DNA of 64,000 nt from Ignavibacteriota bacterium (GTDB taxonomy: Bacteria; Bacteroidota; Ignavibacteria; UBA10030; UBA6906), in the NCBI GenBank assembly GCA_963801355.1, contig CAWDEM010000008.1:2496001-2560000 (forward strand). Direction: 5' to 3'. Below the pieces are notes generated by a model. It did no database searches, was not told the DNA's origin, and saw only the letters and a program-made list of their open reading frames with translations. The number at the start of each line of letters is the position of its first letter. The stretch's first letter is position 1. The position numbers and the translations under genes were made by a program. This document shows, one piece after another, positions 1 to 64,000 of this stretch.

Positions 1-1
1 C

Positions 2-1462
2 TACCGCGATCTGACCCCGGGCGATTTCGATTCACCCGCTTTCTCTCTGGGCGGGGGCGGGTTCGCACTCTCCCCCGACGGCAAAGAGCTCTGCTTCGTC
101 TCCAAGCGCGACGCACATGAAGCCGAGAACACAAACAAAGATCTCTGGATTGTTCCGTTGAGTGGTGGTCCTCCCCGGAATCTCACCGCCGCAAACAAGG
201 GATCCGACAGCAACCCGGTCTATTCTCCCGACGGCAAGTACATCGCCTATCTGACTCAAGTGACACCGAACTATGAAGCGGATTGCCTGCGCATTGCCCT
301 GTTCGACCGCCAGACCCGGCAGACAAGCATCCTCAGCGGCGCTTTTGACAACTGGGCGACCGGTCTTGCGTGGGGACATGATGCACGCACGATCTACTTC
401 ACGGCTGACGTGAAGGGTCATGTGCCCCTGTTCTCCATCGACATCGCCACCAGGGCGATCACGCGGGTCGTTGATGTACAAACCATCGACGCGTTTAGTG
501 TTGCGGAAACCGGCTCCGGCATCGCTTTTGTCCGCCGATCTGTCGGTGAGCCTCGTGAGCTCTGGGCAGTGGACGCAAAGGGGAATTCCCTCCGCAGGTT
601 GACGCTGTTCAATAAGGAGATCGAAGATGCGGTGGACATCCGCCCGGCTGAAGAGCTCTGGATTCCCTCCCCCACCGGACGCATGATTCATACGTTCTTG
701 GTGAAACCCCACGGTTTTGATCCGGCGAAGAAATACCCCCTGATTCTCAATGTTCATGGCGGCCCCCAAATGCAGTGGACCGACGGCTTCCGCGGGGATT
801 GGCAGGTCTATCCCGGAGCCGGGTACATCGTGGCATTCCCGAACCCCCACGGTTCCACGGGCTATGGACAGGAGTTCACCGCGGCGATATCGAGGGACTG
901 GGGTGGCAAAGTGTACGAAGATATCATGGCCGTCACGGACTCGCTTGCCCGGCTCCCTTTCGTTGATGCGGGACGGATGGGTGCGATGGGGTGGTCGTAC
1001 GGCGGCTACATGATGATGTGGCTCGAAGGGCACACACAACGGTTCAAGGCCCTGGCTGCAATGATGGGGGTGTACAATCTCACGGCAATGCACGGAGCGA
1101 CGGAGGAACTCTGGTTCCCGGAATACGATCTGCAGGGGACACCGTGGGAGTCAGACCTGTACAAGCAATGGACACCCAATGCGTTCGTCCGAAATTTCAA
1201 GACTCCGTGCCTGGTCATCACCGGCGAACGGGACTACCGTGTTCCTTATACACAGAGTCTGGAGTTCTTCACCGATCTTCAGAAGATGCGTGTGCCGTCC
1301 CGCCTGATCGTGTTTGAAAACGACGGCCACTGGCCTGGTGGGGTCACTTCCATGCCGCTGTACTACAATGCACACCTGGACTGGTTCCACCGGTATCTCG
1401 GGGGACCTCCTGCACCGTACGACATGCAAAAGATGTGGAGGAACCAGGCATTCCAGCGTTGA
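2..1462 (+). CDS. S9 family (prolyl oligopeptidase-like) peptidase, 5' truncated by window edge
   Basis: Frame is open from position 2 (YRDLTPGDFDSP...SPDGK propeller repeats). Catalytic motifs GWSYGG (Ser), GERDYRV (Asp), NDGHW (His); also VHGGP and NPHGSTGYG. Confidence 0.92.
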   Translation, partial: YRDLTPGDFDSPAFSLGGGGFALSPDGKELCFVSKRDAHEAENTNKDLWIVPLSGGPPRNLTAANKGSDSNPVYSPDGKYIAYLTQVTPNYEADCLRIALFDRQTRQTSILSGAFDNWATGLAWGHDARTIYFTADVKGHVPLFSIDIATRAITRVVDVQTIDAFSVAETGSGIAFVRRSVGEPRELWAVDAKGNSLRRLTLFNKEIEDAVDIRPAEELWIPSPTGRMIHTFLVKPHGFDPAKKYPLILNVHGGPQMQWTDGFRGDWQVYPGAGYIVAFPNPHGSTGYGQEFTAAISRDWGGKVYEDIMAVTDSLARLPFVDAGRMGAMGWSYGGYMMMWLEGHTQRFKALAAMMGVYNLTAMHGATEELWFPEYDLQGTPWESDLYKQWTPNAFVRNFKTPCLVITGERDYRVPYTQSLEFFTDLQKMRVPSRLIVFENDGHWPGGVTSMPLYYNAHLDWFHRYLGGPPAPYDMQKMWRNQAFQR

Positions 1463-1515
1463 TTGACGGAACATGTGTCCCATATCACAAATCCCGGATT
1501 TTTGTGCCGGCCCCG

Positions 1516-1544
1516 TTGTATTTTCCTCCCGCACATGCTATCTT
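1516..1544 (+). promoter_or_regulatory. sigma70-type promoter
   Basis: TTGTAT (1516-1521), 17 bp spacer, TATCTT (1539-1544), with extended -10 TG at 1536-1537. Confidence 0.55.
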
Positions 1545-1554
1545 TTATCCAGAT

Positions 1555-1800
1555 AGCCCCGAACTCTCCACGTGTTTTAGCTGTTCACAACTGAAGCGAC
1601 CATGTCCGACGTAGTGACCGTATATACCGGTGTGGACGGTATTGAGCCGGCTGTTCCCGGAACCGTCATGAGTGTATACACGATTGCTGTTGTGGGTAGT
1701 CGCCGCGAGGATTTCCGCCGGCGCCCGTTGCAGCTTATCGGGTGGCACCGGTTCATGCGCACGCATACCTACGACAAAGGCGGGAGTGTTGTGGAGACCC
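1555..1800 (+). ncRNA. Candidate structured ncRNA (6S-like or unclassified)
   Basis: No convincing ORF, and it starts just after a promoter. Closing helix TCTCCAC 1565-1571 / GTGGAGA 1791-1797 encloses two long imperfect hairpins (about 1620-1679 and 1689-1775) with G-U-compatible pairings. Confidence 0.45.
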
Positions 1801-1864
1801 CGGCCCCCCCAACCCTCGATCTCCGCATTTGATTGCCGAGCACACTATGCAACATCTTTTTGCG

Positions 1865-2248
1865 ATGCAACCGTACGAAGCAACAACAGAAAACATCACC
1901 ATCACGGTACGCCCCCTGTACCTGGACGGTCAGTCCGATGCCATCGCAAGGAAATTTGTCTTTGCCTACTTCATTACCATCGAAAACAACGGCACAGAGC
2001 CCGTGCAACTGCTCCGGCGTCATTGGTTTATCCGGAATGCATCCGATGAATTACGGGAAGTCGAGGGAGAAGGGGTTGTCGGCCAGCAACCCGTCATACA
2101 CCCCGACAAGGGACACGAGTACAACAGCTATTGTGTGCTGGACACGTTCGAAGGCACGATGGAAGGCACCTACCTGATGCGCCGCCCCAGTGGCGAGCTG
2201 TTCTATGTGGTCGTTCCCCGCTTCACTCTCCGGGCACAGGCGAACTAG
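1865..2248 (+). CDS. apaG: ApaG (Co2+/Mg2+ efflux-associated) protein
   Basis: FAYFITIEN, QLLRRHWFI, VEGEGVVGQQP, GTMEGTY motifs. Start could be 1847 or 1865. Confidence 0.93.
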   Translation: MQPYEATTENITITVRPLYLDGQSDAIARKFVFAYFITIENNGTEPVQLLRRHWFIRNASDELREVEGEGVVGQQPVIHPDKGHEYNSYCVLDTFEGTMEGTYLMRRPSGELFYVVVPRFTLRAQAN

Positions 2249-2261
2249 GAGGTCCGAGCCG

Positions 2262-2669
2262 ATGCACCAACAGCCGACACGCCGGATGCTGCGGGCGAAA
2301 ATACACCGTGCGCGGGTCACCGAGGCAAACCTCCACTACGAAGGAAGTCTTACCGTTCCCCCCGGGCTGCTGGATCACGCAGGCATTGCGGAGTACGAGG
2401 CGGTCAACGTGTGGAATGTCACACGGGGGACGAGATTTGAAACGTATGCCATCGCCGGAATCGAAGGCTCAGACGACATTTGCGTCAACGGGGCGGCAGC
2501 CCACCTTGCAGGTCCCGGCGACATTATCATCATCGCAAGTTACGCCGAAGTGCCTGAATCCATGGTCTCCGGTTTCCGCCCCACGGTCGTGTTCGTCGAT
2601 CAGGACAACAAGGTTATCGAAACCGGGCAGGAAGTTCCCGGCCCCCGAACGCATCTCAGGGGATGTTGA
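2262..2669 (+). CDS. panD: Aspartate 1-decarboxylase
   Basis: KIHRARVT, YEGS self-cleavage site, RFETYAI, NGAAAHL; AGGAGG RBS upstream of ATG 2262. Confidence 0.95.
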   Translation: MHQQPTRRMLRAKIHRARVTEANLHYEGSLTVPPGLLDHAGIAEYEAVNVWNVTRGTRFETYAIAGIEGSDDICVNGAAAHLAGPGDIIIIASYAEVPESMVSGFRPTVVFVDQDNKVIETGQEVPGPRTHLRGC

Positions 2670-2713
2670 CCACGCGACTCCGCCCGTCCCGTTCATCCGG
2701 AACCCTCCCGTCA

Positions 2714-3145
2714 ATGCGATCCCTGCTCCATGTCGCCGTAGTGCTGCTGTCGTGTGCTCTGCTATCCTGCAGCGAAGATGAACCTGCGACAGGGGTGCTG
2801 CAATTCACCGACAGGCTCACATTGGGCACGGGTGCAAATGCTTCGAACACCTCCCTGACGGGCGAAAGTTCTGCATTCATCAGCCTCGGGGGGGTTGCGG
2901 TTATCTACTGGCGACTCGAGTCAGCTGCGGAGCTCGACGGCGCGGGCGTGGCGTTGAAGATTGAGAAAAAGAGCGGGAGCAACTACACGCTCATAGGGAC
3001 GTACCCGAATGCCAGTCCCCATAACTACGGACATTTCGTCATTTCCTCCATCAGCCTGGCTGATGCCGGCACATTCCGCGCCACGGGATTGCTGACATCC
3101 ACGGCCACAGAAGTTGCATCGACGACGTTTACGGTACAGTGGTGA
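2714..3145 (+). CDS. Hypothetical lipoprotein
   Basis: MRSLLHVAVVLLSCALLSC lipobox-type signal followed by a beta-rich mature domain. Confidence 0.6.
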   Translation: MRSLLHVAVVLLSCALLSCSEDEPATGVLQFTDRLTLGTGANASNTSLTGESSAFISLGGVAVIYWRLESAAELDGAGVALKIEKKSGSNYTLIGTYPNASPHNYGHFVISSISLADAGTFRATGLLTSTATEVASTTFTVQW

Positions 3146-3233
3146 TCGCCGCGACACCGATCTGATGATCGCCGACGAATGCTCTCCCCTCGGCTTCACG
3201 TGTCAAAGATCTTGCCTTCCAGCCCTTCCCATA

Positions 3234-4235
3234 CTACTTCGCCATAATCATAAGCCGCGCGGCGGAATAGTCACCGGCAGTCAGACGGCAAAAGTAGACA
3301 CCCCCGGCAAGCCCGGTCGCATTGAATGAACGCGTGTGAAGACCCGCTGACAGCTCTTCGTCCACAAGCGTGGAGATCTCACGCCCCAGGGCGTCATACA
3401 CCTGTAACGTCACCCATCCTGCCTTCGGCAGCGAAAAGGCAATTTGCGTGGATGGGTTGAAGGGATTGGGATAGTTCTGATGCAACGCATACGCGGACGG
3501 AATACCGGTCGCCTGATCGCCCACCGCCGTGGAAGAATAGCGCGTGATCCGTACGTCGTCGACGCAGATCTTGTCGGAGTTCGATCCGTCTTCCCCTCCG
3601 TCGTACAGCAGATAGCGGAACGCAACATAGCGTGTCGTCCCCTGCGGAAGGAGCAAAGCCACGCGGGTCCATGCGCTCTTCGGAACATTCATATAGACAA
3701 GACGCGTGAAGCTTCCAACGGCTTTGTCCGTGGTGGACACTCTGACATCGAGAGAATCGGCATAGGAGCCGCTGGAAGAAAGCCGAGACACAGTCCAGAA
3801 GGTCAGGGAATCGACACTTCCGGCCGGGGCGGAACTGCCAGTGTTTGGCGTCACCAACCAATCATCCAGCAAGTACCCGTTTGAGGTGCCCCAATACGCC
3901 GCGGCACACGCGATCCCTTCAAACATCGGGAGTCCGACATCTCCGCCCACAACAAACGATTGATACCAGCACGTATCGCTCGGATCGGCCAAGGTGGTGG
4001 ACACGCCATGGTCATTGTTGATCATGGTCCACCCGGAGTTCAGGAACCAGGCGATTGTCGTGTCGTTGAAGCCTTCTTTGAAGATTTCGACGCCGGCATT
4101 GATCTCATTGGGCGCCGGATTGACAATGACCGGACCGGCCGAGGTCTTTTCTTTCCCCTGTTTCTGGGCGAGCCCTATTCCCGCGACGCACAAGACTAGC
4201 ACAAATACGGTAGCAAAGCGCAGCGCATTTTGCAT
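3234..4235 (-). CDS. T9SS-sorted protein with cleaved-adhesin/choice-of-anchor-J-like domain
   Basis: Signal peptide; GWTMINND, DDWLVTP, YVAFRY, ICVDDV pattern; CTD QNYPNPFNP...GVYFCRL...K. Confidence 0.8.
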   Translation of the reverse strand: MQNALRFATVFVLVLCVAGIGLAQKQGKEKTSAGPVIVNPAPNEINAGVEIFKEGFNDTTIAWFLNSGWTMINNDHGVSTTLADPSDTCWYQSFVVGGDVGLPMFEGIACAAAYWGTSNGYLLDDWLVTPNTGSSAPAGSVDSLTFWTVSRLSSSGSYADSLDVRVSTTDKAVGSFTRLVYMNVPKSAWTRVALLLPQGTTRYVAFRYLLYDGGEDGSNSDKICVDDVRITRYSSTAVGDQATGIPSAYALHQNYPNPFNPSTQIAFSLPKAGWVTLQVYDALGREISTLVDEELSAGLHTRSFNATGLAGGVYFCRLTAGDYSAARLMIMAK

Positions 4236-4271
4236 GGTACCTCCCGCGTAGAGTCGATGATGTGTAAGTTG

Positions 4272-4320
4272 TGATGAATTCCTTTCACAGAAGAATACAT
4301 GCCATACCGGGTAATGTCAA
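4272..4320 (-). promoter_or_regulatory. sigma70 promoter plus operator-like motif for the 3234-4235 gene
   Basis: Minus strand TTGACA (4315-4320), 17 bp, TATTCT (4292-4297); motif TGATGAATTCCTTTCA at 4272-4287. Confidence 0.7.
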
Positions 4321-4333
4321 GGTCTCTCTTTCA

Positions 4334-5335
4334 CTAGAATTCCAATGCCACCCCGAACCGGTGGACGGAGGGGAGGAGGTCGTACGATACAAAGGCATAA
4401 TCGAAGCCAACATGCAGACTGCCTGCGGGGACGGAAGCGCCCACACCCACCGACCACCTTGCCGTGTCGTCGCCAAACCTGTAGCCCCCACGGACAGAGA
4501 GACACTGCATGATTGTAGCTTCAATTCCCGCGCACACGAGTTCATCATTATCGTTCGGGTGGATGACGTCGGTCGCAAGGAGCACCGACAGTTCGTCGCT
4601 GATATAGGGCGACATGGAGAGTCCGACTTGGAAATGCAGCGGGAGGGGATATCCCTCAGCCTGAATCTGCGCCGGCAGCAGCCGCTCCGTGGAAATGGAC
4701 GAATTTGCGTCATAGTCCACTCCGAGATCTCTGCCCTCGAACGTGAGGTCGCCGCCGAAATTCGTGACGCTCATACCGAGCCGGAGATCCCTGAATCCAA
4801 TTTGGTAGAGGGTTCCGATGTCTACGGCAAGACCGCCGGCAGTCTCGTTCCAGATCCGCTGGTGGACATATTTCGCGGTGAGCCCGACGCTGAAGTCCTC
4901 GGTGAGTTTGCGCGCATAGCTGATCCCGAGCATGAGGTCCTGCGCGTCGAAAGACTGGCCGGAGGTCCCTTCGGGGTCGTCTTCCGTCGTTACCGCGATC
5001 TTGTCCATGGTCATCGACGTGAACGAGAGTCCGAAAGACCCTATTTCGCCGAACGATTGCACGTACGCGGCATGGTTCAACCGGCTCCCCGCCCACCACT
5101 CCTCGTGAGAGGCGATGAGGGCGCTGCCCTTCACTCCGATGGTGCCCGCCGGATTCCAGAAGAGCGCGCTCGCATCATCGCCGCACGATGTGAAGGCGCC
5201 GCCGAGGGCCGCCGCTCGTGCGCCCACGGGTATCTTCAGGAACTGCGCGCCAGCTGTTCCCAGGTTGGGGTTTTGAGCATGAAGCATCCCGACCGACAGG
5301 ACTGCAATCGCACAGCCAAGTGTAAGTCGTCTCAT
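4334..5335 (-). CDS. PorV/PorQ-like (UPF0164) outer-membrane barrel protein
   Basis: GTAGAQFLKIPVGARAAALGGA, DASALFWNPAG, terminal Phe; signal peptide. Confidence 0.85.
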   Translation of the reverse strand: MRRLTLGCAIAVLSVGMLHAQNPNLGTAGAQFLKIPVGARAAALGGAFTSCGDDASALFWNPAGTIGVKGSALIASHEEWWAGSRLNHAAYVQSFGEIGSFGLSFTSMTMDKIAVTTEDDPEGTSGQSFDAQDLMLGISYARKLTEDFSVGLTAKYVHQRIWNETAGGLAVDIGTLYQIGFRDLRLGMSVTNFGGDLTFEGRDLGVDYDANSSISTERLLPAQIQAEGYPLPLHFQVGLSMSPYISDELSVLLATDVIHPNDNDELVCAGIEATIMQCLSVRGGYRFGDDTARWSVGVGASVPAGSLHVGFDYAFVSYDLLPSVHRFGVALEF

Positions 5336-5345
5336 GGTCTACCTC

Positions 5346-7817
5346 CTACTTGATCACCGCGAATCGACCGAGCTTTTCCGCGGTGTCGGTCTTGACCAGG
5401 TACACGTACATACCGGCTGCGATCACCCTGTTCCCATCGGTGCGCAGGTCCCAGTTTTCGGTGCCTGTGGTGCCGTCGTGGGTGATGACTTTGATCTTGT
5501 CACCCGCCAAGGTGAAGATGGTAATGGTACAATGGGCGGGGAGATGGTTGAACTTCAACTGGCGTATCGGTTCCTTGCGCAGGACGCCGTATTCCCGCTC
5601 GTAGAGGGAGCCGACGAGATACGGATTGGGAACCACTTTGACGTTGTCCAGTTCATTGGCGCTGATGTCGGTACGTACCTCTACGGGGACTGTTGACACC
5701 ATGAATACATCAGTATAGGTAATCAGACTCGACGAGGAGTCGTTATCCCGCATGACGGCGAACACGATGCCGTCGTCCGTCGCGTAGTGCGTACCGTACC
5801 CAAAGGGGCGAAGGCTCAGGACCGTCGTCCCTCCCGTGGAGGCCACGACTCCGGGATGGATCAGAATGGAATCACCCGTTTCGGGTCTCGCATCTGCCAC
5901 GGAGGCCGTATCGGTCAGGAGGATTCGGAGTCCCGTTCCTCCCATCGTGATCGGCATCCCGGAGGTGTAGGGGCCTGAGGCCCTGATCACTTTCCCTGTG
6001 GTCAGGCTAAGGATAGAGTAGGTCGATGCGGATTTGAACACCAACGCATAGGTGCCGGGATCCGTTTTCACTCCTTCAACTGTTGTCAGGCTGATGATCG
6101 ACTGCAGATTTCCCTTTGCGACGGTGAAGGTGGGGGCAAAACCGATACTGTATTCCTTTCCACCGGCTCCGGGGATGTCAAGCTGCGAAACATCAAGCGT
6201 GACCTTTGCCGATCCGGAATGCGTGATAGTTGAGACCCGGGCCGGAGTTCTTCCTACCGCGCGTGACTCCGGAGTCGCCACGCCGACATTCTGTTCTTCT
6301 GCTGTATAGCCCAGGCTGCTTTCCAGGATCGTTTCATCACTTGTCATCGCATAGGCAGTCACCGAATACCAGTAGGTATAGCCGTTGATAAGAGAGGAAT
6401 CGACGTATGAATTTTGCAGGCCGGTGGATTTGTCAAAGGTCGCGAGCGGAACGGGATCGGATCCCGCCGAAGGGTTCGCGTTGCGATCAATCTGGTCCCA
6501 GTGCTGGCCGAAGTCCACGCTCTTGTACAGGCGGTAGCCCTGGAAGTTTATCTCGTGCGTGATGGGATCGCGTGAAGACTCCGCTGCGTTGTCCCATGTG
6601 ATGGTCGCGCGTCCATCCCCGGAAACAACGGTCACTGCAGGGGTGGTCGGTGCCTTTGGCGTGGCAAAATTGGCACGATAAAGGTCCCACGCATTGCTCG
6701 TGATGGCGTCCATTCCCGCGGCATCGATGGCGGCGATAAACGCCGTGACAAAATGGAGGGTGTCGCCCGGCGCCAGCGTGTAAGGCCCGGAGCCAATGCT
6801 CGACACCAGGTCAATTCCGGCCGATCCGATCGTGGCGGGATCGTCAATATGGATATTGGGCGCGTTTGCGCCGGGATGAAAGTACATTGGCCCGTACCGC
6901 GACGCATGGAGTGAAGGAGAACTCGAATAGATTCCGTATTGCACCGAATCGATGTCGATGTCGTCATCGTACCTCATGTAGTGAAGATCGGTGATGCCAC
7001 GCTGAACACCGTTGATCTCGGGAGTCCGCAGCATGAGGAAGCCGAATCTTCCCGACTGGCCGCCCCACTGCACGGACGTTCCGGCGTCAAGGTACACGAC
7101 CCGCTGCAAGGACTTGTCGAACGCCAGCCGGTCATTCGCGTAATCGACCGCGCTCTCCGACCCGCCGATATCGGGGTCGATATACATGCCAAAATAGACG
7201 TTGTCGTAGGTGTTCTGCGACTTGTTCACGATGTCGAAGCAGTAAATGACCATATCGCGAATGGATTTGGCCCCGAACGCGTATCCCGTTTGATTCACCT
7301 GGATACCGAGGATGCCTTTGCTGTTGGTCGAATCGTTGTAGACGCAATAGCTGTCCTGGCTCGATACGAACACCGGGCTTCCGTCCGCCGCCTTGACAGG
7401 CCATCCGGTGGCCGGCCAGCTGTAGGGTTTGTCGCTCATGGCCACCGTAGCACTGTCGATATTGTTGTACCCCGCGGCCGCCTCCCATTCCTCATTTGTG
7501 GTGAAGCGTCCCTGGATCATATTTCCAGGGATGCCGACGTACGGATTTGCCCGATACACGTATTCGTGCTGACTCTTAATCGGCCATTCGAAGGTTGGGC
7601 CGAGAGCTACAAAGTGAGGATACAATTTCCCGCGATTCTCAAATGCCGATCCCATGTTGCTGCGATTGTGGTTTCCTCCCCCGCGGCTCAGCATGCCGGT
7701 GGTCTTGGCGAGCACGGCCGAAGTCGAAGACTTCGGCCCCCGTTTTTGTGCGGGTGCGGGTACGACCGAGACCAATATTCCCGCAAGAAGGCAGACAACG
7801 AAAGCGCTTCGCATCAT
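5346..7817 (-). CDS. Large secreted protein with FN3-like domain and VVPNPY-type C-terminal sorting domain
   Basis: Signal peptide from MMRSAF; GDGRATITWD...FQGYRLYKS...YWYSVTAY FN3-like segment; CTD VKVVPNPY...WDLRT...GMYVYLV...FAVIK. Confidence 0.75.
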   Translation of the reverse strand: MMRSAFVVCLLAGILVSVVPAPAQKRGPKSSTSAVLAKTTGMLSRGGGNHNRSNMGSAFENRGKLYPHFVALGPTFEWPIKSQHEYVYRANPYVGIPGNMIQGRFTTNEEWEAAAGYNNIDSATVAMSDKPYSWPATGWPVKAADGSPVFVSSQDSYCVYNDSTNSKGILGIQVNQTGYAFGAKSIRDMVIYCFDIVNKSQNTYDNVYFGMYIDPDIGGSESAVDYANDRLAFDKSLQRVVYLDAGTSVQWGGQSGRFGFLMLRTPEINGVQRGITDLHYMRYDDDIDIDSVQYGIYSSSPSLHASRYGPMYFHPGANAPNIHIDDPATIGSAGIDLVSSIGSGPYTLAPGDTLHFVTAFIAAIDAAGMDAITSNAWDLYRANFATPKAPTTPAVTVVSGDGRATITWDNAAESSRDPITHEINFQGYRLYKSVDFGQHWDQIDRNANPSAGSDPVPLATFDKSTGLQNSYVDSSLINGYTYWYSVTAYAMTSDETILESSLGYTAEEQNVGVATPESRAVGRTPARVSTITHSGSAKVTLDVSQLDIPGAGGKEYSIGFAPTFTVAKGNLQSIISLTTVEGVKTDPGTYALVFKSASTYSILSLTTGKVIRASGPYTSGMPITMGGTGLRILLTDTASVADARPETGDSILIHPGVVASTGGTTVLSLRPFGYGTHYATDDGIVFAVMRDNDSSSSLITYTDVFMVSTVPVEVRTDISANELDNVKVVPNPYLVGSLYEREYGVLRKEPIRQLKFNHLPAHCTITIFTLAGDKIKVITHDGTTGTENWDLRTDGNRVIAAGMYVYLVKTDTAEKLGRFAVIK

Positions 7818-7852
7818 GGTCTTCTCTTGAATAATCAGCAAAGGTTGCATGG

Positions 7853-10315
7853 TTAGAATCTCAGGCGCGCACCGATGCGCATCCGGCGCGGCGGGCCGTA
7901 GTTGCTCGGATCCTGCATGTACTCCAGGGAATGCCCCCCGTCATAGGTCACATCCGGCTCGCCAGTATCGGTCCAGACGTACACCACGTTTTTCGCGTTC
8001 GTCAGGTTGAGGACTTCAATAAACACTTCAAGGGACAAGGGGGCAATTTTCCACGCTTTGCTGGCCTCCAGATCGATCGAAAAGGTCGGCGGCATGCGTC
8101 CGGAATTCTTCGGAATGTAGTTGCTCCTCCGTGCCGACGGCGTGTAGGGTTCTCCGCTGGCAGCCTTCACCAGAACATCCCACGTGGTGTTTTCCAGCGG
8201 TCGAAGTCCCAGCAGTGAAGGGCCCTCACCCTCGGGAATGCCGACGATCAGGTTCATGTTGAACATGTGTGTCCGGTCCCAGTTGAGCGGATACAGCAAT
8301 GTCGACTTGGTGGTCCCGGGATAATCTTCCTGCTCCGAAGAAGCGCTCCCTTTGGCCACCGAGTAGGTATAGGTGATCATGCCTCCCACATAGCCGACGC
8401 GGCGCATGTTCAGCCGGACTTCGAACGATTTGATGTTGGCATACGCTTCGTTCACGTAGATTGTATAGGCAACGTATCTTCCGCCGGCGTAGGGGTAGTA
8501 GTACTGCGTCCCGATCAGACCGGTGACATCCTTGTATGCCGCCGTGAAGGATCCCGAAAGGGCGTCGGTGAATTGATGGCTGACGCCGACTTCATAGGCC
8601 GTGGTGCGTTCAGGATTCAGATCCGGTTGGCCAAAAAGCGGTTCCTTGACAGCGATGTCATACTGAGAGTTTTCAAACAGCCGCAGGTAATCAGGGTTCT
8701 GGAAAAAACGGCCGTAGGAAAAATGAAGCGATGTCCGATCACTGATCGGGTGGGCAACTCCGAGGCGCGGGCTCCATTGTTGTTTCGGCTGGGACTGGAC
8801 TATTGAGGTCGGATCAAGCGGATTCGATCGGAATGGCGAGCGCTGATTCGCGTAGTCGTAGCGGAGACCAAGGTTTACCACCAGGGCGGAGAGCGAAATT
8901 TGATCCTGCACATATGCCGAACCTTCGAGCGGCTTCTGTTGGAATGAAGTGATGTACGGATTCACCCTTTTGGGGTCGTACACGTCAAGAAAATCGAGTG
9001 TGTGTTTCTTGAATTCAAATCCGGCACGGATTTCGTTCCACGTGTCCGCCTGCCAGGTCGCGTCGCCCTTGATATCAATTGTGGTGGTGGCATTCTTTGT
9101 CAACTCGACCGGGTCCTCCAGCGAATAGAACTCATGACCGTTGCCGGCGCTGCTGACATATTCGTATGAGCCGACAGGGATGTATTGCGAGGTGTCCTTG
9201 TCGACGCCGGAGTAGTACGACTGTGAGAAGTAGGAGACGCGGAGGTCGTAGAAGAATGACGGAGAGACGGTATGCGTGATGCCGAGAATTCCCTGGCGAC
9301 TCATCTCGCGCACGCGCAGGTACTGCTCGGGAATGTATTTCCACCTGTGGTTGTACGGACGGTTGTCCTCGTCGGTGTACCGCCATGTGAGAGTGGTCTT
9401 CACCGACGAAAGGGGCCGCGCGGAGAGCTTGCTGATCAGCGATATGGTCTTGTCCGAGCCGAAGGGAAGCCAACTTCCGCGGGCATCACGTTCGCCGCTC
9501 AGGTAGAACCCGAGATCATCGCCGAATATCGGTCCGCTCAGCGATCCCGTGTACCGGTTCTCGTGATAGGTGGAAAAGGGCTTCACAAGGAAATCGCTGG
9601 TGCGACCTTCAAGGAAGCTCGAGAACGATTTACCTCCCTCCTTTGTGACGATGTTTACGACGCCGCTCATGGCACCGCCGTATTCAGCGTTGAACGTCCC
9701 GCTCATCAACAGGAGTTCGGATATCGCGTCGTTGTGGATCGTGGTCCCGCGGGAGCCGAGGACCGGGTCCTTGACATACATCCCGTCGATCAGATACGCC
9801 ACTTCGTTGCTCCTCCCGCCGCGAATATAAAGGGTGTTACCCGAACCGGCCACGCCTGCCTGAAGAGCGAGCACCTCGGCGAAGTCCTTCGCCGGCAGCT
9901 GGGAGATCTGTTCGCTGCTGACCACTACCACAGACGCCGTCGCGTCCCGCTGGAAGGGAGGTGCGACGGCCTGGACGACAACCTCATCCATGTCGACCGT
10001 CGATGGGGCGCACTGTATGTCGATGGTCGTGGTCCGGTCCAACTCGACCCTCACGTTTTTGATGGACGTGGTTGCGTATCCGATCAACGTGACGCGCAGA
10101 TCATAGGCTCCCGGCGGAATGTTGAGGATGAAGTATGTTCCGTCGGGCCCCGTTGAGCCACCGAGGCGTGTGCCCACAACGGTGACATTCGCTCCGGCCA
10201 GCGGCTCTCCGCGGCCCCGTTCGGTCACCGTGCCGGCGATCTTCCCCGTCGTTCCGGCAAAGAGCGTGGTGCAGAACAGCGCTGCCGCCCAGGTCAGGTG
10301 AAGGAGAGACTTCAT
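7853..10315 (-). CDS. TonB-dependent receptor
   Basis: N-terminal GKIAGTV...GANV carboxypeptidase-regulatory-like domain; plug IRGGRSNEVAYLIDG and FNAEYGGAMSGVVNIVTK; LNPERT; C-terminal RIGARLRF. Confidence 0.93.
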   Translation of the reverse strand: MKSLLHLTWAAALFCTTLFAGTTGKIAGTVTERGRGEPLAGANVTVVGTRLGGSTGPDGTYFILNIPPGAYDLRVTLIGYATTSIKNVRVELDRTTTIDIQCAPSTVDMDEVVVQAVAPPFQRDATASVVVVSSEQISQLPAKDFAEVLALQAGVAGSGNTLYIRGGRSNEVAYLIDGMYVKDPVLGSRGTTIHNDAISELLLMSGTFNAEYGGAMSGVVNIVTKEGGKSFSSFLEGRTSDFLVKPFSTYHENRYTGSLSGPIFGDDLGFYLSGERDARGSWLPFGSDKTISLISKLSARPLSSVKTTLTWRYTDEDNRPYNHRWKYIPEQYLRVREMSRQGILGITHTVSPSFFYDLRVSYFSQSYYSGVDKDTSQYIPVGSYEYVSSAGNGHEFYSLEDPVELTKNATTTIDIKGDATWQADTWNEIRAGFEFKKHTLDFLDVYDPKRVNPYITSFQQKPLEGSAYVQDQISLSALVVNLGLRYDYANQRSPFRSNPLDPTSIVQSQPKQQWSPRLGVAHPISDRTSLHFSYGRFFQNPDYLRLFENSQYDIAVKEPLFGQPDLNPERTTAYEVGVSHQFTDALSGSFTAAYKDVTGLIGTQYYYPYAGGRYVAYTIYVNEAYANIKSFEVRLNMRRVGYVGGMITYTYSVAKGSASSEQEDYPGTTKSTLLYPLNWDRTHMFNMNLIVGIPEGEGPSLLGLRPLENTTWDVLVKAASGEPYTPSARRSNYIPKNSGRMPPTFSIDLEASKAWKIAPLSLEVFIEVLNLTNAKNVVYVWTDTGEPDVTYDGGHSLEYMQDPSNYGPPRRMRIGARLRF

Positions 10316-10325
10316 GGTTGGACCT

Positions 10326-11207
10326 CTACTCAGTGAAGTAGTGCCCCGCCTGGCGAAGAAGATCTTCCGTCTTTCTGAGGTTGTCGGTGGCCCGGTGCTT
10401 GCTGCGCAGGGCGACCTCTGTGGTCAGAGCGTTGATCAGGACGGAGATGGCGGAGATGGAGTTGGTGAAGAGCAGATTCTGACTGGCAATCGGCAGAACC
10501 GCTCTGCTGACGAAACAGACGGGTGATGTCACCCGATCGGTCACAGCTACCACTGGAATGCCTCTCGATGCGAGAGCCTGCGCCGTGTCAATCGTCTCGC
10601 GGGAATAGGGCTGGAACGAAAAGGCGACGGCGACGTCCGACGGGCTGACCTGATGAATCTGTTCAAAAAACGTCTCGTGCTCGTGGGCAAAGGGCGTCGA
10701 GCGCACCGCGACCTGATTGAGCGAATACGAGAGCACTCTCGCCAGCAACGAGGAGATGCCCAGACCGAACGTGTAGACGTGGGCAGCCTTGAGGAACATC
10801 TCTGACACCCGGACGAAAACCGCACGATCGATCTGGGTGATGGTCTGATTGATGTTCTTCACGTCCTGCTGCGCTACGGCCGTGAGGGTCTCTTCGTCGC
10901 TCTCTCCCGACAGCAGCGGATATGTTTCGGCGCCTGAGATCTCTGATTGGGCGCCTTCGCGCACCCGCTCCCGGAGCTCGAGGTATCCGGAGAAACCCAG
11001 GCTTTGGGCGAGCCGGACGACGGTCGCCTTGCTCGTCCCACTCAGGTCCTCCAGATTGATCACCGACAGGAAGGGCACCTCCCGGATGCGCTGAAGCAGC
11101 ACGTCAGCCACCTTGCGCTGATTCTCCGGGAGGTTGGGATAAGCAGACTGAACGATAAACGGGAGATCGATCGGAGCTTCCCGTTCCTTTTTAGCCTTTC
11201 GCGCCAT
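10326..11207 (-). CDS. MurR/RpiR family transcriptional regulator
   Basis: HTH SKATVVRLAQSLGFSGY plus SIS domain (FGLGISS, FSFQPYSRET, VAVTD). Confidence 0.92.
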   Translation of the reverse strand: MARKAKKEREAPIDLPFIVQSAYPNLPENQRKVADVLLQRIREVPFLSVINLEDLSGTSKATVVRLAQSLGFSGYLELRERVREGAQSEISGAETYPLLSGESDEETLTAVAQQDVKNINQTITQIDRAVFVRVSEMFLKAAHVYTFGLGISSLLARVLSYSLNQVAVRSTPFAHEHETFFEQIHQVSPSDVAVAFSFQPYSRETIDTAQALASRGIPVVAVTDRVTSPVCFVSRAVLPIASQNLLFTNSISAISVLINALTTEVALRSKHRATDNLRKTEDLLRQAGHYFTE

Positions 11208-11212
11208 TGCGA

Positions 11213-13150
11213 TTATTTCTGCAGTACCATCTTTGTTGTCGACACAAATGATCCTGCCATAAGCCTGCAGAAGTACACCCCACTGGCCAGCCGGCTGCCG
11301 TCAAATCTGAACGAGAATTGTCCCGCTGGATAGTCTCCATCGGCCAGGATGGCAACTTCACGGCCAAGCAGATCGCAGACAATCAGTTTCACGTGGCCGG
11401 CAACCGGCCACTGACAGTTGACCACTGTCGACGGGTTGAACGGGTTGGGATAATTTTGCCGGAGCGCGAATCCTTCCGGTACGCCGAGGCTCACCTGCTC
11501 GACCGACGTAGAGAGGTTATACCTCTGAACTGCCGCATCGCTCACCGTGCGGAGGCCTTCGAGGCTTGTGCTGTACAGGTACGCTACCGTGTACGCAACT
11601 GAGCCCTTTGCAGCAATCGTCTCGGTTCCAAAATTGAGGTTGAAGAACGAGCCGTTGACCCCTGCCACGATGGGGGCATCGAACCCGGGAAGAGCCGTCA
11701 TACGCCAGCGGGTCGAATCAGTCGCCGCGTCAGCGTTCGCGTCCGTGGGGGAATACACGTCCCAGTCGAGCGCATGGAAGGAAACCGGATCCCGACCGAT
11801 GATCTTTACGCCGGTATACGGTGTTTCACCCTGCCGGAAGAAATACGCCATCTTCTTCGTGGCATCATACGCCACTGTCTCGCCCCCATAGGTCTCGGAG
11901 GGTTCGGGCACGCACCCCATGCCGATGTGCACCGTGCTGGCCGCCGCTGAGTAGTTTGTGATGGTATAGTCCACAAGAACGAACGGGTCGTTCTTCCACG
12001 CGTGGACCCCTCCGAGAACGCGGACGTCCGGAGGGGCGGGCGGATCCTGCCACGAATTGTCGAACAGCGCCGTCGCGACTGTATCGGCCGCCCCGCCGAT
12101 GGAGAGGGCAGCCGACGTCATGACATAGTACGCGTCTTCCTCATAGTCGAACACGTGGGCGGAATCAAGCCCGATGACGAGCGACGCACGACCCAACTGC
12201 GTATAGAAGTCTTTGTCGTAGAGCGCCAAGCTGCCGGCCCTGTTCAACTTGAACCTGACGTTGCCCGTCCCACCGTAGACGTTCTTCACAGCCGACGCGG
12301 CCAGTAACTTGGCATAGCGCTGCTCCGCCGAATCACTCATCGCGCGGAGGCCTTCGAGGCTTGTGCTGTACAGGTACGCTACCGTGTACGCAACTGAGCC
12401 CTTTGCAGCAATCGTCTCGGTTCCAAAATTGAGGTTGAAGAACGAGCCGTTGACCCCTGCCACGATGGGGGCATCGAACCCGGGAAGAGCCGTCATACGC
12501 CAGCGGGTCGAATCAGTCGCCGCGTCAGCGTTCGCGTCCGTGGGGGAATACACGTCCCAGTCGAGCGCATGGAAGGAAACCGGATCCCGACCGATGATCT
12601 TTACGCCGGTATACGGTGTTTCACCCTGCCGGAAGAAATACGCCATCTTCTTCGTGGCATCATACGCCACTGTCTCGCCCCCATAGGTCTCGGAGGGTTC
12701 GGGCACGCACCCCATGCCGATGTGCACCGTGCTGGCCGCCGCCGAGTAGTTTGTGATGGTATAGTCCACAAGAACGAACGGGTCGTTCTTACTTGCGTAC
12801 ACGTTTTCGATGACTCGGGCATCCGGAGGAGGGGGTGGATCCTGCCATGAATTATCGAACAGCGCCGTTGCGACCGTGTCGGCCTTTCCTGCCGACGAGA
12901 GAATGACCGAGGTGGTGAGATACATTGCATCTTCCTCATAGTCGAACACGTGCGCGGAATCAAGCCCGATGACGAGCGACGCACGACCCAACTGCGTATA
13001 GAAGTCTTTGTCGTAGAGCGCCAAGCTGCCGGCCCTGTTCAACTTGAACCTGACGTTGCCCGTCCCACCGTAGACGTTCTTCTGTGCCAACATGCAGGTC
13101 GGGAGCAACAAGACCGCCATGAGAGAAAGTGTAACAAAGGTTCGATTCAT
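11213..13150 (-). CDS. T9SS-sorted protein made of a tandemly duplicated ~265 aa domain
   Basis: AGGAGG RBS before ATG 13150 (MNRTFVTLSL signal peptide); two repeats starting KNVYGGTGNVRFKLN; CTD QNYPNPFNP...GVYFCRL...K. Confidence 0.85.
   Translation of the reverse strand: MNRTFVTLSLMAVLLLPTCMLAQKNVYGGTGNVRFKLNRAGSLALYDKDFYTQLGRASLVIGLDSAHVFDYEEDAMYLTTSVILSSAGKADTVATALFDNSWQDPPPPPDARVIENVYASKNDPFVLVDYTITNYSAAASTVHIGMGCVPEPSETYGGETVAYDATKKMAYFFRQGETPYTGVKIIGRDPVSFHALDWDVYSPTDANADAATDSTRWRMTALPGFDAPIVAGVNGSFFNLNFGTETIAAKGSVAYTVAYLYSTSLEGLRAMSDSAEQRYAKLLAASAVKNVYGGTGNVRFKLNRAGSLALYDKDFYTQLGRASLVIGLDSAHVFDYEEDAYYVMTSAALSIGGAADTVATALFDNSWQDPPAPPDVRVLGGVHAWKNDPFVLVDYTITNYSAAASTVHIGMGCVPEPSETYGGETVAYDATKKMAYFFRQGETPYTGVKIIGRDPVSFHALDWDVYSPTDANADAATDSTRWRMTALPGFDAPIVAGVNGSFFNLNFGTETIAAKGSVAYTVAYLYSTSLEGLRTVSDAAVQRYNLSTSVEQVSLGVPEGFALRQNYPNPFNPSTVVNCQWPVAGHVKLIVCDLLGREVAILADGDYPAGQFSFRFDGSRLASGVYFCRLMAGSFVSTTKMVLQK
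11549..13082. repeat. Intragenic direct repeat, 2 x 739 bp, period 795 bp
   Basis: 11549-12287 matches 12344-13082 almost base for base, except a divergent patch (about 11996-12134 vs 12791-12929). Confidence 0.95.
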
Positions 13151-13161
13151 CGTTCCTCCTG

Positions 13162-14553
13162 TTAATGATAGTGGAACAGAAAGGGGGGTATGAGAAGCAA
13201 TAATGCAAGGACAAAGAAAAATACCTGCACTGGAAGCATCCATTTGAACCAGCGTTCCCACGGGATTCCGGCGAGTCCGAGCACGCCCATCGTGACCCCC
13301 GACGTCGGAAGGATTGGATTGATCCACCCCTCGCCGAACTGGAACGCAAGCACCGCCGTCTGCCGGGAAATCCCCACGACATCCGCCAGCGGGGCCATCA
13401 CCGGCATCGTCAGCGCGGCCTGTCCGGAGCCGGAATGCACGAAGAAATTGATGATCCCCTGCGTCACAAACATCGCCTGCGCCGCAAGAATCGGGTGCAA
13501 ACCGGATATCATATTCGCCAGTCCGTACAGCATGACATCCAAAATCTTCCCGTCCGTCGCCACCACAAGAATAGCGCGCGCGCACCCGATGATGAGTGCA
13601 ACCCCCACCATATCCCGGGCCCCTTCCTTGAAGGCATCCGCCGTGGCTGAGACCGAAAGACGGCCCAGAGTCCCCCCGGCAATACCCAGCCCGAGGAAGA
13701 GCCCGGCAATTTCATTGATGTACCACCCGAATTTCAACACGCCCACAACGAGAAAAAGCATTGCCGCGCCGAACAGACCAAGCACAAGACGCTGCGGCAC
13801 CGTCATGCCCGGCTGGGGCGTCCCGGACAGATGCAGGCTGCCCTTCCGTTCACAATCCAGGTCGTACACCGGACTCTGCTCCGGAGATGCTTTGATCTTC
13901 CGTGCATACAGCGCGACAAAGGTGATCATGCAGGTGGTGCTGATGACCCAGATGATCATACGGTATTCGATACCTGAATAGAGGGGGAGTTCCGCAATCC
14001 CCTGCGCAATGCCGATGGTAAACGGGTTCAACACCGCGCCGGCGAATCCCGCCGCCGCCCCCAGGAAAGGGATCGCCGTACCCACAATGGAGTCATAGCC
14101 GAGAGAGAGCGCAAGCGGGATGAAAATAAGCACAAACGGCATCGTTTCCTCACACATCCCGAACACCGCTCCGCCGAGGGAAAAGATGGTCATCGTGACG
14201 GGAATAAAGAACTTCTGGAGGCGCGGGCGACGGGCAAAGGTGAATGCCATCGACTGGACCGCGGTGGTGACCGCACCTGTCTTCTCCAGCACTTTGAACG
14301 TTCCGCCGATAAGGAATACAAACGCGATGATATGGGCCGCTTCGATGAACCCCTTCACCGGCGAAATGAGAAGCGCCCCGATGCCTTGCGGGTTACTCGG
14401 GACTTCCGTAAAAGATCCGGGCACCACGAGCGTTCTGCCGTCTTTCACCTGGCGGGTGTAGCTCCCCCCGGGCAGAACCCACGTCGCCGCCGCCACGAGG
14501 GCGACGACGGAAAAAATCATCACCAGCGTGTGAAAATGAAACGACAGTTTCAT
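13162..14553 (-). CDS. YfcC/DcuC-like membrane transporter (basic amino acid/dipeptide antiporter family)
   Basis: HTLVMIF...TWVLPGGSY, GMCEET, NPFTIGIAQGIAELPLYSG, SGSGQAALTMP, AFQFGEG; many TM helices. Confidence 0.88.
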   Translation of the reverse strand: MKLSFHFHTLVMIFSVVALVAAATWVLPGGSYTRQVKDGRTLVVPGSFTEVPSNPQGIGALLISPVKGFIEAAHIIAFVFLIGGTFKVLEKTGAVTTAVQSMAFTFARRPRLQKFFIPVTMTIFSLGGAVFGMCEETMPFVLIFIPLALSLGYDSIVGTAIPFLGAAAGFAGAVLNPFTIGIAQGIAELPLYSGIEYRMIIWVISTTCMITFVALYARKIKASPEQSPVYDLDCERKGSLHLSGTPQPGMTVPQRLVLGLFGAAMLFLVVGVLKFGWYINEIAGLFLGLGIAGGTLGRLSVSATADAFKEGARDMVGVALIIGCARAILVVATDGKILDVMLYGLANMISGLHPILAAQAMFVTQGIINFFVHSGSGQAALTMPVMAPLADVVGISRQTAVLAFQFGEGWINPILPTSGVTMGVLGLAGIPWERWFKWMLPVQVFFFVLALLLLIPPFLFHYH

Positions 14554-15476
14554 GGAATGCCCCTTCGCCGGAGGGGCACGAGCCGGCGCATGTCATAGCG
14601 ATCACCGTCGAGAAGGATGTCCATGCGCACGCCGTCGGCACCCAGGTTACCTTCCGTGTCATTGTGGATGTTCACCGCCCGGGATGCATCGAGTATCATG
14701 ACGCTTCCCTTCCCCGCCACCCGGAAGGTGCTGTCGGGTGCGACGATCACCGCCGTTGCCTCATCTATGCCGATGCCCACATGTGGTGCATGCTCCAGGA
14801 CGACGCTGATCAACCGGTTCATCCGTTTCCGCCGGATGAAATGCTGATCCACGATCACGGTCGTGAGTAATCCCAGCCCCTCCGTGACCACAACGTTGTC
14901 CCGTTTGATGAACACGAACCCGTTCACGGAATCACGGTTCAACTTCTCGTCTCCGGTCAGCATGACGGCACTCATGACGGCCGCACCCGCACTGGTGCCG
15001 CCGATCACCGCCCCCGAGCGGTACAACGCTTTCAGCTTGCCCTGCACCGGCGTTCCCACGAGTTCCTTTGTGATGCGCGATTGGTCCCCGCCGGTGAAGT
15101 ACACCCCCGTGACGCCGTTGAACTCGTCGAGAATGCCGGGGGACATTGCCTGTTCGCGCGTGATGAAAAGCGACCGTGCGCTCCCCACGCCCAACCCGTG
15201 GAACTCTTCTGCCATTTCACGCCCGGTCGTGTCCCCATCGCCGCTGGCCATGGGCAGAATGAGTATGGATGCGTGCGCGGGCCCGCCGGCCAGGCGCACG
15301 TATTCTTTCATGAGGTCGGGGCTGCGGTGACCGCCCCCGATAATAAAGAGATGCCCGCCCCTGGGCCCCCCGCCTGCCGCTGGACCCGAGAGACCGGCAA
15401 GGAGCAGAAGCATGCTGAAGACGACAGCACCCTGGTGACGGATGAAATTCCCCGGGCGGTTGTCAGACGTTCTCAT
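14550..15476 (-). CDS. cphB: Cyanophycinase (peptidase S51) with N-terminal signal peptide
   Basis: LFIIGGG, ILPMASG, FTGGDQSRI, nucleophile GTSAGAAVMS, IVDQHFIRRKRMNRL, GIGIDEATA; hydrophobic leader VVFSMLLLLAGLSGPAAG. Confidence 0.88.
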   Translation of the reverse strand: MRTSDNRPGNFIRHQGAVVFSMLLLLAGLSGPAAGGGPRGGHLFIIGGGHRSPDLMKEYVRLAGGPAHASILILPMASGDGDTTGREMAEEFHGLGVGSARSLFITREQAMSPGILDEFNGVTGVYFTGGDQSRITKELVGTPVQGKLKALYRSGAVIGGTSAGAAVMSAVMLTGDEKLNRDSVNGFVFIKRDNVVVTEGLGLLTTVIVDQHFIRRKRMNRLISVVLEHAPHVGIGIDEATAVIVAPDSTFRVAGKGSVMILDASRAVNIHNDTEGNLGADGVRMDILLDGDRYDMRRLVPLRRRGIP

Positions 15477-16581
15477 CGGGTGCCCTCTGGATCAGGTCGT
15501 GAGCGATCGCATAGGCGTTCGCAAAATCCCCGAGCAGGATAAATTCGTCTTTGCCGTGCGGATTCTGCGCTCCGACCCCGAGATTGACAGCCGGGAGATT
15601 TTTGGCGTTGAGCATGTTTGCATCGCTGCCGCCGAGATACTCGATCGGATCCGGCACCAGCCCGAGCCGTCGCAGCACAGTGCACGCGCGCCGGAAGACC
15701 GGGGCATCAGACGAGAGTGTGAAGGGAGGGAAATCCACTGCGCTCTGTATTTCCACGGTCGACTGAAACTCACGGCCGGTGGCTTCGAAGAGCGCAGTCA
15801 TATCGCCCAGGTACGCGTCGATCTCCCCGGGCAGAAATGAGCGCACTTCGCCTTCGATGCAGCAGCTGTCGGGGACGACGTTGGTCGCGGTGCCGCCTTT
15901 GATGATGCCGACGCTGGCGGTCATCTTGGGCGCCAGCCGCCCGATACGCATCCGCGCGATCGCGTGGGCGGCCATCTGGATCGCGTTGATGCCTTTCTCC
16001 GGAGCCACCCCCGCATGTGATGCCCGGCCGTGAAATGTCGCCGTGTACACAGACGAGCCGACACACGATTGGATGAACGTCCCGGGCCGCCGCGAGCAGT
16101 CAAAGATATACGCCATCCTCGCGTTGAACGGCGACAGGTCGACGTGCCTGGCACCCCACATGCCCAGCTCCTCCGCAACGGTAAAAACCACCATGGCGTT
16201 GCCCAGCGGTTGCGTTGTTGCGGTTGAACGCAGCGCGTGCAGGAGGATGCTCACGCCCGCACGGTTATCCACACCGAGGATCGTGGATCCGTCACCGGTG
16301 ATGCGATCGGAGGCAACGACCGGGCGGACGCCCGCGGTCGGCGAGGGGGTGTCAAGATGAGCAAACAACACGGTCGCAGGCAGATCCGGGGAAAACGTGT
16401 GCGGCACACAGATCAGGTTGCCGCACCCCGTTCCCAGTACTGATGCAGCATCATCCTCGACAATCCTTACCGGCAGTCCTGACAGCTTCTCCCGGACGAA
16501 GGCAGCCATGGGCGCCTCATGGAGCGACGGCGCGTCAACCCGGACTGCCTCCAGGAACAGCTCCACCAGCGGTGAGAGCAT
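15463..16581 (-). CDS. M20 family metallopeptidase (peptidase T-like)
   Basis: AHLDT, GVDNRAG, AEELG, HAGVAPEKGINAI, GGTATNVV, GGSDAN, QNPHG; no signal peptide. Confidence 0.9.
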   Translation of the reverse strand: MLSPLVELFLEAVRVDAPSLHEAPMAAFVREKLSGLPVRIVEDDAASVLGTGCGNLICVPHTFSPDLPATVLFAHLDTPSPTAGVRPVVASDRITGDGSTILGVDNRAGVSILLHALRSTATTQPLGNAMVVFTVAEELGMWGARHVDLSPFNARMAYIFDCSRRPGTFIQSCVGSSVYTATFHGRASHAGVAPEKGINAIQMAAHAIARMRIGRLAPKMTASVGIIKGGTATNVVPDSCCIEGEVRSFLPGEIDAYLGDMTALFEATGREFQSTVEIQSAVDFPPFTLSSDAPVFRRACTVLRRLGLVPDPIEYLGGSDANMLNAKNLPAVNLGVGAQNPHGKDEFILLGDFANAYAIAHDLIQRAPDENV

Positions 16582-16610
16582 GGGAAAGGGTTTCCAGAAG
16601 AGAGGTGTTA

Positions 16611-16659
16611 TGAGAAATTCTTTTCAGCAGAATATACGTCCGGTCCAGGGCAATGTCAA
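16611..16659 (-). promoter_or_regulatory. sigma70 promoter plus operator-like motif heading the 16581-4334 operon
   Basis: Minus strand TTGACA (16654-16659), 17 bp, TATATT (16631-16636); imperfect palindrome TGAGAA-attc-TTTTCA at 16611-16626 over the predicted TSS. Confidence 0.75.
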
Positions 16660-16700
16660 GCTCTCTCTGCAGCACGCAAACCGCGCGAAGCACGCCGCCC

Positions 16701-17855
16701 TTATCTGAATGTCATGGTGATTTCTACGATTTCCGGACTGTTGCCGGTTCTTACCGGGGGGCCCCAGGTACCGGCGCCGCTGGAAACGTAGTAATGCGTC
16801 GAGCCTTTCAGGAGATACCCCCAGCTGATTTCGTATATGGCCGACGTGATGTAATTGAATGGCCAGAGTTGCCCATGATGCGTGTGCCCCGAAAGTTGCA
16901 GGTCAACACCATGGGCTGCCGCCTCGTCCAGGTCGAATGGTTGATGATCCATCAGTATAAGCGGGGCGCGCGCGTCAACACCATCCAGCACTGCATCAAG
17001 TGACTTCCGCGCCTCCCCCCCGAATTGCCTGCTGCTGCGGTCCTGCCTCCCGGCAAGCAGGATGCCCCCATCGATTGCCACACAGGTATCCCTCAGCATG
17101 CGTATCCCGTGTGCTTCCAGGTATGCGCACGCCTTCTCCGCGCCGCCGATATATTCGTGATTCCCCGTGATGCCGTAGACGCCTCTGGGTGCCCTGATCG
17201 AAAGGAGTGTTTCACCGAGATTCTGCCGCAGCACGGGCCCGAGATCCTCATCGACGACATCACCCGCAAAGAGAACGAGGTCCGGACGGAGTTCATTGAT
17301 GCGATCCACAAGGCGTGCGAGGTGCTTCTTGCCAACGATCGTACCCAGATGCACGTCGGAGATCATCACCGCGCGGAGGGAATGGATGCCCTGCGCCTGC
17401 TTGTCGACAGTCACAGACAACCGCTGGATACGAGGCGTTCTGGCATTCCAGTATCCTCCCGCAAGCACCACCATCACGAGCGCGACAACCCCGAGCGTGC
17501 CAATCTGGCGCACCCGGACCGGATCGCCCATAGCGGGCATCGGAATGGGGAGGATCAGCAACACGAGACGCACAAGGTCAACTGCCAGGCAGGCAAGGAC
17601 AAAATAGGCCAGCGCAGCAAGCCAGAACGAGCCAATCCAGACAAACAGGTCACTGACCGCGGAAATCCAGTAGTTCTCCAGCACCCGGCCGATGATGAAC
17701 GAGAGGGAAACAACAGCGAACAGCACGGCGTACCATGTGCGCAGAGATGTCGATGCGGGCAGAGCCTGCCACCCACGGAAAAAGACATACGCATTGACAC
17801 TGAAATAGACCGTGAAGAACACGAGGAAGAAAGTCAGCATGAGGTGCTTTCGCAT
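16701..17855 (-). CDS. Membrane-anchored metallophosphoesterase (calcineurin-like, YkuE-type)
   Basis: N-terminal TM helices; SDVHLG, GDVVD, GNHE, DHQP, SGHTHHGQ. Confidence 0.9.
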   Translation of the reverse strand: MRKHLMLTFFLVFFTVYFSVNAYVFFRGWQALPASTSLRTWYAVLFAVVSLSFIIGRVLENYWISAVSDLFVWIGSFWLAALAYFVLACLAVDLVRLVLLILPIPMPAMGDPVRVRQIGTLGVVALVMVVLAGGYWNARTPRIQRLSVTVDKQAQGIHSLRAVMISDVHLGTIVGKKHLARLVDRINELRPDLVLFAGDVVDEDLGPVLRQNLGETLLSIRAPRGVYGITGNHEYIGGAEKACAYLEAHGIRMLRDTCVAIDGGILLAGRQDRSSRQFGGEARKSLDAVLDGVDARAPLILMDHQPFDLDEAAAHGVDLQLSGHTHHGQLWPFNYITSAIYEISWGYLLKGSTHYYVSSGAGTWGPPVRTGNSPEIVEITMTFR

Positions 17856-17877
17856 TATGGACTGATTCGGGTGGGGG

Positions 17878-20691
17878 TCAGGAAGTCCTGATGACCACGA
17901 TCGTCTGGTCGTCGTGAGGTTCACAACCGCTGCTGAACGCCGCAAGATTGTCTGCAACCCGGTCACGGATCTCCTGCGCCGCAAGCGACGCAGAAGCCGC
18001 GAAGATCTCCGTGAGGCGTTCTTCGCCGTATTCACGGCCGGAGGTATCACGCGTTTCCGTCACACCGTCGGTGACCAGCAGAAAGACATCACCGGGTTCG
18101 TAGCATTCCAAACGCTCCTCCAGCTCACTGGCAAAAATGGCGGCGTCACTCAACCCGAGTCCGAGACCCCGCGGCACGATGCGGTCGATGCAGTGTGTCG
18201 ACGCGCGATAGGCAAAAACGGGAAGGTGCCCTGCGCGGACAAGTGTGACCCGACGCTGCTGCGGCATGAAGAGCGCGGCCGCAGCTGTGATGAACGAGTT
18301 CTTCTGCATGTCAGCGCAGAGAAGGCGGTTTGCCCGGAGAAAGAGCTCTCCCGGCCCGAGCCCGAATTGATGCAAGGAACGGAGAATGCCCTGCACCTTC
18401 GACATGTAGAGAGCCGCGGATGTTCCCTTCCCACTGACGTCGCCGACGACAACCATCAGGTCATGACCCGAACCGTCAAGATAGTCGAAGAAATCCCCCC
18501 CGACCTCAAGCGCCGGTGTCGATTGACCCGCGATATCAAGCCCGGCAATCCGCGGGGTGGCAGACGGGAGTGAGCCCAGTTGGATCTGCCGGGCGATGGA
18601 GAGCTCATGACGCATCCGCTCCTGCTCGGCAAGACCCTCATAGAGAAAGGCGTTCTCGATCGACACCGAGAGCTGCTGGGCCACTCCCGCCAGAAATGCA
18701 AGGTCCTCTGCACTCTGGGGGGTGTCGGCCAATTTCTGTCCCACAAGAATGGCACCGGACAGTGTCTCCTTTGACCGGATCGGGATGACATACTCGAACT
18801 GCATTCGTTCCAGGTGAGAGGCGATGTCGGCGGGCATGTGATCCACCCGCATCGAGTCATTGATCGCCGACAGGGTTGCCGCAAAGCGGCCGTCCAGCGC
18901 GCAGGAAAATGTATGCCAAGCCTCGCCGGAGACGCCGGAGGCGGCATCACAGCAACACGTGCTGCCGTCGCGGAAGATCAACAGGGCCGCAGAGCGCAAC
19001 TTCAGCAAATCCATGAGTGCATCTACCAGTCCGCGCACCAGATCCGACATGCTCAGCCTCGTGGCAAGGACACCCGCGATTTCCTGTGCGGCCCGCTTGT
19101 AGTCGAACTGCGCGCGATGGTACTTCCGGTCCAGCAACCGCTGGCCGACGCTCCGCACCTTCCAGAGGGCAAACCAAACGCCCACACCCAGGATCATCGA
19201 AGCCGCCCGTTGGGCGATCACTTGCTCTTCGGGAGTGGGCAACTCCTGACGCACTTCCACCGAGAATCCGCTCAGAACGATATGCGGCAGAGGGAACGGG
19301 ATTGCCGGCAGGGAAAGGAAGCACCAGACCAGAAGCAACGCTACGCAGCCGCCCCAGAGCCAGCTCAGGAGTGAATACTGCACATTGCGACGGACCCTGA
19401 GATCGAGATCGAGGAGTCTGTAGTGGCCGATAGTATAGAGATAGGCCAGTGGAACGAAGATGAGAAGGATGCCGACGACACTGATGAGATCGCCGCGCCC
19501 GAAGATACTCAACAGTGCGGTGCAGACCAACGAGCCGGCAACAGTGAGTATGGCTACAATCTTGATGGGCCGCCCGAGCGCGCGTTGCTGAGGGGTCCCC
19601 GCACGTGTGAAGGGAGGATTGACAACCAGCCCCAGGAAGACAATGAGAGCGAGAAGAAGGAGTTGCCACAAAGTATTATTGAGCAATAGAACGACAGGTG
19701 ACAGGGCGGCAACAACGTACATAACCGTCACACACCGTTTCCTCCAGACAGCGATCTCGCGCTGCCAGGGGAAAAGCAGCCCGGAATGAAAAGCAAATAC
19801 CGCCCCAAGAAACACCCCGTAGACACCGAGGATCCTTTGCACGACCCCGAAGGGCGACAACGAGGGCTCGCGCCGTATTGCCACGATGGCGATGAAGTAG
19901 CCGAGAAACACCATATAGAGGGCAAGCAACCTCGCAGAAAGAAATGCGGGCCTCTTCACACCGAGAAATGTCCCGATCAGGATGTAGACCACACCTGCAA
20001 GGAACAGCATCAGCGTACCGAGGGCAAAACCGAACTTTGCGAGAACAACATGAAGAGTCAATACAGCCCCGTTCCGCGAGACTTCATATGTTGTCGCTTT
20101 CCCGCTCGAACCCTGGCGCATGACCCGGTCAGCTTCCGCCGATGTTTTGAATCCCACCCCGTTGATGCGCTCAATGAAGTCTCCCACTTTTATGCCGGCT
20201 CGATCGGAGGCCCCGCCACGCGCCACCTCAACCACCAGCACCGACGGCGGTTGCTCAGAAAACCGCTCCGGAACGAGGTCCGTGCGGCGGACGAGCCATC
20301 GTATGGTGTGAGGGCCGCTGGGCCGGAGGATGCCTATGGTGACCGAATCGCTGATGATACTTACCAGAGTTCGCCGGAATGACTCCATTGTCCGTACCGG
20401 CGATCGCCCGATGGAAAGTAAAAGATCGTTCTCTTTTATGGAATCACCGGGTGCCGGCGGTCCCCCATAAGCCACTCCTCCCCTAAAAGGCTTGACGTCA
20501 AGAGGCACTCCGGGAAAAGCAGTGCCGACACGTACGTAAGAAGGAACATCCATGAAGATGTTTTCGTCGGTCGGCTGACTTGCAGAATTGAAAAAGGCGA
20601 TGGAGGCAAAGGAAAGAAAAACTGCCGACAGGATCGCAAGCAGAATGCGAAATACCGGATCTTCTAACCGTAAATGGGTCATTGGTGGCAT
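17878..20691 (-). CDS. SpoIIE/RsbU-type PP2C phosphatase with extracytoplasmic PDZ domains, multi-TM region and GAF-like domain
   Basis: PDZ-like VARGGASDRAGIKVGDFIERING; TM block; PP2C motifs VGGDFFD, GDVSGKG, TDGVTE, HDDQT. Confidence 0.88.
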   Translation of the reverse strand: MPPMTHLRLEDPVFRILLAILSAVFLSFASIAFFNSASQPTDENIFMDVPSYVRVGTAFPGVPLDVKPFRGGVAYGGPPAPGDSIKENDLLLSIGRSPVRTMESFRRTLVSIISDSVTIGILRPSGPHTIRWLVRRTDLVPERFSEQPPSVLVVEVARGGASDRAGIKVGDFIERINGVGFKTSAEADRVMRQGSSGKATTYEVSRNGAVLTLHVVLAKFGFALGTLMLFLAGVVYILIGTFLGVKRPAFLSARLLALYMVFLGYFIAIVAIRREPSLSPFGVVQRILGVYGVFLGAVFAFHSGLLFPWQREIAVWRKRCVTVMYVVAALSPVVLLLNNTLWQLLLLALIVFLGLVVNPPFTRAGTPQQRALGRPIKIVAILTVAGSLVCTALLSIFGRGDLISVVGILLIFVPLAYLYTIGHYRLLDLDLRVRRNVQYSLLSWLWGGCVALLLVWCFLSLPAIPFPLPHIVLSGFSVEVRQELPTPEEQVIAQRAASMILGVGVWFALWKVRSVGQRLLDRKYHRAQFDYKRAAQEIAGVLATRLSMSDLVRGLVDALMDLLKLRSAALLIFRDGSTCCCDAASGVSGEAWHTFSCALDGRFAATLSAINDSMRVDHMPADIASHLERMQFEYVIPIRSKETLSGAILVGQKLADTPQSAEDLAFLAGVAQQLSVSIENAFLYEGLAEQERMRHELSIARQIQLGSLPSATPRIAGLDIAGQSTPALEVGGDFFDYLDGSGHDLMVVVGDVSGKGTSAALYMSKVQGILRSLHQFGLGPGELFLRANRLLCADMQKNSFITAAAALFMPQQRRVTLVRAGHLPVFAYRASTHCIDRIVPRGLGLGLSDAAIFASELEERLECYEPGDVFLLVTDGVTETRDTSGREYGEERLTEIFAASASLAAQEIRDRVADNLAAFSSGCEPHDDQTIVVIRTS

Positions 20692-20751
20692 TCTTTGTCA
20701 ATGAATATACGCAATTTCCTCCAAATGGTTTAGAAACGCAGATTTATGGGG

Positions 20752-20779
20752 TGTTGAATATTTCAACAGTGAGCACTCA
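20752..20779. promoter_or_regulatory. Two adjacent palindromes (putative operators) in the divergent intergenic region
   Basis: TGTTGAA-tat-TTCAACA (20752-20768) and TGAG-ca-CTCA (20770-20779). Confidence 0.45.
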
Positions 20780-20946
20780 ATAAGGAGAGCTGATGAGAAG
20801 TTTTTGGTGCATCTCGTTTTTTGATTCTGTAGGTTTGTTGTCACCATCCTATCCGGCAGTCCGCAGTGAATTCGCTTTACCCCTGAGGGTTACGAAAGGC
20901 CGCTAGGTTCTCCAGCTGTTCATGTACCATCAAGAAAGGAAGAGCT

Positions 20947-22209
20947 ATGTCCATTGCACGTTTGTTGTGTGCGTCAATGTTGTTGGCAGCGACGTCGGTC
21001 GATGTTTCGTTTGCCAGCGGGTTCCAGCTCAACGAGCACGGTGCCCGTGCGATGGGTCAGGGTGGGGCCTTCGCAGCTCGTGCCAATGATCTTTCCGCAA
21101 TGTATTTCAATCCCGCCGGATTGGCTTACCAGCAGGGATTCGGTGCGTACGTCGGCGGCACGATGATCCTCCCCAAGACGTCATTCACCAGCCCGGCCGG
21201 AAAACTGACGGATATGGTGAGCCAGACATTCCTCATCCCGAGTGTGTACCTCGGCTACGGGATGGACAACGGGCTCTCTTTCGGCGTGGGTTTCTACGCT
21301 CCGTTCGGACTCGGGACAGAATGGCCTGCGGCCTGGGACGGGCGCTTCGTCGCAGGGAAGACCGACCTCCAGAATCTTGCCCTCAATCCGACGATTGCGT
21401 ACAAAGTGAGCGAGGAGTTCATGATAGGGGCAGGCATGAGTATCACGTTTTCCTCAGTGAAGATGGAATACGATCTCGCCACTCTACCGGGTGCACCGCC
21501 CGGACATATCAATCTTCATGATGCGAGTGGAACCGGTGTCAGTTTCAACGTCGGCGCCATTTACAAACCTCTGCCGGAAATGTCTCTCGGTGCTTCCTAT
21601 CGCCATTCAACAACGGTTGACTACGAAGGCACGGCGGATTTTACGAACATGGGAACATTGGCGTCGTTCTTCCCTGGCGGTACGGGAAAGACCACCATCA
21701 AAGCGCCCGGACAGTTCTTTGTCGGGCTTGCGTACGATCTTACAAAGGATTTTACTCTCGAGGCTGACTATCAATGGATCGGATGGTCATCGTACGACAC
21801 ACTCGGGGTCGTGCTTCCCGATGGTCCTGCCGCTCCGCCGGCACTGGGGGGAAAACCCCTTCAGAAGGCCTCTAAATCAGCAAAGAATTGGGGCGATGCG
21901 TACATGCTCCGGCTTGGCGGGGAATACAGGGTTGACGATCTGACCTTGCGCCTCGGATTCATTTATGATAACTCGGGGCAGCCAAATCTGACCGTGGAAC
22001 CGTTGTTGCCGGATGCGAACAGAGTTGAAGGTACAGTGGGAATCGGCTACAGGTTGACCGAGAGCTGGTCGGTGGATGTTGCCTACCAGTTGATCATGTT
22101 CAGCGACCGCACCGTGACAGGGCCCACGACGGGTGACTTGAACAAGTTCCCGGGCACCTACAAGAGCAGTGCAAACTTGTTCGGTCTCAGCCTAGGATAC
22201 GATTTGTAA
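20947..22209 (+). CDS. fadL: FadL/OmpP1 family outer-membrane transport protein
   Basis: Mature N-terminus SGFQLNEHGARAMGQGGA, YFNPAGL hatch motif, PFGLGTEW, LPDANR. Confidence 0.88.
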   Translation: MSIARLLCASMLLAATSVDVSFASGFQLNEHGARAMGQGGAFAARANDLSAMYFNPAGLAYQQGFGAYVGGTMILPKTSFTSPAGKLTDMVSQTFLIPSVYLGYGMDNGLSFGVGFYAPFGLGTEWPAAWDGRFVAGKTDLQNLALNPTIAYKVSEEFMIGAGMSITFSSVKMEYDLATLPGAPPGHINLHDASGTGVSFNVGAIYKPLPEMSLGASYRHSTTVDYEGTADFTNMGTLASFFPGGTGKTTIKAPGQFFVGLAYDLTKDFTLEADYQWIGWSSYDTLGVVLPDGPAAPPALGGKPLQKASKSAKNWGDAYMLRLGGEYRVDDLTLRLGFIYDNSGQPNLTVEPLLPDANRVEGTVGIGYRLTESWSVDVAYQLIMFSDRTVTGPTTGDLNKFPGTYKSSANLFGLSLGYDL

Positions 22210-22275
22210 TTCGCAGTCGGCGCTTGCCGTCGTCGGTCGGTGTGTGCCGTAGGCGGTGCTTGCCGTAATAACTTC

Positions 22276-22319
22276 AAGGCCGGTGCTCAGATGCGAGCAC
22301 CGGCCTTTCTTGCTTTTCT
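22276..22319 (+). terminator. Rho-independent terminator between convergent genes
   Basis: 13 bp perfect stem AAGGCCGGTGCTC / GAGCACCGGCCTT, 6 nt loop, followed by a T-rich tract. Confidence 0.8.
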
Positions 22320-22348
22320 CCTGCGTACCGCGTGAACCGACGGAAGGC

Positions 22349-25300
22349 TCACCTCACGAACATGAGCTTGCGGGTCTGGCGGTAGTCTCCCGCCTGCAAT
22401 GTACAGAGGTACATCCCCGACGCAGTTCCTTCCATGTTCAGCCGGGCATCATGGGTGCCGGCTGTCTGGATCCCATCGACAGGTGTCATCACCAATTGCC
22501 CGAGCACGTTGTAGATTCGAATGATGACGTGCACATCCACAGGCAGCGAGTACCGGATCGTGGTCGCCGGGTTGAAGGGGTTCGGGTAGATCTCATCCAG
22601 ATAATAGTCCGGGGGAACATCGCCGGGAGGCGGTGGAGGAGGAGTATCGGCATTGATGGCGATCAGGCGGACTTCATCGACGTAGTACACGTCTGCGGCG
22701 GGAGCGGTTGTGCCGAACTCGAACCGCAGGCGCCCGTCATTAACCGGCGAAGAGAAGTTGTCCGGCCTGAAATCCACCGAATACACTTTCCAGGCGCTCC
22801 CGAGATCGAAGTGTTTCCCCGCCAGTCCATAGGGCAGATCCGGCGGGCCGGATTTAAGCAGCGATACGTCGCAATCATTCGCGCCGCCCGATTTCGCGGC
22901 GAAACTCAAGCGGTACGTCGAATCCGGGCTCAAGATGAGGTCGTTCTGAAACAGTTGCGAGCTTGTGCCGGCCTCGGGAATGGTGACCTTGACCGCGTTG
23001 TCGCTTTTGTAGCCGGGGGAGGCAATCTCCAGCGCTCCCGCACCGGTGGTGGCAAACGACCACCCAGCGATGCCGTTGTTGAAGTCGGCGTTTGAAACAC
23101 CATTCACCGCCATTGCGGTCGGGAGGCTGAATGTGGTCAGCGCCACTACCCGGGACCATGTGCTGGTGCCACCACTCCCCATCGCATTGACACGCCAGTA
23201 GTATTCCGTCCCGTTCCTGAGTCCATCCACCAGCACACTCGTACCGGTGATCCCTGACCTGTCAAGCTGCAGCTCCTCGAAGGAAAGGCTTGTGGAGACC
23301 TGTACCCCGTAGCTCAGGGCGCCTGGAACACCGTACCAGGTGAGCAGCGGATTCGTGGTGACGCCGGTTGTGCCCGACGCCGGAGCCTCCGTGACAGGCA
23401 CATTTGGTATGACCACCGTGCTTGCCGTCGTGAACGAACTGACGGTCGACCAGGGACTGGTGCCGCCGCTTCCCGCCGCGTTGACACGCCAATAGTAATC
23501 CGACCCATTCGTGAGTCCATCCACCTGCACACTCGTACCGGTGATCCCGGAGCGGTCCAGCTTCAACGTTGTAAAGGAAGAGCTTGAGGAGACCTGCACG
23601 CCATAACTCTGGGCGCCGGAAACGCTTTTCCAGGTAAGCAGCGGATTCGTGGTGACACCGGTTGTGCCTGACGCCGGAGCCTCCGTGACAGGCACATTTG
23701 GTATGACCACCGCGCTCGCCGTCGTGAACGAACTGACGGTCGACCAGGGACTGGTGCCGCCGCTTCCCGTCGCATTGACACGCCAGTAGTATACCGTGCC
23801 ATTCGTGAGTCCATCCACCTGTACACTCGTGCCGGTGATCCCGGACCGGTCCAGCTTCAACGTTGTAAAGGAAGAGCTTGAGGAGACCTGCACGCCATAA
23901 CTCTGGGCGCCGGAAACGCTTTTCCAGGTGAGCAATGGATTCGTGCTGACGCCGGTCGTACCTGACACAGGCCCTTCCGTAACCGGCATACCCGGTATGA
24001 CGCCTGTGCTCGCCGTTGTGAACGAGCTGACAGGCGACCAGGGACTCAGGCCGGCGGCATTGCCGGACCGGACCCGCCAGTAGTACGTGGTGCTCCCCGA
24101 CAGATTGCCCACCGCGTATGATGTATCGGTCAACGGCCCGGCATTCTGTATCACAGAGGAGAACGTGCGGTTGGTGGCCACCTGAGGATAGTAGGCGCTG
24201 GCGCCCGCCACTTTGCGCCACGTCAGTTGCACGGACACTGATAAGTTCCCCGCGCCGTCTGTCGGACTCGCCGGTTGGGGAGAAGGCGGTGCCTGACCTA
24301 CTCCCTGTACAAACTCCTTCGCGCCGATATCCGGGGCTTCTCCTTCGTAGGCAATATGCACCCCCGCGCCCGACACCCAGAAACGGCTTTCCGCGAGGGT
24401 GATAGTGTTGAGCCCCGTGTCAATGGACTCAATCTGCACAGGCGCGTCCGATCCAATCTTGATCACATCCCCCCCGGTGACTCCAAAGCCATCGCAGAAG
24501 AAGCGGGCATCAGCGACACGCAGAGTCCGACTGCCGTTGCCGTCGCCGATTGCGCTGGTGACAGGCCGTCCCGCATTGATCGCGGGGGAGCTCGATCCAA
24601 GGCCGAAGTTCCAGGACTCATCAAAGTCTATCGGGTACCGCGGGACATTGACGAATTGGGGATCCGCCTCGATGCTATGCTCATCCTTCCCGTCCATGTA
24701 GGCGTATCCGCCGAAGCTGTTCAACACTCCACGCCAATTTTGAAGACCTTCGGTGACCGTCGGGGGGTCGGTCATCGAATGAAGGATTTTCACCGGACCC
24801 GTGGCATCGTAATAGAGATTATAGTCCAGAAGGAAATTCGCACCATAATCCATGTCAAGCTTGAGCGCTCCGCTGTTCGGCTGCATGCCGACGATATTGT
24901 TCAGGAACCCGCGCTGATACCCCGGCTTGTTCCAGATTTTCACGCCTGCAAAGTCGGAACGCTCATAGTCTCCATTCGACCCCCGGTAACTGCGCCGGTT
25001 GTTCAAGAACACGTTGTTGTAGTACCGGTACCCATCGAACATGAAGGCGCCGGTGTGATTATCCCACACGACGGAACGACGCACAATAACGTAACGGGAG
25101 ATCTCGCCATTCCCGAGATTGAGGGCCGGCCCGCCTATGTCATCCGGTCCGTCAAATTGGCCGTTATCGTTGCCCTCCGAGCTGTGCAGCAGGCAATTGT
25201 CAACAAGGATGTACCCCGCCCCTTTGAAGTCAATGCAATTCTCCGCTGCATGCCCGAGACGGCTCCGGCGGATAATGACGCCATTATTGTATGTCTGTGA

Positions 25301-26083
25301 TCGGTCCAGGTAGTTCGGTTCGAATTGGATATTGTCCTCGTCCCAGGAGGTGTCCATCACGCAGTCTTCGATCAGCGTCCCCTGCAAGGTGGGGTCAAAC
25401 TTGCTCTGGTCCTCGTGGGGCAGGATGACGACATTGCTGGATCCATGGTTGACGAGCGTATCATACCTGAGGGTCGCGAACCGTGGAAGACCCCCTGCGA
25501 TAACAACACCCATCATCTGACCGCGCACATAGCAGTGCTCGACAACGTTGTGCTGACCCGACACCACAATGCCGCGTGAAAATGCCTGGAGGGTCCCGTA
25601 GTTGAAAGCCGCATCGCCATCGGCGAGCACGCGGCAATACCGAAGCGTGATATGGTTGCCAACAATGTGGATCCAGTACTCCGGGGTTTTGAGAACCTCC
25701 AGGTACGCCTGACAGCGGATGGTGAACCCCTCGATGATGGAATAGCTCGAGGCGACAACGACAACAAGATTGCCGGGCTCGCCTTCGATGACAACAGTCT
25801 CTCCGGGCATGGCAGCGTAGACGATGGGGCTGCCGGAGACACCGCTCCTCACGGGTTTGATCTGCTCCTGGTAGGTGCCTGCACGGACGAGCACTGTATC
25901 GCCCGGTTGCAGGTTTACATTTGCTTTAAAGATCGTCCGCCAGGGCTGCTCAAGCGTTCCTGGATTCTGGTCATTCCCCTGACGTGAGACGACAAACGTC
26001 CGCGCCTGAGCGATCCACGGGGCACAGATGAGAAGGATAAGCAACACCACACCAACTCCACGACGAGCATCAGTCTTTTTCAC
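22349..26083 (-). CDS. T9SS-sorted parallel beta-helix protein with 4 FN3-like repeats and CBM4/9-like domain
   Basis: GNDQNPGTLEQPWRTI...PGDTVLVRAGTY beta-helix start; SSPAINAG, APDIGA; YYWRV repeats; NADFNNG...YRLSFAAKS...VDEVRL; CTD YPNPFNP. Confidence 0.85.
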   Translation of the reverse strand: MKKTDARRGVGVVLLILLICAPWIAQARTFVVSRQGNDQNPGTLEQPWRTIFKANVNLQPGDTVLVRAGTYQEQIKPVRSGVSGSPIVYAAMPGETVVIEGEPGNLVVVVASSYSIIEGFTIRCQAYLEVLKTPEYWIHIVGNHITLRYCRVLADGDAAFNYGTLQAFSRGIVVSGQHNVVEHCYVRGQMMGVVIAGGLPRFATLRYDTLVNHGSSNVVILPHEDQSKFDPTLQGTLIEDCVMDTSWDEDNIQFEPNYLDRSQTYNNGVIIRRSRLGHAAENCIDFKGAGYILVDNCLLHSSEGNDNGQFDGPDDIGGPALNLGNGEISRYVIVRRSVVWDNHTGAFMFDGYRYYNNVFLNNRRSYRGSNGDYERSDFAGVKIWNKPGYQRGFLNNIVGMQPNSGALKLDMDYGANFLLDYNLYYDATGPVKILHSMTDPPTVTEGLQNWRGVLNSFGGYAYMDGKDEHSIEADPQFVNVPRYPIDFDESWNFGLGSSSPAINAGRPVTSAIGDGNGSRTLRVADARFFCDGFGVTGGDVIKIGSDAPVQIESIDTGLNTITLAESRFWVSGAGVHIAYEGEAPDIGAKEFVQGVGQAPPSPQPASPTDGAGNLSVSVQLTWRKVAGASAYYPQVATNRTFSSVIQNAGPLTDTSYAVGNLSGSTTYYWRVRSGNAAGLSPWSPVSSFTTASTGVIPGMPVTEGPVSGTTGVSTNPLLTWKSVSGAQSYGVQVSSSSSFTTLKLDRSGITGTSVQVDGLTNGTVYYWRVNATGSGGTSPWSTVSSFTTASAVVIPNVPVTEAPASGTTGVTTNPLLTWKSVSGAQSYGVQVSSSSSFTTLKLDRSGITGTSVQVDGLTNGSDYYWRVNAAGSGGTSPWSTVSSFTTASTVVIPNVPVTEAPASGTTGVTTNPLLTWYGVPGALSYGVQVSTSLSFEELQLDRSGITGTSVLVDGLRNGTEYYWRVNAMGSGGTSTWSRVVALTTFSLPTAMAVNGVSNADFNNGIAGWSFATTGAGALEIASPGYKSDNAVKVTIPEAGTSSQLFQNDLILSPDSTYRLSFAAKSGGANDCDVSLLKSGPPDLPYGLAGKHFDLGSAWKVYSVDFRPDNFSSPVNDGRLRFEFGTTAPAADVYYVDEVRLIAINADTPPPPPPGDVPPDYYLDEIYPNPFNPATTIRYSLPVDVHVIIRIYNVLGQLVMTPVDGIQTAGTHDARLNMEGTASGMYLCTLQAGDYRQTRKLMFVR
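23120..24290. repeat. Tandem 294 bp (98 aa) FN3-type repeats
   Basis: GTATGACCACC recurs at 23407 and 23701 (294 bp period). About 23337-23935 is near-identical to itself at that offset; the outer copies are more diverged. Confidence 0.9.
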
Positions 26084-26189
26084 AGAATCTCTCCTTCACA
26101 TGAGTGACTCGATTCCACTGCACTGGTGTTCTTCGATACAGATTACCGTACACTTCTTCCCCCTGGATAACACTCACTGATAGTCCATC

Positions 26190-28070
26190 TCATTCACGTC
26201 CACCGGATGCTCCGTGGAGGTGTGCCTCCAGGCGCCGCGCCAGTGTGCGTCGGCACTTCTCAAACTCATACCCGCGCGTGGCCCACAAGGGCTGATCGCG
26301 CTGGCTGGTAAATGTCGTTCCGTTGTAGTCATTGAACGCCGACGGGACCACGGCGTCCACCACGTCGTTCACAGGAATCCCTGCGCGCGACGCCAGCCAG
26401 AGATATTCGTAGTCCTGCACGCCCCGTCGCAGATTCTTCATCCGGATGCTCGCAACCGGTCCCTTGAGCCCGCGGCTATCACCCGGATGCTTGCGATCTT
26501 CTCCGGTATACACGATGATGCCGGCCGCACGGGGATCCTGCCACACGTTGATGTCGCCGGATGCATAGTAGGCGACCTCCCAGAATGAGTACATGTCGGC
26601 ACCGTACTTCCATGCGATCCAGGGATTGACCCGTGCATCCGCCGCAAAGTTGTCAATCGGGCCCGGATCAGCGAACGAGGGACGCTGGCCATTGTAGAAT
26701 CCCACCTTCTCCCCTGCAGCCCTGCGACCGGGAACGATATGGATATCGAATCCCGTCGTTCCCCCGCTGTCTTTCCATCCGGAATGACCCGTGACCAACC
26801 AGAACGTAATCGCTCCGTAGAGCTCCTCACCGATACGCGTCGTTACCAGCGTGTTGAGCGCTTTGCCCGGACCCTCCCCCGATCTGATCCAGAGCGCCTT
26901 CTTCCTGACTTCAGGCCATCGGGAGTAGGGTGGTTCATCATCAAGGTACTTGAACCGGACGACCGCAGGAGCGCGTTCCCGGAACCATCCCTCCCAGGCG
27001 TCCGCCGCAGCGCTCCAGCTCTCGGGCGTATCGGGAAAAAATCCAGAACGAAATCCGCTCGACGGTTGATCATACGTACCGATGCTGTATGTCTGGTTGC
27101 CAATACCGACCCCGGGGCCATCATACCCGTTGCGCGCGGCGTAGCTCTCACCGGTGTAGTAGCCTGCGAGCCGCTCGCGGAACGTGTCGAGCGTTAACAC
27201 GCCATCCGTCAAGTCCAGCCGATGGCGATGAAATGTCTTCATGTACGCATCAAAGAGAGACCAGTACGCCGGCGAATCCTTTTCAGGACCATGACGTTCG
27301 GGAATTGTCGGCCAGCCCCAGAAGAAATGCGTATGCAGATGTGTCGTATCGGGAAGGGCGAAATCGTACACCCTGAGCCTGACCGGAAGTGAAAACGTCG
27401 TTGTGTCAGACTCCAGGACACGAAACGTTCCTGAAAATTCTCCCGCGGGGGCATCGGGCGGGATGAAGATGTCAACCCAGACCGCCTGATTTTTTCGCGC
27501 CCCGATGTGAAACGGTCTCCCGCCGGCGCCGTGATCGAACGTTCCCCGTGTCTCCGCAGGAACCAGCGCATCAGGGATCCATCCGAGGTGTTCCTTGTCG
27601 GGCAACGGACGTGCGGAGGCAAACCACCACGTGCTCCGTTCTGTCACTTCCATATAGCTTTCAAGGAACAGTTCGATACGCCTTCCCACAAAATCAAACG
27701 GCCCTTCGACAGGAGCCCTGTTCTTGAGCACATACCCGTCGTGCTGGAGACTGTCCAGCCTTACGTCCACATTCCTGGCCCCGGCTCCTTCCGCCTCGAT
27801 GATCACCTGAAAACCGATGACCTCGTTGCGGGCTCCTTCAATATGAATCGTCCGGCCATCCCATACATGGTTCTCGGAATTGCCTTCGGCCCAATGGTCC
27901 AGATCGTCCTGTCGCACCTTTTCGCTTTCGTCAACAGCCCAGACTGCAGTCACGCCGGGGAGTGTCGAGGAGCCATGGCAGCAGCAAAGAACGAATACAG
28001 ACAAAGGGAACAGAATCAGAAGTGCTATGGGAGGAAGGATTGCCGGCTCAGCAGCAGCACCGGAGCGCAT
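26190..28070 (-). CDS. DUF4091/GH123-like putative glycoside hydrolase, probable lipoprotein
   Basis: GARNEVIGFQV, VYDFALP, YLDDEP, C-terminal SIRMKNLRRGVQDYEYL; hydrophobic leader ending in Cys residues. Confidence 0.7.
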   Translation of the reverse strand: MRSGAAAEPAILPPIALLILFPLSVFVLCCCHGSSTLPGVTAVWAVDESEKVRQDDLDHWAEGNSENHVWDGRTIHIEGARNEVIGFQVIIEAEGAGARNVDVRLDSLQHDGYVLKNRAPVEGPFDFVGRRIELFLESYMEVTERSTWWFASARPLPDKEHLGWIPDALVPAETRGTFDHGAGGRPFHIGARKNQAVWVDIFIPPDAPAGEFSGTFRVLESDTTTFSLPVRLRVYDFALPDTTHLHTHFFWGWPTIPERHGPEKDSPAYWSLFDAYMKTFHRHRLDLTDGVLTLDTFRERLAGYYTGESYAARNGYDGPGVGIGNQTYSIGTYDQPSSGFRSGFFPDTPESWSAAADAWEGWFRERAPAVVRFKYLDDEPPYSRWPEVRKKALWIRSGEGPGKALNTLVTTRIGEELYGAITFWLVTGHSGWKDSGGTTGFDIHIVPGRRAAGEKVGFYNGQRPSFADPGPIDNFAADARVNPWIAWKYGADMYSFWEVAYYASGDINVWQDPRAAGIIVYTGEDRKHPGDSRGLKGPVASIRMKNLRRGVQDYEYLWLASRAGIPVNDVVDAVVPSAFNDYNGTTFTSQRDQPLWATRGYEFEKCRRTLARRLEAHLHGASGGRE

Positions 28071-28170
28071 CAACCATCGATCCCTTCTGGAACAAAGTGG
28101 TTCAATGTACCGTCATCGGGCAAAAAATGCAACAATTTATCGGATTATTGAGGTTTTTTAATCAAGCCCC

Positions 28171-30954
28171 TCAACGCAGAAGGAGCATCTTGCGTGTGTC
28201 CCTGTGGGTGGTCGTCTGTAACTCGTAGATGTATGTGCCGCTGGCAAGGTTGCCCGGTGTGAAGACCGCGTGATGGACACCGGCGGCCCGCGTTTCATCA
28301 CACAGGACGGCGACTTCCGCGCCCTGGAGATCGAATACTTTGAGCGTGACGTGCCCTTCTTCCGGCAAAACGAACTGAATGGTCGTCCCGGGATTGAACG
28401 GATTGGGATAGTTCTGGCTCAGCGTGTAACGTTCCGGCAGAATCACGTTGACGCTCTCCGCCGCTGACGGCCCCAGCCGGGTCAGAACAATGTCGTCAAT
28501 CACGTACTCGTCACCCGGCGAGGCGTAGGGTGGAAACCAGAACCGCAGACGCCCGTCGGACACGGTTGCATCAATGTTCTCGGTGTCAAAGTTCAGACTG
28601 AACCACCTCCACGCGGGGTCCAGGTCGACCTCTGCGGACCGGAGCCCGTAGTTGGTGTACGGGGCGACGTTCTTGAGCAGACTCACGTTGAAATCATGCC
28701 CGGTTGCTGAACGCGCGGCAAACGTCAGACGATACCGGCTGGATGGCTCCACGGTGAGACCTGCCCGATACACCTGGATGTTGTCGTTGACCTGGGTAAT
28801 ACTGACTTTGCCCGCAAGCGTCCCTTCGTACGCCGTGGTGCAGGCACTAAACGTGCCCTCCCCGTTGGTGTAGAATCCCCACCCCGTCAATCCGGATTCG
28901 AAGCCGCCGTTATCGACCAGATTCTGCGCGCCCTTCCCGGGATTCTCAGAGCCGGACAATGTGGTGAAGGTCGCCACCGCGGACCACGGACCCGCCCCCA
29001 TGGAGTTGAATGCTCTCACCCGCACAAAGTACGATGTGCCGCTTCCCAGGGCGGAAATCGGATAGGCCGTCACTGTCACTCCGGTCTCGTCGACAACGTT
29101 GGAAGCGAATGACGCGCTCGTCGAGATCTGGATCTGGTACCACGCCGCAAACCGGGGGTTCGACCAATGCACGAGTGCCGTGAGAGGTAACGGGGCGGAT
29201 CCGGAGCCTGGTGCGGAGAGAATGGGTGCATCCGGCGTCTGGTCGATACTGACAGAGCCGTCATATTCGTGGATACCCACGTCCGGGGCACTTCCGACCA
29301 TACGCTGCCGATAGCCGGAGACCGTCGAGTACGTGGCAGCGATGAAGACTCCCCGGTCCACACCCACGGTGACGTTGTCGGTGGTATAGAGGATGTTGTT
29401 GTCATAGTCGATGTGCCGTAATTCAGCGCGCACACCGTCGACACTGATGCTGTCGCCCCGATCGTACGGGCTGTCGCCCCACGCATAGTGGAAATAGCTC
29501 GCGTCACTGACGTAGATTGCATCCGATCCGCTTGTGGGCCGCACCGTCGCAGTAAGGGGAACTGCCCGATCGATGCATGGGGAGAGCTCAGAGAGGGTGA
29601 AATCACGATGCTCCTGCATCCCTAGCGAGTCCCTCCACATCGGGGAATCCTCGAAGTTTGATGGCGCCCATACGTTCGGCATCCGGTTCTTGAGCTGTGC
29701 AAGCGTCAGCCACGAATTGGTCGGCCCTGCAGTGCTCCAGAATGCAACGACACTCCCCGGCGTGCCATTCCAGACGAGATTGCACCGGAACGTGTCGCTC
29801 ACCGTGCTGAATGTCTTCCCCTGGTCCACCCACGAAATCGGATAGCTGCCGTCCCGGGCATTCGGGTATGCAATGATGTTGTTGACAAATACGTTCCGCC
29901 CGAAATCCCACACACCAGGATTGTCGTTCTGGATCAACAGGCTGTGTCTGTCGGCTGCAGTCCCGGACTTCCCCATAAAGACGTTGTGGTAGACACGGTT
30001 GTCCACCGGAGTGGAGATCGCGGTGTTGGTGACAAAGCTGTTGTTCGAACCGGGGTTTCTCTCCAAACTGCCCAGGCTCGAGGAGTCATCATAGAATGCG
30101 TTATAGCGAATGATGCTCGTATGGGGGCTGAATTCACAGCTGACCCCTCCCCTGTAGGTATCCACTTCGCCGGGGGACCATGCAAGGTTCCCCTCATAGA
30201 GGCAGCGTGACGTATGGTCGGTGTTGCCAATCCCCACATGACAGTCGTACGCGCGATTGTTGCGCACGATGTTGTACGAATCACCCGGGACGCCGTATGG
30301 AACTGCAATCCCGAAATGACTCACATTGACGATGGTGTTCCCTTCGATAATATTGTACCGTGAATTACCAAACACACATATGCCATCCCCGCGCAGCTGG
30401 TCGCTTGTGATGTCATGATCCTGCCGATCGACGAAGTTGCCGATGAACCTGTTGTAGTCGGTCCCTGAGAACTTGACGGCCGGCCAATCTCCCCATGCCG
30501 GATTGTTATGCGTGCTCCCGCCATAGATGCGGCAATTCAGGATGGCATTATGCGATCCGCCCGTCACGGTGACCGCGGGGGTGCACGCGTAGTGGGCCAT
30601 TTGCAGGCGCAACCCCTGCACGATAATGTAGGATCTGTTGGTAAGGGAAAGCACCGTGTTGTTGATGTACAGTGAGCAGACGTCCGCCTGATAGTTCATG
30701 TACACCAGCGGGTTTCCCGCAGAACCGGAGTTTTGCGGATTGATCTGCGCGGTGTATACCCCTGCCATGATATACACCGTGTCTCCTGCAACGAGCATGC
30801 GGTTGGCTTTGTCGATCGTCCGCCACGGCTGTGCAAGCGTCCCGGCGTTGTCGTCGTTGCCGTGCGTGGCAACCGCAAATGATCTCCCCCACGTGGATGA
30901 CACCTCGCTGAGGCCGAGGACTGCCACTGCGACGACCAACAGCCATTGCTTCAT
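28171..30954 (-). CDS. T9SS-sorted parallel beta-helix protein with FN3 and CBM4/9-like domain
   Basis: GNDDNAGTLAQPWRTI...AGDTVYIMAGVY; N-rich beta-helix; SPCIDRA, APDVG; NGGFESG...YRLTFAARS; CTD QNYPNPFNP. Confidence 0.85.
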   Translation of the reverse strand: MKQWLLVVAVAVLGLSEVSSTWGRSFAVATHGNDDNAGTLAQPWRTIDKANRMLVAGDTVYIMAGVYTAQINPQNSGSAGNPLVYMNYQADVCSLYINNTVLSLTNRSYIIVQGLRLQMAHYACTPAVTVTGGSHNAILNCRIYGGSTHNNPAWGDWPAVKFSGTDYNRFIGNFVDRQDHDITSDQLRGDGICVFGNSRYNIIEGNTIVNVSHFGIAVPYGVPGDSYNIVRNNRAYDCHVGIGNTDHTSRCLYEGNLAWSPGEVDTYRGGVSCEFSPHTSIIRYNAFYDDSSSLGSLERNPGSNNSFVTNTAISTPVDNRVYHNVFMGKSGTAADRHSLLIQNDNPGVWDFGRNVFVNNIIAYPNARDGSYPISWVDQGKTFSTVSDTFRCNLVWNGTPGSVVAFWSTAGPTNSWLTLAQLKNRMPNVWAPSNFEDSPMWRDSLGMQEHRDFTLSELSPCIDRAVPLTATVRPTSGSDAIYVSDASYFHYAWGDSPYDRGDSISVDGVRAELRHIDYDNNILYTTDNVTVGVDRGVFIAATYSTVSGYRQRMVGSAPDVGIHEYDGSVSIDQTPDAPILSAPGSGSAPLPLTALVHWSNPRFAAWYQIQISTSASFASNVVDETGVTVTAYPISALGSGTSYFVRVRAFNSMGAGPWSAVATFTTLSGSENPGKGAQNLVDNGGFESGLTGWGFYTNGEGTFSACTTAYEGTLAGKVSITQVNDNIQVYRAGLTVEPSSRYRLTFAARSATGHDFNVSLLKNVAPYTNYGLRSAEVDLDPAWRWFSLNFDTENIDATVSDGRLRFWFPPYASPGDEYVIDDIVLTRLGPSAAESVNVILPERYTLSQNYPNPFNPGTTIQFVLPEEGHVTLKVFDLQGAEVAVLCDETRAAGVHHAVFTPGNLASGTYIYELQTTTHRDTRKMLLLR

Positions 30955-31348
30955 GTACCCGTCCCTTGAATGTGAGCCTTCTCATGTGCTGTAGGTCACA
31001 CCGCATGCCACGGATGACGAGAGTGCTGGCAGTGGGATTCGGGCGAAAACACAGGGAAAGTTCGGGTTCCGGGCGGACAGAAGTGTGCAAGCACAACATG
31101 CGTGAGATGTTTACCAACAGATTCTACAACTTGTGGAACGGCGTGCCTGCATCGGGCATCACAGGCGTGGAATGCCTCATGCGCTCACACCCCGTCACCT
31201 ATGTCGATACCTGGTCAGAGGGGAAGAGAACGACTGATGCGCCGGAAGATCGCATGAGAACTGTCGTTGCGGTGATACGCAAATCTTTGCGGGGTGGAGA
31301 ATTGACGGGGAGTTTCTTACATTGAAGGAACTCTGTGAGGGTGATTTC

Positions 31349-33505
31349 ATGGCAGATACAGGTGTGCTCCAGGTTATCCAGTATCAGAAAACAGGGAAGA
31401 TTTCAGTCGAACGCTTGCCTGCCCCTCCCCTTCGTAATGGGGGTATCCTCGTACAGAACCGATTTTCGCTGATCAGTGCGGGCACCGAACGGACATCGGT
31501 CGAGACTGCTCAGGCGTCGCTCGTAGGCAAGGCGCGGTCCCGCCCCGACCTTGTGAAACAGGTGATTGACAATGCCCGCCTCGAAGGCGCCGTTGCGACA
31601 TATCGCAAAGTCCAGAACCGGCTCGCAAACTACAAAGAACTCGGCTACAGCTCCGCAGGAATTGTCCTCGCATCAGATGTGGATGCGTTCCGGATCGGTG
31701 ATCGCGTAGCCTGTGCCGGGTACGCGTACCACTCCGAAGTAGTCTCCATCCCACGAAACCTTGCAGTCCGGGTGCCCGATGGGGTCTCCCTTGACGAGGC
31801 CGCATTCGCCACGCTGGGAGCGATCGCGCTCCAGGGCGTCCGCCGTGCCGGGATCCACCTGGGAGAAACCGTCGTGGTCATCGGCCTGGGACTGATCGGC
31901 CTGATCACGGTGCAACTCCTCAAAGCTGCCGGCTGTCGCGTTGCGGCTCTCGACATCAGCAAGGCAAACTTCGCCCTGGCGAACGATCTTGGATGTGATG
32001 TCTGCATGACCAGCGATCATGATGCCATCCGGAAGATCGAGGCATTCACTCATGGGCACGGAAGCGACGCCACCATCCTCACGGCGGCAACCCGATCAAA
32101 CGAACCGCTGGAGCTTGCACTGCAGTTCGCCCGGAAAAAATCTCCGGTGGTTGTTGTCGGCTCGAGTGGCATGAATGTCGTTCGCGGACCGTTTTACGAC
32201 AAAGAGCTGGACCTGCGCATCGCAACATCCTACGGTCCGGGCCGCTACGATCCCGCCTACGAAGAACAGGGGCATGACTATCCGATTGGCTATGTCCGGT
32301 GGACGGAAAACCGGAACATGGAAGCATTCCTCGACCTGGTGGCGTCGCGCGCAATCACCGTCGCCCCCCTGATAACACACAAGATCCCGATCCGGGACGC
32401 CCTCACCGCCTACGATATGATCACGGGAAAGACCAGGGCCCGGTACGTCGGCATCCTGATCGAATACGGCACAGCCCCAGTCGATGCGTCCCGGCGTGTC
32501 GATACCGCGCCACCACCCGGCGAGCGCACGGTATCGCCGGACGTAGCCGTCGCGTTCATCGGCGCAGGCAATTTCGCACAATCATATCTCCTGCCGCCGC
32601 TCAAGGCGTTGCATGTGCCCCTGCAGGGCGTCGTGACGTCGACACCGGTCAATGCCAACGCGGCGGCGCGCAAATTCGGCTTTTCCTACTGCGCTTCCGA
32701 TGCCGATGAGATTCTGAAGGACCCGGCCGTCACCGCGGTCTTCATTGCATCCCGCCATGATTCGCACGCCGCATATGTCGTGCAGGCTCTGCACGCCGGG
32801 AAACATGTCTTTGTGGAGAAACCTCTCGCGATCAGCCGCGAACAGCTACGGGCAATCCGGGAGGAACTCGGTAGCTCTCCCCATCCGCATCTCACGGTGG
32901 GCTTCAATCGGAGATACTCCAGAACATTCAACGACATCAAGGAATTCTTCGAAGGCACACAGGAGCCGCTCGCGATTTTCTACCGCGTGAATGCGGGATT
33001 CATGCCGCTTACGAAGTGGATGCAGGACCCTGCCCAGGGAGGACGGTTCATCGGCGAGGGGTGCCATTTCATTGATTGCATGTCCTATCTCACAAACGCC
33101 CGCCCGGTGAGAATCTTTGCTGAACGGGTGCCCTCGGTACACCAGGCCGTCGAAACCAGCGACAACCTGAGCGTGCTGATCAAATTCTCCGACGGGTCGG
33201 TCGGCACCCTGTTGTATCTTGCTCACGGCGAAGGGGCACTCCCCAAGGAATATTGTGAAGTCTCAGGAGGCGGCAAGAGCGTCGTCATGAATGACTTTGC
33301 AGAATCATTCTTCTATACCCAGGGTAAGCGGCGGCGGCGCTCATACAATCACGGGAAGGGACATGACGAGGAGATCGGCCATTTCATCCGCGTGGTCAGG
33401 GGACTTGAACAACCGACACTGACCATCGAATCGATGATGCTCACGACGGAGGCGACAATCGCCGCTATGGAGTCCCTGAAAACAGGGGGACCGGTGAATC
33501 TCTGA
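31349..33505 (+). CDS. Bi-domain oxidoreductase (zinc-type ADH/MDR + Gfo/Idh/MocA)
   Basis: SLISAGTE, LGYSSAG, GLGLIG, SYGPGRYD...RWTENRN; second domain IGAGNF, HVFVEKP, GEGCHFID. Confidence 0.88.
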   Translation: MADTGVLQVIQYQKTGKISVERLPAPPLRNGGILVQNRFSLISAGTERTSVETAQASLVGKARSRPDLVKQVIDNARLEGAVATYRKVQNRLANYKELGYSSAGIVLASDVDAFRIGDRVACAGYAYHSEVVSIPRNLAVRVPDGVSLDEAAFATLGAIALQGVRRAGIHLGETVVVIGLGLIGLITVQLLKAAGCRVAALDISKANFALANDLGCDVCMTSDHDAIRKIEAFTHGHGSDATILTAATRSNEPLELALQFARKKSPVVVVGSSGMNVVRGPFYDKELDLRIATSYGPGRYDPAYEEQGHDYPIGYVRWTENRNMEAFLDLVASRAITVAPLITHKIPIRDALTAYDMITGKTRARYVGILIEYGTAPVDASRRVDTAPPPGERTVSPDVAVAFIGAGNFAQSYLLPPLKALHVPLQGVVTSTPVNANAAARKFGFSYCASDADEILKDPAVTAVFIASRHDSHAAYVVQALHAGKHVFVEKPLAISREQLRAIREELGSSPHPHLTVGFNRRYSRTFNDIKEFFEGTQEPLAIFYRVNAGFMPLTKWMQDPAQGGRFIGEGCHFIDCMSYLTNARPVRIFAERVPSVHQAVETSDNLSVLIKFSDGSVGTLLYLAHGEGALPKEYCEVSGGGKSVVMNDFAESFFYTQGKRRRRSYNHGKGHDEEIGHFIRVVRGLEQPTLTIESMMLTTEATIAAMESLKTGGPVNL

Positions 33506-33577
33506 TGGACTCAGGACGTCATTGCCGGATCACAGGAGTGACATGCTCACGGTCACATTGAAGGTGCTCGAGGGACG

Positions 33578-35101
33578 ATGACACACACCGCCCAGGCAGT
33601 CAGAGATTCCAAGGGGTACGCATACGCTTTCCTGCTCGTGTCCGGTTTCACGTTCTGGTTCATCCTCGGCTTCCCATTCCAGCACCACAACGAGTCATAC
33701 ATCTGGGTCGCACATCTGGAGAACGGCAGCTTTCTGGATTGCGTTCTCCACAAGATGGTCCCCGTGGCAAACTACCGTCCCCTCGGCCAGGCGGTCATAT
33801 GGCTGACCTTTCGCCTCTCCGGCGGCTCGGTTGCACCGGCCCAGGTGTTCAACTTCGTTGTCGCCATCGGCGCCTGGCTTCTCGCATTTGCCGTGATGAA
33901 GGAGCGGCGTGTCTTTGGAGTCGCCGGCCTGTTCGCCGGCGGTCTCTTCTTCCCGGGGTACATCTACATCTTCCATCTGCATGGCGCCTTCTACAGCCCG
34001 GTGCTTCTTTTCCTTGTGCTCCTGTTCGTAGTCTTTGAGGAAGGAAACGGAAAGCACCATGTCGGGCTTGCGACGGCAGGGGCCCTGATCGCGGCATTCT
34101 TCCATCCCTATGCTCTCCTGCTCTCCATCGCCGCCATACTCGGCGCATGGTGGAAGCAGCGGCATTCACTGTCACGGACGGAAACCCTCTCCCTGTTCGT
34201 TGCCGCGTTCGTGGCTGCAGCCGCCATTGTTGTTCTGGTCATCCTTCCGGGCAACACCGAACCGGGATCCCTCGCGAGGCGCTGGACGGGTCTGGTGACT
34301 TCGTATCGCGCCACGGAAGTCCATCCGGCGATTTCCGCGGTCGTGGCCGTGCTGACTCTTCTCACCGCTCTCAGCGCCGGGCCACGCCGGACTACAAGGG
34401 TACTCCTCACGGGAAGTGCGGCGGCCGGATTGATTGCGCTCCAACTGCTCGGTCTGCCCCTGTTCTTTGTGTGGATCGCCGTGTCGGCGGCGAAACTCCT
34501 GCTCCTGAACCACATCAGCCTCGCCGCCACGCTCCTCACAGCGTCAATCCTCCCTGCGATCGCTCCGACGGGATCACCGACGTACGCAATCTTTGCAGGA
34601 ATGCTCTGCGCCATTGCACTGGCGATCGACGCACACAGGTATGAGCATGCCCTGTCACGTATCGGCATGCGCACAGGTGCCGCGGTATTCGTGGCAACTG
34701 TCGTCATGGCGCTGGTTCTGCGATCCGGTGTCAGGGTTCCCGTCCTGACACGCCTCGCCACACCAGTACTGGCGGAACGCGAGAGAACTGAACAGCTTGT
34801 CACAATTCTCGACTGGTGGCGACACTCCCAATACTCAGCCTTGCCCGTCACACTGGGCCAGACAGCCTATAATCCCGTCGATGCTGTCGACGTCGCTGAC
34901 AGGAGATCCAGGCCACCCACTACTCCCGAGTACCTGTATCAGTATACAGCCCACCGGTGGAACCGGGGCAAGCCTGCGGAAACCGATACTTCCCGCCTCG
35001 TTGTTGTTTTCGGCAGCGAGAACCAATCGTCAGGCGTCCCTGTGTACACACTGACCGCCAGGTTTGCGACACCGGGACGCGTACTGGTCGAAACCAACTA
35101 G
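33578..35101 (+). CDS. Multi-pass membrane protein of glycan locus (GT-C-like or polymerase-like)
   Basis: Numerous hydrophobic helices; early loop HHNESY...NYRPLG. Confidence 0.55.
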   Translation: MTHTAQAVRDSKGYAYAFLLVSGFTFWFILGFPFQHHNESYIWVAHLENGSFLDCVLHKMVPVANYRPLGQAVIWLTFRLSGGSVAPAQVFNFVVAIGAWLLAFAVMKERRVFGVAGLFAGGLFFPGYIYIFHLHGAFYSPVLLFLVLLFVVFEEGNGKHHVGLATAGALIAAFFHPYALLLSIAAILGAWWKQRHSLSRTETLSLFVAAFVAAAAIVVLVILPGNTEPGSLARRWTGLVTSYRATEVHPAISAVVAVLTLLTALSAGPRRTTRVLLTGSAAAGLIALQLLGLPLFFVWIAVSAAKLLLLNHISLAATLLTASILPAIAPTGSPTYAIFAGMLCAIALAIDAHRYEHALSRIGMRTGAAVFVATVVMALVLRSGVRVPVLTRLATPVLAERERTEQLVTILDWWRHSQYSALPVTLGQTAYNPVDAVDVADRRSRPPTTPEYLYQYTAHRWNRGKPAETDTSRLVVVFGSENQSSGVPVYTLTARFATPGRVLVETN

Positions 35102-35192
35102 CATGCATCTATCGAAACAGGTCACGGCGATCCGCACAACTCCATGCACCCGGCGCCCACATCGACATCCTGCAGCACAATGAAGGACCTCC

Positions 35193-36341
35193 GTGAAATA
35201 TCATCCTGACCGGACATTGCGTGTGGGATACTATAGTGACGGATACGTGGCGGGCCGTCTGCTCATCGATCTGCCGTTCGGGGACGAGATCCGTCTCGAA
35301 CGGAAACGGGATCTGTTCAATGCCCTCACGTTTGCCCAGCGCAGACTCTATCGGCCCGCCAGAGCAACGGAGCTCATCAACTGCCTTCACCACGACCTGG
35401 GGATTGCAGACGTCCATCTGAATCATCTCATGAACTGCATCAGCCTGTCCTCCATCCCCTGGGTGGTCAGCTATGAGCACTACCTTCCTCGATGGGACTG
35501 GCACTCCGCGTGGGGATGGAAATATCTCGCCGGTCCCGCCTGCAGAAAAATCCTGGCTATCAGCCAGTGGGCACTCAGGTTTCAAGAGCATCTCCTCGAT
35601 CAGCATCCGGAGCTCCGTGAGGCCATCCGCCCGAAGCTGTGCGTTGTGACTCCGAGCCAGAAGGTCCTTGTTCCACGATATGACAACAAGGTCCTTGACG
35701 CCGACCGTATCACGTTCACCATGGTCGGCAGCGATTTTTTCAGGAAGGGGGGAATGGAGATTCTCGAGGCCTTCACGCAGCTTGTCGGCGAAAAGCTGCC
35801 CGTGCATTTGCATATCGTGTCGACGCTGACCTATGGCGATTATGCTTCAAAGACCACCGTGGCTGACCTCAACCGGGCGCAAGCCCTCATCGCGCGTCTG
35901 GGTGACAGCGTCTCGTACCACAAGTACCTGGACAATCAGCGGGTTCTTGAGCTCTTTACTCGCTCGCACGTCGGACTGCTTCCAACCTATGACGATACCT
36001 ACGGGTTTTCGGTCCTGGAAGCACAGGGTGCGGGGTGCCCGGTGATCAGTACAGACGGCGCTGCATTGCCGGAATTCAACAATGATGAGATCGGCTGGTT
36101 GATTTCCGTCCCCAAAAACGAGCTGAACGGAACGGTGTACGAAACCCCTGCAGATCGTCAGCGGCTCTCCGCCTGCATTCGCGACGGCCTCCTGCGGATC
36201 ATCCGCCGGATATGCGCTGACCCATCCCTGGTACGCGCCAAGGGTGAGCGTGCCCTCGAACGCATCAGGCTCGACTGCAGCCCCGCAGACCGTGTGCGGC
36301 AACTCAAGACGATTTACCACGAATCGCTGGCGGTGGAGTGA
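35193..36341 (+). CDS. Glycosyltransferase family 4
   Basis: FFRKGG, LLPTYDDTYGFSVLEAQGAGCPVIST (E-x7-E-like GT-B motif). Confidence 0.88.
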   Translation: MKYHPDRTLRVGYYSDGYVAGRLLIDLPFGDEIRLERKRDLFNALTFAQRRLYRPARATELINCLHHDLGIADVHLNHLMNCISLSSIPWVVSYEHYLPRWDWHSAWGWKYLAGPACRKILAISQWALRFQEHLLDQHPELREAIRPKLCVVTPSQKVLVPRYDNKVLDADRITFTMVGSDFFRKGGMEILEAFTQLVGEKLPVHLHIVSTLTYGDYASKTTVADLNRAQALIARLGDSVSYHKYLDNQRVLELFTRSHVGLLPTYDDTYGFSVLEAQGAGCPVISTDGAALPEFNNDEIGWLISVPKNELNGTVYETPADRQRLSACIRDGLLRIIRRICADPSLVRAKGERALERIRLDCSPADRVRQLKTIYHESLAVE

Positions 36342-36449
36342 TCACCGTCACCCGGGAAGACGGCATGGTGTGACCTGGAGCACTTGCACTCCGGGGAAAT
36401 TCCCTTACATTGGTTACGATAGACACCTGACAATCAAGAGGAGCTCACA

Positions 36450-37478
36450 ATGCGGGTACTCGTCACTGGCAGCCGGGGCTACATTGGCTCGGTCATGGTG
36501 CCACTGCTCATGGCAGAAGGCCACCAGGTCACTGGAATTGACACTGATTTTTACGAAAACTGCACTTTCGGAGAATGGAAAGACCCGATTCGTACTGTGC
36601 GCAAGGATGTCCGCGAGACAGTCGTGGATGATTTCAAAGGCCTTGACGCGGTCATCCATCTGGCCGCGCTCTCCAACGATCCGCTTGGTGACATCAACCC
36701 GGATTTGACGTATGATATCAACCACCTTGCCTCGGTGCGCATCGCCCGCCTGGCGAAAGAGGCCGGTGTACAACGGTTTGTGTTTGCATCTTCCTGCAGC
36801 AATTATGGCGCCGCGGGTGACAACTTTGTGAACGAGACATCGGACCTGAATCCTGTGACACCCTACGGAGTCTCCAAGGTGCGTGTCGAACGGGATGTGG
36901 CTACCATCGCCGATGACAGCTTCAGTCCGACGTTCCTCCGGTGCGCGACGGCATACGGGCTGTCGCCCCGTCAACGGTTCGACGTTGTGTTGAACAACCT
37001 CGTCGCCTGGGCCTTCACGTCAGGTCTGGTGTACCTGAAGAGTGACGGAACACCCTGGCGTCCCATCGTCCATATCGAGGACATAGCGCGTGCATTTATT
37101 GCCGTACTCGGCGCTCCGAGGGAAATCGTTCACAAACAGGCATTCAACGTCGGACAGACAACCGAGAACTACAGGATTTCTGAGATCGCCGAGATCGTGA
37201 AAGCCGTCGTGCCCAACACCACGGTCCAATTCGCTGAGGGCGCAGGCCCCGATCTGCGCTGCTACCGGGCGGACTTCAGCAAGATTGCGCGCGTGCTCCC
37301 GTCATTCAAACCCCAGTGGACAGCCCGCAGAGGGGCGGAACAACTGTACGAAGCCTACAAGAAGATCGGCCTGAGTCTGGACGATTTCGAGGGGCCCCGC
37401 TACAAACGCATTGATCATATCCGACAGCTGCTCGCATCGGGAAAGCTGGACACATCGCTGCGTTGGACTTCACACTGA
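36450..37478 (+). CDS. NAD-dependent epimerase/dehydratase (extended SDR)
   Basis: [34 protein letters not shown]. Confidence 0.92.
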
Positions 37479-37496
37479 ACCCGGAGGATACTTCGA

Positions 37497-38750
37497 ATGC
37501 CTACTGCTCCTGCTTCCATCTATGGCGATTGCCTGTTCTGCGGTACCCCCTTGCGACGCACCTTCGTCGACCTCGGGATGTCGCCCTTGTGCGAAAGTTA
37601 CGTCAGTGCCTCACACCTCAACTCCATGGAGCCGTTTTACCCTCTTCATGTGTTCGTGTGCGAGAAGTGTTTCCTGGTGCAGCTCCAGGAATATGTTAAC
37701 CCGGCCGACATCTTTTCCGAATACGCGTATTTCTCGTCGTACTCGGACAGCTGGGTCGAGCACGCACGGCGGTATACCGAAATGATGGAAGGCCGGTTCG
37801 GTCTCACATCGCGAAGCCTTGTTGTAGAACTCGCCAGCAATGATGGATACCTGTTGCAGCACTTCGTCAAGCGCGGCATTCCGGTGCTGGGCATCGAGCC
37901 CGCTGCAAATGTCGCCCGGGCAGCCGAGGAACGCAACGTACCAACGCTTGTGGAATTCTTCGACGACAAGATGGCCCGTCGCCTCGCAGCCGAAGGAAAG
38001 CATGCGGATGTCATTGCGGGGAACAACGTGCTCGCCCAGGTGCCGGGGGTAAATCCTTTCGTCGAGGGCATGCGCATCCTGCTCAAGCCGGAGGGTGTTG
38101 TGACGATTGAGTTCCCGCATCTCATGCGTTTGATGCAGGAGAACCAGTTTGACACTATTTACCACGAGCATTTCTTCTATTTCTCATTTATCGCCGCCGA
38201 GAAGGTCTTCGCCGCGCATGGCCTGACGCTGTTCGATGTGGAGGAGCTTCCGACACATGGCGGCTCACTCCGCATCTTCGGGCGCCACGAGAAGAACACA
38301 CAACTGCCGGTCACCGAACGTGCACAAGAGCTGAAGCAGCGCGAGCTGAATGCCGGCCTCCTTCGCCTCGAGACCTACGAATCCTTCGATGAGCAGGTGC
38401 GGGAAACAAAACGCAAGCTGCTCGAGCTCCTGATCACCCTGAAGCGCCAGGGGAAAACCATAGCAGGCTACGGCGCCCCGGGAAAAGGCAATACGCTACT
38501 TAATTATTGCGGTATCCGGCACGACTTCCTGGACTACACGGTTGATCGGAACCCATATAAACAGGGGAAATTCCTCCCCGGAACACACGTGCCGATTCAT
38601 TCCCCGGAGCGCATCCGAGAAACGAAGCCCGATTACATCATGATTCTCCCGTGGAATTTCAAGGACGAAATCATGCAGCAGATCAGCTACATCCGTGAAT
38701 GGGGTGCGCAATTCATCATCCCCATTCCCGAAGCCCGCATTATCCCATGA
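37497..38750 (+). CDS. NDP-sugar C-methyltransferase
   Basis: Zn-binding CLFC/CEKC, VELASNDG, FDTIYHEH, THGGSLR, YGAPGKGNTLLNYC, PWNFKDEI. Confidence 0.9.
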   Translation: MPTAPASIYGDCLFCGTPLRRTFVDLGMSPLCESYVSASHLNSMEPFYPLHVFVCEKCFLVQLQEYVNPADIFSEYAYFSSYSDSWVEHARRYTEMMEGRFGLTSRSLVVELASNDGYLLQHFVKRGIPVLGIEPAANVARAAEERNVPTLVEFFDDKMARRLAAEGKHADVIAGNNVLAQVPGVNPFVEGMRILLKPEGVVTIEFPHLMRLMQENQFDTIYHEHFFYFSFIAAEKVFAAHGLTLFDVEELPTHGGSLRIFGRHEKNTQLPVTERAQELKQRELNAGLLRLETYESFDEQVRETKRKLLELLITLKRQGKTIAGYGAPGKGNTLLNYCGIRHDFLDYTVDRNPYKQGKFLPGTHVPIHSPERIRETKPDYIMILPWNFKDEIMQQISYIREWGAQFIIPIPEARIIP

Positions 38751-38769
38751 TGGACCGAAGGAGTCAGCC

Positions 38770-39564
38770 ATGAAAGTTGTCCTTTTCTGCGGCGGCATGG
38801 GCATGCGCCTGCGCGAGTATTCCGAAACCATTCCGAAGCCCATGGTGAACGTCGGACACCGGCCCATTCTCTGGAACGTCATGAAGTATTACGCTCACTA
38901 CGGACACAAAGACTTCATTCTCTGCCTCGGCCATCAGGGGGATGTGATCAAGCAGTATTTTCTGAACTACAACGAAGCCCTCTCAAACGATTTCGTTCTC
39001 TCGGGTTCAGGAGACAATGTCCGGCTGTTCGGAAGCGACATTGAGGACTGGACGATCACCTTCGCCGACACGGGACTCACTGCCTGCATCGGACAGCGGC
39101 TCCGTGCCGTTCAGAAATATGTCAAAGATGAGGAGGTCTTCCTGGCGAACTACTCGGATGGCCTTTCCAACCTGCCGCTCAACGATGTCATTGCGCACTT
39201 CCGCGCCCACAACAGTGTCGCCAGCTTCGTCTCCGTCAAACCCAGCCAGAGTTTTGATGTGATCGTCTCCAGGGATGGGGTCCACGTCGACGAACTGCAG
39301 CCGATCGCCCAAACGGGCGTCAGAATGAATGCCGGGTACTTCACCTTCAAACAGGAAATCTTCGACCACATGCGGGAGGGAGAGGAACTCGTGTACGAAC
39401 CCTTCCGTCGACTCATCGCAAAGAAACAGCTTGTGACATATCGTTATGACGGCTTCTTCATGTGTATGGATACGTTCAAGGAAAAGCGAACAATTGACGA
39501 CATGGTTGCCAACGGCAACGCCCCCTGGGAAGTCTGGAAACAGTCGGGCGCACCGGCCACCTGA
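38770..39564 (+). CDS. rfbF: Glucose-1-phosphate cytidylyltransferase-like nucleotidyltransferase
   Basis: GGMGMRL, PKPMVNVG, DTG, NYSDG, NAGYF, CMDT, APW. Confidence 0.8.
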   Translation: MKVVLFCGGMGMRLREYSETIPKPMVNVGHRPILWNVMKYYAHYGHKDFILCLGHQGDVIKQYFLNYNEALSNDFVLSGSGDNVRLFGSDIEDWTITFADTGLTACIGQRLRAVQKYVKDEEVFLANYSDGLSNLPLNDVIAHFRAHNSVASFVSVKPSQSFDVIVSRDGVHVDELQPIAQTGVRMNAGYFTFKQEIFDHMREGEELVYEPFRRLIAKKQLVTYRYDGFFMCMDTFKEKRTIDDMVANGNAPWEVWKQSGAPAT

Positions 39565-39575
39565 AGGGCGACGCA

Positions 39576-40223
39576 ATGAAACCACTGTTGTTGGGAAAAC
39601 AGCGCAAGTTCCACCTGCTCTGTCTCGGGGCTCACTCCGACGATATAGAAATCGGATGCGGCGGGACAATACTCCGGCTGCTGGAAGAGTATCCCGACAT
39701 GGCTGTCCACTGGGTCGTGTTCGGCGCATCGGGTAAGCGGGCTGAAGAGGCGATGGAGAGCGCGACGGCGTTTCTCACGGCCGCCCGATCCCCCAGGATC
39801 GATGTGAAGGGCCTCCGGGACGGATTCCTGCCGTACCTCGGGGGAGAGGTAAAAGATCTCTTCGAAGAACTGAAAGCCGGGGTCAACCCCGACCTGATCC
39901 TGACACACTACCGTAACGACCTCCATCAGGATCACCGGCTCGTCTGCGAACTCACATGGAACACCTACAGGGATCACCTCATCTGGGAGTATGAGGTGCC
40001 CAAGTACGACGGCGACCTTGGCACACCGAACATCTTCGTGAGCCTTACCGAAAAACTCTGCCGGCAAAAGACCGACCATCTCATGAAGCACTTTCGCACG
40101 CAGCGCAGCAAACGGTGGTTCAGCCGTGACGTCTTCATGGGACTCATGCGCCTCCGTGGCATCGAGGCGGCAGGCCCTTCTCCGTATGCGGAAGCCTACT
40201 ACGGACGGAAGGTGCTGATCTAA
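39576..40223 (+). CDS. PIG-L family deacetylase
   Basis: GAHSDDIEIGCGG and DLHQDH motifs. Confidence 0.88.
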   Translation: MKPLLLGKQRKFHLLCLGAHSDDIEIGCGGTILRLLEEYPDMAVHWVVFGASGKRAEEAMESATAFLTAARSPRIDVKGLRDGFLPYLGGEVKDLFEELKAGVNPDLILTHYRNDLHQDHRLVCELTWNTYRDHLIWEYEVPKYDGDLGTPNIFVSLTEKLCRQKTDHLMKHFRTQRSKRWFSRDVFMGLMRLRGIEAAGPSPYAEAYYGRKVLI

Positions 40224-40229
40224 TCCGCT

Positions 40230-42338
40230 TTAGTTACCGCCGGGGAGTTTCCAGAGCGTAGCATAACCGTTATTGAAGACCTGGGTGGCACCCGGCGTCT
40301 GCAACAGCACCTCGTGCGGTCCGGGCCACGCGCCCGAATCCTCTCGCACCACAAACAGGTAGTTGACTCCCAATCGACGGAGGTTGGCCACGAAGAGATC
40401 CGTGCGGGCGGGCGGCTCGGGAGACCAGTAGCTCGAGCTGTCGTCGGGTGTGCGGACAATGTCATGCAGCAACGGGGGGACCGTACCGTCACCCAGCACC
40501 TGGACCGGCACCTTGTCCAGCTGCCGTCCAAAGACCGGATAGGAGTGCTGTGCTGCCGAGCCAATGCACGCAATGCGGGAGTTCGCGGGGAGAGCATTGA
40601 TAGCTCGCCAGACCTCACCGATCGGATGCCCGTTTCTCCGGTAGGAAAAGATCTCTGTATCGGCATTCTTCTGAACAATCGGTTCCAGCAATAGCACCGC
40701 CGCAAAAACCAGCACTACCGCCGCCGTTCCCCCCCGCACGCCTGTTGCCAGCCTGAGGACCGATTCCCAGAACCGCTTCGGGATGACCAGGAGCGCGGCT
40801 GTTGCGCCCAACAGCACGGCAAGTTTCTCATGCGCACCATCCCATGCACCAATTGCCGCCACAAGCGAAAGCGCAAAGAAGACCTGTTGACCCCGCCGGG
40901 TCCGCCCCCACACCGTCGACCAGAGAATCATCCCGAGAAGAAATGGAAGGATCAGGAAACGAGGTTCAATCCGCAACACGGCCTGCGGATCGTTGTCTGT
41001 CCCCGAAAATGGCATGAATGGGAAGATCAGAACGCTCACAATGCCGATGAGCCCGAGGAGCAAGAGGAAATGCACCTGAAAAGCTGTCAATCCCTTGTTG
41101 CGTCTTGCCAGCGCCCATAATGCACCGGCGTATCCGGTGAACGCGAGGAGGCCGATTCCAAGCGGCCAATCGAACACGGAGAGGAGGATAAACTTCCATT
41201 GCTGGACATCGAGTGGACGGTTGGCGATCCAGGTCACGAGGCGCGTCCGCGTTTGCTCCGCGGCGCCGAATGGGCCGGAGAACACCAGCGCCTCGGCAGG
41301 ATACACCGGATTTCCGGTGTAGACAATATTCCGAATGTACCAGTAGCCACATGCGACAACCATCGCGCTTCCTGCCAGGAGCGCGGAGCTCATACGTTTC
41401 TCTCCTCTGGAAGCGAGAAGCCAGAGGAGCATGACCACACCGGGGACTGCAAACGGCGCTTTCACACCAGCCGCAAAACCTGCGAGAAGTCCGCTGTACA
41501 ACAGATCAGCGCGCCGCCTGCGCGATGGGATACCCGGCTCACGGGAATCCAGAAAGAACGTGAGCGCGCAGAGCATTGCCGTGGCCCCTGCAAAATCCAC
41601 CGCCGAGAACCTGCCGGCGGATACCGCGACCACCGGGGAAGCGATCATCAGGGCAAGACATGCCGCCGAGACCGGCACGGGGACGTCCATTTTCCTTGTG
41701 AGAGAAAAGACCGTGAACGCCAGCAGGCCGATCCAGAAGACCCCCACAAGGCCCACCAGTCCATCCGCGTGGAACGGGAGCATGTGCCAGAGCGAGAGGA
41801 TTTCCGAATTGAATGGATAATAGGTGGAGAGGCTTGAACCGAAAAGAGAGATCTTTTCCTCGGCGAGCCAATGGGCTATGGAAGAGGCATGATAGGACAG
41901 GTCATCCGAGCTGTAGCTGGGGCCTTTCACGAGCAGGCGGATCGCCGGGGGCAGCACAAACACAACGACGAGGGCAAGGGCAATGCCCGCTGCGATGGAA
42001 TTCGCCGGGCCGGCGGGAGCTTCTTTCCCGCGCACCGCGGGGACATCGGCCTGCAGCCTCCTCCGAGACCCACCCGGGAGCACACCATGCCCCCAGAAGA
42101 GCAGTGCATTCAGAACCAGGAGGAAAATGAGTATCGGCCCGATCGAGAGCAGCCCTGCGGACCCGAGCACAAGAACGGCGAGGTACACGACAAGAGGATA
42201 ACCTGCCACCGCCGCAAGCGCTACATGGGATTTCTCACAACCGCGGAACGCACGCGCTGCGAGCAGGTACGCAGCCGATGCAGCCGTCAGATTCTGCACG
42301 CAGAAGACGATTGTCTGCAGAAGCACACCGTTCGACAT
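40230..42338 (-). CDS. Large multi-pass membrane protein, GT-C (ArnT/PMT-like) glycosyltransferase candidate
   Basis: SSDDLSYH, YYPFNSE, GFAAGVKAP, WYIRN...GNPVYP, RFLILP; many TM helices. Confidence 0.6.
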   Translation of the reverse strand: MSNGVLLQTIVFCVQNLTAASAAYLLAARAFRGCEKSHVALAAVAGYPLVVYLAVLVLGSAGLLSIGPILIFLLVLNALLFWGHGVLPGGSRRRLQADVPAVRGKEAPAGPANSIAAGIALALVVVFVLPPAIRLLVKGPSYSSDDLSYHASSIAHWLAEEKISLFGSSLSTYYPFNSEILSLWHMLPFHADGLVGLVGVFWIGLLAFTVFSLTRKMDVPVPVSAACLALMIASPVVAVSAGRFSAVDFAGATAMLCALTFFLDSREPGIPSRRRRADLLYSGLLAGFAAGVKAPFAVPGVVMLLWLLASRGEKRMSSALLAGSAMVVACGYWYIRNIVYTGNPVYPAEALVFSGPFGAAEQTRTRLVTWIANRPLDVQQWKFILLSVFDWPLGIGLLAFTGYAGALWALARRNKGLTAFQVHFLLLLGLIGIVSVLIFPFMPFSGTDNDPQAVLRIEPRFLILPFLLGMILWSTVWGRTRRGQQVFFALSLVAAIGAWDGAHEKLAVLLGATAALLVIPKRFWESVLRLATGVRGGTAAVVLVFAAVLLLEPIVQKNADTEIFSYRRNGHPIGEVWRAINALPANSRIACIGSAAQHSYPVFGRQLDKVPVQVLGDGTVPPLLHDIVRTPDDSSSYWSPEPPARTDLFVANLRRLGVNYLFVVREDSGAWPGPHEVLLQTPGATQVFNNGYATLWKLPGGN

Positions 42339-42411
42339 AGGACAACCCTCCCGGGAACTCTACGCCGCGGATTCCGGATCCCGCCACATCCCGCACCTCG
42401 GCCTTCCGGTG

Positions 42412-43119
42412 TTACGCGTGGATCGCCACATACACACCCCGCCCGATCAGCCCTTCCTTTTCATACCGGGTATCCAATCCGCAACTCTTGAAGGCTGCCA
42501 GGTATTCCTCGTGCGAGTACAACCCCAGCTCGTGGAGTTCTGTGAAGTGCTCCACTCCCTGCGGGGTTCCCACGAGATAATGGAATTCAATGATGGATTG
42601 ATTGTCGCGCACCATGTTGGTGTTCATGCGGGCCACTTTGAGATCCGGTTGATCGACAAACGTCGAAAACACCGCACCGGGGCGGAACTCACCGGGTGAG
42701 AGCCAGGGCTCAACGACCAGGATGCCGCCGGAAACGAGGTGGTTGCTCATAGTGCGGATCGCCTGGTGCAGCTTCTCCCTGGTGTTGGCATAGCCGATAG
42801 CACTGAACAAACACATCACGACGTCGAACTTCTTCTCGAGCACAAAATCCATCATGCTGGCGCAATGGAACTCTACGTCCGGCAGACGCTGACGCGCAAT
42901 AGCCAGCATCTCCGGATCAATATCCAGGCCCGTGACGGAAAACTCATGCCGGAGATACTGTTCGTGCCCGCCTGTGCCGCAGGCCACCGCGAGGAGGGTG
43001 TTTCCAGCGGAACGCTTGTACCGCTTCACGAGGGCGAAGAATTCCTTGCTTTCTTTCTCCCAGTTTTTCCCCTTGGCGGTAAAAATCGCATCGTAGATAG
43101 CGGCGGATTTGTTGAACAT
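42412..43119 (-). CDS. Class I SAM methyltransferase resembling NDP-aminosugar N,N-dimethyltransferases (TylM1/DesVI-like)
   Basis: AAIYDAIF...GKNW, VACGTGGH, CLFSAIGY, VVEPW, HFTELHELGLY, GRGVYV. Confidence 0.75.
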   Translation of the reverse strand: MFNKSAAIYDAIFTAKGKNWEKESKEFFALVKRYKRSAGNTLLAVACGTGGHEQYLRHEFSVTGLDIDPEMLAIARQRLPDVEFHCASMMDFVLEKKFDVVMCLFSAIGYANTREKLHQAIRTMSNHLVSGGILVVEPWLSPGEFRPGAVFSTFVDQPDLKVARMNTNMVRDNQSIIEFHYLVGTPQGVEHFTELHELGLYSHEEYLAAFKSCGLDTRYEKEGLIGRGVYVAIHA

Positions 43120-43145
43120 GACCTATCCTCTGGAATGGTGTGCGC

Positions 43146-44354
43146 TCAAGGATTCTCGTTTCCGATGCCGACTATTGTTGCCGGGACACCGAGCTCTGCC
43201 AGCACTCCCCTCACTTCACGGTCATAGATGGGATTCAGAAGCACGACCACCGTCGGACGGTACTCCACGAGAAATTGCGGGGCGACGATGCGCTGTCCGG
43301 TGCCGGCGACACATGTGCCGTGTTTCCGGGGATTAATGTCGACGACATATTCGACGGCGGAAGCCCCTTTCACCAGATTCAGAAAGTTCGTGCAGCGCGC
43401 GCCACCACCCCACACGACAACGCGATCGTTCTTTGACGCATATGCATCGAACCGTTCTTCCCAGACCCGCAAGGTCCTTGCGGCCGCATCCGAAAATCCG
43501 TCCACGAGCCGTGTCACTTCCTGCACTCTGGCCGTTTGTTCTCTGACGGGAAGATGCGTCGGGCCCGACGCAGGCACTGCATCGATGCCGATGAAGAGCG
43601 GGCCGAATAACTCCCGCAGTCCGCGGACCTGGAAACCTGAGGAGGCGAACCCTGCGGCCAGAGAGGCCGGACTGTAGTAGGAGAAGTGCTCATAGACCAG
43701 TGCCCAGAGATCCCGGGAGCCGAGGTGGTCAAGCACATTGGGTACCTCGAAGAACACCGCGGTCCCGGTCCGCGCGCCGATGGACTGTCGCACTTCACGC
43801 AACATTTTTTGCGGCTCAGGGATGTGCTCCAGCACCTGGCGGCAGACAATCAGGTCGGCCTGATACGCGGAGTACCGCTCTGAGTACATATCCCGCACGA
43901 CCCGGATCCGGTCCTGTCCGCTGCGTGTTGCGGGCGCTTCCACATAGCTGGGATCAAACCCGATGCCGCGGCAGTCTGCACGTTCGCAGAGCAGAGCAAG
44001 GAAGTCGCCCTGCCCGCACCCGATCTCCAGGACCTGTTTGCCCTTCAACGCATACTGGCGGTCCAGCGTGCGCACCAGCTCCTCGACGTAGCCCTGAAAC
44101 ACTCCGGAATGATGGAGAGAGTTCTCGTAATTGGTGGTATAGGCTATCAGATGCGGATCGAACACGCTGTTGTACACGTGACCGCAGTCCGGACAGAACG
44201 TCAGGAGTATGTCTCCCCGCACGGTCCGGAGAGCTTCTTCACGCGAGGGCCAGAGGATGGTGTTGAGGACCGGCATCTGCGGCAATTCGAGAACCGGCCG
44301 CACATTCCTCAGGCCGCACACCGGACACGTGACGTACAGGGGAGAAGGAACCAT
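43146..44354 (-). CDS. Sugar C-methyltransferase-like SAM methyltransferase
   Basis: CPVC/CPDC, EIGCGQG, LEHI, YEHFSYY, WGGGAR, VDINPRKHG. Confidence 0.85.
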   Translation of the reverse strand: MVPSPLYVTCPVCGLRNVRPVLELPQMPVLNTILWPSREEALRTVRGDILLTFCPDCGHVYNSVFDPHLIAYTTNYENSLHHSGVFQGYVEELVRTLDRQYALKGKQVLEIGCGQGDFLALLCERADCRGIGFDPSYVEAPATRSGQDRIRVVRDMYSERYSAYQADLIVCRQVLEHIPEPQKMLREVRQSIGARTGTAVFFEVPNVLDHLGSRDLWALVYEHFSYYSPASLAAGFASSGFQVRGLRELFGPLFIGIDAVPASGPTHLPVREQTARVQEVTRLVDGFSDAAARTLRVWEERFDAYASKNDRVVVWGGGARCTNFLNLVKGASAVEYVVDINPRKHGTCVAGTGQRIVAPQFLVEYRPTVVVLLNPIYDREVRGVLAELGVPATIVGIGNENP

Positions 44355-44356
44355 GA

Positions 44357-45550
44357 CTATTCTCCAAGCGGAACGAGTTCCGCGACTACCCCCAGTTCCC
44401 GCAGCGCAGCGTCGATCTCGTTCCGGTAAATGGGATTCATGATGAACACAACATCCGGCCGGTACGCGCGGAGAAATTCCGGAGGCACGATCTCCTGTCC
44501 TGTACCGGCCATAAATGTTCCGTGTTTGTGTGGATTGACATCGACCGCGTAACGGACTTCATCCTGGAGTTTGAGGGACGTCAGGAAACCGACGCCCTTC
44601 GATCCCGCACCCCAGATCACCATGCGCTGCCCCTGTTCGTGTCTGGCACGGACGAATGCACCCCACCCGGTATTGCGGGCCGCGACCTCCCTGCCGAATT
44701 TCTCTGCGGCTGCGTTGACAGCAAGGACGCCTTCAACATCCTCCGTGCTTCCAGCGTTCCCCGGCGTGTCGGCATTGGCATCGATCATGAGATACTGGTC
44801 ATCGTATTCGGTCCAGACGTCATTCACCGTGAACCCTGCCCGCCGGAACACCCCCGCCAGGGACACCGCAGTGAAATATGAACAGTGCTCATAGTACATG
44901 TCCCAGAATGCCCCTTCCCGGAGTATGCGGATCACCTCAGGCACCTGGAAAAAGACTCTGGTGTCACGCTGCTCACCCAGCGCGCGCCGGATCGTCTGCA
45001 GGAACTCCAGAGGTGTGGCAATGTGCTCGAGCGTCATCTTACAGCAAACAAAATCCGCCCGCACATCGGCGAACCGCTCAGAATAGAATTCCTTCACAAA
45101 CTGCATGCGTTCTTTGGCCGGGCTGACTGTTCTCGTTTCGTCGTAGGCCGGATCAAATCCGATGCCCCGGTTGTCGCCCAATTCACACAGGAGAGTCAGA
45201 AATTCCCCTTTCCCGCACCCGATCTCCAGAATCTTTTTCTGTCTCAGACCGAACCGGTCAATCAAGCGCCTGGCAAGGTCTGTGTGGAATCTGACAAATG
45301 TTGCAGAGAAACCCTGCGTTTCTTCATATCGTGAGGAATACTCAAGGAGTGCGGGATCGAATGCCTGGTTTCCGATGAAACCGCAGTCGGGACAGCACCC
45401 GAGCACCAAATCCCCCCGCGGCATAGCGATCGCTTCCGCCCGGTTCGGAAAGAGGAGTACACTCTGCACGGGGATACGCGGGGTCTCGTAGAAGACCCGT
45501 ACGTGATCACTGCCGCAGGCACGACACATCGACAATGGCCCGGCGATCAT
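44357..45550 (-). CDS. Sugar C-methyltransferase-like SAM methyltransferase (paralog of 43146-44354)
   Basis: CRAC/CPDC, EIGCGKG, LEHI, YYEHCSYF, WGAGSKG, VDVNPHKHG. Confidence 0.85.
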   Translation of the reverse strand: MIAGPLSMCRACGSDHVRVFYETPRIPVQSVLLFPNRAEAIAMPRGDLVLGCCPDCGFIGNQAFDPALLEYSSRYEETQGFSATFVRFHTDLARRLIDRFGLRQKKILEIGCGKGEFLTLLCELGDNRGIGFDPAYDETRTVSPAKERMQFVKEFYSERFADVRADFVCCKMTLEHIATPLEFLQTIRRALGEQRDTRVFFQVPEVIRILREGAFWDMYYEHCSYFTAVSLAGVFRRAGFTVNDVWTEYDDQYLMIDANADTPGNAGSTEDVEGVLAVNAAAEKFGREVAARNTGWGAFVRARHEQGQRMVIWGAGSKGVGFLTSLKLQDEVRYAVDVNPHKHGTFMAGTGQEIVPPEFLRAYRPDVVFIMNPIYRNEIDAALRELGVVAELVPLGE

Positions 45551-47058
45551 GCTTCACTCTCCGTTATGACCGGCGATCGTTTTGTCCGTATGAGTTGCCA
45601 GATCTCGACCAGGAGCGGGCGCTGGATCAGCGCCAGCACGCCGACATACACAATCACTCCTGTCGCAACCAGAATGATCAACGAGGGCAGTGTCAGACTG
45701 GTCGACTGGAGAGCAATGAGTAACGAGCGGACACCCAGCACACTGATGACCATGATGACGCACGATAGGAACGGGGGAAAAACCGCCTCCCCCATCTTGA
45801 ACACCGTGCGCGGGAGTATCGATTGTACCTGATAGACATTGTACGCCAACCCCACCGCGTGCGCGAACACCACCGCGGAGGCGACACCGATGACCCCGCC
45901 CGACAGAAATGCGAATATCCCGATCAGCAACGCCGCCGTGACGACAAGGCCGGCCCGGAGATTGTACTCGGGAAACCCTGTTGAATTAAACAACGCCGAG
46001 GTTGTCGATGACAGGGGCTTGAGCAGACTCATGAATGTGAGCACCTTCAGTGGTGCAACGGCGGGGGCCCATTGCGCCCCGAGGAGCACAACCACAAGCT
46101 CCTCGGCAACGGCAAACAATCCTCCGGCGATAGGAATCGTAAGGAGGCTGATCATTCGCAGGCTCTTCAGGTAGGCACGCGACAACCTTTCCTTGTCCTC
46201 CTGAACCCGTGCATACGATGGGAACAGCACAGCGCCGATGATCCGGTTTATCGAATCCACCGTTCTACTGGTGAGATCAACAGCCCGGCTGTAGAATCCC
46301 AACGATTCGGTCCCGAGCACCCTGCCAACGACGTAGTTGTCCGTATAGGAATACAGCGTGTACACGGAGGCGCTCCCGACAATCCGCGCACCAAAACTTG
46401 AGATCTGTTTGACGATACCCCGGTCCCAGTTGGCCAGCCGCACCCAGCCCACGTCTGAGAGGAACAACCATGCCACCACGGCATTGGCCACCGCACCGGC
46501 GACCGCCCCGTACACGAGGCTCCACACTCCCCACCCGTTCCACGCCAATGTAATCGAGACCCCGACAGTCACGACTTCCGTGATGATCCCCATAATGCTC
46601 AGGCGTCCGAACTGGAGGTCTTTCTGGATGAGTGCCTCAGGGACTCGCGTCGTTCCACCCACCAATATGGTGAGGGAGAGCACCTGGAGGACGGGGACGA
46701 CCTGCGGATCGCCAAACAGGAAGCCCATCCAGGGAGCGGTCACGATGATCACGCCACACACGATCGCCGCTGCAACGACGTTGATCGCGAGCGCGGAAAA
46801 AGCAGCTCTGTTTCTGTCCAGAGGTGTCTGGATGACCGCGGTCGGAAGCCCGAGTGTGGAGAACAGCCCGACGATGGAGAGAACGACCTGGGCAAGTGCC
46901 ACCTGGCCGAATGCCGACGGCGTGAGCAGCCGCGCAAGGATGATGGAGGTAAAGATCGAAAAGACCCGCAGTCCGAGCGTCGAGGTTCCGAGGGAGATGC
47001 TGCCTCTAAAAGTCTTCAGTTTCAGAGAGTCGGTCGCCGTGGTGTCTTTCCTTCTCAT
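45547..47058 (-). CDS. wzx: Wzx-type polysaccharide flippase (WzxC-like)
   Basis: ILARLLTPSAFG, GWGVWSLV, DNYVVGRVLG...LGFYSRA, LLGAQW; ATGA overlap with the upstream stop supports start 47058. Confidence 0.88.
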   Translation of the reverse strand: MRRKDTTATDSLKLKTFRGSISLGTSTLGLRVFSIFTSIILARLLTPSAFGQVALAQVVLSIVGLFSTLGLPTAVIQTPLDRNRAAFSALAINVVAAAIVCGVIIVTAPWMGFLFGDPQVVPVLQVLSLTILVGGTTRVPEALIQKDLQFGRLSIMGIITEVVTVGVSITLAWNGWGVWSLVYGAVAGAVANAVVAWLFLSDVGWVRLANWDRGIVKQISSFGARIVGSASVYTLYSYTDNYVVGRVLGTESLGFYSRAVDLTSRTVDSINRIIGAVLFPSYARVQEDKERLSRAYLKSLRMISLLTIPIAGGLFAVAEELVVVLLGAQWAPAVAPLKVLTFMSLLKPLSSTTSALFNSTGFPEYNLRAGLVVTAALLIGIFAFLSGGVIGVASAVVFAHAVGLAYNVYQVQSILPRTVFKMGEAVFPPFLSCVIMVISVLGVRSLLIALQSTSLTLPSLIILVATGVIVYVGVLALIQRPLLVEIWQLIRTKRSPVITESEA

Positions 47059-48062
47059 GATGCCTTGCTCGCCGGATTCGCGCCCGTTACGGCTTCTTTC
47101 CTGATCCACACGAAGTCACGTGGATACCGGCCGGGTGGCGGCAAACCGCGGAGAATGCCCAGGATGAAGTGCACAGAGATCAAGGCACGATTATGGAGAA
47201 ACAGCCAGATCCGTTTCGGCCCCTTCCGGAGCACAAGCAGAGCCAGACCCAGCACAACGGCTCCGCCCACTCCGAGGAACCAGCCGCCGCCTTCGGAGAA
47301 ACCGAGCACGATCAGTCCTACAAGGAGGAGACCCGCAATCCATACAGCAAAGACTTCGCTGTGCTCCTTCAACAGATCCCAGAACGGCGGCTGCAACGCG
47401 TACCGGCGCATGATCTGCCCGACCCCGGCAAAATACACTGATCGTCCGACGTTTTCCTCTACACTACGTTTCTTTTCAATGTGATGGGCCATCGGGTGGT
47501 CCACGCGTACAACGCTGTACCCGCGGCGTGACAGCCGGTATGCAAGCTCACGCTCTTCCTCCCCGCGCAGGAAGGGATTGAAGGTCCCGCACTCTTCGAG
47601 CGCTTGCCTGCGATAGAGCGCAGCCCCCCCCAACCCGGGAACAATTCCCAGAGGAAGACCGTCTTCCCGGGCGAAATTCAGAGGTTCCCCGGGCGCCACC
47701 GGAAACAATCGCCCGCTCACCCCGCCGATGTGACGGTCCTCCAGCACCTTGATCGCACTGGCAATCCACCCGTCCACGATAATCATATCGCCGTCAACAA
47801 AGAACAGCAATTCCCCGTGGGTCAGGTCCGTCCCCAGCCACCGACCCGCCGCGGGGGAGAGCAGGCCGGTATCGCGGAAACCGGCAATCGCCACGGGGTA
47901 GCGCCGGGCGACATCGACTGTACCGTCTGATGACGCCGAATCCACAAAGAGAATCTCGGTCCGGTAGTTCGCCGTGGCACGAACGACCGATTCAAGACAG
48001 GGGCCGATGGTCAGCTCTTCATTCCGCGCAATGATGACAACACTGAGTTCCGGCAAGCTCAT
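47055..48062 (-). CDS. Glycosyltransferase family 2 with C-terminal TM helices
   Basis: SVVIIARNEE, VDSASSDGT, FVDGD, GEEERE; ATGA overlap. Confidence 0.88.
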   Translation of the reverse strand: MSLPELSVVIIARNEELTIGPCLESVVRATANYRTEILFVDSASSDGTVDVARRYPVAIAGFRDTGLLSPAAGRWLGTDLTHGELLFFVDGDMIIVDGWIASAIKVLEDRHIGGVSGRLFPVAPGEPLNFAREDGLPLGIVPGLGGAALYRRQALEECGTFNPFLRGEEERELAYRLSRRGYSVVRVDHPMAHHIEKKRSVEENVGRSVYFAGVGQIMRRYALQPPFWDLLKEHSEVFAVWIAGLLLVGLIVLGFSEGGGWFLGVGGAVVLGLALLVLRKGPKRIWLFLHNRALISVHFILGILRGLPPPGRYPRDFVWIRKEAVTGANPASKAS

Positions 48063-49027
48063 GATTTCTCTTGCGTTGTGTGCTCCGGCGAGTGCAGCGC
48101 TTTCCCTGCCAGCGCCAACGTGGCACCCGGACCGGCGAACAATGCCTGTATCCCGTACACGCCGGCCCGAACAACGTGGCCGCGTTTCCACGCATGGCGT
48201 CCGAGAGACCAATACGCGTCAGCAATCCGCATCCGCAGACACCGGCGCTGATCCCGCGTGAGCCCTGGAAACTTCCTGAGGATGTCGCGAAACGCCTTTG
48301 TTTTGTTATGGTACCGCCGCTCCTCCTGCCCCGTCGAAGTCAACCGCTCTTCCCCCGGTGCATCGGCTGTCAATTTGCTGCCGATCCACCGGACGGCGCA
48401 GGCCGGTCTTCCAATGCCGATCTTCAGGAAGAAATGCGTATCGTGAGCATTGCGGAGATCAGCCCACAGTCCACCTTCTTTAAGAAACGTACTGCGGCGG
48501 CAGACAGTGGACTGCAGCATCATGGGCTGGTATTCCCTCATGACCCATTCGGCGGCATCGGGTACCATCACGTGATCTGCCGCGATGGCAAACCCACCCC
48601 GGTCCCACCAGGTTTCATCCGGTGACTCCGCGACGAGCATATCGTCAAAGTAGAGCTCGGCGGAGCTGCCGGTGGCGTTCATGGCACTGACGATTTTTTC
48701 CAGATGGCGTTGGGTCCAGATATCGTCGGAGTCAAGAAAAGCGATCCATGGTTTCGTTGCCTCGCTGACGCCACGGTTTCGTGCCTCCGCCCCTCCTTTG
48801 TTCGGCTGTCGCACATATCGCACGGCCTGCCCGAACCGGCGTATCGCGGCCTCCGTGTCGTCAGTGGAACCGTCATCCACGACAATGATCTCGGCCGGAG
48901 GGAACGATTGGTCCAACGCGGACTGAATCGCTCGCCCCACCAGGCGGGCCCGGTTGTACGTCGGGATGACCGCGCTGAATTCGATTGTCTCTGACTGCGT
49001 GGCCGTGTCGGGTGCAAACGGCGTCAT
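48059..49027 (-). CDS. Glycosyltransferase family 2
   Basis: VIPTYNRA, VDDGSTD, ARNRG, FLDSDD. Confidence 0.92.
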   Translation of the reverse strand: MTPFAPDTATQSETIEFSAVIPTYNRARLVGRAIQSALDQSFPPAEIIVVDDGSTDDTEAAIRRFGQAVRYVRQPNKGGAEARNRGVSEATKPWIAFLDSDDIWTQRHLEKIVSAMNATGSSAELYFDDMLVAESPDETWWDRGGFAIAADHVMVPDAAEWVMREYQPMMLQSTVCRRSTFLKEGGLWADLRNAHDTHFFLKIGIGRPACAVRWIGSKLTADAPGEERLTSTGQEERRYHNKTKAFRDILRKFPGLTRDQRRCLRMRIADAYWSLGRHAWKRGHVVRAGVYGIQALFAGPGATLALAGKALHSPEHTTQEKS

Positions 49028-51834
49028 CTGATCAACATCATGCGTTTGACCATCACGCGCTCATCCCGGTTCACCGAGAGCCGGTAGAAATAGATGCCGG
49101 ACGAAAGACCGTCCGCTCTGAACGAAATCCGGTGGAATCCCGCCGCCTGCCGTTCGTCACGCAGCACCGCCACACGTTGTCCCAGCGTGGTGAAGACCTC
49201 AAGAAGGATGTGCGACTCCGCAGGAATTCCATATTCGACAACCGTCTCCGGGTTGAACGGGTTGGGATAGTTCTGACTCAGACTCACTTCCGACGGGAGT
49301 CCACGTTCGTCCGCCACAGCGGTCAGACTGCGCCGGAATCTCCGTATCTCGCTGTATGGACCCCATCCCGTCAGGTTCCCCGCCCGGACTCGCCAGAAGT
49401 AGGTTCTCTCGAGTTCAAGTCCCCGCCGGATCGTTACCGTGTCAGTGAGAGAAGAGTCCAAATCCGGCCAGGCAAAGAGGGAGTCATCCGTGATCTCAAA
49501 CCAGTACCGGGTCCCCGGATGGTTGTTCGCTCTCCAGACGCACACCACTGTATCCGCCTGTGTCCTCATGTTGTTCGCGGGCGCGACCAGAGCGATCTGG
49601 TTCGGGACCGGAAGATACGTGGAGAACCAACGGCTCAGGCAGTACGGACCTCTCCCATTGGCATTGCGTGATCGCAGGCGCCAGTAGTACTTCGTGAATG
49701 CCGTGAGACCGTTCACCTGGCGGGAAGTCCCGGTGATCAACGAGTCGTTCACAACTATGCCGGAGCCGAATGACGGGTCGGTGGCCACCTGGATATCATA
49801 TCCAGTCGCGCCCGAGGAAGCGGACCACGCCAGCGTGACCGTGGTGTTCAGGCCGGTAGTCCCGTTCAACGGTGACACCAGCCTGGGAACCGGCGGGAGC
49901 GTCGCACGGATATAGTCAAAGAGGGCCGTATTTGCCGGAACCGGTGAGCCATAGTTCCCGGCGACAAGCCCGACGCTGCGCACGATGAGCGTGTGGGTGA
50001 ATTCTGCCGCCGGATTCCATGTCGACCCGTCGAGCGAATACATCTGTGTCCAGGTATTGCGCTCGCGCTTGATCCGCATGTAGACCGGGGAAGTACCGTT
50101 TGGTGCAAGCGCGACGTCGGAACGGCTCGAGGATGCATTACCCACCACGACTCCCGCATACGTACGCATCGATGAGCCGTTTGAGTACACCTCAAACTGA
50201 ACGTAGTTCGCGGCATCGGCAATGATATCAATCCCGGCTGTCTGGACCTGCTGGCTCATCGCACTCGCGAACTTCACATCAAGCTGGAAATCTCCATCTG
50301 TCGCCGGCTGTACCACCCGTGGCATGGTGTTGCCGCCTCCCGTGACGGCATGCTCCACATTTTGCGGAAGAACAACCCGGAGGTTGCCACCTTCCACGGT
50401 CACCGTTGCATCTCCGAGCGGGTTCTGGACGGTCCAGAGTGCCGAATCAATCGGCTGCACATCGAATTCGTCAGTGACAATTGCGGCGTACCCTCCGGTC
50501 GTAAACACCTGGTCGGCCGACACGGCGGTATTTCCCCACGCATCGAATCCGAACACACGGTAGTGATATGTCGTATTCGGTTGGAGACCGGTGAGTGTGA
50601 ATACGTGCTGCGTCACGAGATCTGCATCCGCACGTTCAGTCCCGTACGCGGTGGTCGGACCATACTCAATCCGGCCTCGCGCCAATTCATCGGTCATCCA
50701 TTGAATGTCAGCAGAGGTCCTTCCCTGCGCTACCGAAAGTCCGCTCAGCATCGGGGGTTGATGATCGGTCGTAATCGGAGTGACGGTCACCTTGCCGAAT
50801 GTTGCGTCCACCCAGTGTGCCAGCAGGAGGACCGAACCCCGCTGAGGACTGGATGAGGGAGCCTGCCAGGTGAGGTCATACTTTGCAGGCTCCGAGACGC
50901 TCACGTCCCAGACCTTGAAGGAATAGTCGATGCCTGAGCCCGACCCTTCCACCCGCATTTTGAAGTAGTAGGGAACATTATAGGGAATAGTCTTGCCGCT
51001 GAAATCATAGACGTTATTCCAGATGCTCAACTGTTCCCCTGTCGTCTTGAACATATAAAATGCGCCGCAGCCGTATGGATTGTACCCGGTCTTGGGTTGC
51101 CATCCCGCGACCGGATCATCAGTATGCCCCGTCCAACCCAGGAAAAGTCCGACAGCCGGAGCTCCGCTGGTTGACCCGTAGCCGGCGGGATCAAAGCTAT
51201 GAATGGTCACCGGGACGGTGATCTCAAAGTCTCTCCATGTTGTATCACCGATGGCAACAAGTCGGTCATAGCTGACATTGGTAATTCTGAGACCTCCCGT
51301 GGTCACGTGCCACAATCCGTCAACCACCTGCGCGGTGTCAGTGAGACTGCCGGCGTTCGTCCAACTGATCGTGTGCGCGCGCGGCCACACGGTGCCGGGG
51401 AGATACCGCACAATCACGCTGTCACGCGTGTACACTCCGTAGCCGTTTCGTGCTGTCACCGCGACGACATTCGAGTCGGGCAGGGGCCGCAGCGCGGTAT
51501 AGGCGATATCAATATTGAAGTCTCCGGTCCCTGCCAGGCGCCTCGTATCCTGGCCGATGCTCAGCGTCACTGCCGGCCCCCCATTCAGCGTGTAGTTCAA
51601 TGAAGCAATGCCGTTGGGATCTGAAACATTCCCGAGGATATTTACCCAGCGTTGCGGCACACCAATCCTGCCAAATGTCTGGCGCTTCCCGTACCAGAAC
51701 GTGAGCGTCGTCGCGTTCGTGGATGTGGAAGAGGAAATCGTTTCACCGGGTTCCTGACCGAGCGCGCGATCCGGGGCGAGACCGAGTATGCCGGAGAGCA
51801 TCCACGAGAACAGAATGAGATGAGTCCTTTTCAT
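49024..51834 (-). CDS. T9SS-sorted protein with concanavalin-like (DUF1349-like) and FN3 domains
   Basis: Signal peptide; EYGPTTAYG...LQPNTTYHYRV; YMRIKRERNTWTQMYSLDG; YYWRL/YFWRV modules; CTD QNYPNPFNP. Confidence 0.82.
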   Translation of the reverse strand: MKRTHLILFSWMLSGILGLAPDRALGQEPGETISSSTSTNATTLTFWYGKRQTFGRIGVPQRWVNILGNVSDPNGIASLNYTLNGGPAVTLSIGQDTRRLAGTGDFNIDIAYTALRPLPDSNVVAVTARNGYGVYTRDSVIVRYLPGTVWPRAHTISWTNAGSLTDTAQVVDGLWHVTTGGLRITNVSYDRLVAIGDTTWRDFEITVPVTIHSFDPAGYGSTSGAPAVGLFLGWTGHTDDPVAGWQPKTGYNPYGCGAFYMFKTTGEQLSIWNNVYDFSGKTIPYNVPYYFKMRVEGSGSGIDYSFKVWDVSVSEPAKYDLTWQAPSSSPQRGSVLLLAHWVDATFGKVTVTPITTDHQPPMLSGLSVAQGRTSADIQWMTDELARGRIEYGPTTAYGTERADADLVTQHVFTLTGLQPNTTYHYRVFGFDAWGNTAVSADQVFTTGGYAAIVTDEFDVQPIDSALWTVQNPLGDATVTVEGGNLRVVLPQNVEHAVTGGGNTMPRVVQPATDGDFQLDVKFASAMSQQVQTAGIDIIADAANYVQFEVYSNGSSMRTYAGVVVGNASSSRSDVALAPNGTSPVYMRIKRERNTWTQMYSLDGSTWNPAAEFTHTLIVRSVGLVAGNYGSPVPANTALFDYIRATLPPVPRLVSPLNGTTGLNTTVTLAWSASSGATGYDIQVATDPSFGSGIVVNDSLITGTSRQVNGLTAFTKYYWRLRSRNANGRGPYCLSRWFSTYLPVPNQIALVAPANNMRTQADTVVCVWRANNHPGTRYWFEITDDSLFAWPDLDSSLTDTVTIRRGLELERTYFWRVRAGNLTGWGPYSEIRRFRRSLTAVADERGLPSEVSLSQNYPNPFNPETVVEYGIPAESHILLEVFTTLGQRVAVLRDERQAAGFHRISFRADGLSSGIYFYRLSVNRDERVMVKRMMLIR

Positions 51835-51880
51835 TATCTTCTTTCTACGTGTACAACCGTTGTGTGGGCAGCGCCACGCG

Positions 51881-52990
51881 CTACCGCACTACCCCCGCAA
51901 CCCGGCGAAACGTCGCAAGGGTTCCCTTGGCCGCAGTATACATTTTGCTCGCCCTGTAATTCGGGATCTCTGAGAAGTGACGGTCCCTCGATGATTCGAA
52001 CTCGCTCCGCGACACACCGGTTCTCTGCAGAAACTCCTCGAGGACCTCCGGTGCATTCCGGACCTCGCTCTCCTCAGCACGCTGGAGAGCCTCTGCACGG
52101 GACATCTCGCCGATGCGTACCAGGGCCGCATAGGCAGGCGTCACCTCGGAGAATCCCCACCTCCGGTTCATCAGGTAGTCTTTCAACGGATTGAGCCGGC
52201 AATCTCCATGCTCGAGCTCTTCCGACGGCGGTTCCCATCCGATCTCGCGCTTGAGTATCTCTTTCATCCCGTCCGTTCCGGGGTGGACGTAATCCAGGAC
52301 TTCGATGTTCACAGGAGAGAGGCCAAGATATCGCTTCAGCGTCCTTCCTACCGGCGGCGCCGTCATATAACTCCGGACATCGTCAGAAGCGATCCGCCCC
52401 CGGATTACATTCAGGTAATAGCGTCTGTCCGTGTAGTGAGACATGCTCATGCCATCGAGCCCGGAATCCCTATCGGACGATCCTCCCAGCGCAATAAGCC
52501 GGAGGCCATTCTGCTGTGCAATGCGGTTGGCGGCAGCCCCGATCATCATATTACAGGGGGAGCAGAACTCCCCGGCCCGGAGCAGAAACGTCTTGTAGAG
52601 TTCCAGGAGGCGACGCTCCGAGGGCTTGAACGTCACCAACTCTGCGCCCAGCGTCTTGACTGCCCGCTGAATATTCATCCGCGCACGTTCGGACTGGAAC
52701 CCGTTGTCAAAATTGTAGGCGAGAACAGAAAGGCCGAACTCTTTTGCCATGAGGTAGAGGGCGAACATACTGTCCTTCCCTCCGCTCACAGGGACGAGCA
52801 CGTCGTATACGCCCCGCCCGCGGAATTTGTGCAGGATCTGTTCCAGCTCTTTTCGCCTGGCTTCCCCGGACTTCTCGGCACGCCGGGCGCGGCGATCACT
52901 GAATGCATGGCAATGATTGCAGATCTTGTTTTCGTCAAGACTCACATCCGGCAGGCTCGACGGCAGAATGCATGTGACACATCGCTCCAT
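51881..52990 (-). CDS. N-acetyl sugar amidotransferase-like PP-loop ATPase
   Basis: CVTC...CNHC, VSGGKDS PP-loop, CSPC, EHGDC, GEMSRAEAL. Confidence 0.8.
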   Translation of the reverse strand: MERCVTCILPSSLPDVSLDENKICNHCHAFSDRRARRAEKSGEARRKELEQILHKFRGRGVYDVLVPVSGGKDSMFALYLMAKEFGLSVLAYNFDNGFQSERARMNIQRAVKTLGAELVTFKPSERRLLELYKTFLLRAGEFCSPCNMMIGAAANRIAQQNGLRLIALGGSSDRDSGLDGMSMSHYTDRRYYLNVIRGRIASDDVRSYMTAPPVGRTLKRYLGLSPVNIEVLDYVHPGTDGMKEILKREIGWEPPSEELEHGDCRLNPLKDYLMNRRWGFSEVTPAYAALVRIGEMSRAEALQRAEESEVRNAPEVLEEFLQRTGVSRSEFESSRDRHFSEIPNYRASKMYTAAKGTLATFRRVAGVVR

Positions 52991-53002
52991 GGAACCTCCC
53001 TG

Positions 53003-55123
53003 TTATCGCAACAGAAGCATCGCCCGTGTCCACACCTGGCCGTCCACCGTGAGCCTGTAGAAGTACACCCCCGAAGGCAACGATGCCTCGGGAGAGAATG
53101 CCAGCGCGTGCACACCGGCGCCCTGAGACTCATTCACCAGGGTCGCAACAGTCTGCCCCAGGGCATTGAATACCGCCAGGGTCACTCTCCCCGCGGAGGG
53201 CAGGACATACTGGATGATGGTGGACGGGTTGAACGGATTCGGATAGTTCTGCATGAGACGCACACCATCCGGTGTTCCGGCGGCATCCTCGACGTGCGTA
53301 AGACTGGTATTGAAATTCCGGAGTTCGCTGTAAGGACCCCAGCCCGCCACATTTCCCGCTCTTGCTCGCCAGAAGTACTGCCCCAGGTCGAGTGAGAGGA
53401 CTTTCACCGTATCTGTGAGCGTGGAATCCATGTCGGGGAATGCAAAGAACGGATCGTTTGTCCACTCCACCGCATAGCGTGTGGCACCGGGGACCAGATT
53501 CCAGCGGCAGACCACACTGTCGCGCCGGGCCCATCCGCCGTCTGTCGGGGAGACGAGTTTCACCTGATTCGGCAATCCACCGACCGTTTCAAATCTCCAT
53601 GGCTGGCAGAATGGGAGCGTATACGATGCCATGCCCGCGGCCACGCGCCAGTAGAATCTCGTGCCGGAGGCCAGCAGCCCCGAGGTCCAGACCGTGTCGG
53701 TCGGCGACGCATCGGCGACAATCGAGCCGGGAGTAAAGAGGGTGTCACGGGCAATCTGAATGCGGTAGTGGGTCGCCAGCGGATATGCCCTCCAGGAGAG
53801 ACGGGGGGTCCGCGACTGGTATGTGGCACCATCAGGAGGCGCCAGAAGCGTCACCGGAGCCGTCTGGAGTTGCTCGGGCTGACCGACAGCAGCTGCCAGC
53901 GTGCCGCCCGCCGAACGAATAAGCGCCGCTGTTGGCGTGTACAAAGTGCCTTCCACAATCCCGTAGACAAAATGCTGGGGGGTCGTGTACAGATACATAT
54001 TGGACAAATGGCGTCCAAACCCGAACACCGTCATCTTTCCATCCAGAGGCGGCGCAACGGAAGTCATCGCGTAGTATTGGTCCATGATATTGTCCCGCTC
54101 CTCGTGATAGAGATAGAGCGAGCGGTTCACGTTGGGGTCGCTGAAGTACACCCACTCGTCGCCGGGGATATCTTCTTCCCACCGCACCGATGCCGGTGTC
54201 TGCCTGCCATCACTCCGTACGACAAAATCCACATCGGGCTCCATCAGGCCTCCCGGCGTTCCTTCATACAGAATCCAGTAGGCACTGTCTGTCTTGATCA
54301 TGGTCAATCGTGCATACTCAGGATAAATATCCCATTGACATTCGAAGAAGCCGGAGACCAGGATGGAATGGATGGTGGTTTTCAATGGGCCCTGGTGCTT
54401 GAGAGTGCTGATGGATGCAGCATCGCCGCTCGCCCCGGGATGGAAGAACCCGCGAGGATAGCACGAATTCGGGATCCCGCGTGCATCCCCGGCGGCTTCA
54501 CTGTTGAACGTCGGATTGTATCCCACCCAGTCATTGCCATTCCTGTCCAGCCAACTCGAATACGCCCCCCCGATTTTCTGATAGAACATAGTGCCGGAGG
54601 CATTCGAGATCCTGAAGCATTCCTGGCCTTCATCCCACACGCCGTCGGTGACCGAGACACGCGGAGAGACCACCGCGGGAGACCCTCCCTGACCCACACA
54701 ATCGAAGTAGACGTGGTACGTGCGGGTAGTCGAAGCCGGTGTGGAGCCATCCAGCAGAACCACAAGCGTGCCCGCAGCATTGGTGGAATCATTGTAGTCG
54801 GCATCGCGATCGAACTGGAACGCCACGGTATCGACGATGGGATCACCGGTCTGGTTCACCTCGACGACACGGATCTTTGCCGCATCAAGCTTCCCCTGGA
54901 CCCCGAGCTGTCCCATCAACGCGGTAAAGTTGAGGTGCGTCTCGGCTGGTCGCCGGATGCGCTCGACATCGCCTGTGGAAAACTGCACGGGTACGCGGAA
55001 CCGCCAGCTGGGATTCCACCACCCGGCCTCGGCGCGCACCCCTGCAACGAGGAGAACCAGCAGGACAAAGACGAAGAACGATCGTGCTGACACGATCCGG
55101 CCTGAAGCCACCATAGCGTTCAT
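53003..55123 (-). CDS. T9SS-sorted protein with DUF2341-like N-terminus and FN3 modules
   Basis: AAGGAGG RBS before ATG 55123; WWNPSWRFRVPV...YHVYF; FYWRV/YFWRA modules; CTD QNYPNPFNP. Confidence 0.8.
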   Translation of the reverse strand: MNAMVASGRIVSARSFFVFVLLVLLVAGVRAEAGWWNPSWRFRVPVQFSTGDVERIRRPAETHLNFTALMGQLGVQGKLDAAKIRVVEVNQTGDPIVDTVAFQFDRDADYNDSTNAAGTLVVLLDGSTPASTTRTYHVYFDCVGQGGSPAVVSPRVSVTDGVWDEGQECFRISNASGTMFYQKIGGAYSSWLDRNGNDWVGYNPTFNSEAAGDARGIPNSCYPRGFFHPGASGDAASISTLKHQGPLKTTIHSILVSGFFECQWDIYPEYARLTMIKTDSAYWILYEGTPGGLMEPDVDFVVRSDGRQTPASVRWEEDIPGDEWVYFSDPNVNRSLYLYHEERDNIMDQYYAMTSVAPPLDGKMTVFGFGRHLSNMYLYTTPQHFVYGIVEGTLYTPTAALIRSAGGTLAAAVGQPEQLQTAPVTLLAPPDGATYQSRTPRLSWRAYPLATHYRIQIARDTLFTPGSIVADASPTDTVWTSGLLASGTRFYWRVAAGMASYTLPFCQPWRFETVGGLPNQVKLVSPTDGGWARRDSVVCRWNLVPGATRYAVEWTNDPFFAFPDMDSTLTDTVKVLSLDLGQYFWRARAGNVAGWGPYSELRNFNTSLTHVEDAAGTPDGVRLMQNYPNPFNPSTIIQYVLPSAGRVTLAVFNALGQTVATLVNESQGAGVHALAFSPEASLPSGVYFYRLTVDGQVWTRAMLLLR

Positions 55124-55253
55124 GGACCTCCTTGTAAAGATAACGAACACACGCCCGACGCTCCCGTCGGGCTCGGGTCCCGCGATACACAGAGGCCCTC
55201 GCAAGGTGCAAGCCTGCAAGGGCCTACGCGATAACGCGATTGACGACGGCAAG

Positions 55254-57716
55254 CTACTTCATGAGCACCATTTTGTTCATCAGGGTCACGTTATTAGCCG
55301 TCATGCGATACAGATAGATGCCGCTGGCCAGGTCGCTGGCGTCAAACCGCACCTGGTGATAGCCCGCACCCCTCACCTCATCCACGAGCACGGCCACACG
55401 TTCGCCGAGGATGTTGTACACCTCCAGCGTGACATGGGATTCGCGCGGAAGATCGAAGGCAATCCGCGTCGAGGGATTGAATGGGTTGGGGAAGTTGTTA
55501 TGAAGCCGGACCTCTTTCGGCAGCTCCGCGACATCGTCCACACCGGTCCAGGCGACATTGATGCGGCGGACCGTGCTGGATGCTCCCCAGCCGCCGCTGT
55601 TGCCCGCACGCACCTTCCAGAAATACGTGTGGTTGTTCACCGCCAGCTTGAAGCCCTTTACTGTATCGGTGACCGTGCTGTCGAGCTGTTTGAACGTAAA
55701 GAGCGAGTCGAAGCCCACTTCAATCCAGTATTTTGACGCGCCGTTCTGCTTGCGCCATGTGAACGTCACGCTGTCGCTGGTGAGATTGTCGTCGTTAGCC
55801 GGGCTGGACAACGTCACCTGCCCTGGAACCGGGAGGAGGGTGGTAAATGTCCAGGCGGACGTAAACGTTCCGAACCCTGTTACTGTTTTCGCAGCGACAT
55901 GCCAGTAGTACTGAGTATTGTATGACAGGCCCGTTACCGCACGCGTTGTGTCCGTTCGCGTTGAATCGTCAACGATCAGGCCTCCGGCAAATGACGGATC
56001 AATACCGAGCTGGACATAGTATGCAGTGGCACCCTCGACCGCGCGCCACCGTAACGTCGGGCTGAGTGGCAGACCGGTACTGCCGTCAGCCGGAGACACG
56101 GGCGTCGGCAGGAGGACAAAAGTCGTGAAGTTCCAGGCAGGCGAGAAGTCTCCAGACATCGCCGCGTTCTTCGCCCTTACCCGCCAGAAGTACTTGGTAA
56201 ACGGCTGGAGACCGCTCACCTGCTTGGTAGTGTCGGCGATGGTGGAATCATCGAACGCGACCGTAGCAAACGTGGAGTCGGAACTCACCTGCAGACGGTA
56301 TGAAGCTGCCGTCCAGGCTCTCCGCCACCGGAGTGTCGTCGTAGGCGGCTGTGATGGATTGTTGTTCGTGGGCGCAACCAGCGCCGGTGCTGCCGGCTGC
56401 GGGGAACCGTAGCCGCTTCCCGCATACTGCACCATGATCCCGGGTCCGGGCCAGTGGAACATCATCCCCGTGCCCTGCGACTCCGAGTAGTAGTCTACAG
56501 CGTTTTCCCCCACAACCAGGGCTGACGTCGGGAAGTTCACCACAGAGAGGGCATAGTAATGGTCATCGCCGAATAGGGGGAGCGCGTACGCACCGACCTT
56601 CACCCAGTGTTGCTCTCCCGGAGCAATCTGCACGTCCAGGCCGTTCCAGGACGAAATCCAGAACGTCGCCGCGGTTGCATCGCTCAGATTTGTGCCGGTC
56701 GGAATCGCGAAGAAGGACCATTTCTGTTTACCGACCCGCAGCTCACAAGCCTCGGGCATGCCGTACGGCTTGTACAACTTCACAGACTTCCCCGCACGAA
56801 CAAGAGAGAGGTCTTCAGCGTACGGCGTCATGTACATCACGCCGTTATTGTCCCGGATGATGGCGCCCAGTGTGACCCCGCCCAGCACCTGGTCGGGGAC
56901 CCATTCGGTGTTCCAGGTGACCGACCAGGGCGCGTTGGTTGCAGTCCCGATGTGGTTGTGCAACTTCATCACCGTTTCGGACTTCGCACGGTGGTAGTTG
57001 TATTGCCAGTCTTTGTAGTACCCGTCGCCATCCGTATCGTACGAATCATAGTAGCCGAGGAAGTCCACTTGGCTGACACCAACCGGACTTGACGCACTCA
57101 CGGTGATCACGGGATTCTCTCCCAGGGCCCCGCCATAGGCTACCGAGGTAATCGTCCCCGTTGGATGCGCTTTTGTCGAATCATAGTAGACACGGAGGAC
57201 AATGCCGTCGAAACCCCACTGCCCCCATCCGAAATCGTAGCACGTCTGCCCCGTGTTTGTTCCTTCCATCGAAACCGACCCTTCGCTCAGATGCGACAGA
57301 GGGACGTCTATGACGGCATTGTATTGCGATAGATAGCATTCTCCCTGCCCCGGGGTAGTGCGCAATTCCGAGATGGGAATCCAGCTATTATTGTTGAACC
57401 GTATCGCCTTCCCGGATGTACCGGCGTGGCCGCCCCAGACATCAATGACCGCTTCCGCACGGATTGCATGCTGAAGGTCGGTGACGTTGAAATACAGGAC
57501 CGCATTCGGGAGAAAGGTTTGGGCCTGCGGATTGGTTGCATTGGGATCCGTCACCCGCCACTCGTAGTAGAACATGTTGGCCCGTGTGAACTCCTTAAAG
57601 ATATCTCCCGCCTGAGGGCCTCGCAACAACCACTGAGCGTGGGAGATGCCTGTGGTCGCCAACACGAGTATCACGGCAGAAACAGGCAACAGTGACTTGT
57701 TGAACCATCGTTTCAT
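55254..57716 (-). CDS. T9SS-sorted protein with unknown N-terminal domain and 3 FN3 modules
   Basis: GGAGG RBS; signal peptide MKRWFNKS...; YFWRV/YYWHV/YFWKV modules; CTD NNFPNPFNP...GIYLYRM...K. Confidence 0.82.
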   Translation of the reverse strand: MKRWFNKSLLPVSAVILVLATTGISHAQWLLRGPQAGDIFKEFTRANMFYYEWRVTDPNATNPQAQTFLPNAVLYFNVTDLQHAIRAEAVIDVWGGHAGTSGKAIRFNNNSWIPISELRTTPGQGECYLSQYNAVIDVPLSHLSEGSVSMEGTNTGQTCYDFGWGQWGFDGIVLRVYYDSTKAHPTGTITSVAYGGALGENPVITVSASSPVGVSQVDFLGYYDSYDTDGDGYYKDWQYNYHRAKSETVMKLHNHIGTATNAPWSVTWNTEWVPDQVLGGVTLGAIIRDNNGVMYMTPYAEDLSLVRAGKSVKLYKPYGMPEACELRVGKQKWSFFAIPTGTNLSDATAATFWISSWNGLDVQIAPGEQHWVKVGAYALPLFGDDHYYALSVVNFPTSALVVGENAVDYYSESQGTGMMFHWPGPGIMVQYAGSGYGSPQPAAPALVAPTNNNPSQPPTTTLRWRRAWTAASYRLQVSSDSTFATVAFDDSTIADTTKQVSGLQPFTKYFWRVRAKNAAMSGDFSPAWNFTTFVLLPTPVSPADGSTGLPLSPTLRWRAVEGATAYYVQLGIDPSFAGGLIVDDSTRTDTTRAVTGLSYNTQYYWHVAAKTVTGFGTFTSAWTFTTLLPVPGQVTLSSPANDDNLTSDSVTFTWRKQNGASKYWIEVGFDSLFTFKQLDSTVTDTVKGFKLAVNNHTYFWKVRAGNSGGWGASSTVRRINVAWTGVDDVAELPKEVRLHNNFPNPFNPSTRIAFDLPRESHVTLEVYNILGERVAVLVDEVRGAGYHQVRFDASDLASGIYLYRMTANNVTLMNKMVLMK

Positions 57717-57846
57717 CGAACCGTCCTCCTTTGTGTGTCCCCCGGGTTCACTCCACTTCCTCTCGTGTTGACACCGGGGGAGGCCGCCCCGGAACATACG
57801 CTCCCGGCCGGGCGCCCTCCCCCCGATGCTCTCTTCTCCCCCACTA

Positions 57847-60651
57847 CTACTTCACCAGAACCATCTTTCTCATCAACGCTGTGTTGTCGGTGACCAACCT
57901 GTAAAGGTACACACCGCTGGCAAACCGTGCGCCGTCAAATGCCACCTGGTGGTATCCCGGCTGTTGTTCGCCGTCCACAAGGGTCGCGACCTTCTCGCCC
58001 AGCAGGTTGTACACTTCCAGCGTCACGCGGCCTGCATGCGGAACACCGAATTCAATCTGCGTTGCAGGGTTGAATGGATTGGGATAGTTCTGTGAAAGAA
58101 TGAATTCCTTCGGCAGCTCACGCTCTGTCGCCACACCGGTGTACTGCACATTGTACGCGCGAACTTCACTGTACGGTCCCCACCCTGACACGTTCCCAGC
58201 GCGCACTTTCCAGAAGTATCGCGCATTGTTGGGAATAGACCTGACCACCTTCAGGGTGTCGGTTATGGTCGAGTCCTCGACACCAAACGTGAAGAGCGAA
58301 TCCGGTGCATACAGGAGAGTGTACTTCGTCGCTTCCGGCAGACCCTTCCGCCAGACGAAACGCACGGTGTCTCTCGTCACCAGGGCATTCGCCTCGGGGA
58401 ACACCAGTGTCACCGCGCCCGGAGGCGGAACCACGGTCCTGAAGTTCCAGGTTGTCGAGAATGGTCCCACGCCGGAGACGTTTTTCGTTCTGACACGCCA
58501 GAAGTATTTGGTGCCCGTCACAAGGCCCGACACAGCACGGACCGTGTCTGTGATTGTCGAGTCGTTGACGATCAATGCGGCCGCGAATGTGGAGTCCGTT
58601 CCCAGTTGCACATGATAGGAAATCGCGCTTGCGATTTTCGACCACCGGAGCGTCTGGCTCACAGACTGGTTTGAAGAGTTGTTTGCCGGGGCAAGGAGCG
58701 CCGGTGCTCCCGGAACGCCGGGGACTGTTGAGAATTTCCATACCGCGGAGTAGGAACCGGCTCCCTTTGAGTTCTTTCCCTTGACACGCCAGTAGTACTT
58801 TGTGTCGGTCTGCAGACCCGTCGCGTTCTTCACGGGAACCGTAAGCGCACTGTCATTCACAACCATGACTGTGAAGAGGGAGTCTTTCGCCACCTGTACG
58901 TGATATCCGGTCGCTCCAATCGTCACAGTCCATGTCAGTTGCACGGGAATCGGAAGAAACTCGCTGTTGTTCGCCGGCGTGGACAACTTTGTCTTTGCAG
59001 GGAGTGCTCCCTGGAAGGACTCTGTGAGCGAAGTGAAGTCCGGTGACGGGGTCCCCTGGTTGCCCGTGCTGACACCCACCTTGACCGGAGCAATAAAATC
59101 CCAGAAGGTGCCCGCCTGGGTCCAGGCGGTTCCGTCGAACGAATAGTCCATCGTCCATAACGCGCCGTATTGCCGCACACGCATCTGGAGAGGAGCAATG
59201 CTGGCGGGACCGATGACGACGTTGAAATGCGAAACCGGATTTTCAAGTCCGTAGAAACTCGCCGCAAAAGCACGTGTATTGGTGCCATCGTTCAGGAAGT
59301 CGAATCGCAAGAGACGGCTTGCATCTTTTTCTAACACCATGCCTTCAAACCGATACGTATCCGTCGTTCCCGACACGCCGGAGTTGAAACGGGCGATGAA
59401 CTCACGAATGTCGGAGTTGCCAAGATCCTGCATGACACGCGGGAGGTAATCTCCGTCGGACCAGAGATCATGGGAAGGGCCTCCAGGCACGCTGATTGCC
59501 AGCTGATCACTCACCATGGCAATTGTCGCATCCCCGCGGGGATCCACCACCGTCCACAGGTCGGTGTTCAATGTCGAATCACCGAAGGCGTCGGATTTGC
59601 TCGAGGCGTCGGTGATGGCCGCAGGAGTCGTCGCGGTGTAGTTGCCTGTCGTGGTGACCCTCCCTCCCTGATCGCCCGCCAGCACACGGTAGTTGTAGAG
59701 TGTTGCAGGGCTGAGGTCTGTGGCCGTCACATTATGCTCATACTTCACGTCCAGAGAGAAGAGACCCGAACCGTACGACATCGTCGTTCCGTATTCCAAT
59801 TTCCCGTCGGTCGGCTTGTCAGTATTCCACGCAACCTGCATGGCGTTGGAGGCAATTTTCAACAGCCGCACGCCGTGGACATAGGCCGGTATCGTGTCTG
59901 CCGGGGCGGGTGTGCTGTCATCCGCCGCCTTGATCGAATCAAGATTGTGGAAGTAGTCGACGACCGCCGAGAAGTCGGCAGCCTTTATGCCCGCGTTCAA
60001 CCCATAGGGTCCGACTTTGGTCACTGTCATCGCCTGACTGAACACCACAGCCGTATCCCAGGTCGTCCCGGTCAGCGAATACATAAACCGCCAGTTGTTC
60101 CCCGTACGCGAGATACGCATCCAGAGCGGCCCCTCCCCGAGGGCGGCCATCTTCTTGTTCACTTTCACGGTTGGGGAACCCAGCCCGCCGATGAACGCTG
60201 CCGCATAGGCACGGACGCTGTCAGTCGTTCCCGTCGTGAAGCAGAACTCAAGCTTGCTGGTCGCATTTTCTTCAACGAGCACGCCCTGTGCGGTGTAGGC
60301 TTCATATGTCCCACCGACCAAACCGGAGAGGAATTTCACCTCCATGTTGAAGTCCGTGTTGGTGGCCGTCTGAAGTATCCTAACGGTGTTGTCTCCATCT
60401 GTCCAGAGATTGTGTTCGGTGCCCCCCGGGGTTTTGATGGATATCGAGGCATTGGGGGTGCCGGTACTGGTCATGGAAACCCCGCCGTCACCTCTGGGAT
60501 TGACCAAAGTCCAGAGGTTTCTGTTGAAGCTGTAGGTGTTGAAATCCGTGGAAACGAATGTCGTCTTCCCTGCAAAAGCGTCACCCGCCACGACGAGTGA
60601 AACGAGTGCAAGGAGAACGATAATTGTAAACCAATTATGCGAATGCTTCAT
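57847..60651 (-). CDS. T9SS-sorted protein with two concanavalin-like domains and FN3 modules
   Basis: Two LWT(L/V)V(N/D)PRGD...H(N/D)LW repeats; EYGTTMSYG; three Y(Y/F)W(R/K)V modules; CTD QNYPNPFNP. Confidence 0.84.
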   Translation of the reverse strand: MKHSHNWFTIIVLLALVSLVVAGDAFAGKTTFVSTDFNTYSFNRNLWTLVNPRGDGGVSMTSTGTPNASISIKTPGGTEHNLWTDGDNTVRILQTATNTDFNMEVKFLSGLVGGTYEAYTAQGVLVEENATSKLEFCFTTGTTDSVRAYAAAFIGGLGSPTVKVNKKMAALGEGPLWMRISRTGNNWRFMYSLTGTTWDTAVVFSQAMTVTKVGPYGLNAGIKAADFSAVVDYFHNLDSIKAADDSTPAPADTIPAYVHGVRLLKIASNAMQVAWNTDKPTDGKLEYGTTMSYGSGLFSLDVKYEHNVTATDLSPATLYNYRVLAGDQGGRVTTTGNYTATTPAAITDASSKSDAFGDSTLNTDLWTVVDPRGDATIAMVSDQLAISVPGGPSHDLWSDGDYLPRVMQDLGNSDIREFIARFNSGVSGTTDTYRFEGMVLEKDASRLLRFDFLNDGTNTRAFAASFYGLENPVSHFNVVIGPASIAPLQMRVRQYGALWTMDYSFDGTAWTQAGTFWDFIAPVKVGVSTGNQGTPSPDFTSLTESFQGALPAKTKLSTPANNSEFLPIPVQLTWTVTIGATGYHVQVAKDSLFTVMVVNDSALTVPVKNATGLQTDTKYYWRVKGKNSKGAGSYSAVWKFSTVPGVPGAPALLAPANNSSNQSVSQTLRWSKIASAISYHVQLGTDSTFAAALIVNDSTITDTVRAVSGLVTGTKYFWRVRTKNVSGVGPFSTTWNFRTVVPPPGAVTLVFPEANALVTRDTVRFVWRKGLPEATKYTLLYAPDSLFTFGVEDSTITDTLKVVRSIPNNARYFWKVRAGNVSGWGPYSEVRAYNVQYTGVATERELPKEFILSQNYPNPFNPATQIEFGVPHAGRVTLEVYNLLGEKVATLVDGEQQPGYHQVAFDGARFASGVYLYRLVTDNTALMRKMVLVK

Positions 60652-60718
60652 TGCTGACTCCTTGTTTTATTAAGAATTCGTACACATGCGCAATATTATC
60701 CACCTCTCGTCAGTATAC

Positions 60719-61192
60719 TCACTCGATCTTTCTGAGAATGCGGGCCGGAACCCCGGCAACGATAGTATTTGCCGGGACATCTTTCGTAACCACGCTCCCG
60801 GCACCTACAACGGCATGTTCTCCAACCGTAACTCCGCATAGAATAGTGGTGTTAGTGCCTATAGAGGCACCCCTCTTGATGAGTGTCGGTACAACCTTCC
60901 AATCAGATTCGGTCTGTAGAGACCCGTCCTCCCTTGTAGACCTGGGATACTTGTCGTTAATGAACATAACCCCATGACCGACAAAAACGTCATCCTCGAT
61001 GACAACACCCTCACAAATGAACGAATGTGTGGAAATCTTGCAGTTCTTGCCCACCCGCGCATTCTTCTGTATTTCCACAAAAGTACCAATTTTTGTGCCA
61101 TCGCCGATTTCGCACCCATACAGGTTCACGAAATCGAAAATCTTGACATCCTTCCCGAGTTTAACAGAAGGGGCGATTTTCTGAAGAGACAT
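60719..61192 (-). CDS. Hexapeptide-repeat N-acetyltransferase (WbpD/WlbB-like)
   Basis: IGTFVEIQ, HSFICEGV, FINDKYPR, VGAGSVVTKDVP, GVPAR. Confidence 0.88.
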   Translation of the reverse strand: MSLQKIAPSVKLGKDVKIFDFVNLYGCEIGDGTKIGTFVEIQKNARVGKNCKISTHSFICEGVVIEDDVFVGHGVMFINDKYPRSTREDGSLQTESDWKVVPTLIKRGASIGTNTTILCGVTVGEHAVVGAGSVVTKDVPANTIVAGVPARILRKIE

Positions 61193-61239
61193 GCGCTCTG
61201 CTCCGTCTTGGATGAGTGCCAACTGTCCTCTGGCGAGGT

Positions 61240-62244
61240 CTATTGGCCGAAATTGACCATAGTCCCCCCTGCACGCAAGGACTGTTGCGCAGCCTCCAGA
61301 ATTCGAACAATTTTCATGCCAGACCAACCATCGGTCGTCGGGCGTTTGCCTGAGAGGATTGCATCCACAAATTCACTGCAGAGTAAGGTCAAAGCCTCCC
61401 CGAGCTCGATCTTCGGCGCCCACATGTCGCCGGTGCGGTATTGGACCAGGACCTTATAGATGGACTCCCGTTCCTTGATGTCCACCCCCTTGTCATAGAT
61501 CTTCACCTTCTCGCTGGGCTCCATGTCATCGTAGACCACCATGAGCTTGCTGCCGCCGATAAGGATCTTGCGCACTTTCACCGGTGACATCCAGTTCACA
61601 TGGAAGTGCGCCAGCAACTCATGCTGGTACCGGACAGTAATAAATGCGAGATCCTCGGTGTCGTTGAAATGCTTTGCCCCTATCGCAGAGACACCTATCG
61701 GATCCAGCCCGATGAGATAATCCATGATCGAGAGGTCATGCGGAGCAAGGTCCCACACCACATTGGTGTCGTGCTGGAACAAACCGAGGTTGACGCGGAC
61801 CGAATCGAAGTACAGGATCTCGCCGAGGCGCCCCTCGGAGATCAACTCCTTGATTTTGCGCACCGCACCGGTATAGATGAATGTGTGATCCACCATCAAC
61901 ACCAACTTCCTCCTGGCCGCCAGATCTACAAGCTGCTTGCACTGTGCGGAACTTTCCGCCATCGGTTTTTCGAGCAGAAGATGTTTTCCCGCCTGGAGTG
62001 CCTTCATGCCGAGTGGAAAGTGTTGCGACACCGGTGTCGCGATGGCAATCGCCTGCACATCGTCGCGATCGAGAAGGTCTTCGTATCGGCCCACTGTTTC
62101 AATCGACGGGAACCGCTGCTTGGCAACCTGCAGCCGTTTCTCCGAACAATCATAACAAACCACCCCATCGACCGATGGGGTGGAGAGGAAGTTGCGAACC
62201 AGATTGGGGCCCCAGTAACCAAACCCTACGACACCAATGTTCAT
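61240..62244 (-). CDS. Gfo/Idh/MocA oxidoreductase (nucleotide-sugar dehydrogenase, WbpB/WlbA-like)
   Basis: VGFGYWGPNL, LLEKPM, WDLAPHD. Confidence 0.88.
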   Translation of the reverse strand: MNIGVVGFGYWGPNLVRNFLSTPSVDGVVCYDCSEKRLQVAKQRFPSIETVGRYEDLLDRDDVQAIAIATPVSQHFPLGMKALQAGKHLLLEKPMAESSAQCKQLVDLAARRKLVLMVDHTFIYTGAVRKIKELISEGRLGEILYFDSVRVNLGLFQHDTNVVWDLAPHDLSIMDYLIGLDPIGVSAIGAKHFNDTEDLAFITVRYQHELLAHFHVNWMSPVKVRKILIGGSKLMVVYDDMEPSEKVKIYDKGVDIKERESIYKVLVQYRTGDMWAPKIELGEALTLLCSEFVDAILSGKRPTTDGWSGMKIVRILEAAQQSLRAGGTMVNFGQ

Positions 62245-62257
62245 AGAGGAGTGATCC

Positions 62258-63721
62258 TTATTTTGCTCCCGAGCCGAACAGCATCACCGGAAGGGTTTTG
62301 AGCAGCAATCCGAAATCCAGAAGGATCGACGCATTCTGGATGTAGTACAAATCCAGCACTACCATGTCCTGGAACCCCACCACGCTGCGTCCCGTTACCT
62401 GCCACATCCCCGTGCACCCGGGCATCACGCTCAGACGACGCTTGTGCCATTCCTCGTAGTGGTCCCATTCGTACGGCAGACAGGGGCGCGGACCGACCAG
62501 GCTCATATCGCCCTTGAGGACATTGAACAATTGCGGCAGTTCATCAAGGCTGGACTTCCGCAGGAACCGGCCGACGCGCGTGACGCGTGATTCGTTGACG
62601 ATCTTCAATGTCGATTTCCCCGCGGCCTTCAATTTCTTCTGCGTCTGTATGAATTGGATATACAGCTTCTCCCGCTCCTTGTCTTGATCACTCCCGACCT
62701 GCATGGAGCGGAACTTGTAGAACTTGAACGGTTTGCCATTCTTGCCGATCCGGGTCTGGGAGAAGAAGATCGGGCCCCGTGTATCCAGACGGACCGCCAG
62801 TGCGATGAGCCCGAACACAGGCGCGAGGAACGCCAGCCCGATGGCCGCCACCACCGAGTCAAACATACGCTTGTAGACTTCCAGGGTCGGACTCGGGCTG
62901 AAATGGGAGATTCCGACCACGGGGAGGTTTCCGTACTTCTCAATGAAGAGCCTTTCCGGAACGACATCGTAGAGGGGCGACGAGATCTTCACCACTGCAT
63001 CAGTCGATGTGGCAACATCCAACACGTTGATCAGCCGGGTGTGATCGACATTCTCGAGGCTCACGATAATCTCCTGCACCCCGAACACCTTGACAATGTC
63101 GCGCATCTCCGCTACCCTGCCGAGTACCTTGGCGCGGTTGAATACCACCTTCCCGAGTGGCAGGCTATCGTCGAGGAATCCCACCAGATTCAAACCCAGA
63201 TGATCATTCAAAAAGAGGTTGATGGCCAGATTCTTCCCGTTTTCTCCCGCGCCCACTATCAGGGCGTTACGATGGAACACCTTCCGGTGGGAGAGCCAGA
63301 GAAAAACATTCCGGAACACGATGACCCGCCCCCCGATCAGCAGCACCGTGGAGACGATGGAGAAGTACACCATCGCCAGACGGCTGTCCAGGATCCATTC
63401 CGTCCTGATGAAGAACGAGAGGAGGGCGAGGCCCAGAATGGTGAGAAAGAGAGCTTTGAGGATGCGCACTGTCTGATCGGCGACAGTGACAAAAATGTTG
63501 ACGCGGTACAGACCCATGTACTGGAACACCAGGGTTGCCACGGCGCCGAATAGGCAGAGGAATATCGCCTCCCATTCGAGGGGGGCCCCGATGAACTTGA
63601 ACTCGCCTGCGAATTCCCGTCCCCTGAGGGTAATACCGATGCCCAGCGCAGCCACAATTGTCAGCCAGTCTAGAACCAGCAGAATGTAGCTATGTGCGGG
63701 GCGTTTTTTCAGGGCAATCAT
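62258..63721 (-). CDS. Priming undecaprenyl-phosphate sugar phosphotransferase (WcaJ/WbaP-like)
   Basis: N-terminal TM helices; ALIVGAG, GFLDD; [44 protein letters not shown]. Start is 63721 or 63751. Confidence 0.92.
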
Positions 63722-64000
63722 GACTTTTTTTCTCCCCTCTGAAAGACTCATACCAGAAAGGCTTGTTAATGTACGATTTGGACTGCCGAAAATCAACCGA
63801 CTGAGTTTCTCACAATCAGGACATCAAGGTGATACAATGTAGAAAAGACAAGACCGGAGAACAGTGAGCTACGTCACAAGTGCAAAACCGGCCTGCTTCC
63901 CACAGTCCCAAACCCCTCCCGTGACAATGGTGAGCAATCATGGTACACAACAGCCGGCCAGAAGTCCTCATATACAGGGCTCTTGCGAAACACGCGCGCC

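Follow-up and report, generated by a model that had tools for sequence, protein, structure and literature searches.

The locus between positions 3234 and 16581 of the window, as we call the whole 64,000-nucleotide stretch analysed here, is an operon, presumably repressor-controlled, that is conserved across Ignavibacteria. We propose, as a probable though far from certain reading, that this RpiR-repressed operon scavenges exogenous cyanophycin-type material, (beta-Asp-Arg)n, by way of an Ignavibacteria substitute for SusC/SusD. The proposal builds on gene content and order, promoter and operator conservation, homology between surface domains, a PorZ-like tail and the absence of cphA, all computed here, and from these we infer the substrate, every transport step, the specificity of the M20 peptidase and the effector of the regulator.

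Nine genes run on the minus strand from 16581 to 3234 (open reading frame list, Pfam and NCBIfam), the first eight tightly packed downstream of promoter P1. All eight co-directional, close-set genes listed in the initial annotation were recovered in the order given there, and its third T9SS gene with a matching promoter and operator corresponds to the ninth gene, preceded by P2 and an operator copy. In gene order, the junctions are overlaps of 14 and 4 nt followed by gaps of 11, 5, 10, 2 and 10 nt; 98 nt separate the PorV/PorQ-family barrel gene from the ninth gene. The features are:

16631..16659, minus strand: operon promoter P1, TTGACA-17-TATATT, an 11/12 sigma-70-like match
16611..16626, minus strand: operator O1, TGAAAAGAATTTCTCA, presumed RpiR site immediately 3' of the -10 box
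16583..16595, minus strand: weaker candidate for a second operator, GGAAACCCTTTCC, which overlaps the M20 gene's ribosome-binding region (read from sequence)
15463..16581, minus strand: M20 metallopeptidase, PepT-like, no signal peptide (Pfam M20 and M20_dimer)
14550..15476, minus strand: S51 cyanophycinase, predicted exported, short form without a T9SS tail (TIGR02069; signal peptides of orthologues)
14537..14552, minus strand: perfect palindrome TGAAACTGTCGTTTCA, possible internal operator, where S51 ends and YfcC begins
13162..14553, minus strand: YfcC/DcuC-family inner-membrane permease (PF03606, 334 bits)
11213..13150, minus strand: T9SS type-A cargo, 645 aa (translation and TIGR04183)
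10326..11207, minus strand: RpiR/MurR-family regulator, HTH_6 and SIS (Pfam and NCBIfam)
7853..10315, minus strand: TonB-dependent receptor with N-terminal CarboxypepD_reg, plug and barrel (Pfam)
5346..7850, minus strand: 834-aa surface protein (structure model; no family match)
4334..5335, minus strand: PorV/PorQ-family barrel private to the locus, presumed to anchor the 834-aa protein (NF033709)
4272..4320, minus strand: promoter P2, TTGACA-17-TATTCT (4320-4292, 10/12), with operator TGAAAGGAATTCATCA at 4287-4272, together repeating the P1/O1 arrangement
3234..4235, minus strand: ninth gene, choice-of-anchor-J protein with a T9SS type-A CTD (NF038128 and TIGR04183)

A promoter scan ranked P1 and P2 as the two best sigma-70-like promoters of region 2500-21500, with P1 first, in keeping with the strong promoter claimed earlier. 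On the 3' side of both lies TGAAARGAATTYMTCA, found just twice in the 64-kb window (0.11 occurrences expected), and the P2 region lines up, column for column, with P1 and three relatives' M20 promoters. Of 67 distinct upstream regions of orthologues, 64 retain TTGAC. The palindrome TGWAA-N5-7-TTWCA likewise occurs in 64/67 (shuffles: mean 8.3, maximum 17), and 50/67 hold at least two palindromes against a shuffle mean of 0.49, counted under a 1-mismatch rule that the window's own GGAAACCCTTTCC fails. This conserved palindromic operator at the promoter is new here, and one promoter and operator design is shared across the orthologous loci, in support of the earlier reading. TGAAACTGTCGTTTCA is the sole zero-mismatch match to TGWAA-N6-TTWCA among eight window sites (16 strand-wise hits) and may possibly act as an internal operator. 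The RpiR gene is kept in 59 of 61 orthologous loci; its product, presumed to repress P1 and P2, would bind the promoter-overlapping palindrome (TGAAA-N6-TTTCA type), and the displaced ninth gene would also come under its control via the operator copy.

The gene set is co-conserved in the same order across the class, the outcome of a synteny search that the initial annotation had suggested. Sixty-one loci offer 8.4 kb or more of sequence upstream of an 834-aa protein orthologue; in these, the receptor and RpiR genes are present in 59 each, S51 and M20 in 58 each, the cargo in 57 and YfcC in 53; M20, S51, YfcC, RpiR and receptor occur all together in 51. YfcC is absent from the other 8 loci, which counts against the cyanophycin reading. 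The barrel gene lies directly downstream of the 834-aa protein orthologue in 71/71 loci. Thirteen regions around relatives' S51 matches comprise eight with the full set, a ninth with an interrupted receptor gene, three cut by contig ends and one S51 without neighbours. A second S51 gene follows the barrel in 35/56 loci. The one copy scanned (locus L074) encodes 615 aa with a T9SS CTD and precedes an M14 peptidase gene, and other copies match it along its length, tail included; in these long forms Thr replaces Gln173 and Tyr stands at the Glu201 column. Neither this T9SS-exported long S51 nor the linked M14 peptidase of many relatives was found in the window genome.

Two surface proteins carry related domains. 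The T9SS cargo, whose open reading frame opens at 13585 and whose signal-peptide start is the M at 13150, consists of a signal peptide, two tandem ~265-aa beta-supersandwich copies (236/255 residues identical) and a CTD (TIGR04183, 28.4 bits against a cut-off of 23). Its domain model (pLDDT 91.1) resembles the GH15 N-domain 1lf6 in fold (Z 21.9, 231 residues aligned, rmsd 3.1). Pfam and NCBIfam scans of the 834-aa protein, which probably starts at M12 or M13 (7817 or 7814), gave no family match. Its model (pLDDT 79.6) shows a supersandwich N-domain (~57-397; fold match at Z 17.6 by structure comparison), FN3/Ig-like domains and a PorZ-like C-terminal domain (731-834) that resembles the PorZ CTD 5m11 (Z 11.5, rmsd 2.6, 33% identity over 86 residues). 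The cargo domain and the 834-aa N-domain are homologous beta-supersandwiches (hhalign probability 96.9%, E 1.9e-10), a relationship new to this study.

The barrel scores 197.9 bits on NF033709 (cut-off 90). Modelled with the 834-aa tail it gave an ipSAE of 0.90 (runs 0.89, 0.90 and 0.90; best of three controls 0.00), passing a mark reached by 58/80 solved complexes and 2/110 mismatched pairs, with a partner pLDDT of 70 and agreement between runs in at least 85% of contacts. The model supports docking of the tail on the barrel, also new here, and its pass may reflect likeness, because PorV/PorQ assemblies with such tails have already been solved. Receptor, tail-bearing protein and barrel recur as triads in 14 copies in the genome; this is a generic module and not special to the cyanophycinase locus. 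Twenty-one PorV/PorQ-family barrels exceed the cut-off in the genome, about 20 of them private, each adjoining its own cargo and receptor. The PorV-family gene with the highest score is at another site, some 11 kb from sprA, and the SprA/Sov translocon is present (846.7 bits, cut-off 200). The ninth gene scores 70.3 bits on NF038128 and 32 bits on TIGR04183.

The S51 enzyme reaches 179.5 bits on the cyanophycinase equivalog TIGR02069 (NCBIfam, cut-off 126.6), and the PDB comparison pairs it with 7uqv (E 6e-32) and 3en0 (E 1.3e-25), with the motifs GGDQ, GTSAG, DQHF, RxRxxR and GIDE aligned. Relative to both structures it keeps Ser132, His174, Glu201, Gln101, Asp172, Gln173, Arg178, Arg180 and Arg183 (numbering relative to 3en0, chain offset of 20 taken from the alignment), nine positions that we take to be the triad and pocket residues of 3EN0. 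Since the cut-off is passed and these residues are kept, a PepE-type dipeptidase, named in the initial annotation as the refuting case, is unlikely. Export is predicted from the basic, then hydrophobic N-terminus of the window copy and from the MKK-hydrophobic-AQ type leaders of the full-length orthologues listed.

The M20 peptidase scores 218.7 bits on TIGR01883, below the NCBIfam cut-off of 274, and its best PDB match is 3gb0 (E 1.9e-62). The metal and catalytic residues H75, D77, D105, E137, E138, D161 and H342 are invariant among 29 orthologues, and the N-termini of the orthologues listed have no signal-peptide-like leader. It is a candidate cytoplasmic beta-Asp-Arg hydrolase, judging by sequence, and lies outside all three known families of such hydrolases, which counts against the cyanophycin reading. 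The earlier suggestion to look for iadA and iaaA had a divided outcome: neither IadA nor an AstE/CphZ-type gene was found in the 100%-complete genome, and two IaaA-type genes occur outside the locus. These could perform the hydrolysis, so the M20 enzyme need not be the one that does. For the permease, the nearest named model is NF008611, 'putative basic amino acid antiporter YfcC' (376.9 bits; the cut-off, 500, is not reached). It is a candidate beta-Asp-Arg importer, and import of this dipeptide by an arginine transporter has experimental precedent (PMC9974463).

On the proposed route, the substrate would be bound by surface proteins carrying the homologous beta-supersandwich domains: one a T9SS type-A cargo with the domain duplicated in the window genome, the other the 834-aa protein, which its PorZ-like tail would keep beside the transporter on a private PorQ-like barrel. 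Soluble oligomers would be imported by the TonB-dependent receptor and cut to beta-Asp-Arg in the periplasm by the exported short S51 cyanophycinase. The dipeptide would enter the cytoplasm through the YfcC/DcuC permease and be split into Asp and Arg by the signal-less M20 di-zinc peptidase. The scavenging route put forward earlier stands in so far as the predicted compartments fit (exported S51, cytoplasmic M20, outer-membrane receptor and T9SS surface proteins).

The same import and digestion operon might instead handle material derived from cell walls, a glycopeptide or some other aspartyl or isopeptide-rich peptide, with the S51 protein a cyanophycinase-like exopeptidase of altered specificity and a regulator that senses sugar phosphate; we consider this rather unlikely. 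Where RpiR/MurR proteins have been characterised, the ligands of the SIS domain are usually sugar phosphates, and a peptide-derived effector would be unusual for such a regulator, which counts against cyanophycin. The supersandwich is a galactose-mutarotase-like fold, best known from N-domains of glycoside hydrolases and phosphorylases and typical of carbohydrate-active enzymes, and would suit a glycan or glycopeptide no less than a polyamide; however, a common fold proves no function. A weak S51 match to the PDB 'cyanophycinase-like exopeptidase' 6nqc (E 8.2e-8), the Thr and Tyr substitutions in the relatives' long S51 and the generalist nature of M14 and M20 peptidases point the same way. 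Against this, the window S51 exceeds the curated cyanophycinase cut-off with all nine triad and pocket positions kept, Pfam and NCBIfam identified no glycoside hydrolase, lyase or sugar kinase among the nine genes, and the named model closest to the permease describes a basic amino-acid antiporter.

With no exported long S51, the genome has no predicted enzyme for cutting insoluble granules extracellularly, so the window genome probably depends on soluble or pre-digested cyanophycin, and the 'full' route claimed earlier was overstated for insoluble polymer. That absence, with that of the linked M14, would also suit a scavenger of free beta-Asp-Arg or small Arg/Asp peptides released by others' extracellular cyanophycinases, with no surface capture of polymer; many bacteria have the dipeptide step alone and are thought reliant on neighbours (PMC9974463). 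We regard this as distinctly improbable: a periplasmic cyanophycinase would be pointless if dipeptides alone entered, and the enzyme is conserved together with three surface-domain copies, a TonB-dependent receptor and a private anchor.

The lack of cphA noted for the window extends to the whole 100%-complete genome, where no match reached the cut-off (best 130.7 bits against 850). In a sample of the class, cyanophycinase exceeds its cut-off in 30/201 genomes and cphA in 10/201; all 10 belong to the 30 and have the two genes within about 2 kb of each other, and the other 20, the window genome included, have no cphA. Turnover of an own cyanophycin store, as in producers' cphA-cphB pairs, could draw on the family of the S51 enzyme and on those ten same-class genomes with adjacent genes, but it is already contradicted by the absence of cphA here and in all 20 genomes whose cyanophycinase has no adjacent synthetase, by the predicted export of S51 and by its linkage to outer-membrane uptake genes, and is almost certainly wrong. 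Cyanophycin-type fragments made by other microbes are most likely what the proposed scavenging operon uses.

The idea of a cyanophycin locus is already known from a utilisation locus of 2017 and a receptor-cyanophycinase proposal of 2012. Ben Hania and colleagues are said to have described the former, in Salinivirga, as PUL-like with SusC/SusD. This locus of Salinivirga cyanobacteriivorans L21-Spi-D4 was published in 2017 (Environ Microbiol 19:1134; cited in PMC10206079 and PMC6243061). As represented there, it too is a scavenger's locus without cphA in which a cyanophycinase clusters with a dipeptide hydrolase and transporter, and its pair of S51 forms, a plain one and another bearing a Por-secretion tail, recurs in the window's relatives but not in the window. 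The present locus differs in its terminal enzyme (M20, against IadA), in having no SusD, in a receptor outside the SusC/RagA family by the curated model TIGR04056 (79.1 bits, cut-off 368), in a T9SS-exported partner with a PorZ-like tail and private PorQ-like barrel, in its YfcC permease, RpiR regulator and operator, and in the missing exported S51. Its outer-membrane parts are thus unlike those of the sole published cyanophycin locus of this kind. In the 2012 case, from Citromicrobium sp. JLT1363, the genes for a TonB-dependent transporter and a cyanophycinase are neighbours, and cyanophycin was likewise proposed as the transporter's substrate from gene neighbourhood (PMC3400609); as described there, this alphaproteobacterial case is two genes, with no T9SS parts, regulator, permease or dipeptidase.

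As in SusC/SusD (RagA/RagB) pairs, a TonB-dependent outer-membrane importer gene adjoins that of a substrate-specific surface partner in a locally regulated, substrate-specific operon, and the module is multiplied in the genome. Here, however, the partner is a multi-domain beta protein and not a TPR-type lipoprotein, its anchor is presumably a 14-strand-type barrel that holds it non-covalently, in place of a lipid, and the substrate is likely a polyamide. The earlier likening to a polysaccharide utilization locus without SusD holds for the absence of SusD and the receptor-partner layout, with a nitrogen polymer as the likely target. A PorV/PorQ-family barrel with a T9SS-exported partner that keeps its C-terminal domain also recalls PorQ-PorZ and PorV-PorU of the Porphyromonas gingivalis T9SS attachment complex (PMC10947112; see also PMC5562754), but unlike that complex the window's pair stands outside the secretion machinery. 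Beta-Asp-Arg uptake and cytoplasmic hydrolysis in non-producers have parallels in the Pseudomonas aeruginosa aot operon with CphZ, and in IadA and IaaA (PMC9974463 and PMC10206079). There the transporter is of the ABC type, against DcuC/YfcC here, and the hydrolases are M14-like (CphZ), amidohydrolase (IadA) or Ntn (IaaA), against M20; the window locus adds an outer-membrane stage and its own cyanophycinase.

Finally, in same-genus genomes a choice-of-anchor-J gene is placed between YfcC and RpiR. The ninth gene of the window is 68% identical to this position-4 gene in genome G003 and 57% (tblastn) to 62% (blastp) identical in G004. The outer-membrane half of the operon has been replaced from another genus, a replacement first described here.

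Comparative analysis identifies the nine minus-strand genes at 3234-16659 as a real, class-wide operon under predicted repressor control, and we consider that it probably serves to import oligomers derived from cyanophycin and to digest them step by step. The genes are listed below in order of transcription.

Genes of the locus (window coordinates; strand; best family evidence)
16581-15463, minus: M20 peptidase; Pfam M20 and M20_dimer
15476-14550, minus: S51 peptidase; TIGR02069 cyanophycinase, 179.5 bits, cut-off 126.6
14553-13162, minus: YfcC/DcuC permease; PF03606, 334 bits
13150-11213, minus: T9SS type-A cargo, 645 aa; TIGR04183, 28.4 bits, cut-off 23
11207-10326, minus: RpiR regulator; HTH_6 and SIS
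10315-7853, minus: TonB-dependent receptor; CarboxypepD_reg domain, plug and barrel
7850-5346, minus: 834-aa protein; no family match
5335-4334, minus: PorV/PorQ-family barrel; NF033709, 197.9 bits, cut-off 90
4235-3234, minus: choice-of-anchor-J protein with T9SS C-terminal domain (CTD); NF038128, 70.3 bits; TIGR04183, 32.0 bits, cut-off 23

ORF calls, Pfam and NCBIfam searches, and promoter and motif scans bore out in every particular the gene set, gene order and promoters described in the initial annotation, and its two promoters are the two best sigma-70-like sites in 2500-21500. The first eight genes overlap or lie no more than 11 nt apart. The open frame of the cargo gene already begins at 13585, with a signal-peptide start in the translation at 13150. 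A search of sequencing runs with 6700-16699 listed no RNA data set holding this stretch, and the best DNA data set had a share of 0.20. Terminator-like sites are no commoner in the region than in shuffles (17 versus 16.4) and are thus uninformative on the limits of the operon.

The S51 peptidase, which exceeds the TIGR02069 equivalog cut-off, is the sole cyanophycinase found in a profile search of the genome, and its matches to solved cyanophycinases are strong (phmmer; 7uqv, E 6e-32; 3en0, E 1.3e-25). In the phmmer alignment it is identical to 3en0_A at 9/9 positions, namely Gln101, Ser132, Asp172, Gln173, His174, Arg178, Arg180, Arg183 and Glu201 (numbered on the 3en0 chain with an offset of 20, verified on the catalytic Ser132). 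These represent the Ser-His-Glu triad and the Gln101/Asp172/Gln173/Arg178/Arg180/Arg183 pocket, which we take to be the functionally critical residues of 3EN0. The N-terminus of the protein is basic and then hydrophobic; full-length orthologues (~283 aa) start with classical signal peptides, whereas the M20 orthologues do not.

For the dipeptide step, the initial annotation had proposed checking the genome for iadA and iaaA: iadA is absent from the whole genome (best 22.5 bits versus 331), and two unlinked Asparaginase_2 (IaaA-type) genes are present, the nearer ~50 kb before the window start. No AstE/CphZ-type protein was found in the genome. Neither isoaspartyl dipeptidase gene occurs in the cluster, where the M20 gene stands in its place. 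By profile, this protein is an M20 enzyme, with matches to the Pfam M20 and dimerisation domains, yet falls outside the peptidase T-like TIGR01883 equivalog (218.7 bits versus a cut-off of 274.25). Its metal and catalytic set (H-x-D, D, E-E, D, H) is invariant in 29/29 aligned orthologues. The nearest solved relative is the PepT-like 3gb0, and 7ljh, titled poly(aspartic acid) hydrolase, is distant at E 4e-13. The permease belongs to the DcuC Pfam family (334.4 bits versus 23.1) and scores below the YfcC model NF008611 (376.9 versus 500). A presumed link between YfcC and the arginine-ornithine exchanger ArcE carries no weight as evidence here, and a literature search for ArcE with the arginine deiminase pathway and DcuC returned no match. 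No paper linking cyanophycin to YfcC was found in the article texts searched; neighbours of the M20 or YfcC type may appear in supplementary gene-cluster tables of PMC10206079 and PMC9974463.

At the outer membrane, the absence of SusD noted in the initial annotation is confirmed, with SusD families matching 0/9 proteins in Pfam and NCBIfam. The receptor matches the SusC/RagA model TIGR04056 over its N-terminal part only (79.1 bits versus 368). The barrel lies above the PorV/PorQ subfamily cut-off and below each equivalog (PorQ, 102.7 versus 220; PorV, 58.7 versus 250; PorV2, 70.8 versus 325). Between receptor and barrel, the 834-aa protein does not match the T9SS sorting-domain model TIGR04183. 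In its model (pLDDT 79.6), the N-domain (57-397) is a beta-supersandwich, and FN3/Ig-like domains and a C-terminal domain make up the rest; the best structural match of the modelled C-terminal domain is the PorZ tail 5m11 (Z 11.5, rmsd 2.6, 86 residues, 33% identity). Modelled together, the barrel (21-333) and residues 700-834 are predicted to form a complex with a median score of 0.90 (runs 0.89, 0.90 and 0.90; best of three controls 0.00), a mark reached by 58/80 solved complexes and 2/110 mismatched pairs. The partner pLDDT is 70 and the runs agree in at least 85% of contacts; since related assemblies have been solved, this pass shows likeness and is not proof. For P. gingivalis, PMC10947112 proposes that PorQ receives PorZ at the translocon and then remains attached to it.

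The same arrangement recurs throughout the genome, which contains 21 PorV/PorQ-family genes over the cut-off. At 14 of 22 tblastn loci, the gene immediately upstream of the barrel encodes a protein whose tail resembles the 834-aa one, and a same-strand receptor lies 2.4-3.7 kb upstream; receptor, big protein and barrel thus constitute a generic, multiplied module that is not peculiar to this locus. T9SS export is plausible given a SprA/Sov translocon gene and very many genomic sites among the tblastn matches listed for the T9SS tail. Three large minus-strand ORFs elsewhere in the window (22349-26083, 55254-57797 and 57847-60651) also end in T9SS-type CTDs by tblastn. Within the PorV family, the highest score in this genome (295.7 bits) goes to a gene at C8:981556-982560, which lies ~11 kb from sprA/sov (C8:964217-970747) and is probably the housekeeping PorV, separate from the ~20 private PorV-like barrels beside receptors. 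Within the 834-aa protein, residues 26-65, 78-86 and 743-761 are highly conserved in 50 orthologues and are modelled at pLDDT <50; conserved positions include R56, G59, H61 and the loop P741-N742-P743-Y744...E760-P761-R763. These segments may need a partner, the receptor or the barrel, in order to fold.

The supersandwich domain is shared with the cargo. The best matches of the modelled 834-aa N-domain are the N-domains of GH15, GH94 and GH65-type enzymes (Z 17.6 over 237 residues), found by an exhaustive VIA search; whole-model Foldseek returned only FN3 tandem arrays at TM ~0.1. The cargo comprises two tandem ~265-aa units with 236/255 residues identical (93%), one of which is likewise modelled as a supersandwich (pLDDT 91.1; 1lf6, Z 21.9, 231 residues, rmsd 3.1), and Foldseek agrees. 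The units differ only within a ~45-residue patch at unit positions 52-97 and are 100% identical elsewhere, a pattern that points to gene conversion or a recent duplication, with the divergence limited to a single patch of the surface. A two-domain cargo (679-705 aa) is also encoded at the orthologous loci L046, L068, L069 and L071, and a single domain (~370 aa) at most others. Cargo unit and 834-aa N-domain align with an hhalign probability of 96.9% (E 1.9e-10, 267 columns); as homologues, the two cargo units and the N-domain amount to three copies of one domain family at the predicted cell surface, an arrangement that resembles a lid with accessory binders. ESM Atlas searches with the cargo domain, and likewise with the 834-aa protein, retrieved only unnamed "hypothetical protein" clusters. 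This fold is best known from carbohydrate-active enzymes and was therefore counted against a polyamide substrate, in favor of the main rival explanation, that the operon handles some other peptide or a glycopeptide. A shared fold by itself, however, shows no function, and we regard this rival as unlikely.

Cyanophycin-derived oligomers remain the more probable substrate, and their source is probably external. The initial annotation saw no cyanophycin synthetase in the window, and its call to check the genome is answered by a search of all 4.8 Mb (100% complete), in which the best cphA match stays below the cut-off (130.7 bits versus 850). In this cphA-less genome, the cyanophycinase shares an operon with two transport genes, those for the receptor and for YfcC, as in a cyanophycin utilisation locus in the sense of PMC10206079. 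A role in endogenous storage is rejected on the absence of cphA and the predicted export of the enzyme. Across a class-wide sample of 201 genomes, a cyanophycinase exceeds the cut-off in 30 and cphA in 10; all ten cphA genomes fall within the 30, with cphA no more than ~2 kb from a higher-scoring cphB in nine, and cphA is missing from the remaining 20, this one included. Within the sample, enzymes of the producer type and of the scavenger type thus form two distinct sets.

Conservation of the locus was assessed in two ways. An S51 search of 41 related genomes found a match in 15, among them 13/24 of the same family when this genome is not counted, and 13 regions were compared, one per genome with a strong S51 match. 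The synteny suggested for follow-up in the initial annotation was recovered as the complete set, in the same order, in eight of these. Among the other five, one has an interrupted receptor gene, three are cut by contig ends and agree as far as present, and one (a short contig from another family) has S51 without these neighbours. Separately, species-representative genomes were searched with an alignment of the 834-aa protein, giving 79 loci from the best 80 of 583 confirmed matches, which are by construction the closest relatives. Among the 61 loci with at least 8.4 kb upstream, the receptor and RpiR each occur in 59, S51 (at least 35% identity) and M20 each in 58, the T9SS cargo in 57 and YfcC in 53; receptor, RpiR, S51, M20 and YfcC occur together in 51. 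The barrel lies directly downstream of the 834-aa protein in all 71 loci with enough downstream sequence. A chance gene neighbourhood is rejected on these counts. Two relatives show local disruption: in G004 (locus L041, same genus), M20, S51 and YfcC each match in two or three frames, and these frame breaks may be pseudogenes or assembly errors, and in G023 (L049) the receptor gene is split by a ~4 kb insert carrying T9SS-tailed genes.

Many relatives carry an additional component. In 35/56 loci with at least 4.5 kb downstream, the gene after the barrel encodes another S51, divergent from the first (24-30% identity). The copy scanned, in L074, encodes 615 aa with a T9SS CTD and is followed by a 500-aa M14 peptidase; the remaining copies match it over its length, tail included. 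This long form keeps the serine, histidine and three arginines; Thr replaces Gln173, and Tyr stands in the column of Glu201. No long S51 was found in the genome studied here, where the only M14 match (36% identity) lies ~28 kb past the window end. The "full" scavenging route of the initial annotation is accordingly narrowed: no product of this locus is predicted to act on extracellular granules.

Regulation was examined in the 100 nt before the M20 start at 67 distinct orthologous loci, with mononucleotide shuffles as the null. TTGAC is present in 64/67 regions, as is the palindrome TGWAA-N5-7-TTWCA with at most one mismatch (shuffle mean 8.3, maximum 17); at least two palindromes occur in 50/67 (shuffle mean 0.49, maximum 4). 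The operator reads TGTAAT-N4-ATTACA in low-GC relatives and TGAAAAGAATTTCTCA in the window, where the 16-nt motif after both promoters has these two sites (0.11 expected) and no others. It abuts the -10 box, the placement expected of a repressor site. RpiR, the only regulator gene of the locus, has an N-terminal PF01418 (HTH_6, 53 bits) and a C-terminal PF01380 (SIS, 60.2 bits), reaches no NCBIfam equivalog, and is inferred to bind this palindrome. A further perfect palindrome, TGAAACTGTCGTTTCA, lies at 14537-14552, exactly at the S51 stop/YfcC start, and is closer to the operator consensus than the promoter-proximal site; it may be an internal operator or looping site.

The two halves of the operon differ in ancestry. 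Relative to same-genus genomes (G001, G003 and G004), M20, S51 and YfcC are 75-86% identical and the genes from cargo through barrel 42-62%; relative to G017, of another genus, the corresponding values are 55-71% and 72-83%. Loci L068, L069 and L071 behave like G017 (cargo through barrel, 69-86%). Collinearity with same-genus genomes holds in both flanks. The choice-of-anchor-J gene is found between YfcC and RpiR in G003 (68% identity) and in G004 (57% by tblastn to 62% by blastp). Judged from these comparisons, the gene is here displaced to behind the barrel, with a duplicate of the operon's promoter and operator that aligns column by column with the original and with the relatives' promoters; this copy explains the matching promoter/operator that the initial annotation saw at its third T9SS gene. 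Segment identities, collinear flanks and the displaced gene together indicate that the outer-membrane half was replaced by a cassette from another lineage, and the promoter/operator copy suggests that co-regulation was kept through the replacement.

The general concept is already published. Sharon and Schmeing (PMC10206079) cite Ben Hania et al. on a cyanophycin utilisation locus and consider that clusters of cyanophycinase and dipeptidase genes serve scavenging where the genome has no cphA; in the literature searched, the term "cyanophycin utilization locus" was found in that paper alone. Tang et al. 2012 propose cyanophycin as a TonB-dependent transporter substrate (PMC3400609), and PMC6243061 describes in Salinivirga cyanobacteriivorans and a Balneolaeota isolate a plain and Por-tailed S51 pair, as in relatives here. 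The authors of PMC9974463 suggest that many non-producers feed on cyanophycin and give CphZ, IadA and IaaA as the known beta-Asp-Arg hydrolases, to none of which the M20 protein belongs. The parts that differ here are M20, YfcC, RpiR with its operator, the partner with a predicted PorZ-like tail and a private barrel, and the shared supersandwich domain. Among papers found on cyanophycin and Ignavibacteria, none describes this locus, and a search for Ignavibacteria with PorV and TonB-dependent receptors gave no match.

We tentatively propose, as a possibility still open to considerable doubt, that in Ignavibacteria the SusD lid is replaced by a T9SS-exported protein, with a PorQ-like barrel holding its PorZ-type tail beside the receptor and a supersandwich N-domain setting substrate choice. 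This locus would then be the first case for a non-glycan polymer, with a free-standing paralogue of the domain as accessory binder, RpiR answering a peptide-derived signal, and M20 as a fourth unrelated beta-Asp-Arg hydrolase family after IadA, IaaA and CphZ. When cyanobacteria and other producers lyse, the cyanophycin that they release is a shared resource rich in nitrogen and carbon, and a class-wide regulated uptake operon would, if true, make Ignavibacteria dedicated consumers of it. M20 is a candidate enzyme family for the last step, open to enzymology, and RpiR and its operator are a candidate testable regulatory pair. The putative design of receptor, T9SS-delivered partner and private barrel is absent from the literature searched and would extend the idea of a PUL to systems other than SusC/SusD and to substrates other than sugars. 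The retrieved loci include contigs of MAGs labelled Ignavibacterium album and Melioribacter roseus, two species of which strains are in culture, so laboratory tests of the model may be feasible.

Two genes upstream of the operon, one for a Metallophos phosphoesterase (16701-18050) and one for a PDZ-GAF-SpoIIE phosphatase (17878-20691), are syntenic in same-genus genomes and outside the conserved locus elsewhere. Beyond them, a FadL/Toluene_X-family outer-membrane channel (20947-22209, plus strand; 218.8 bits) faces away from the locus.
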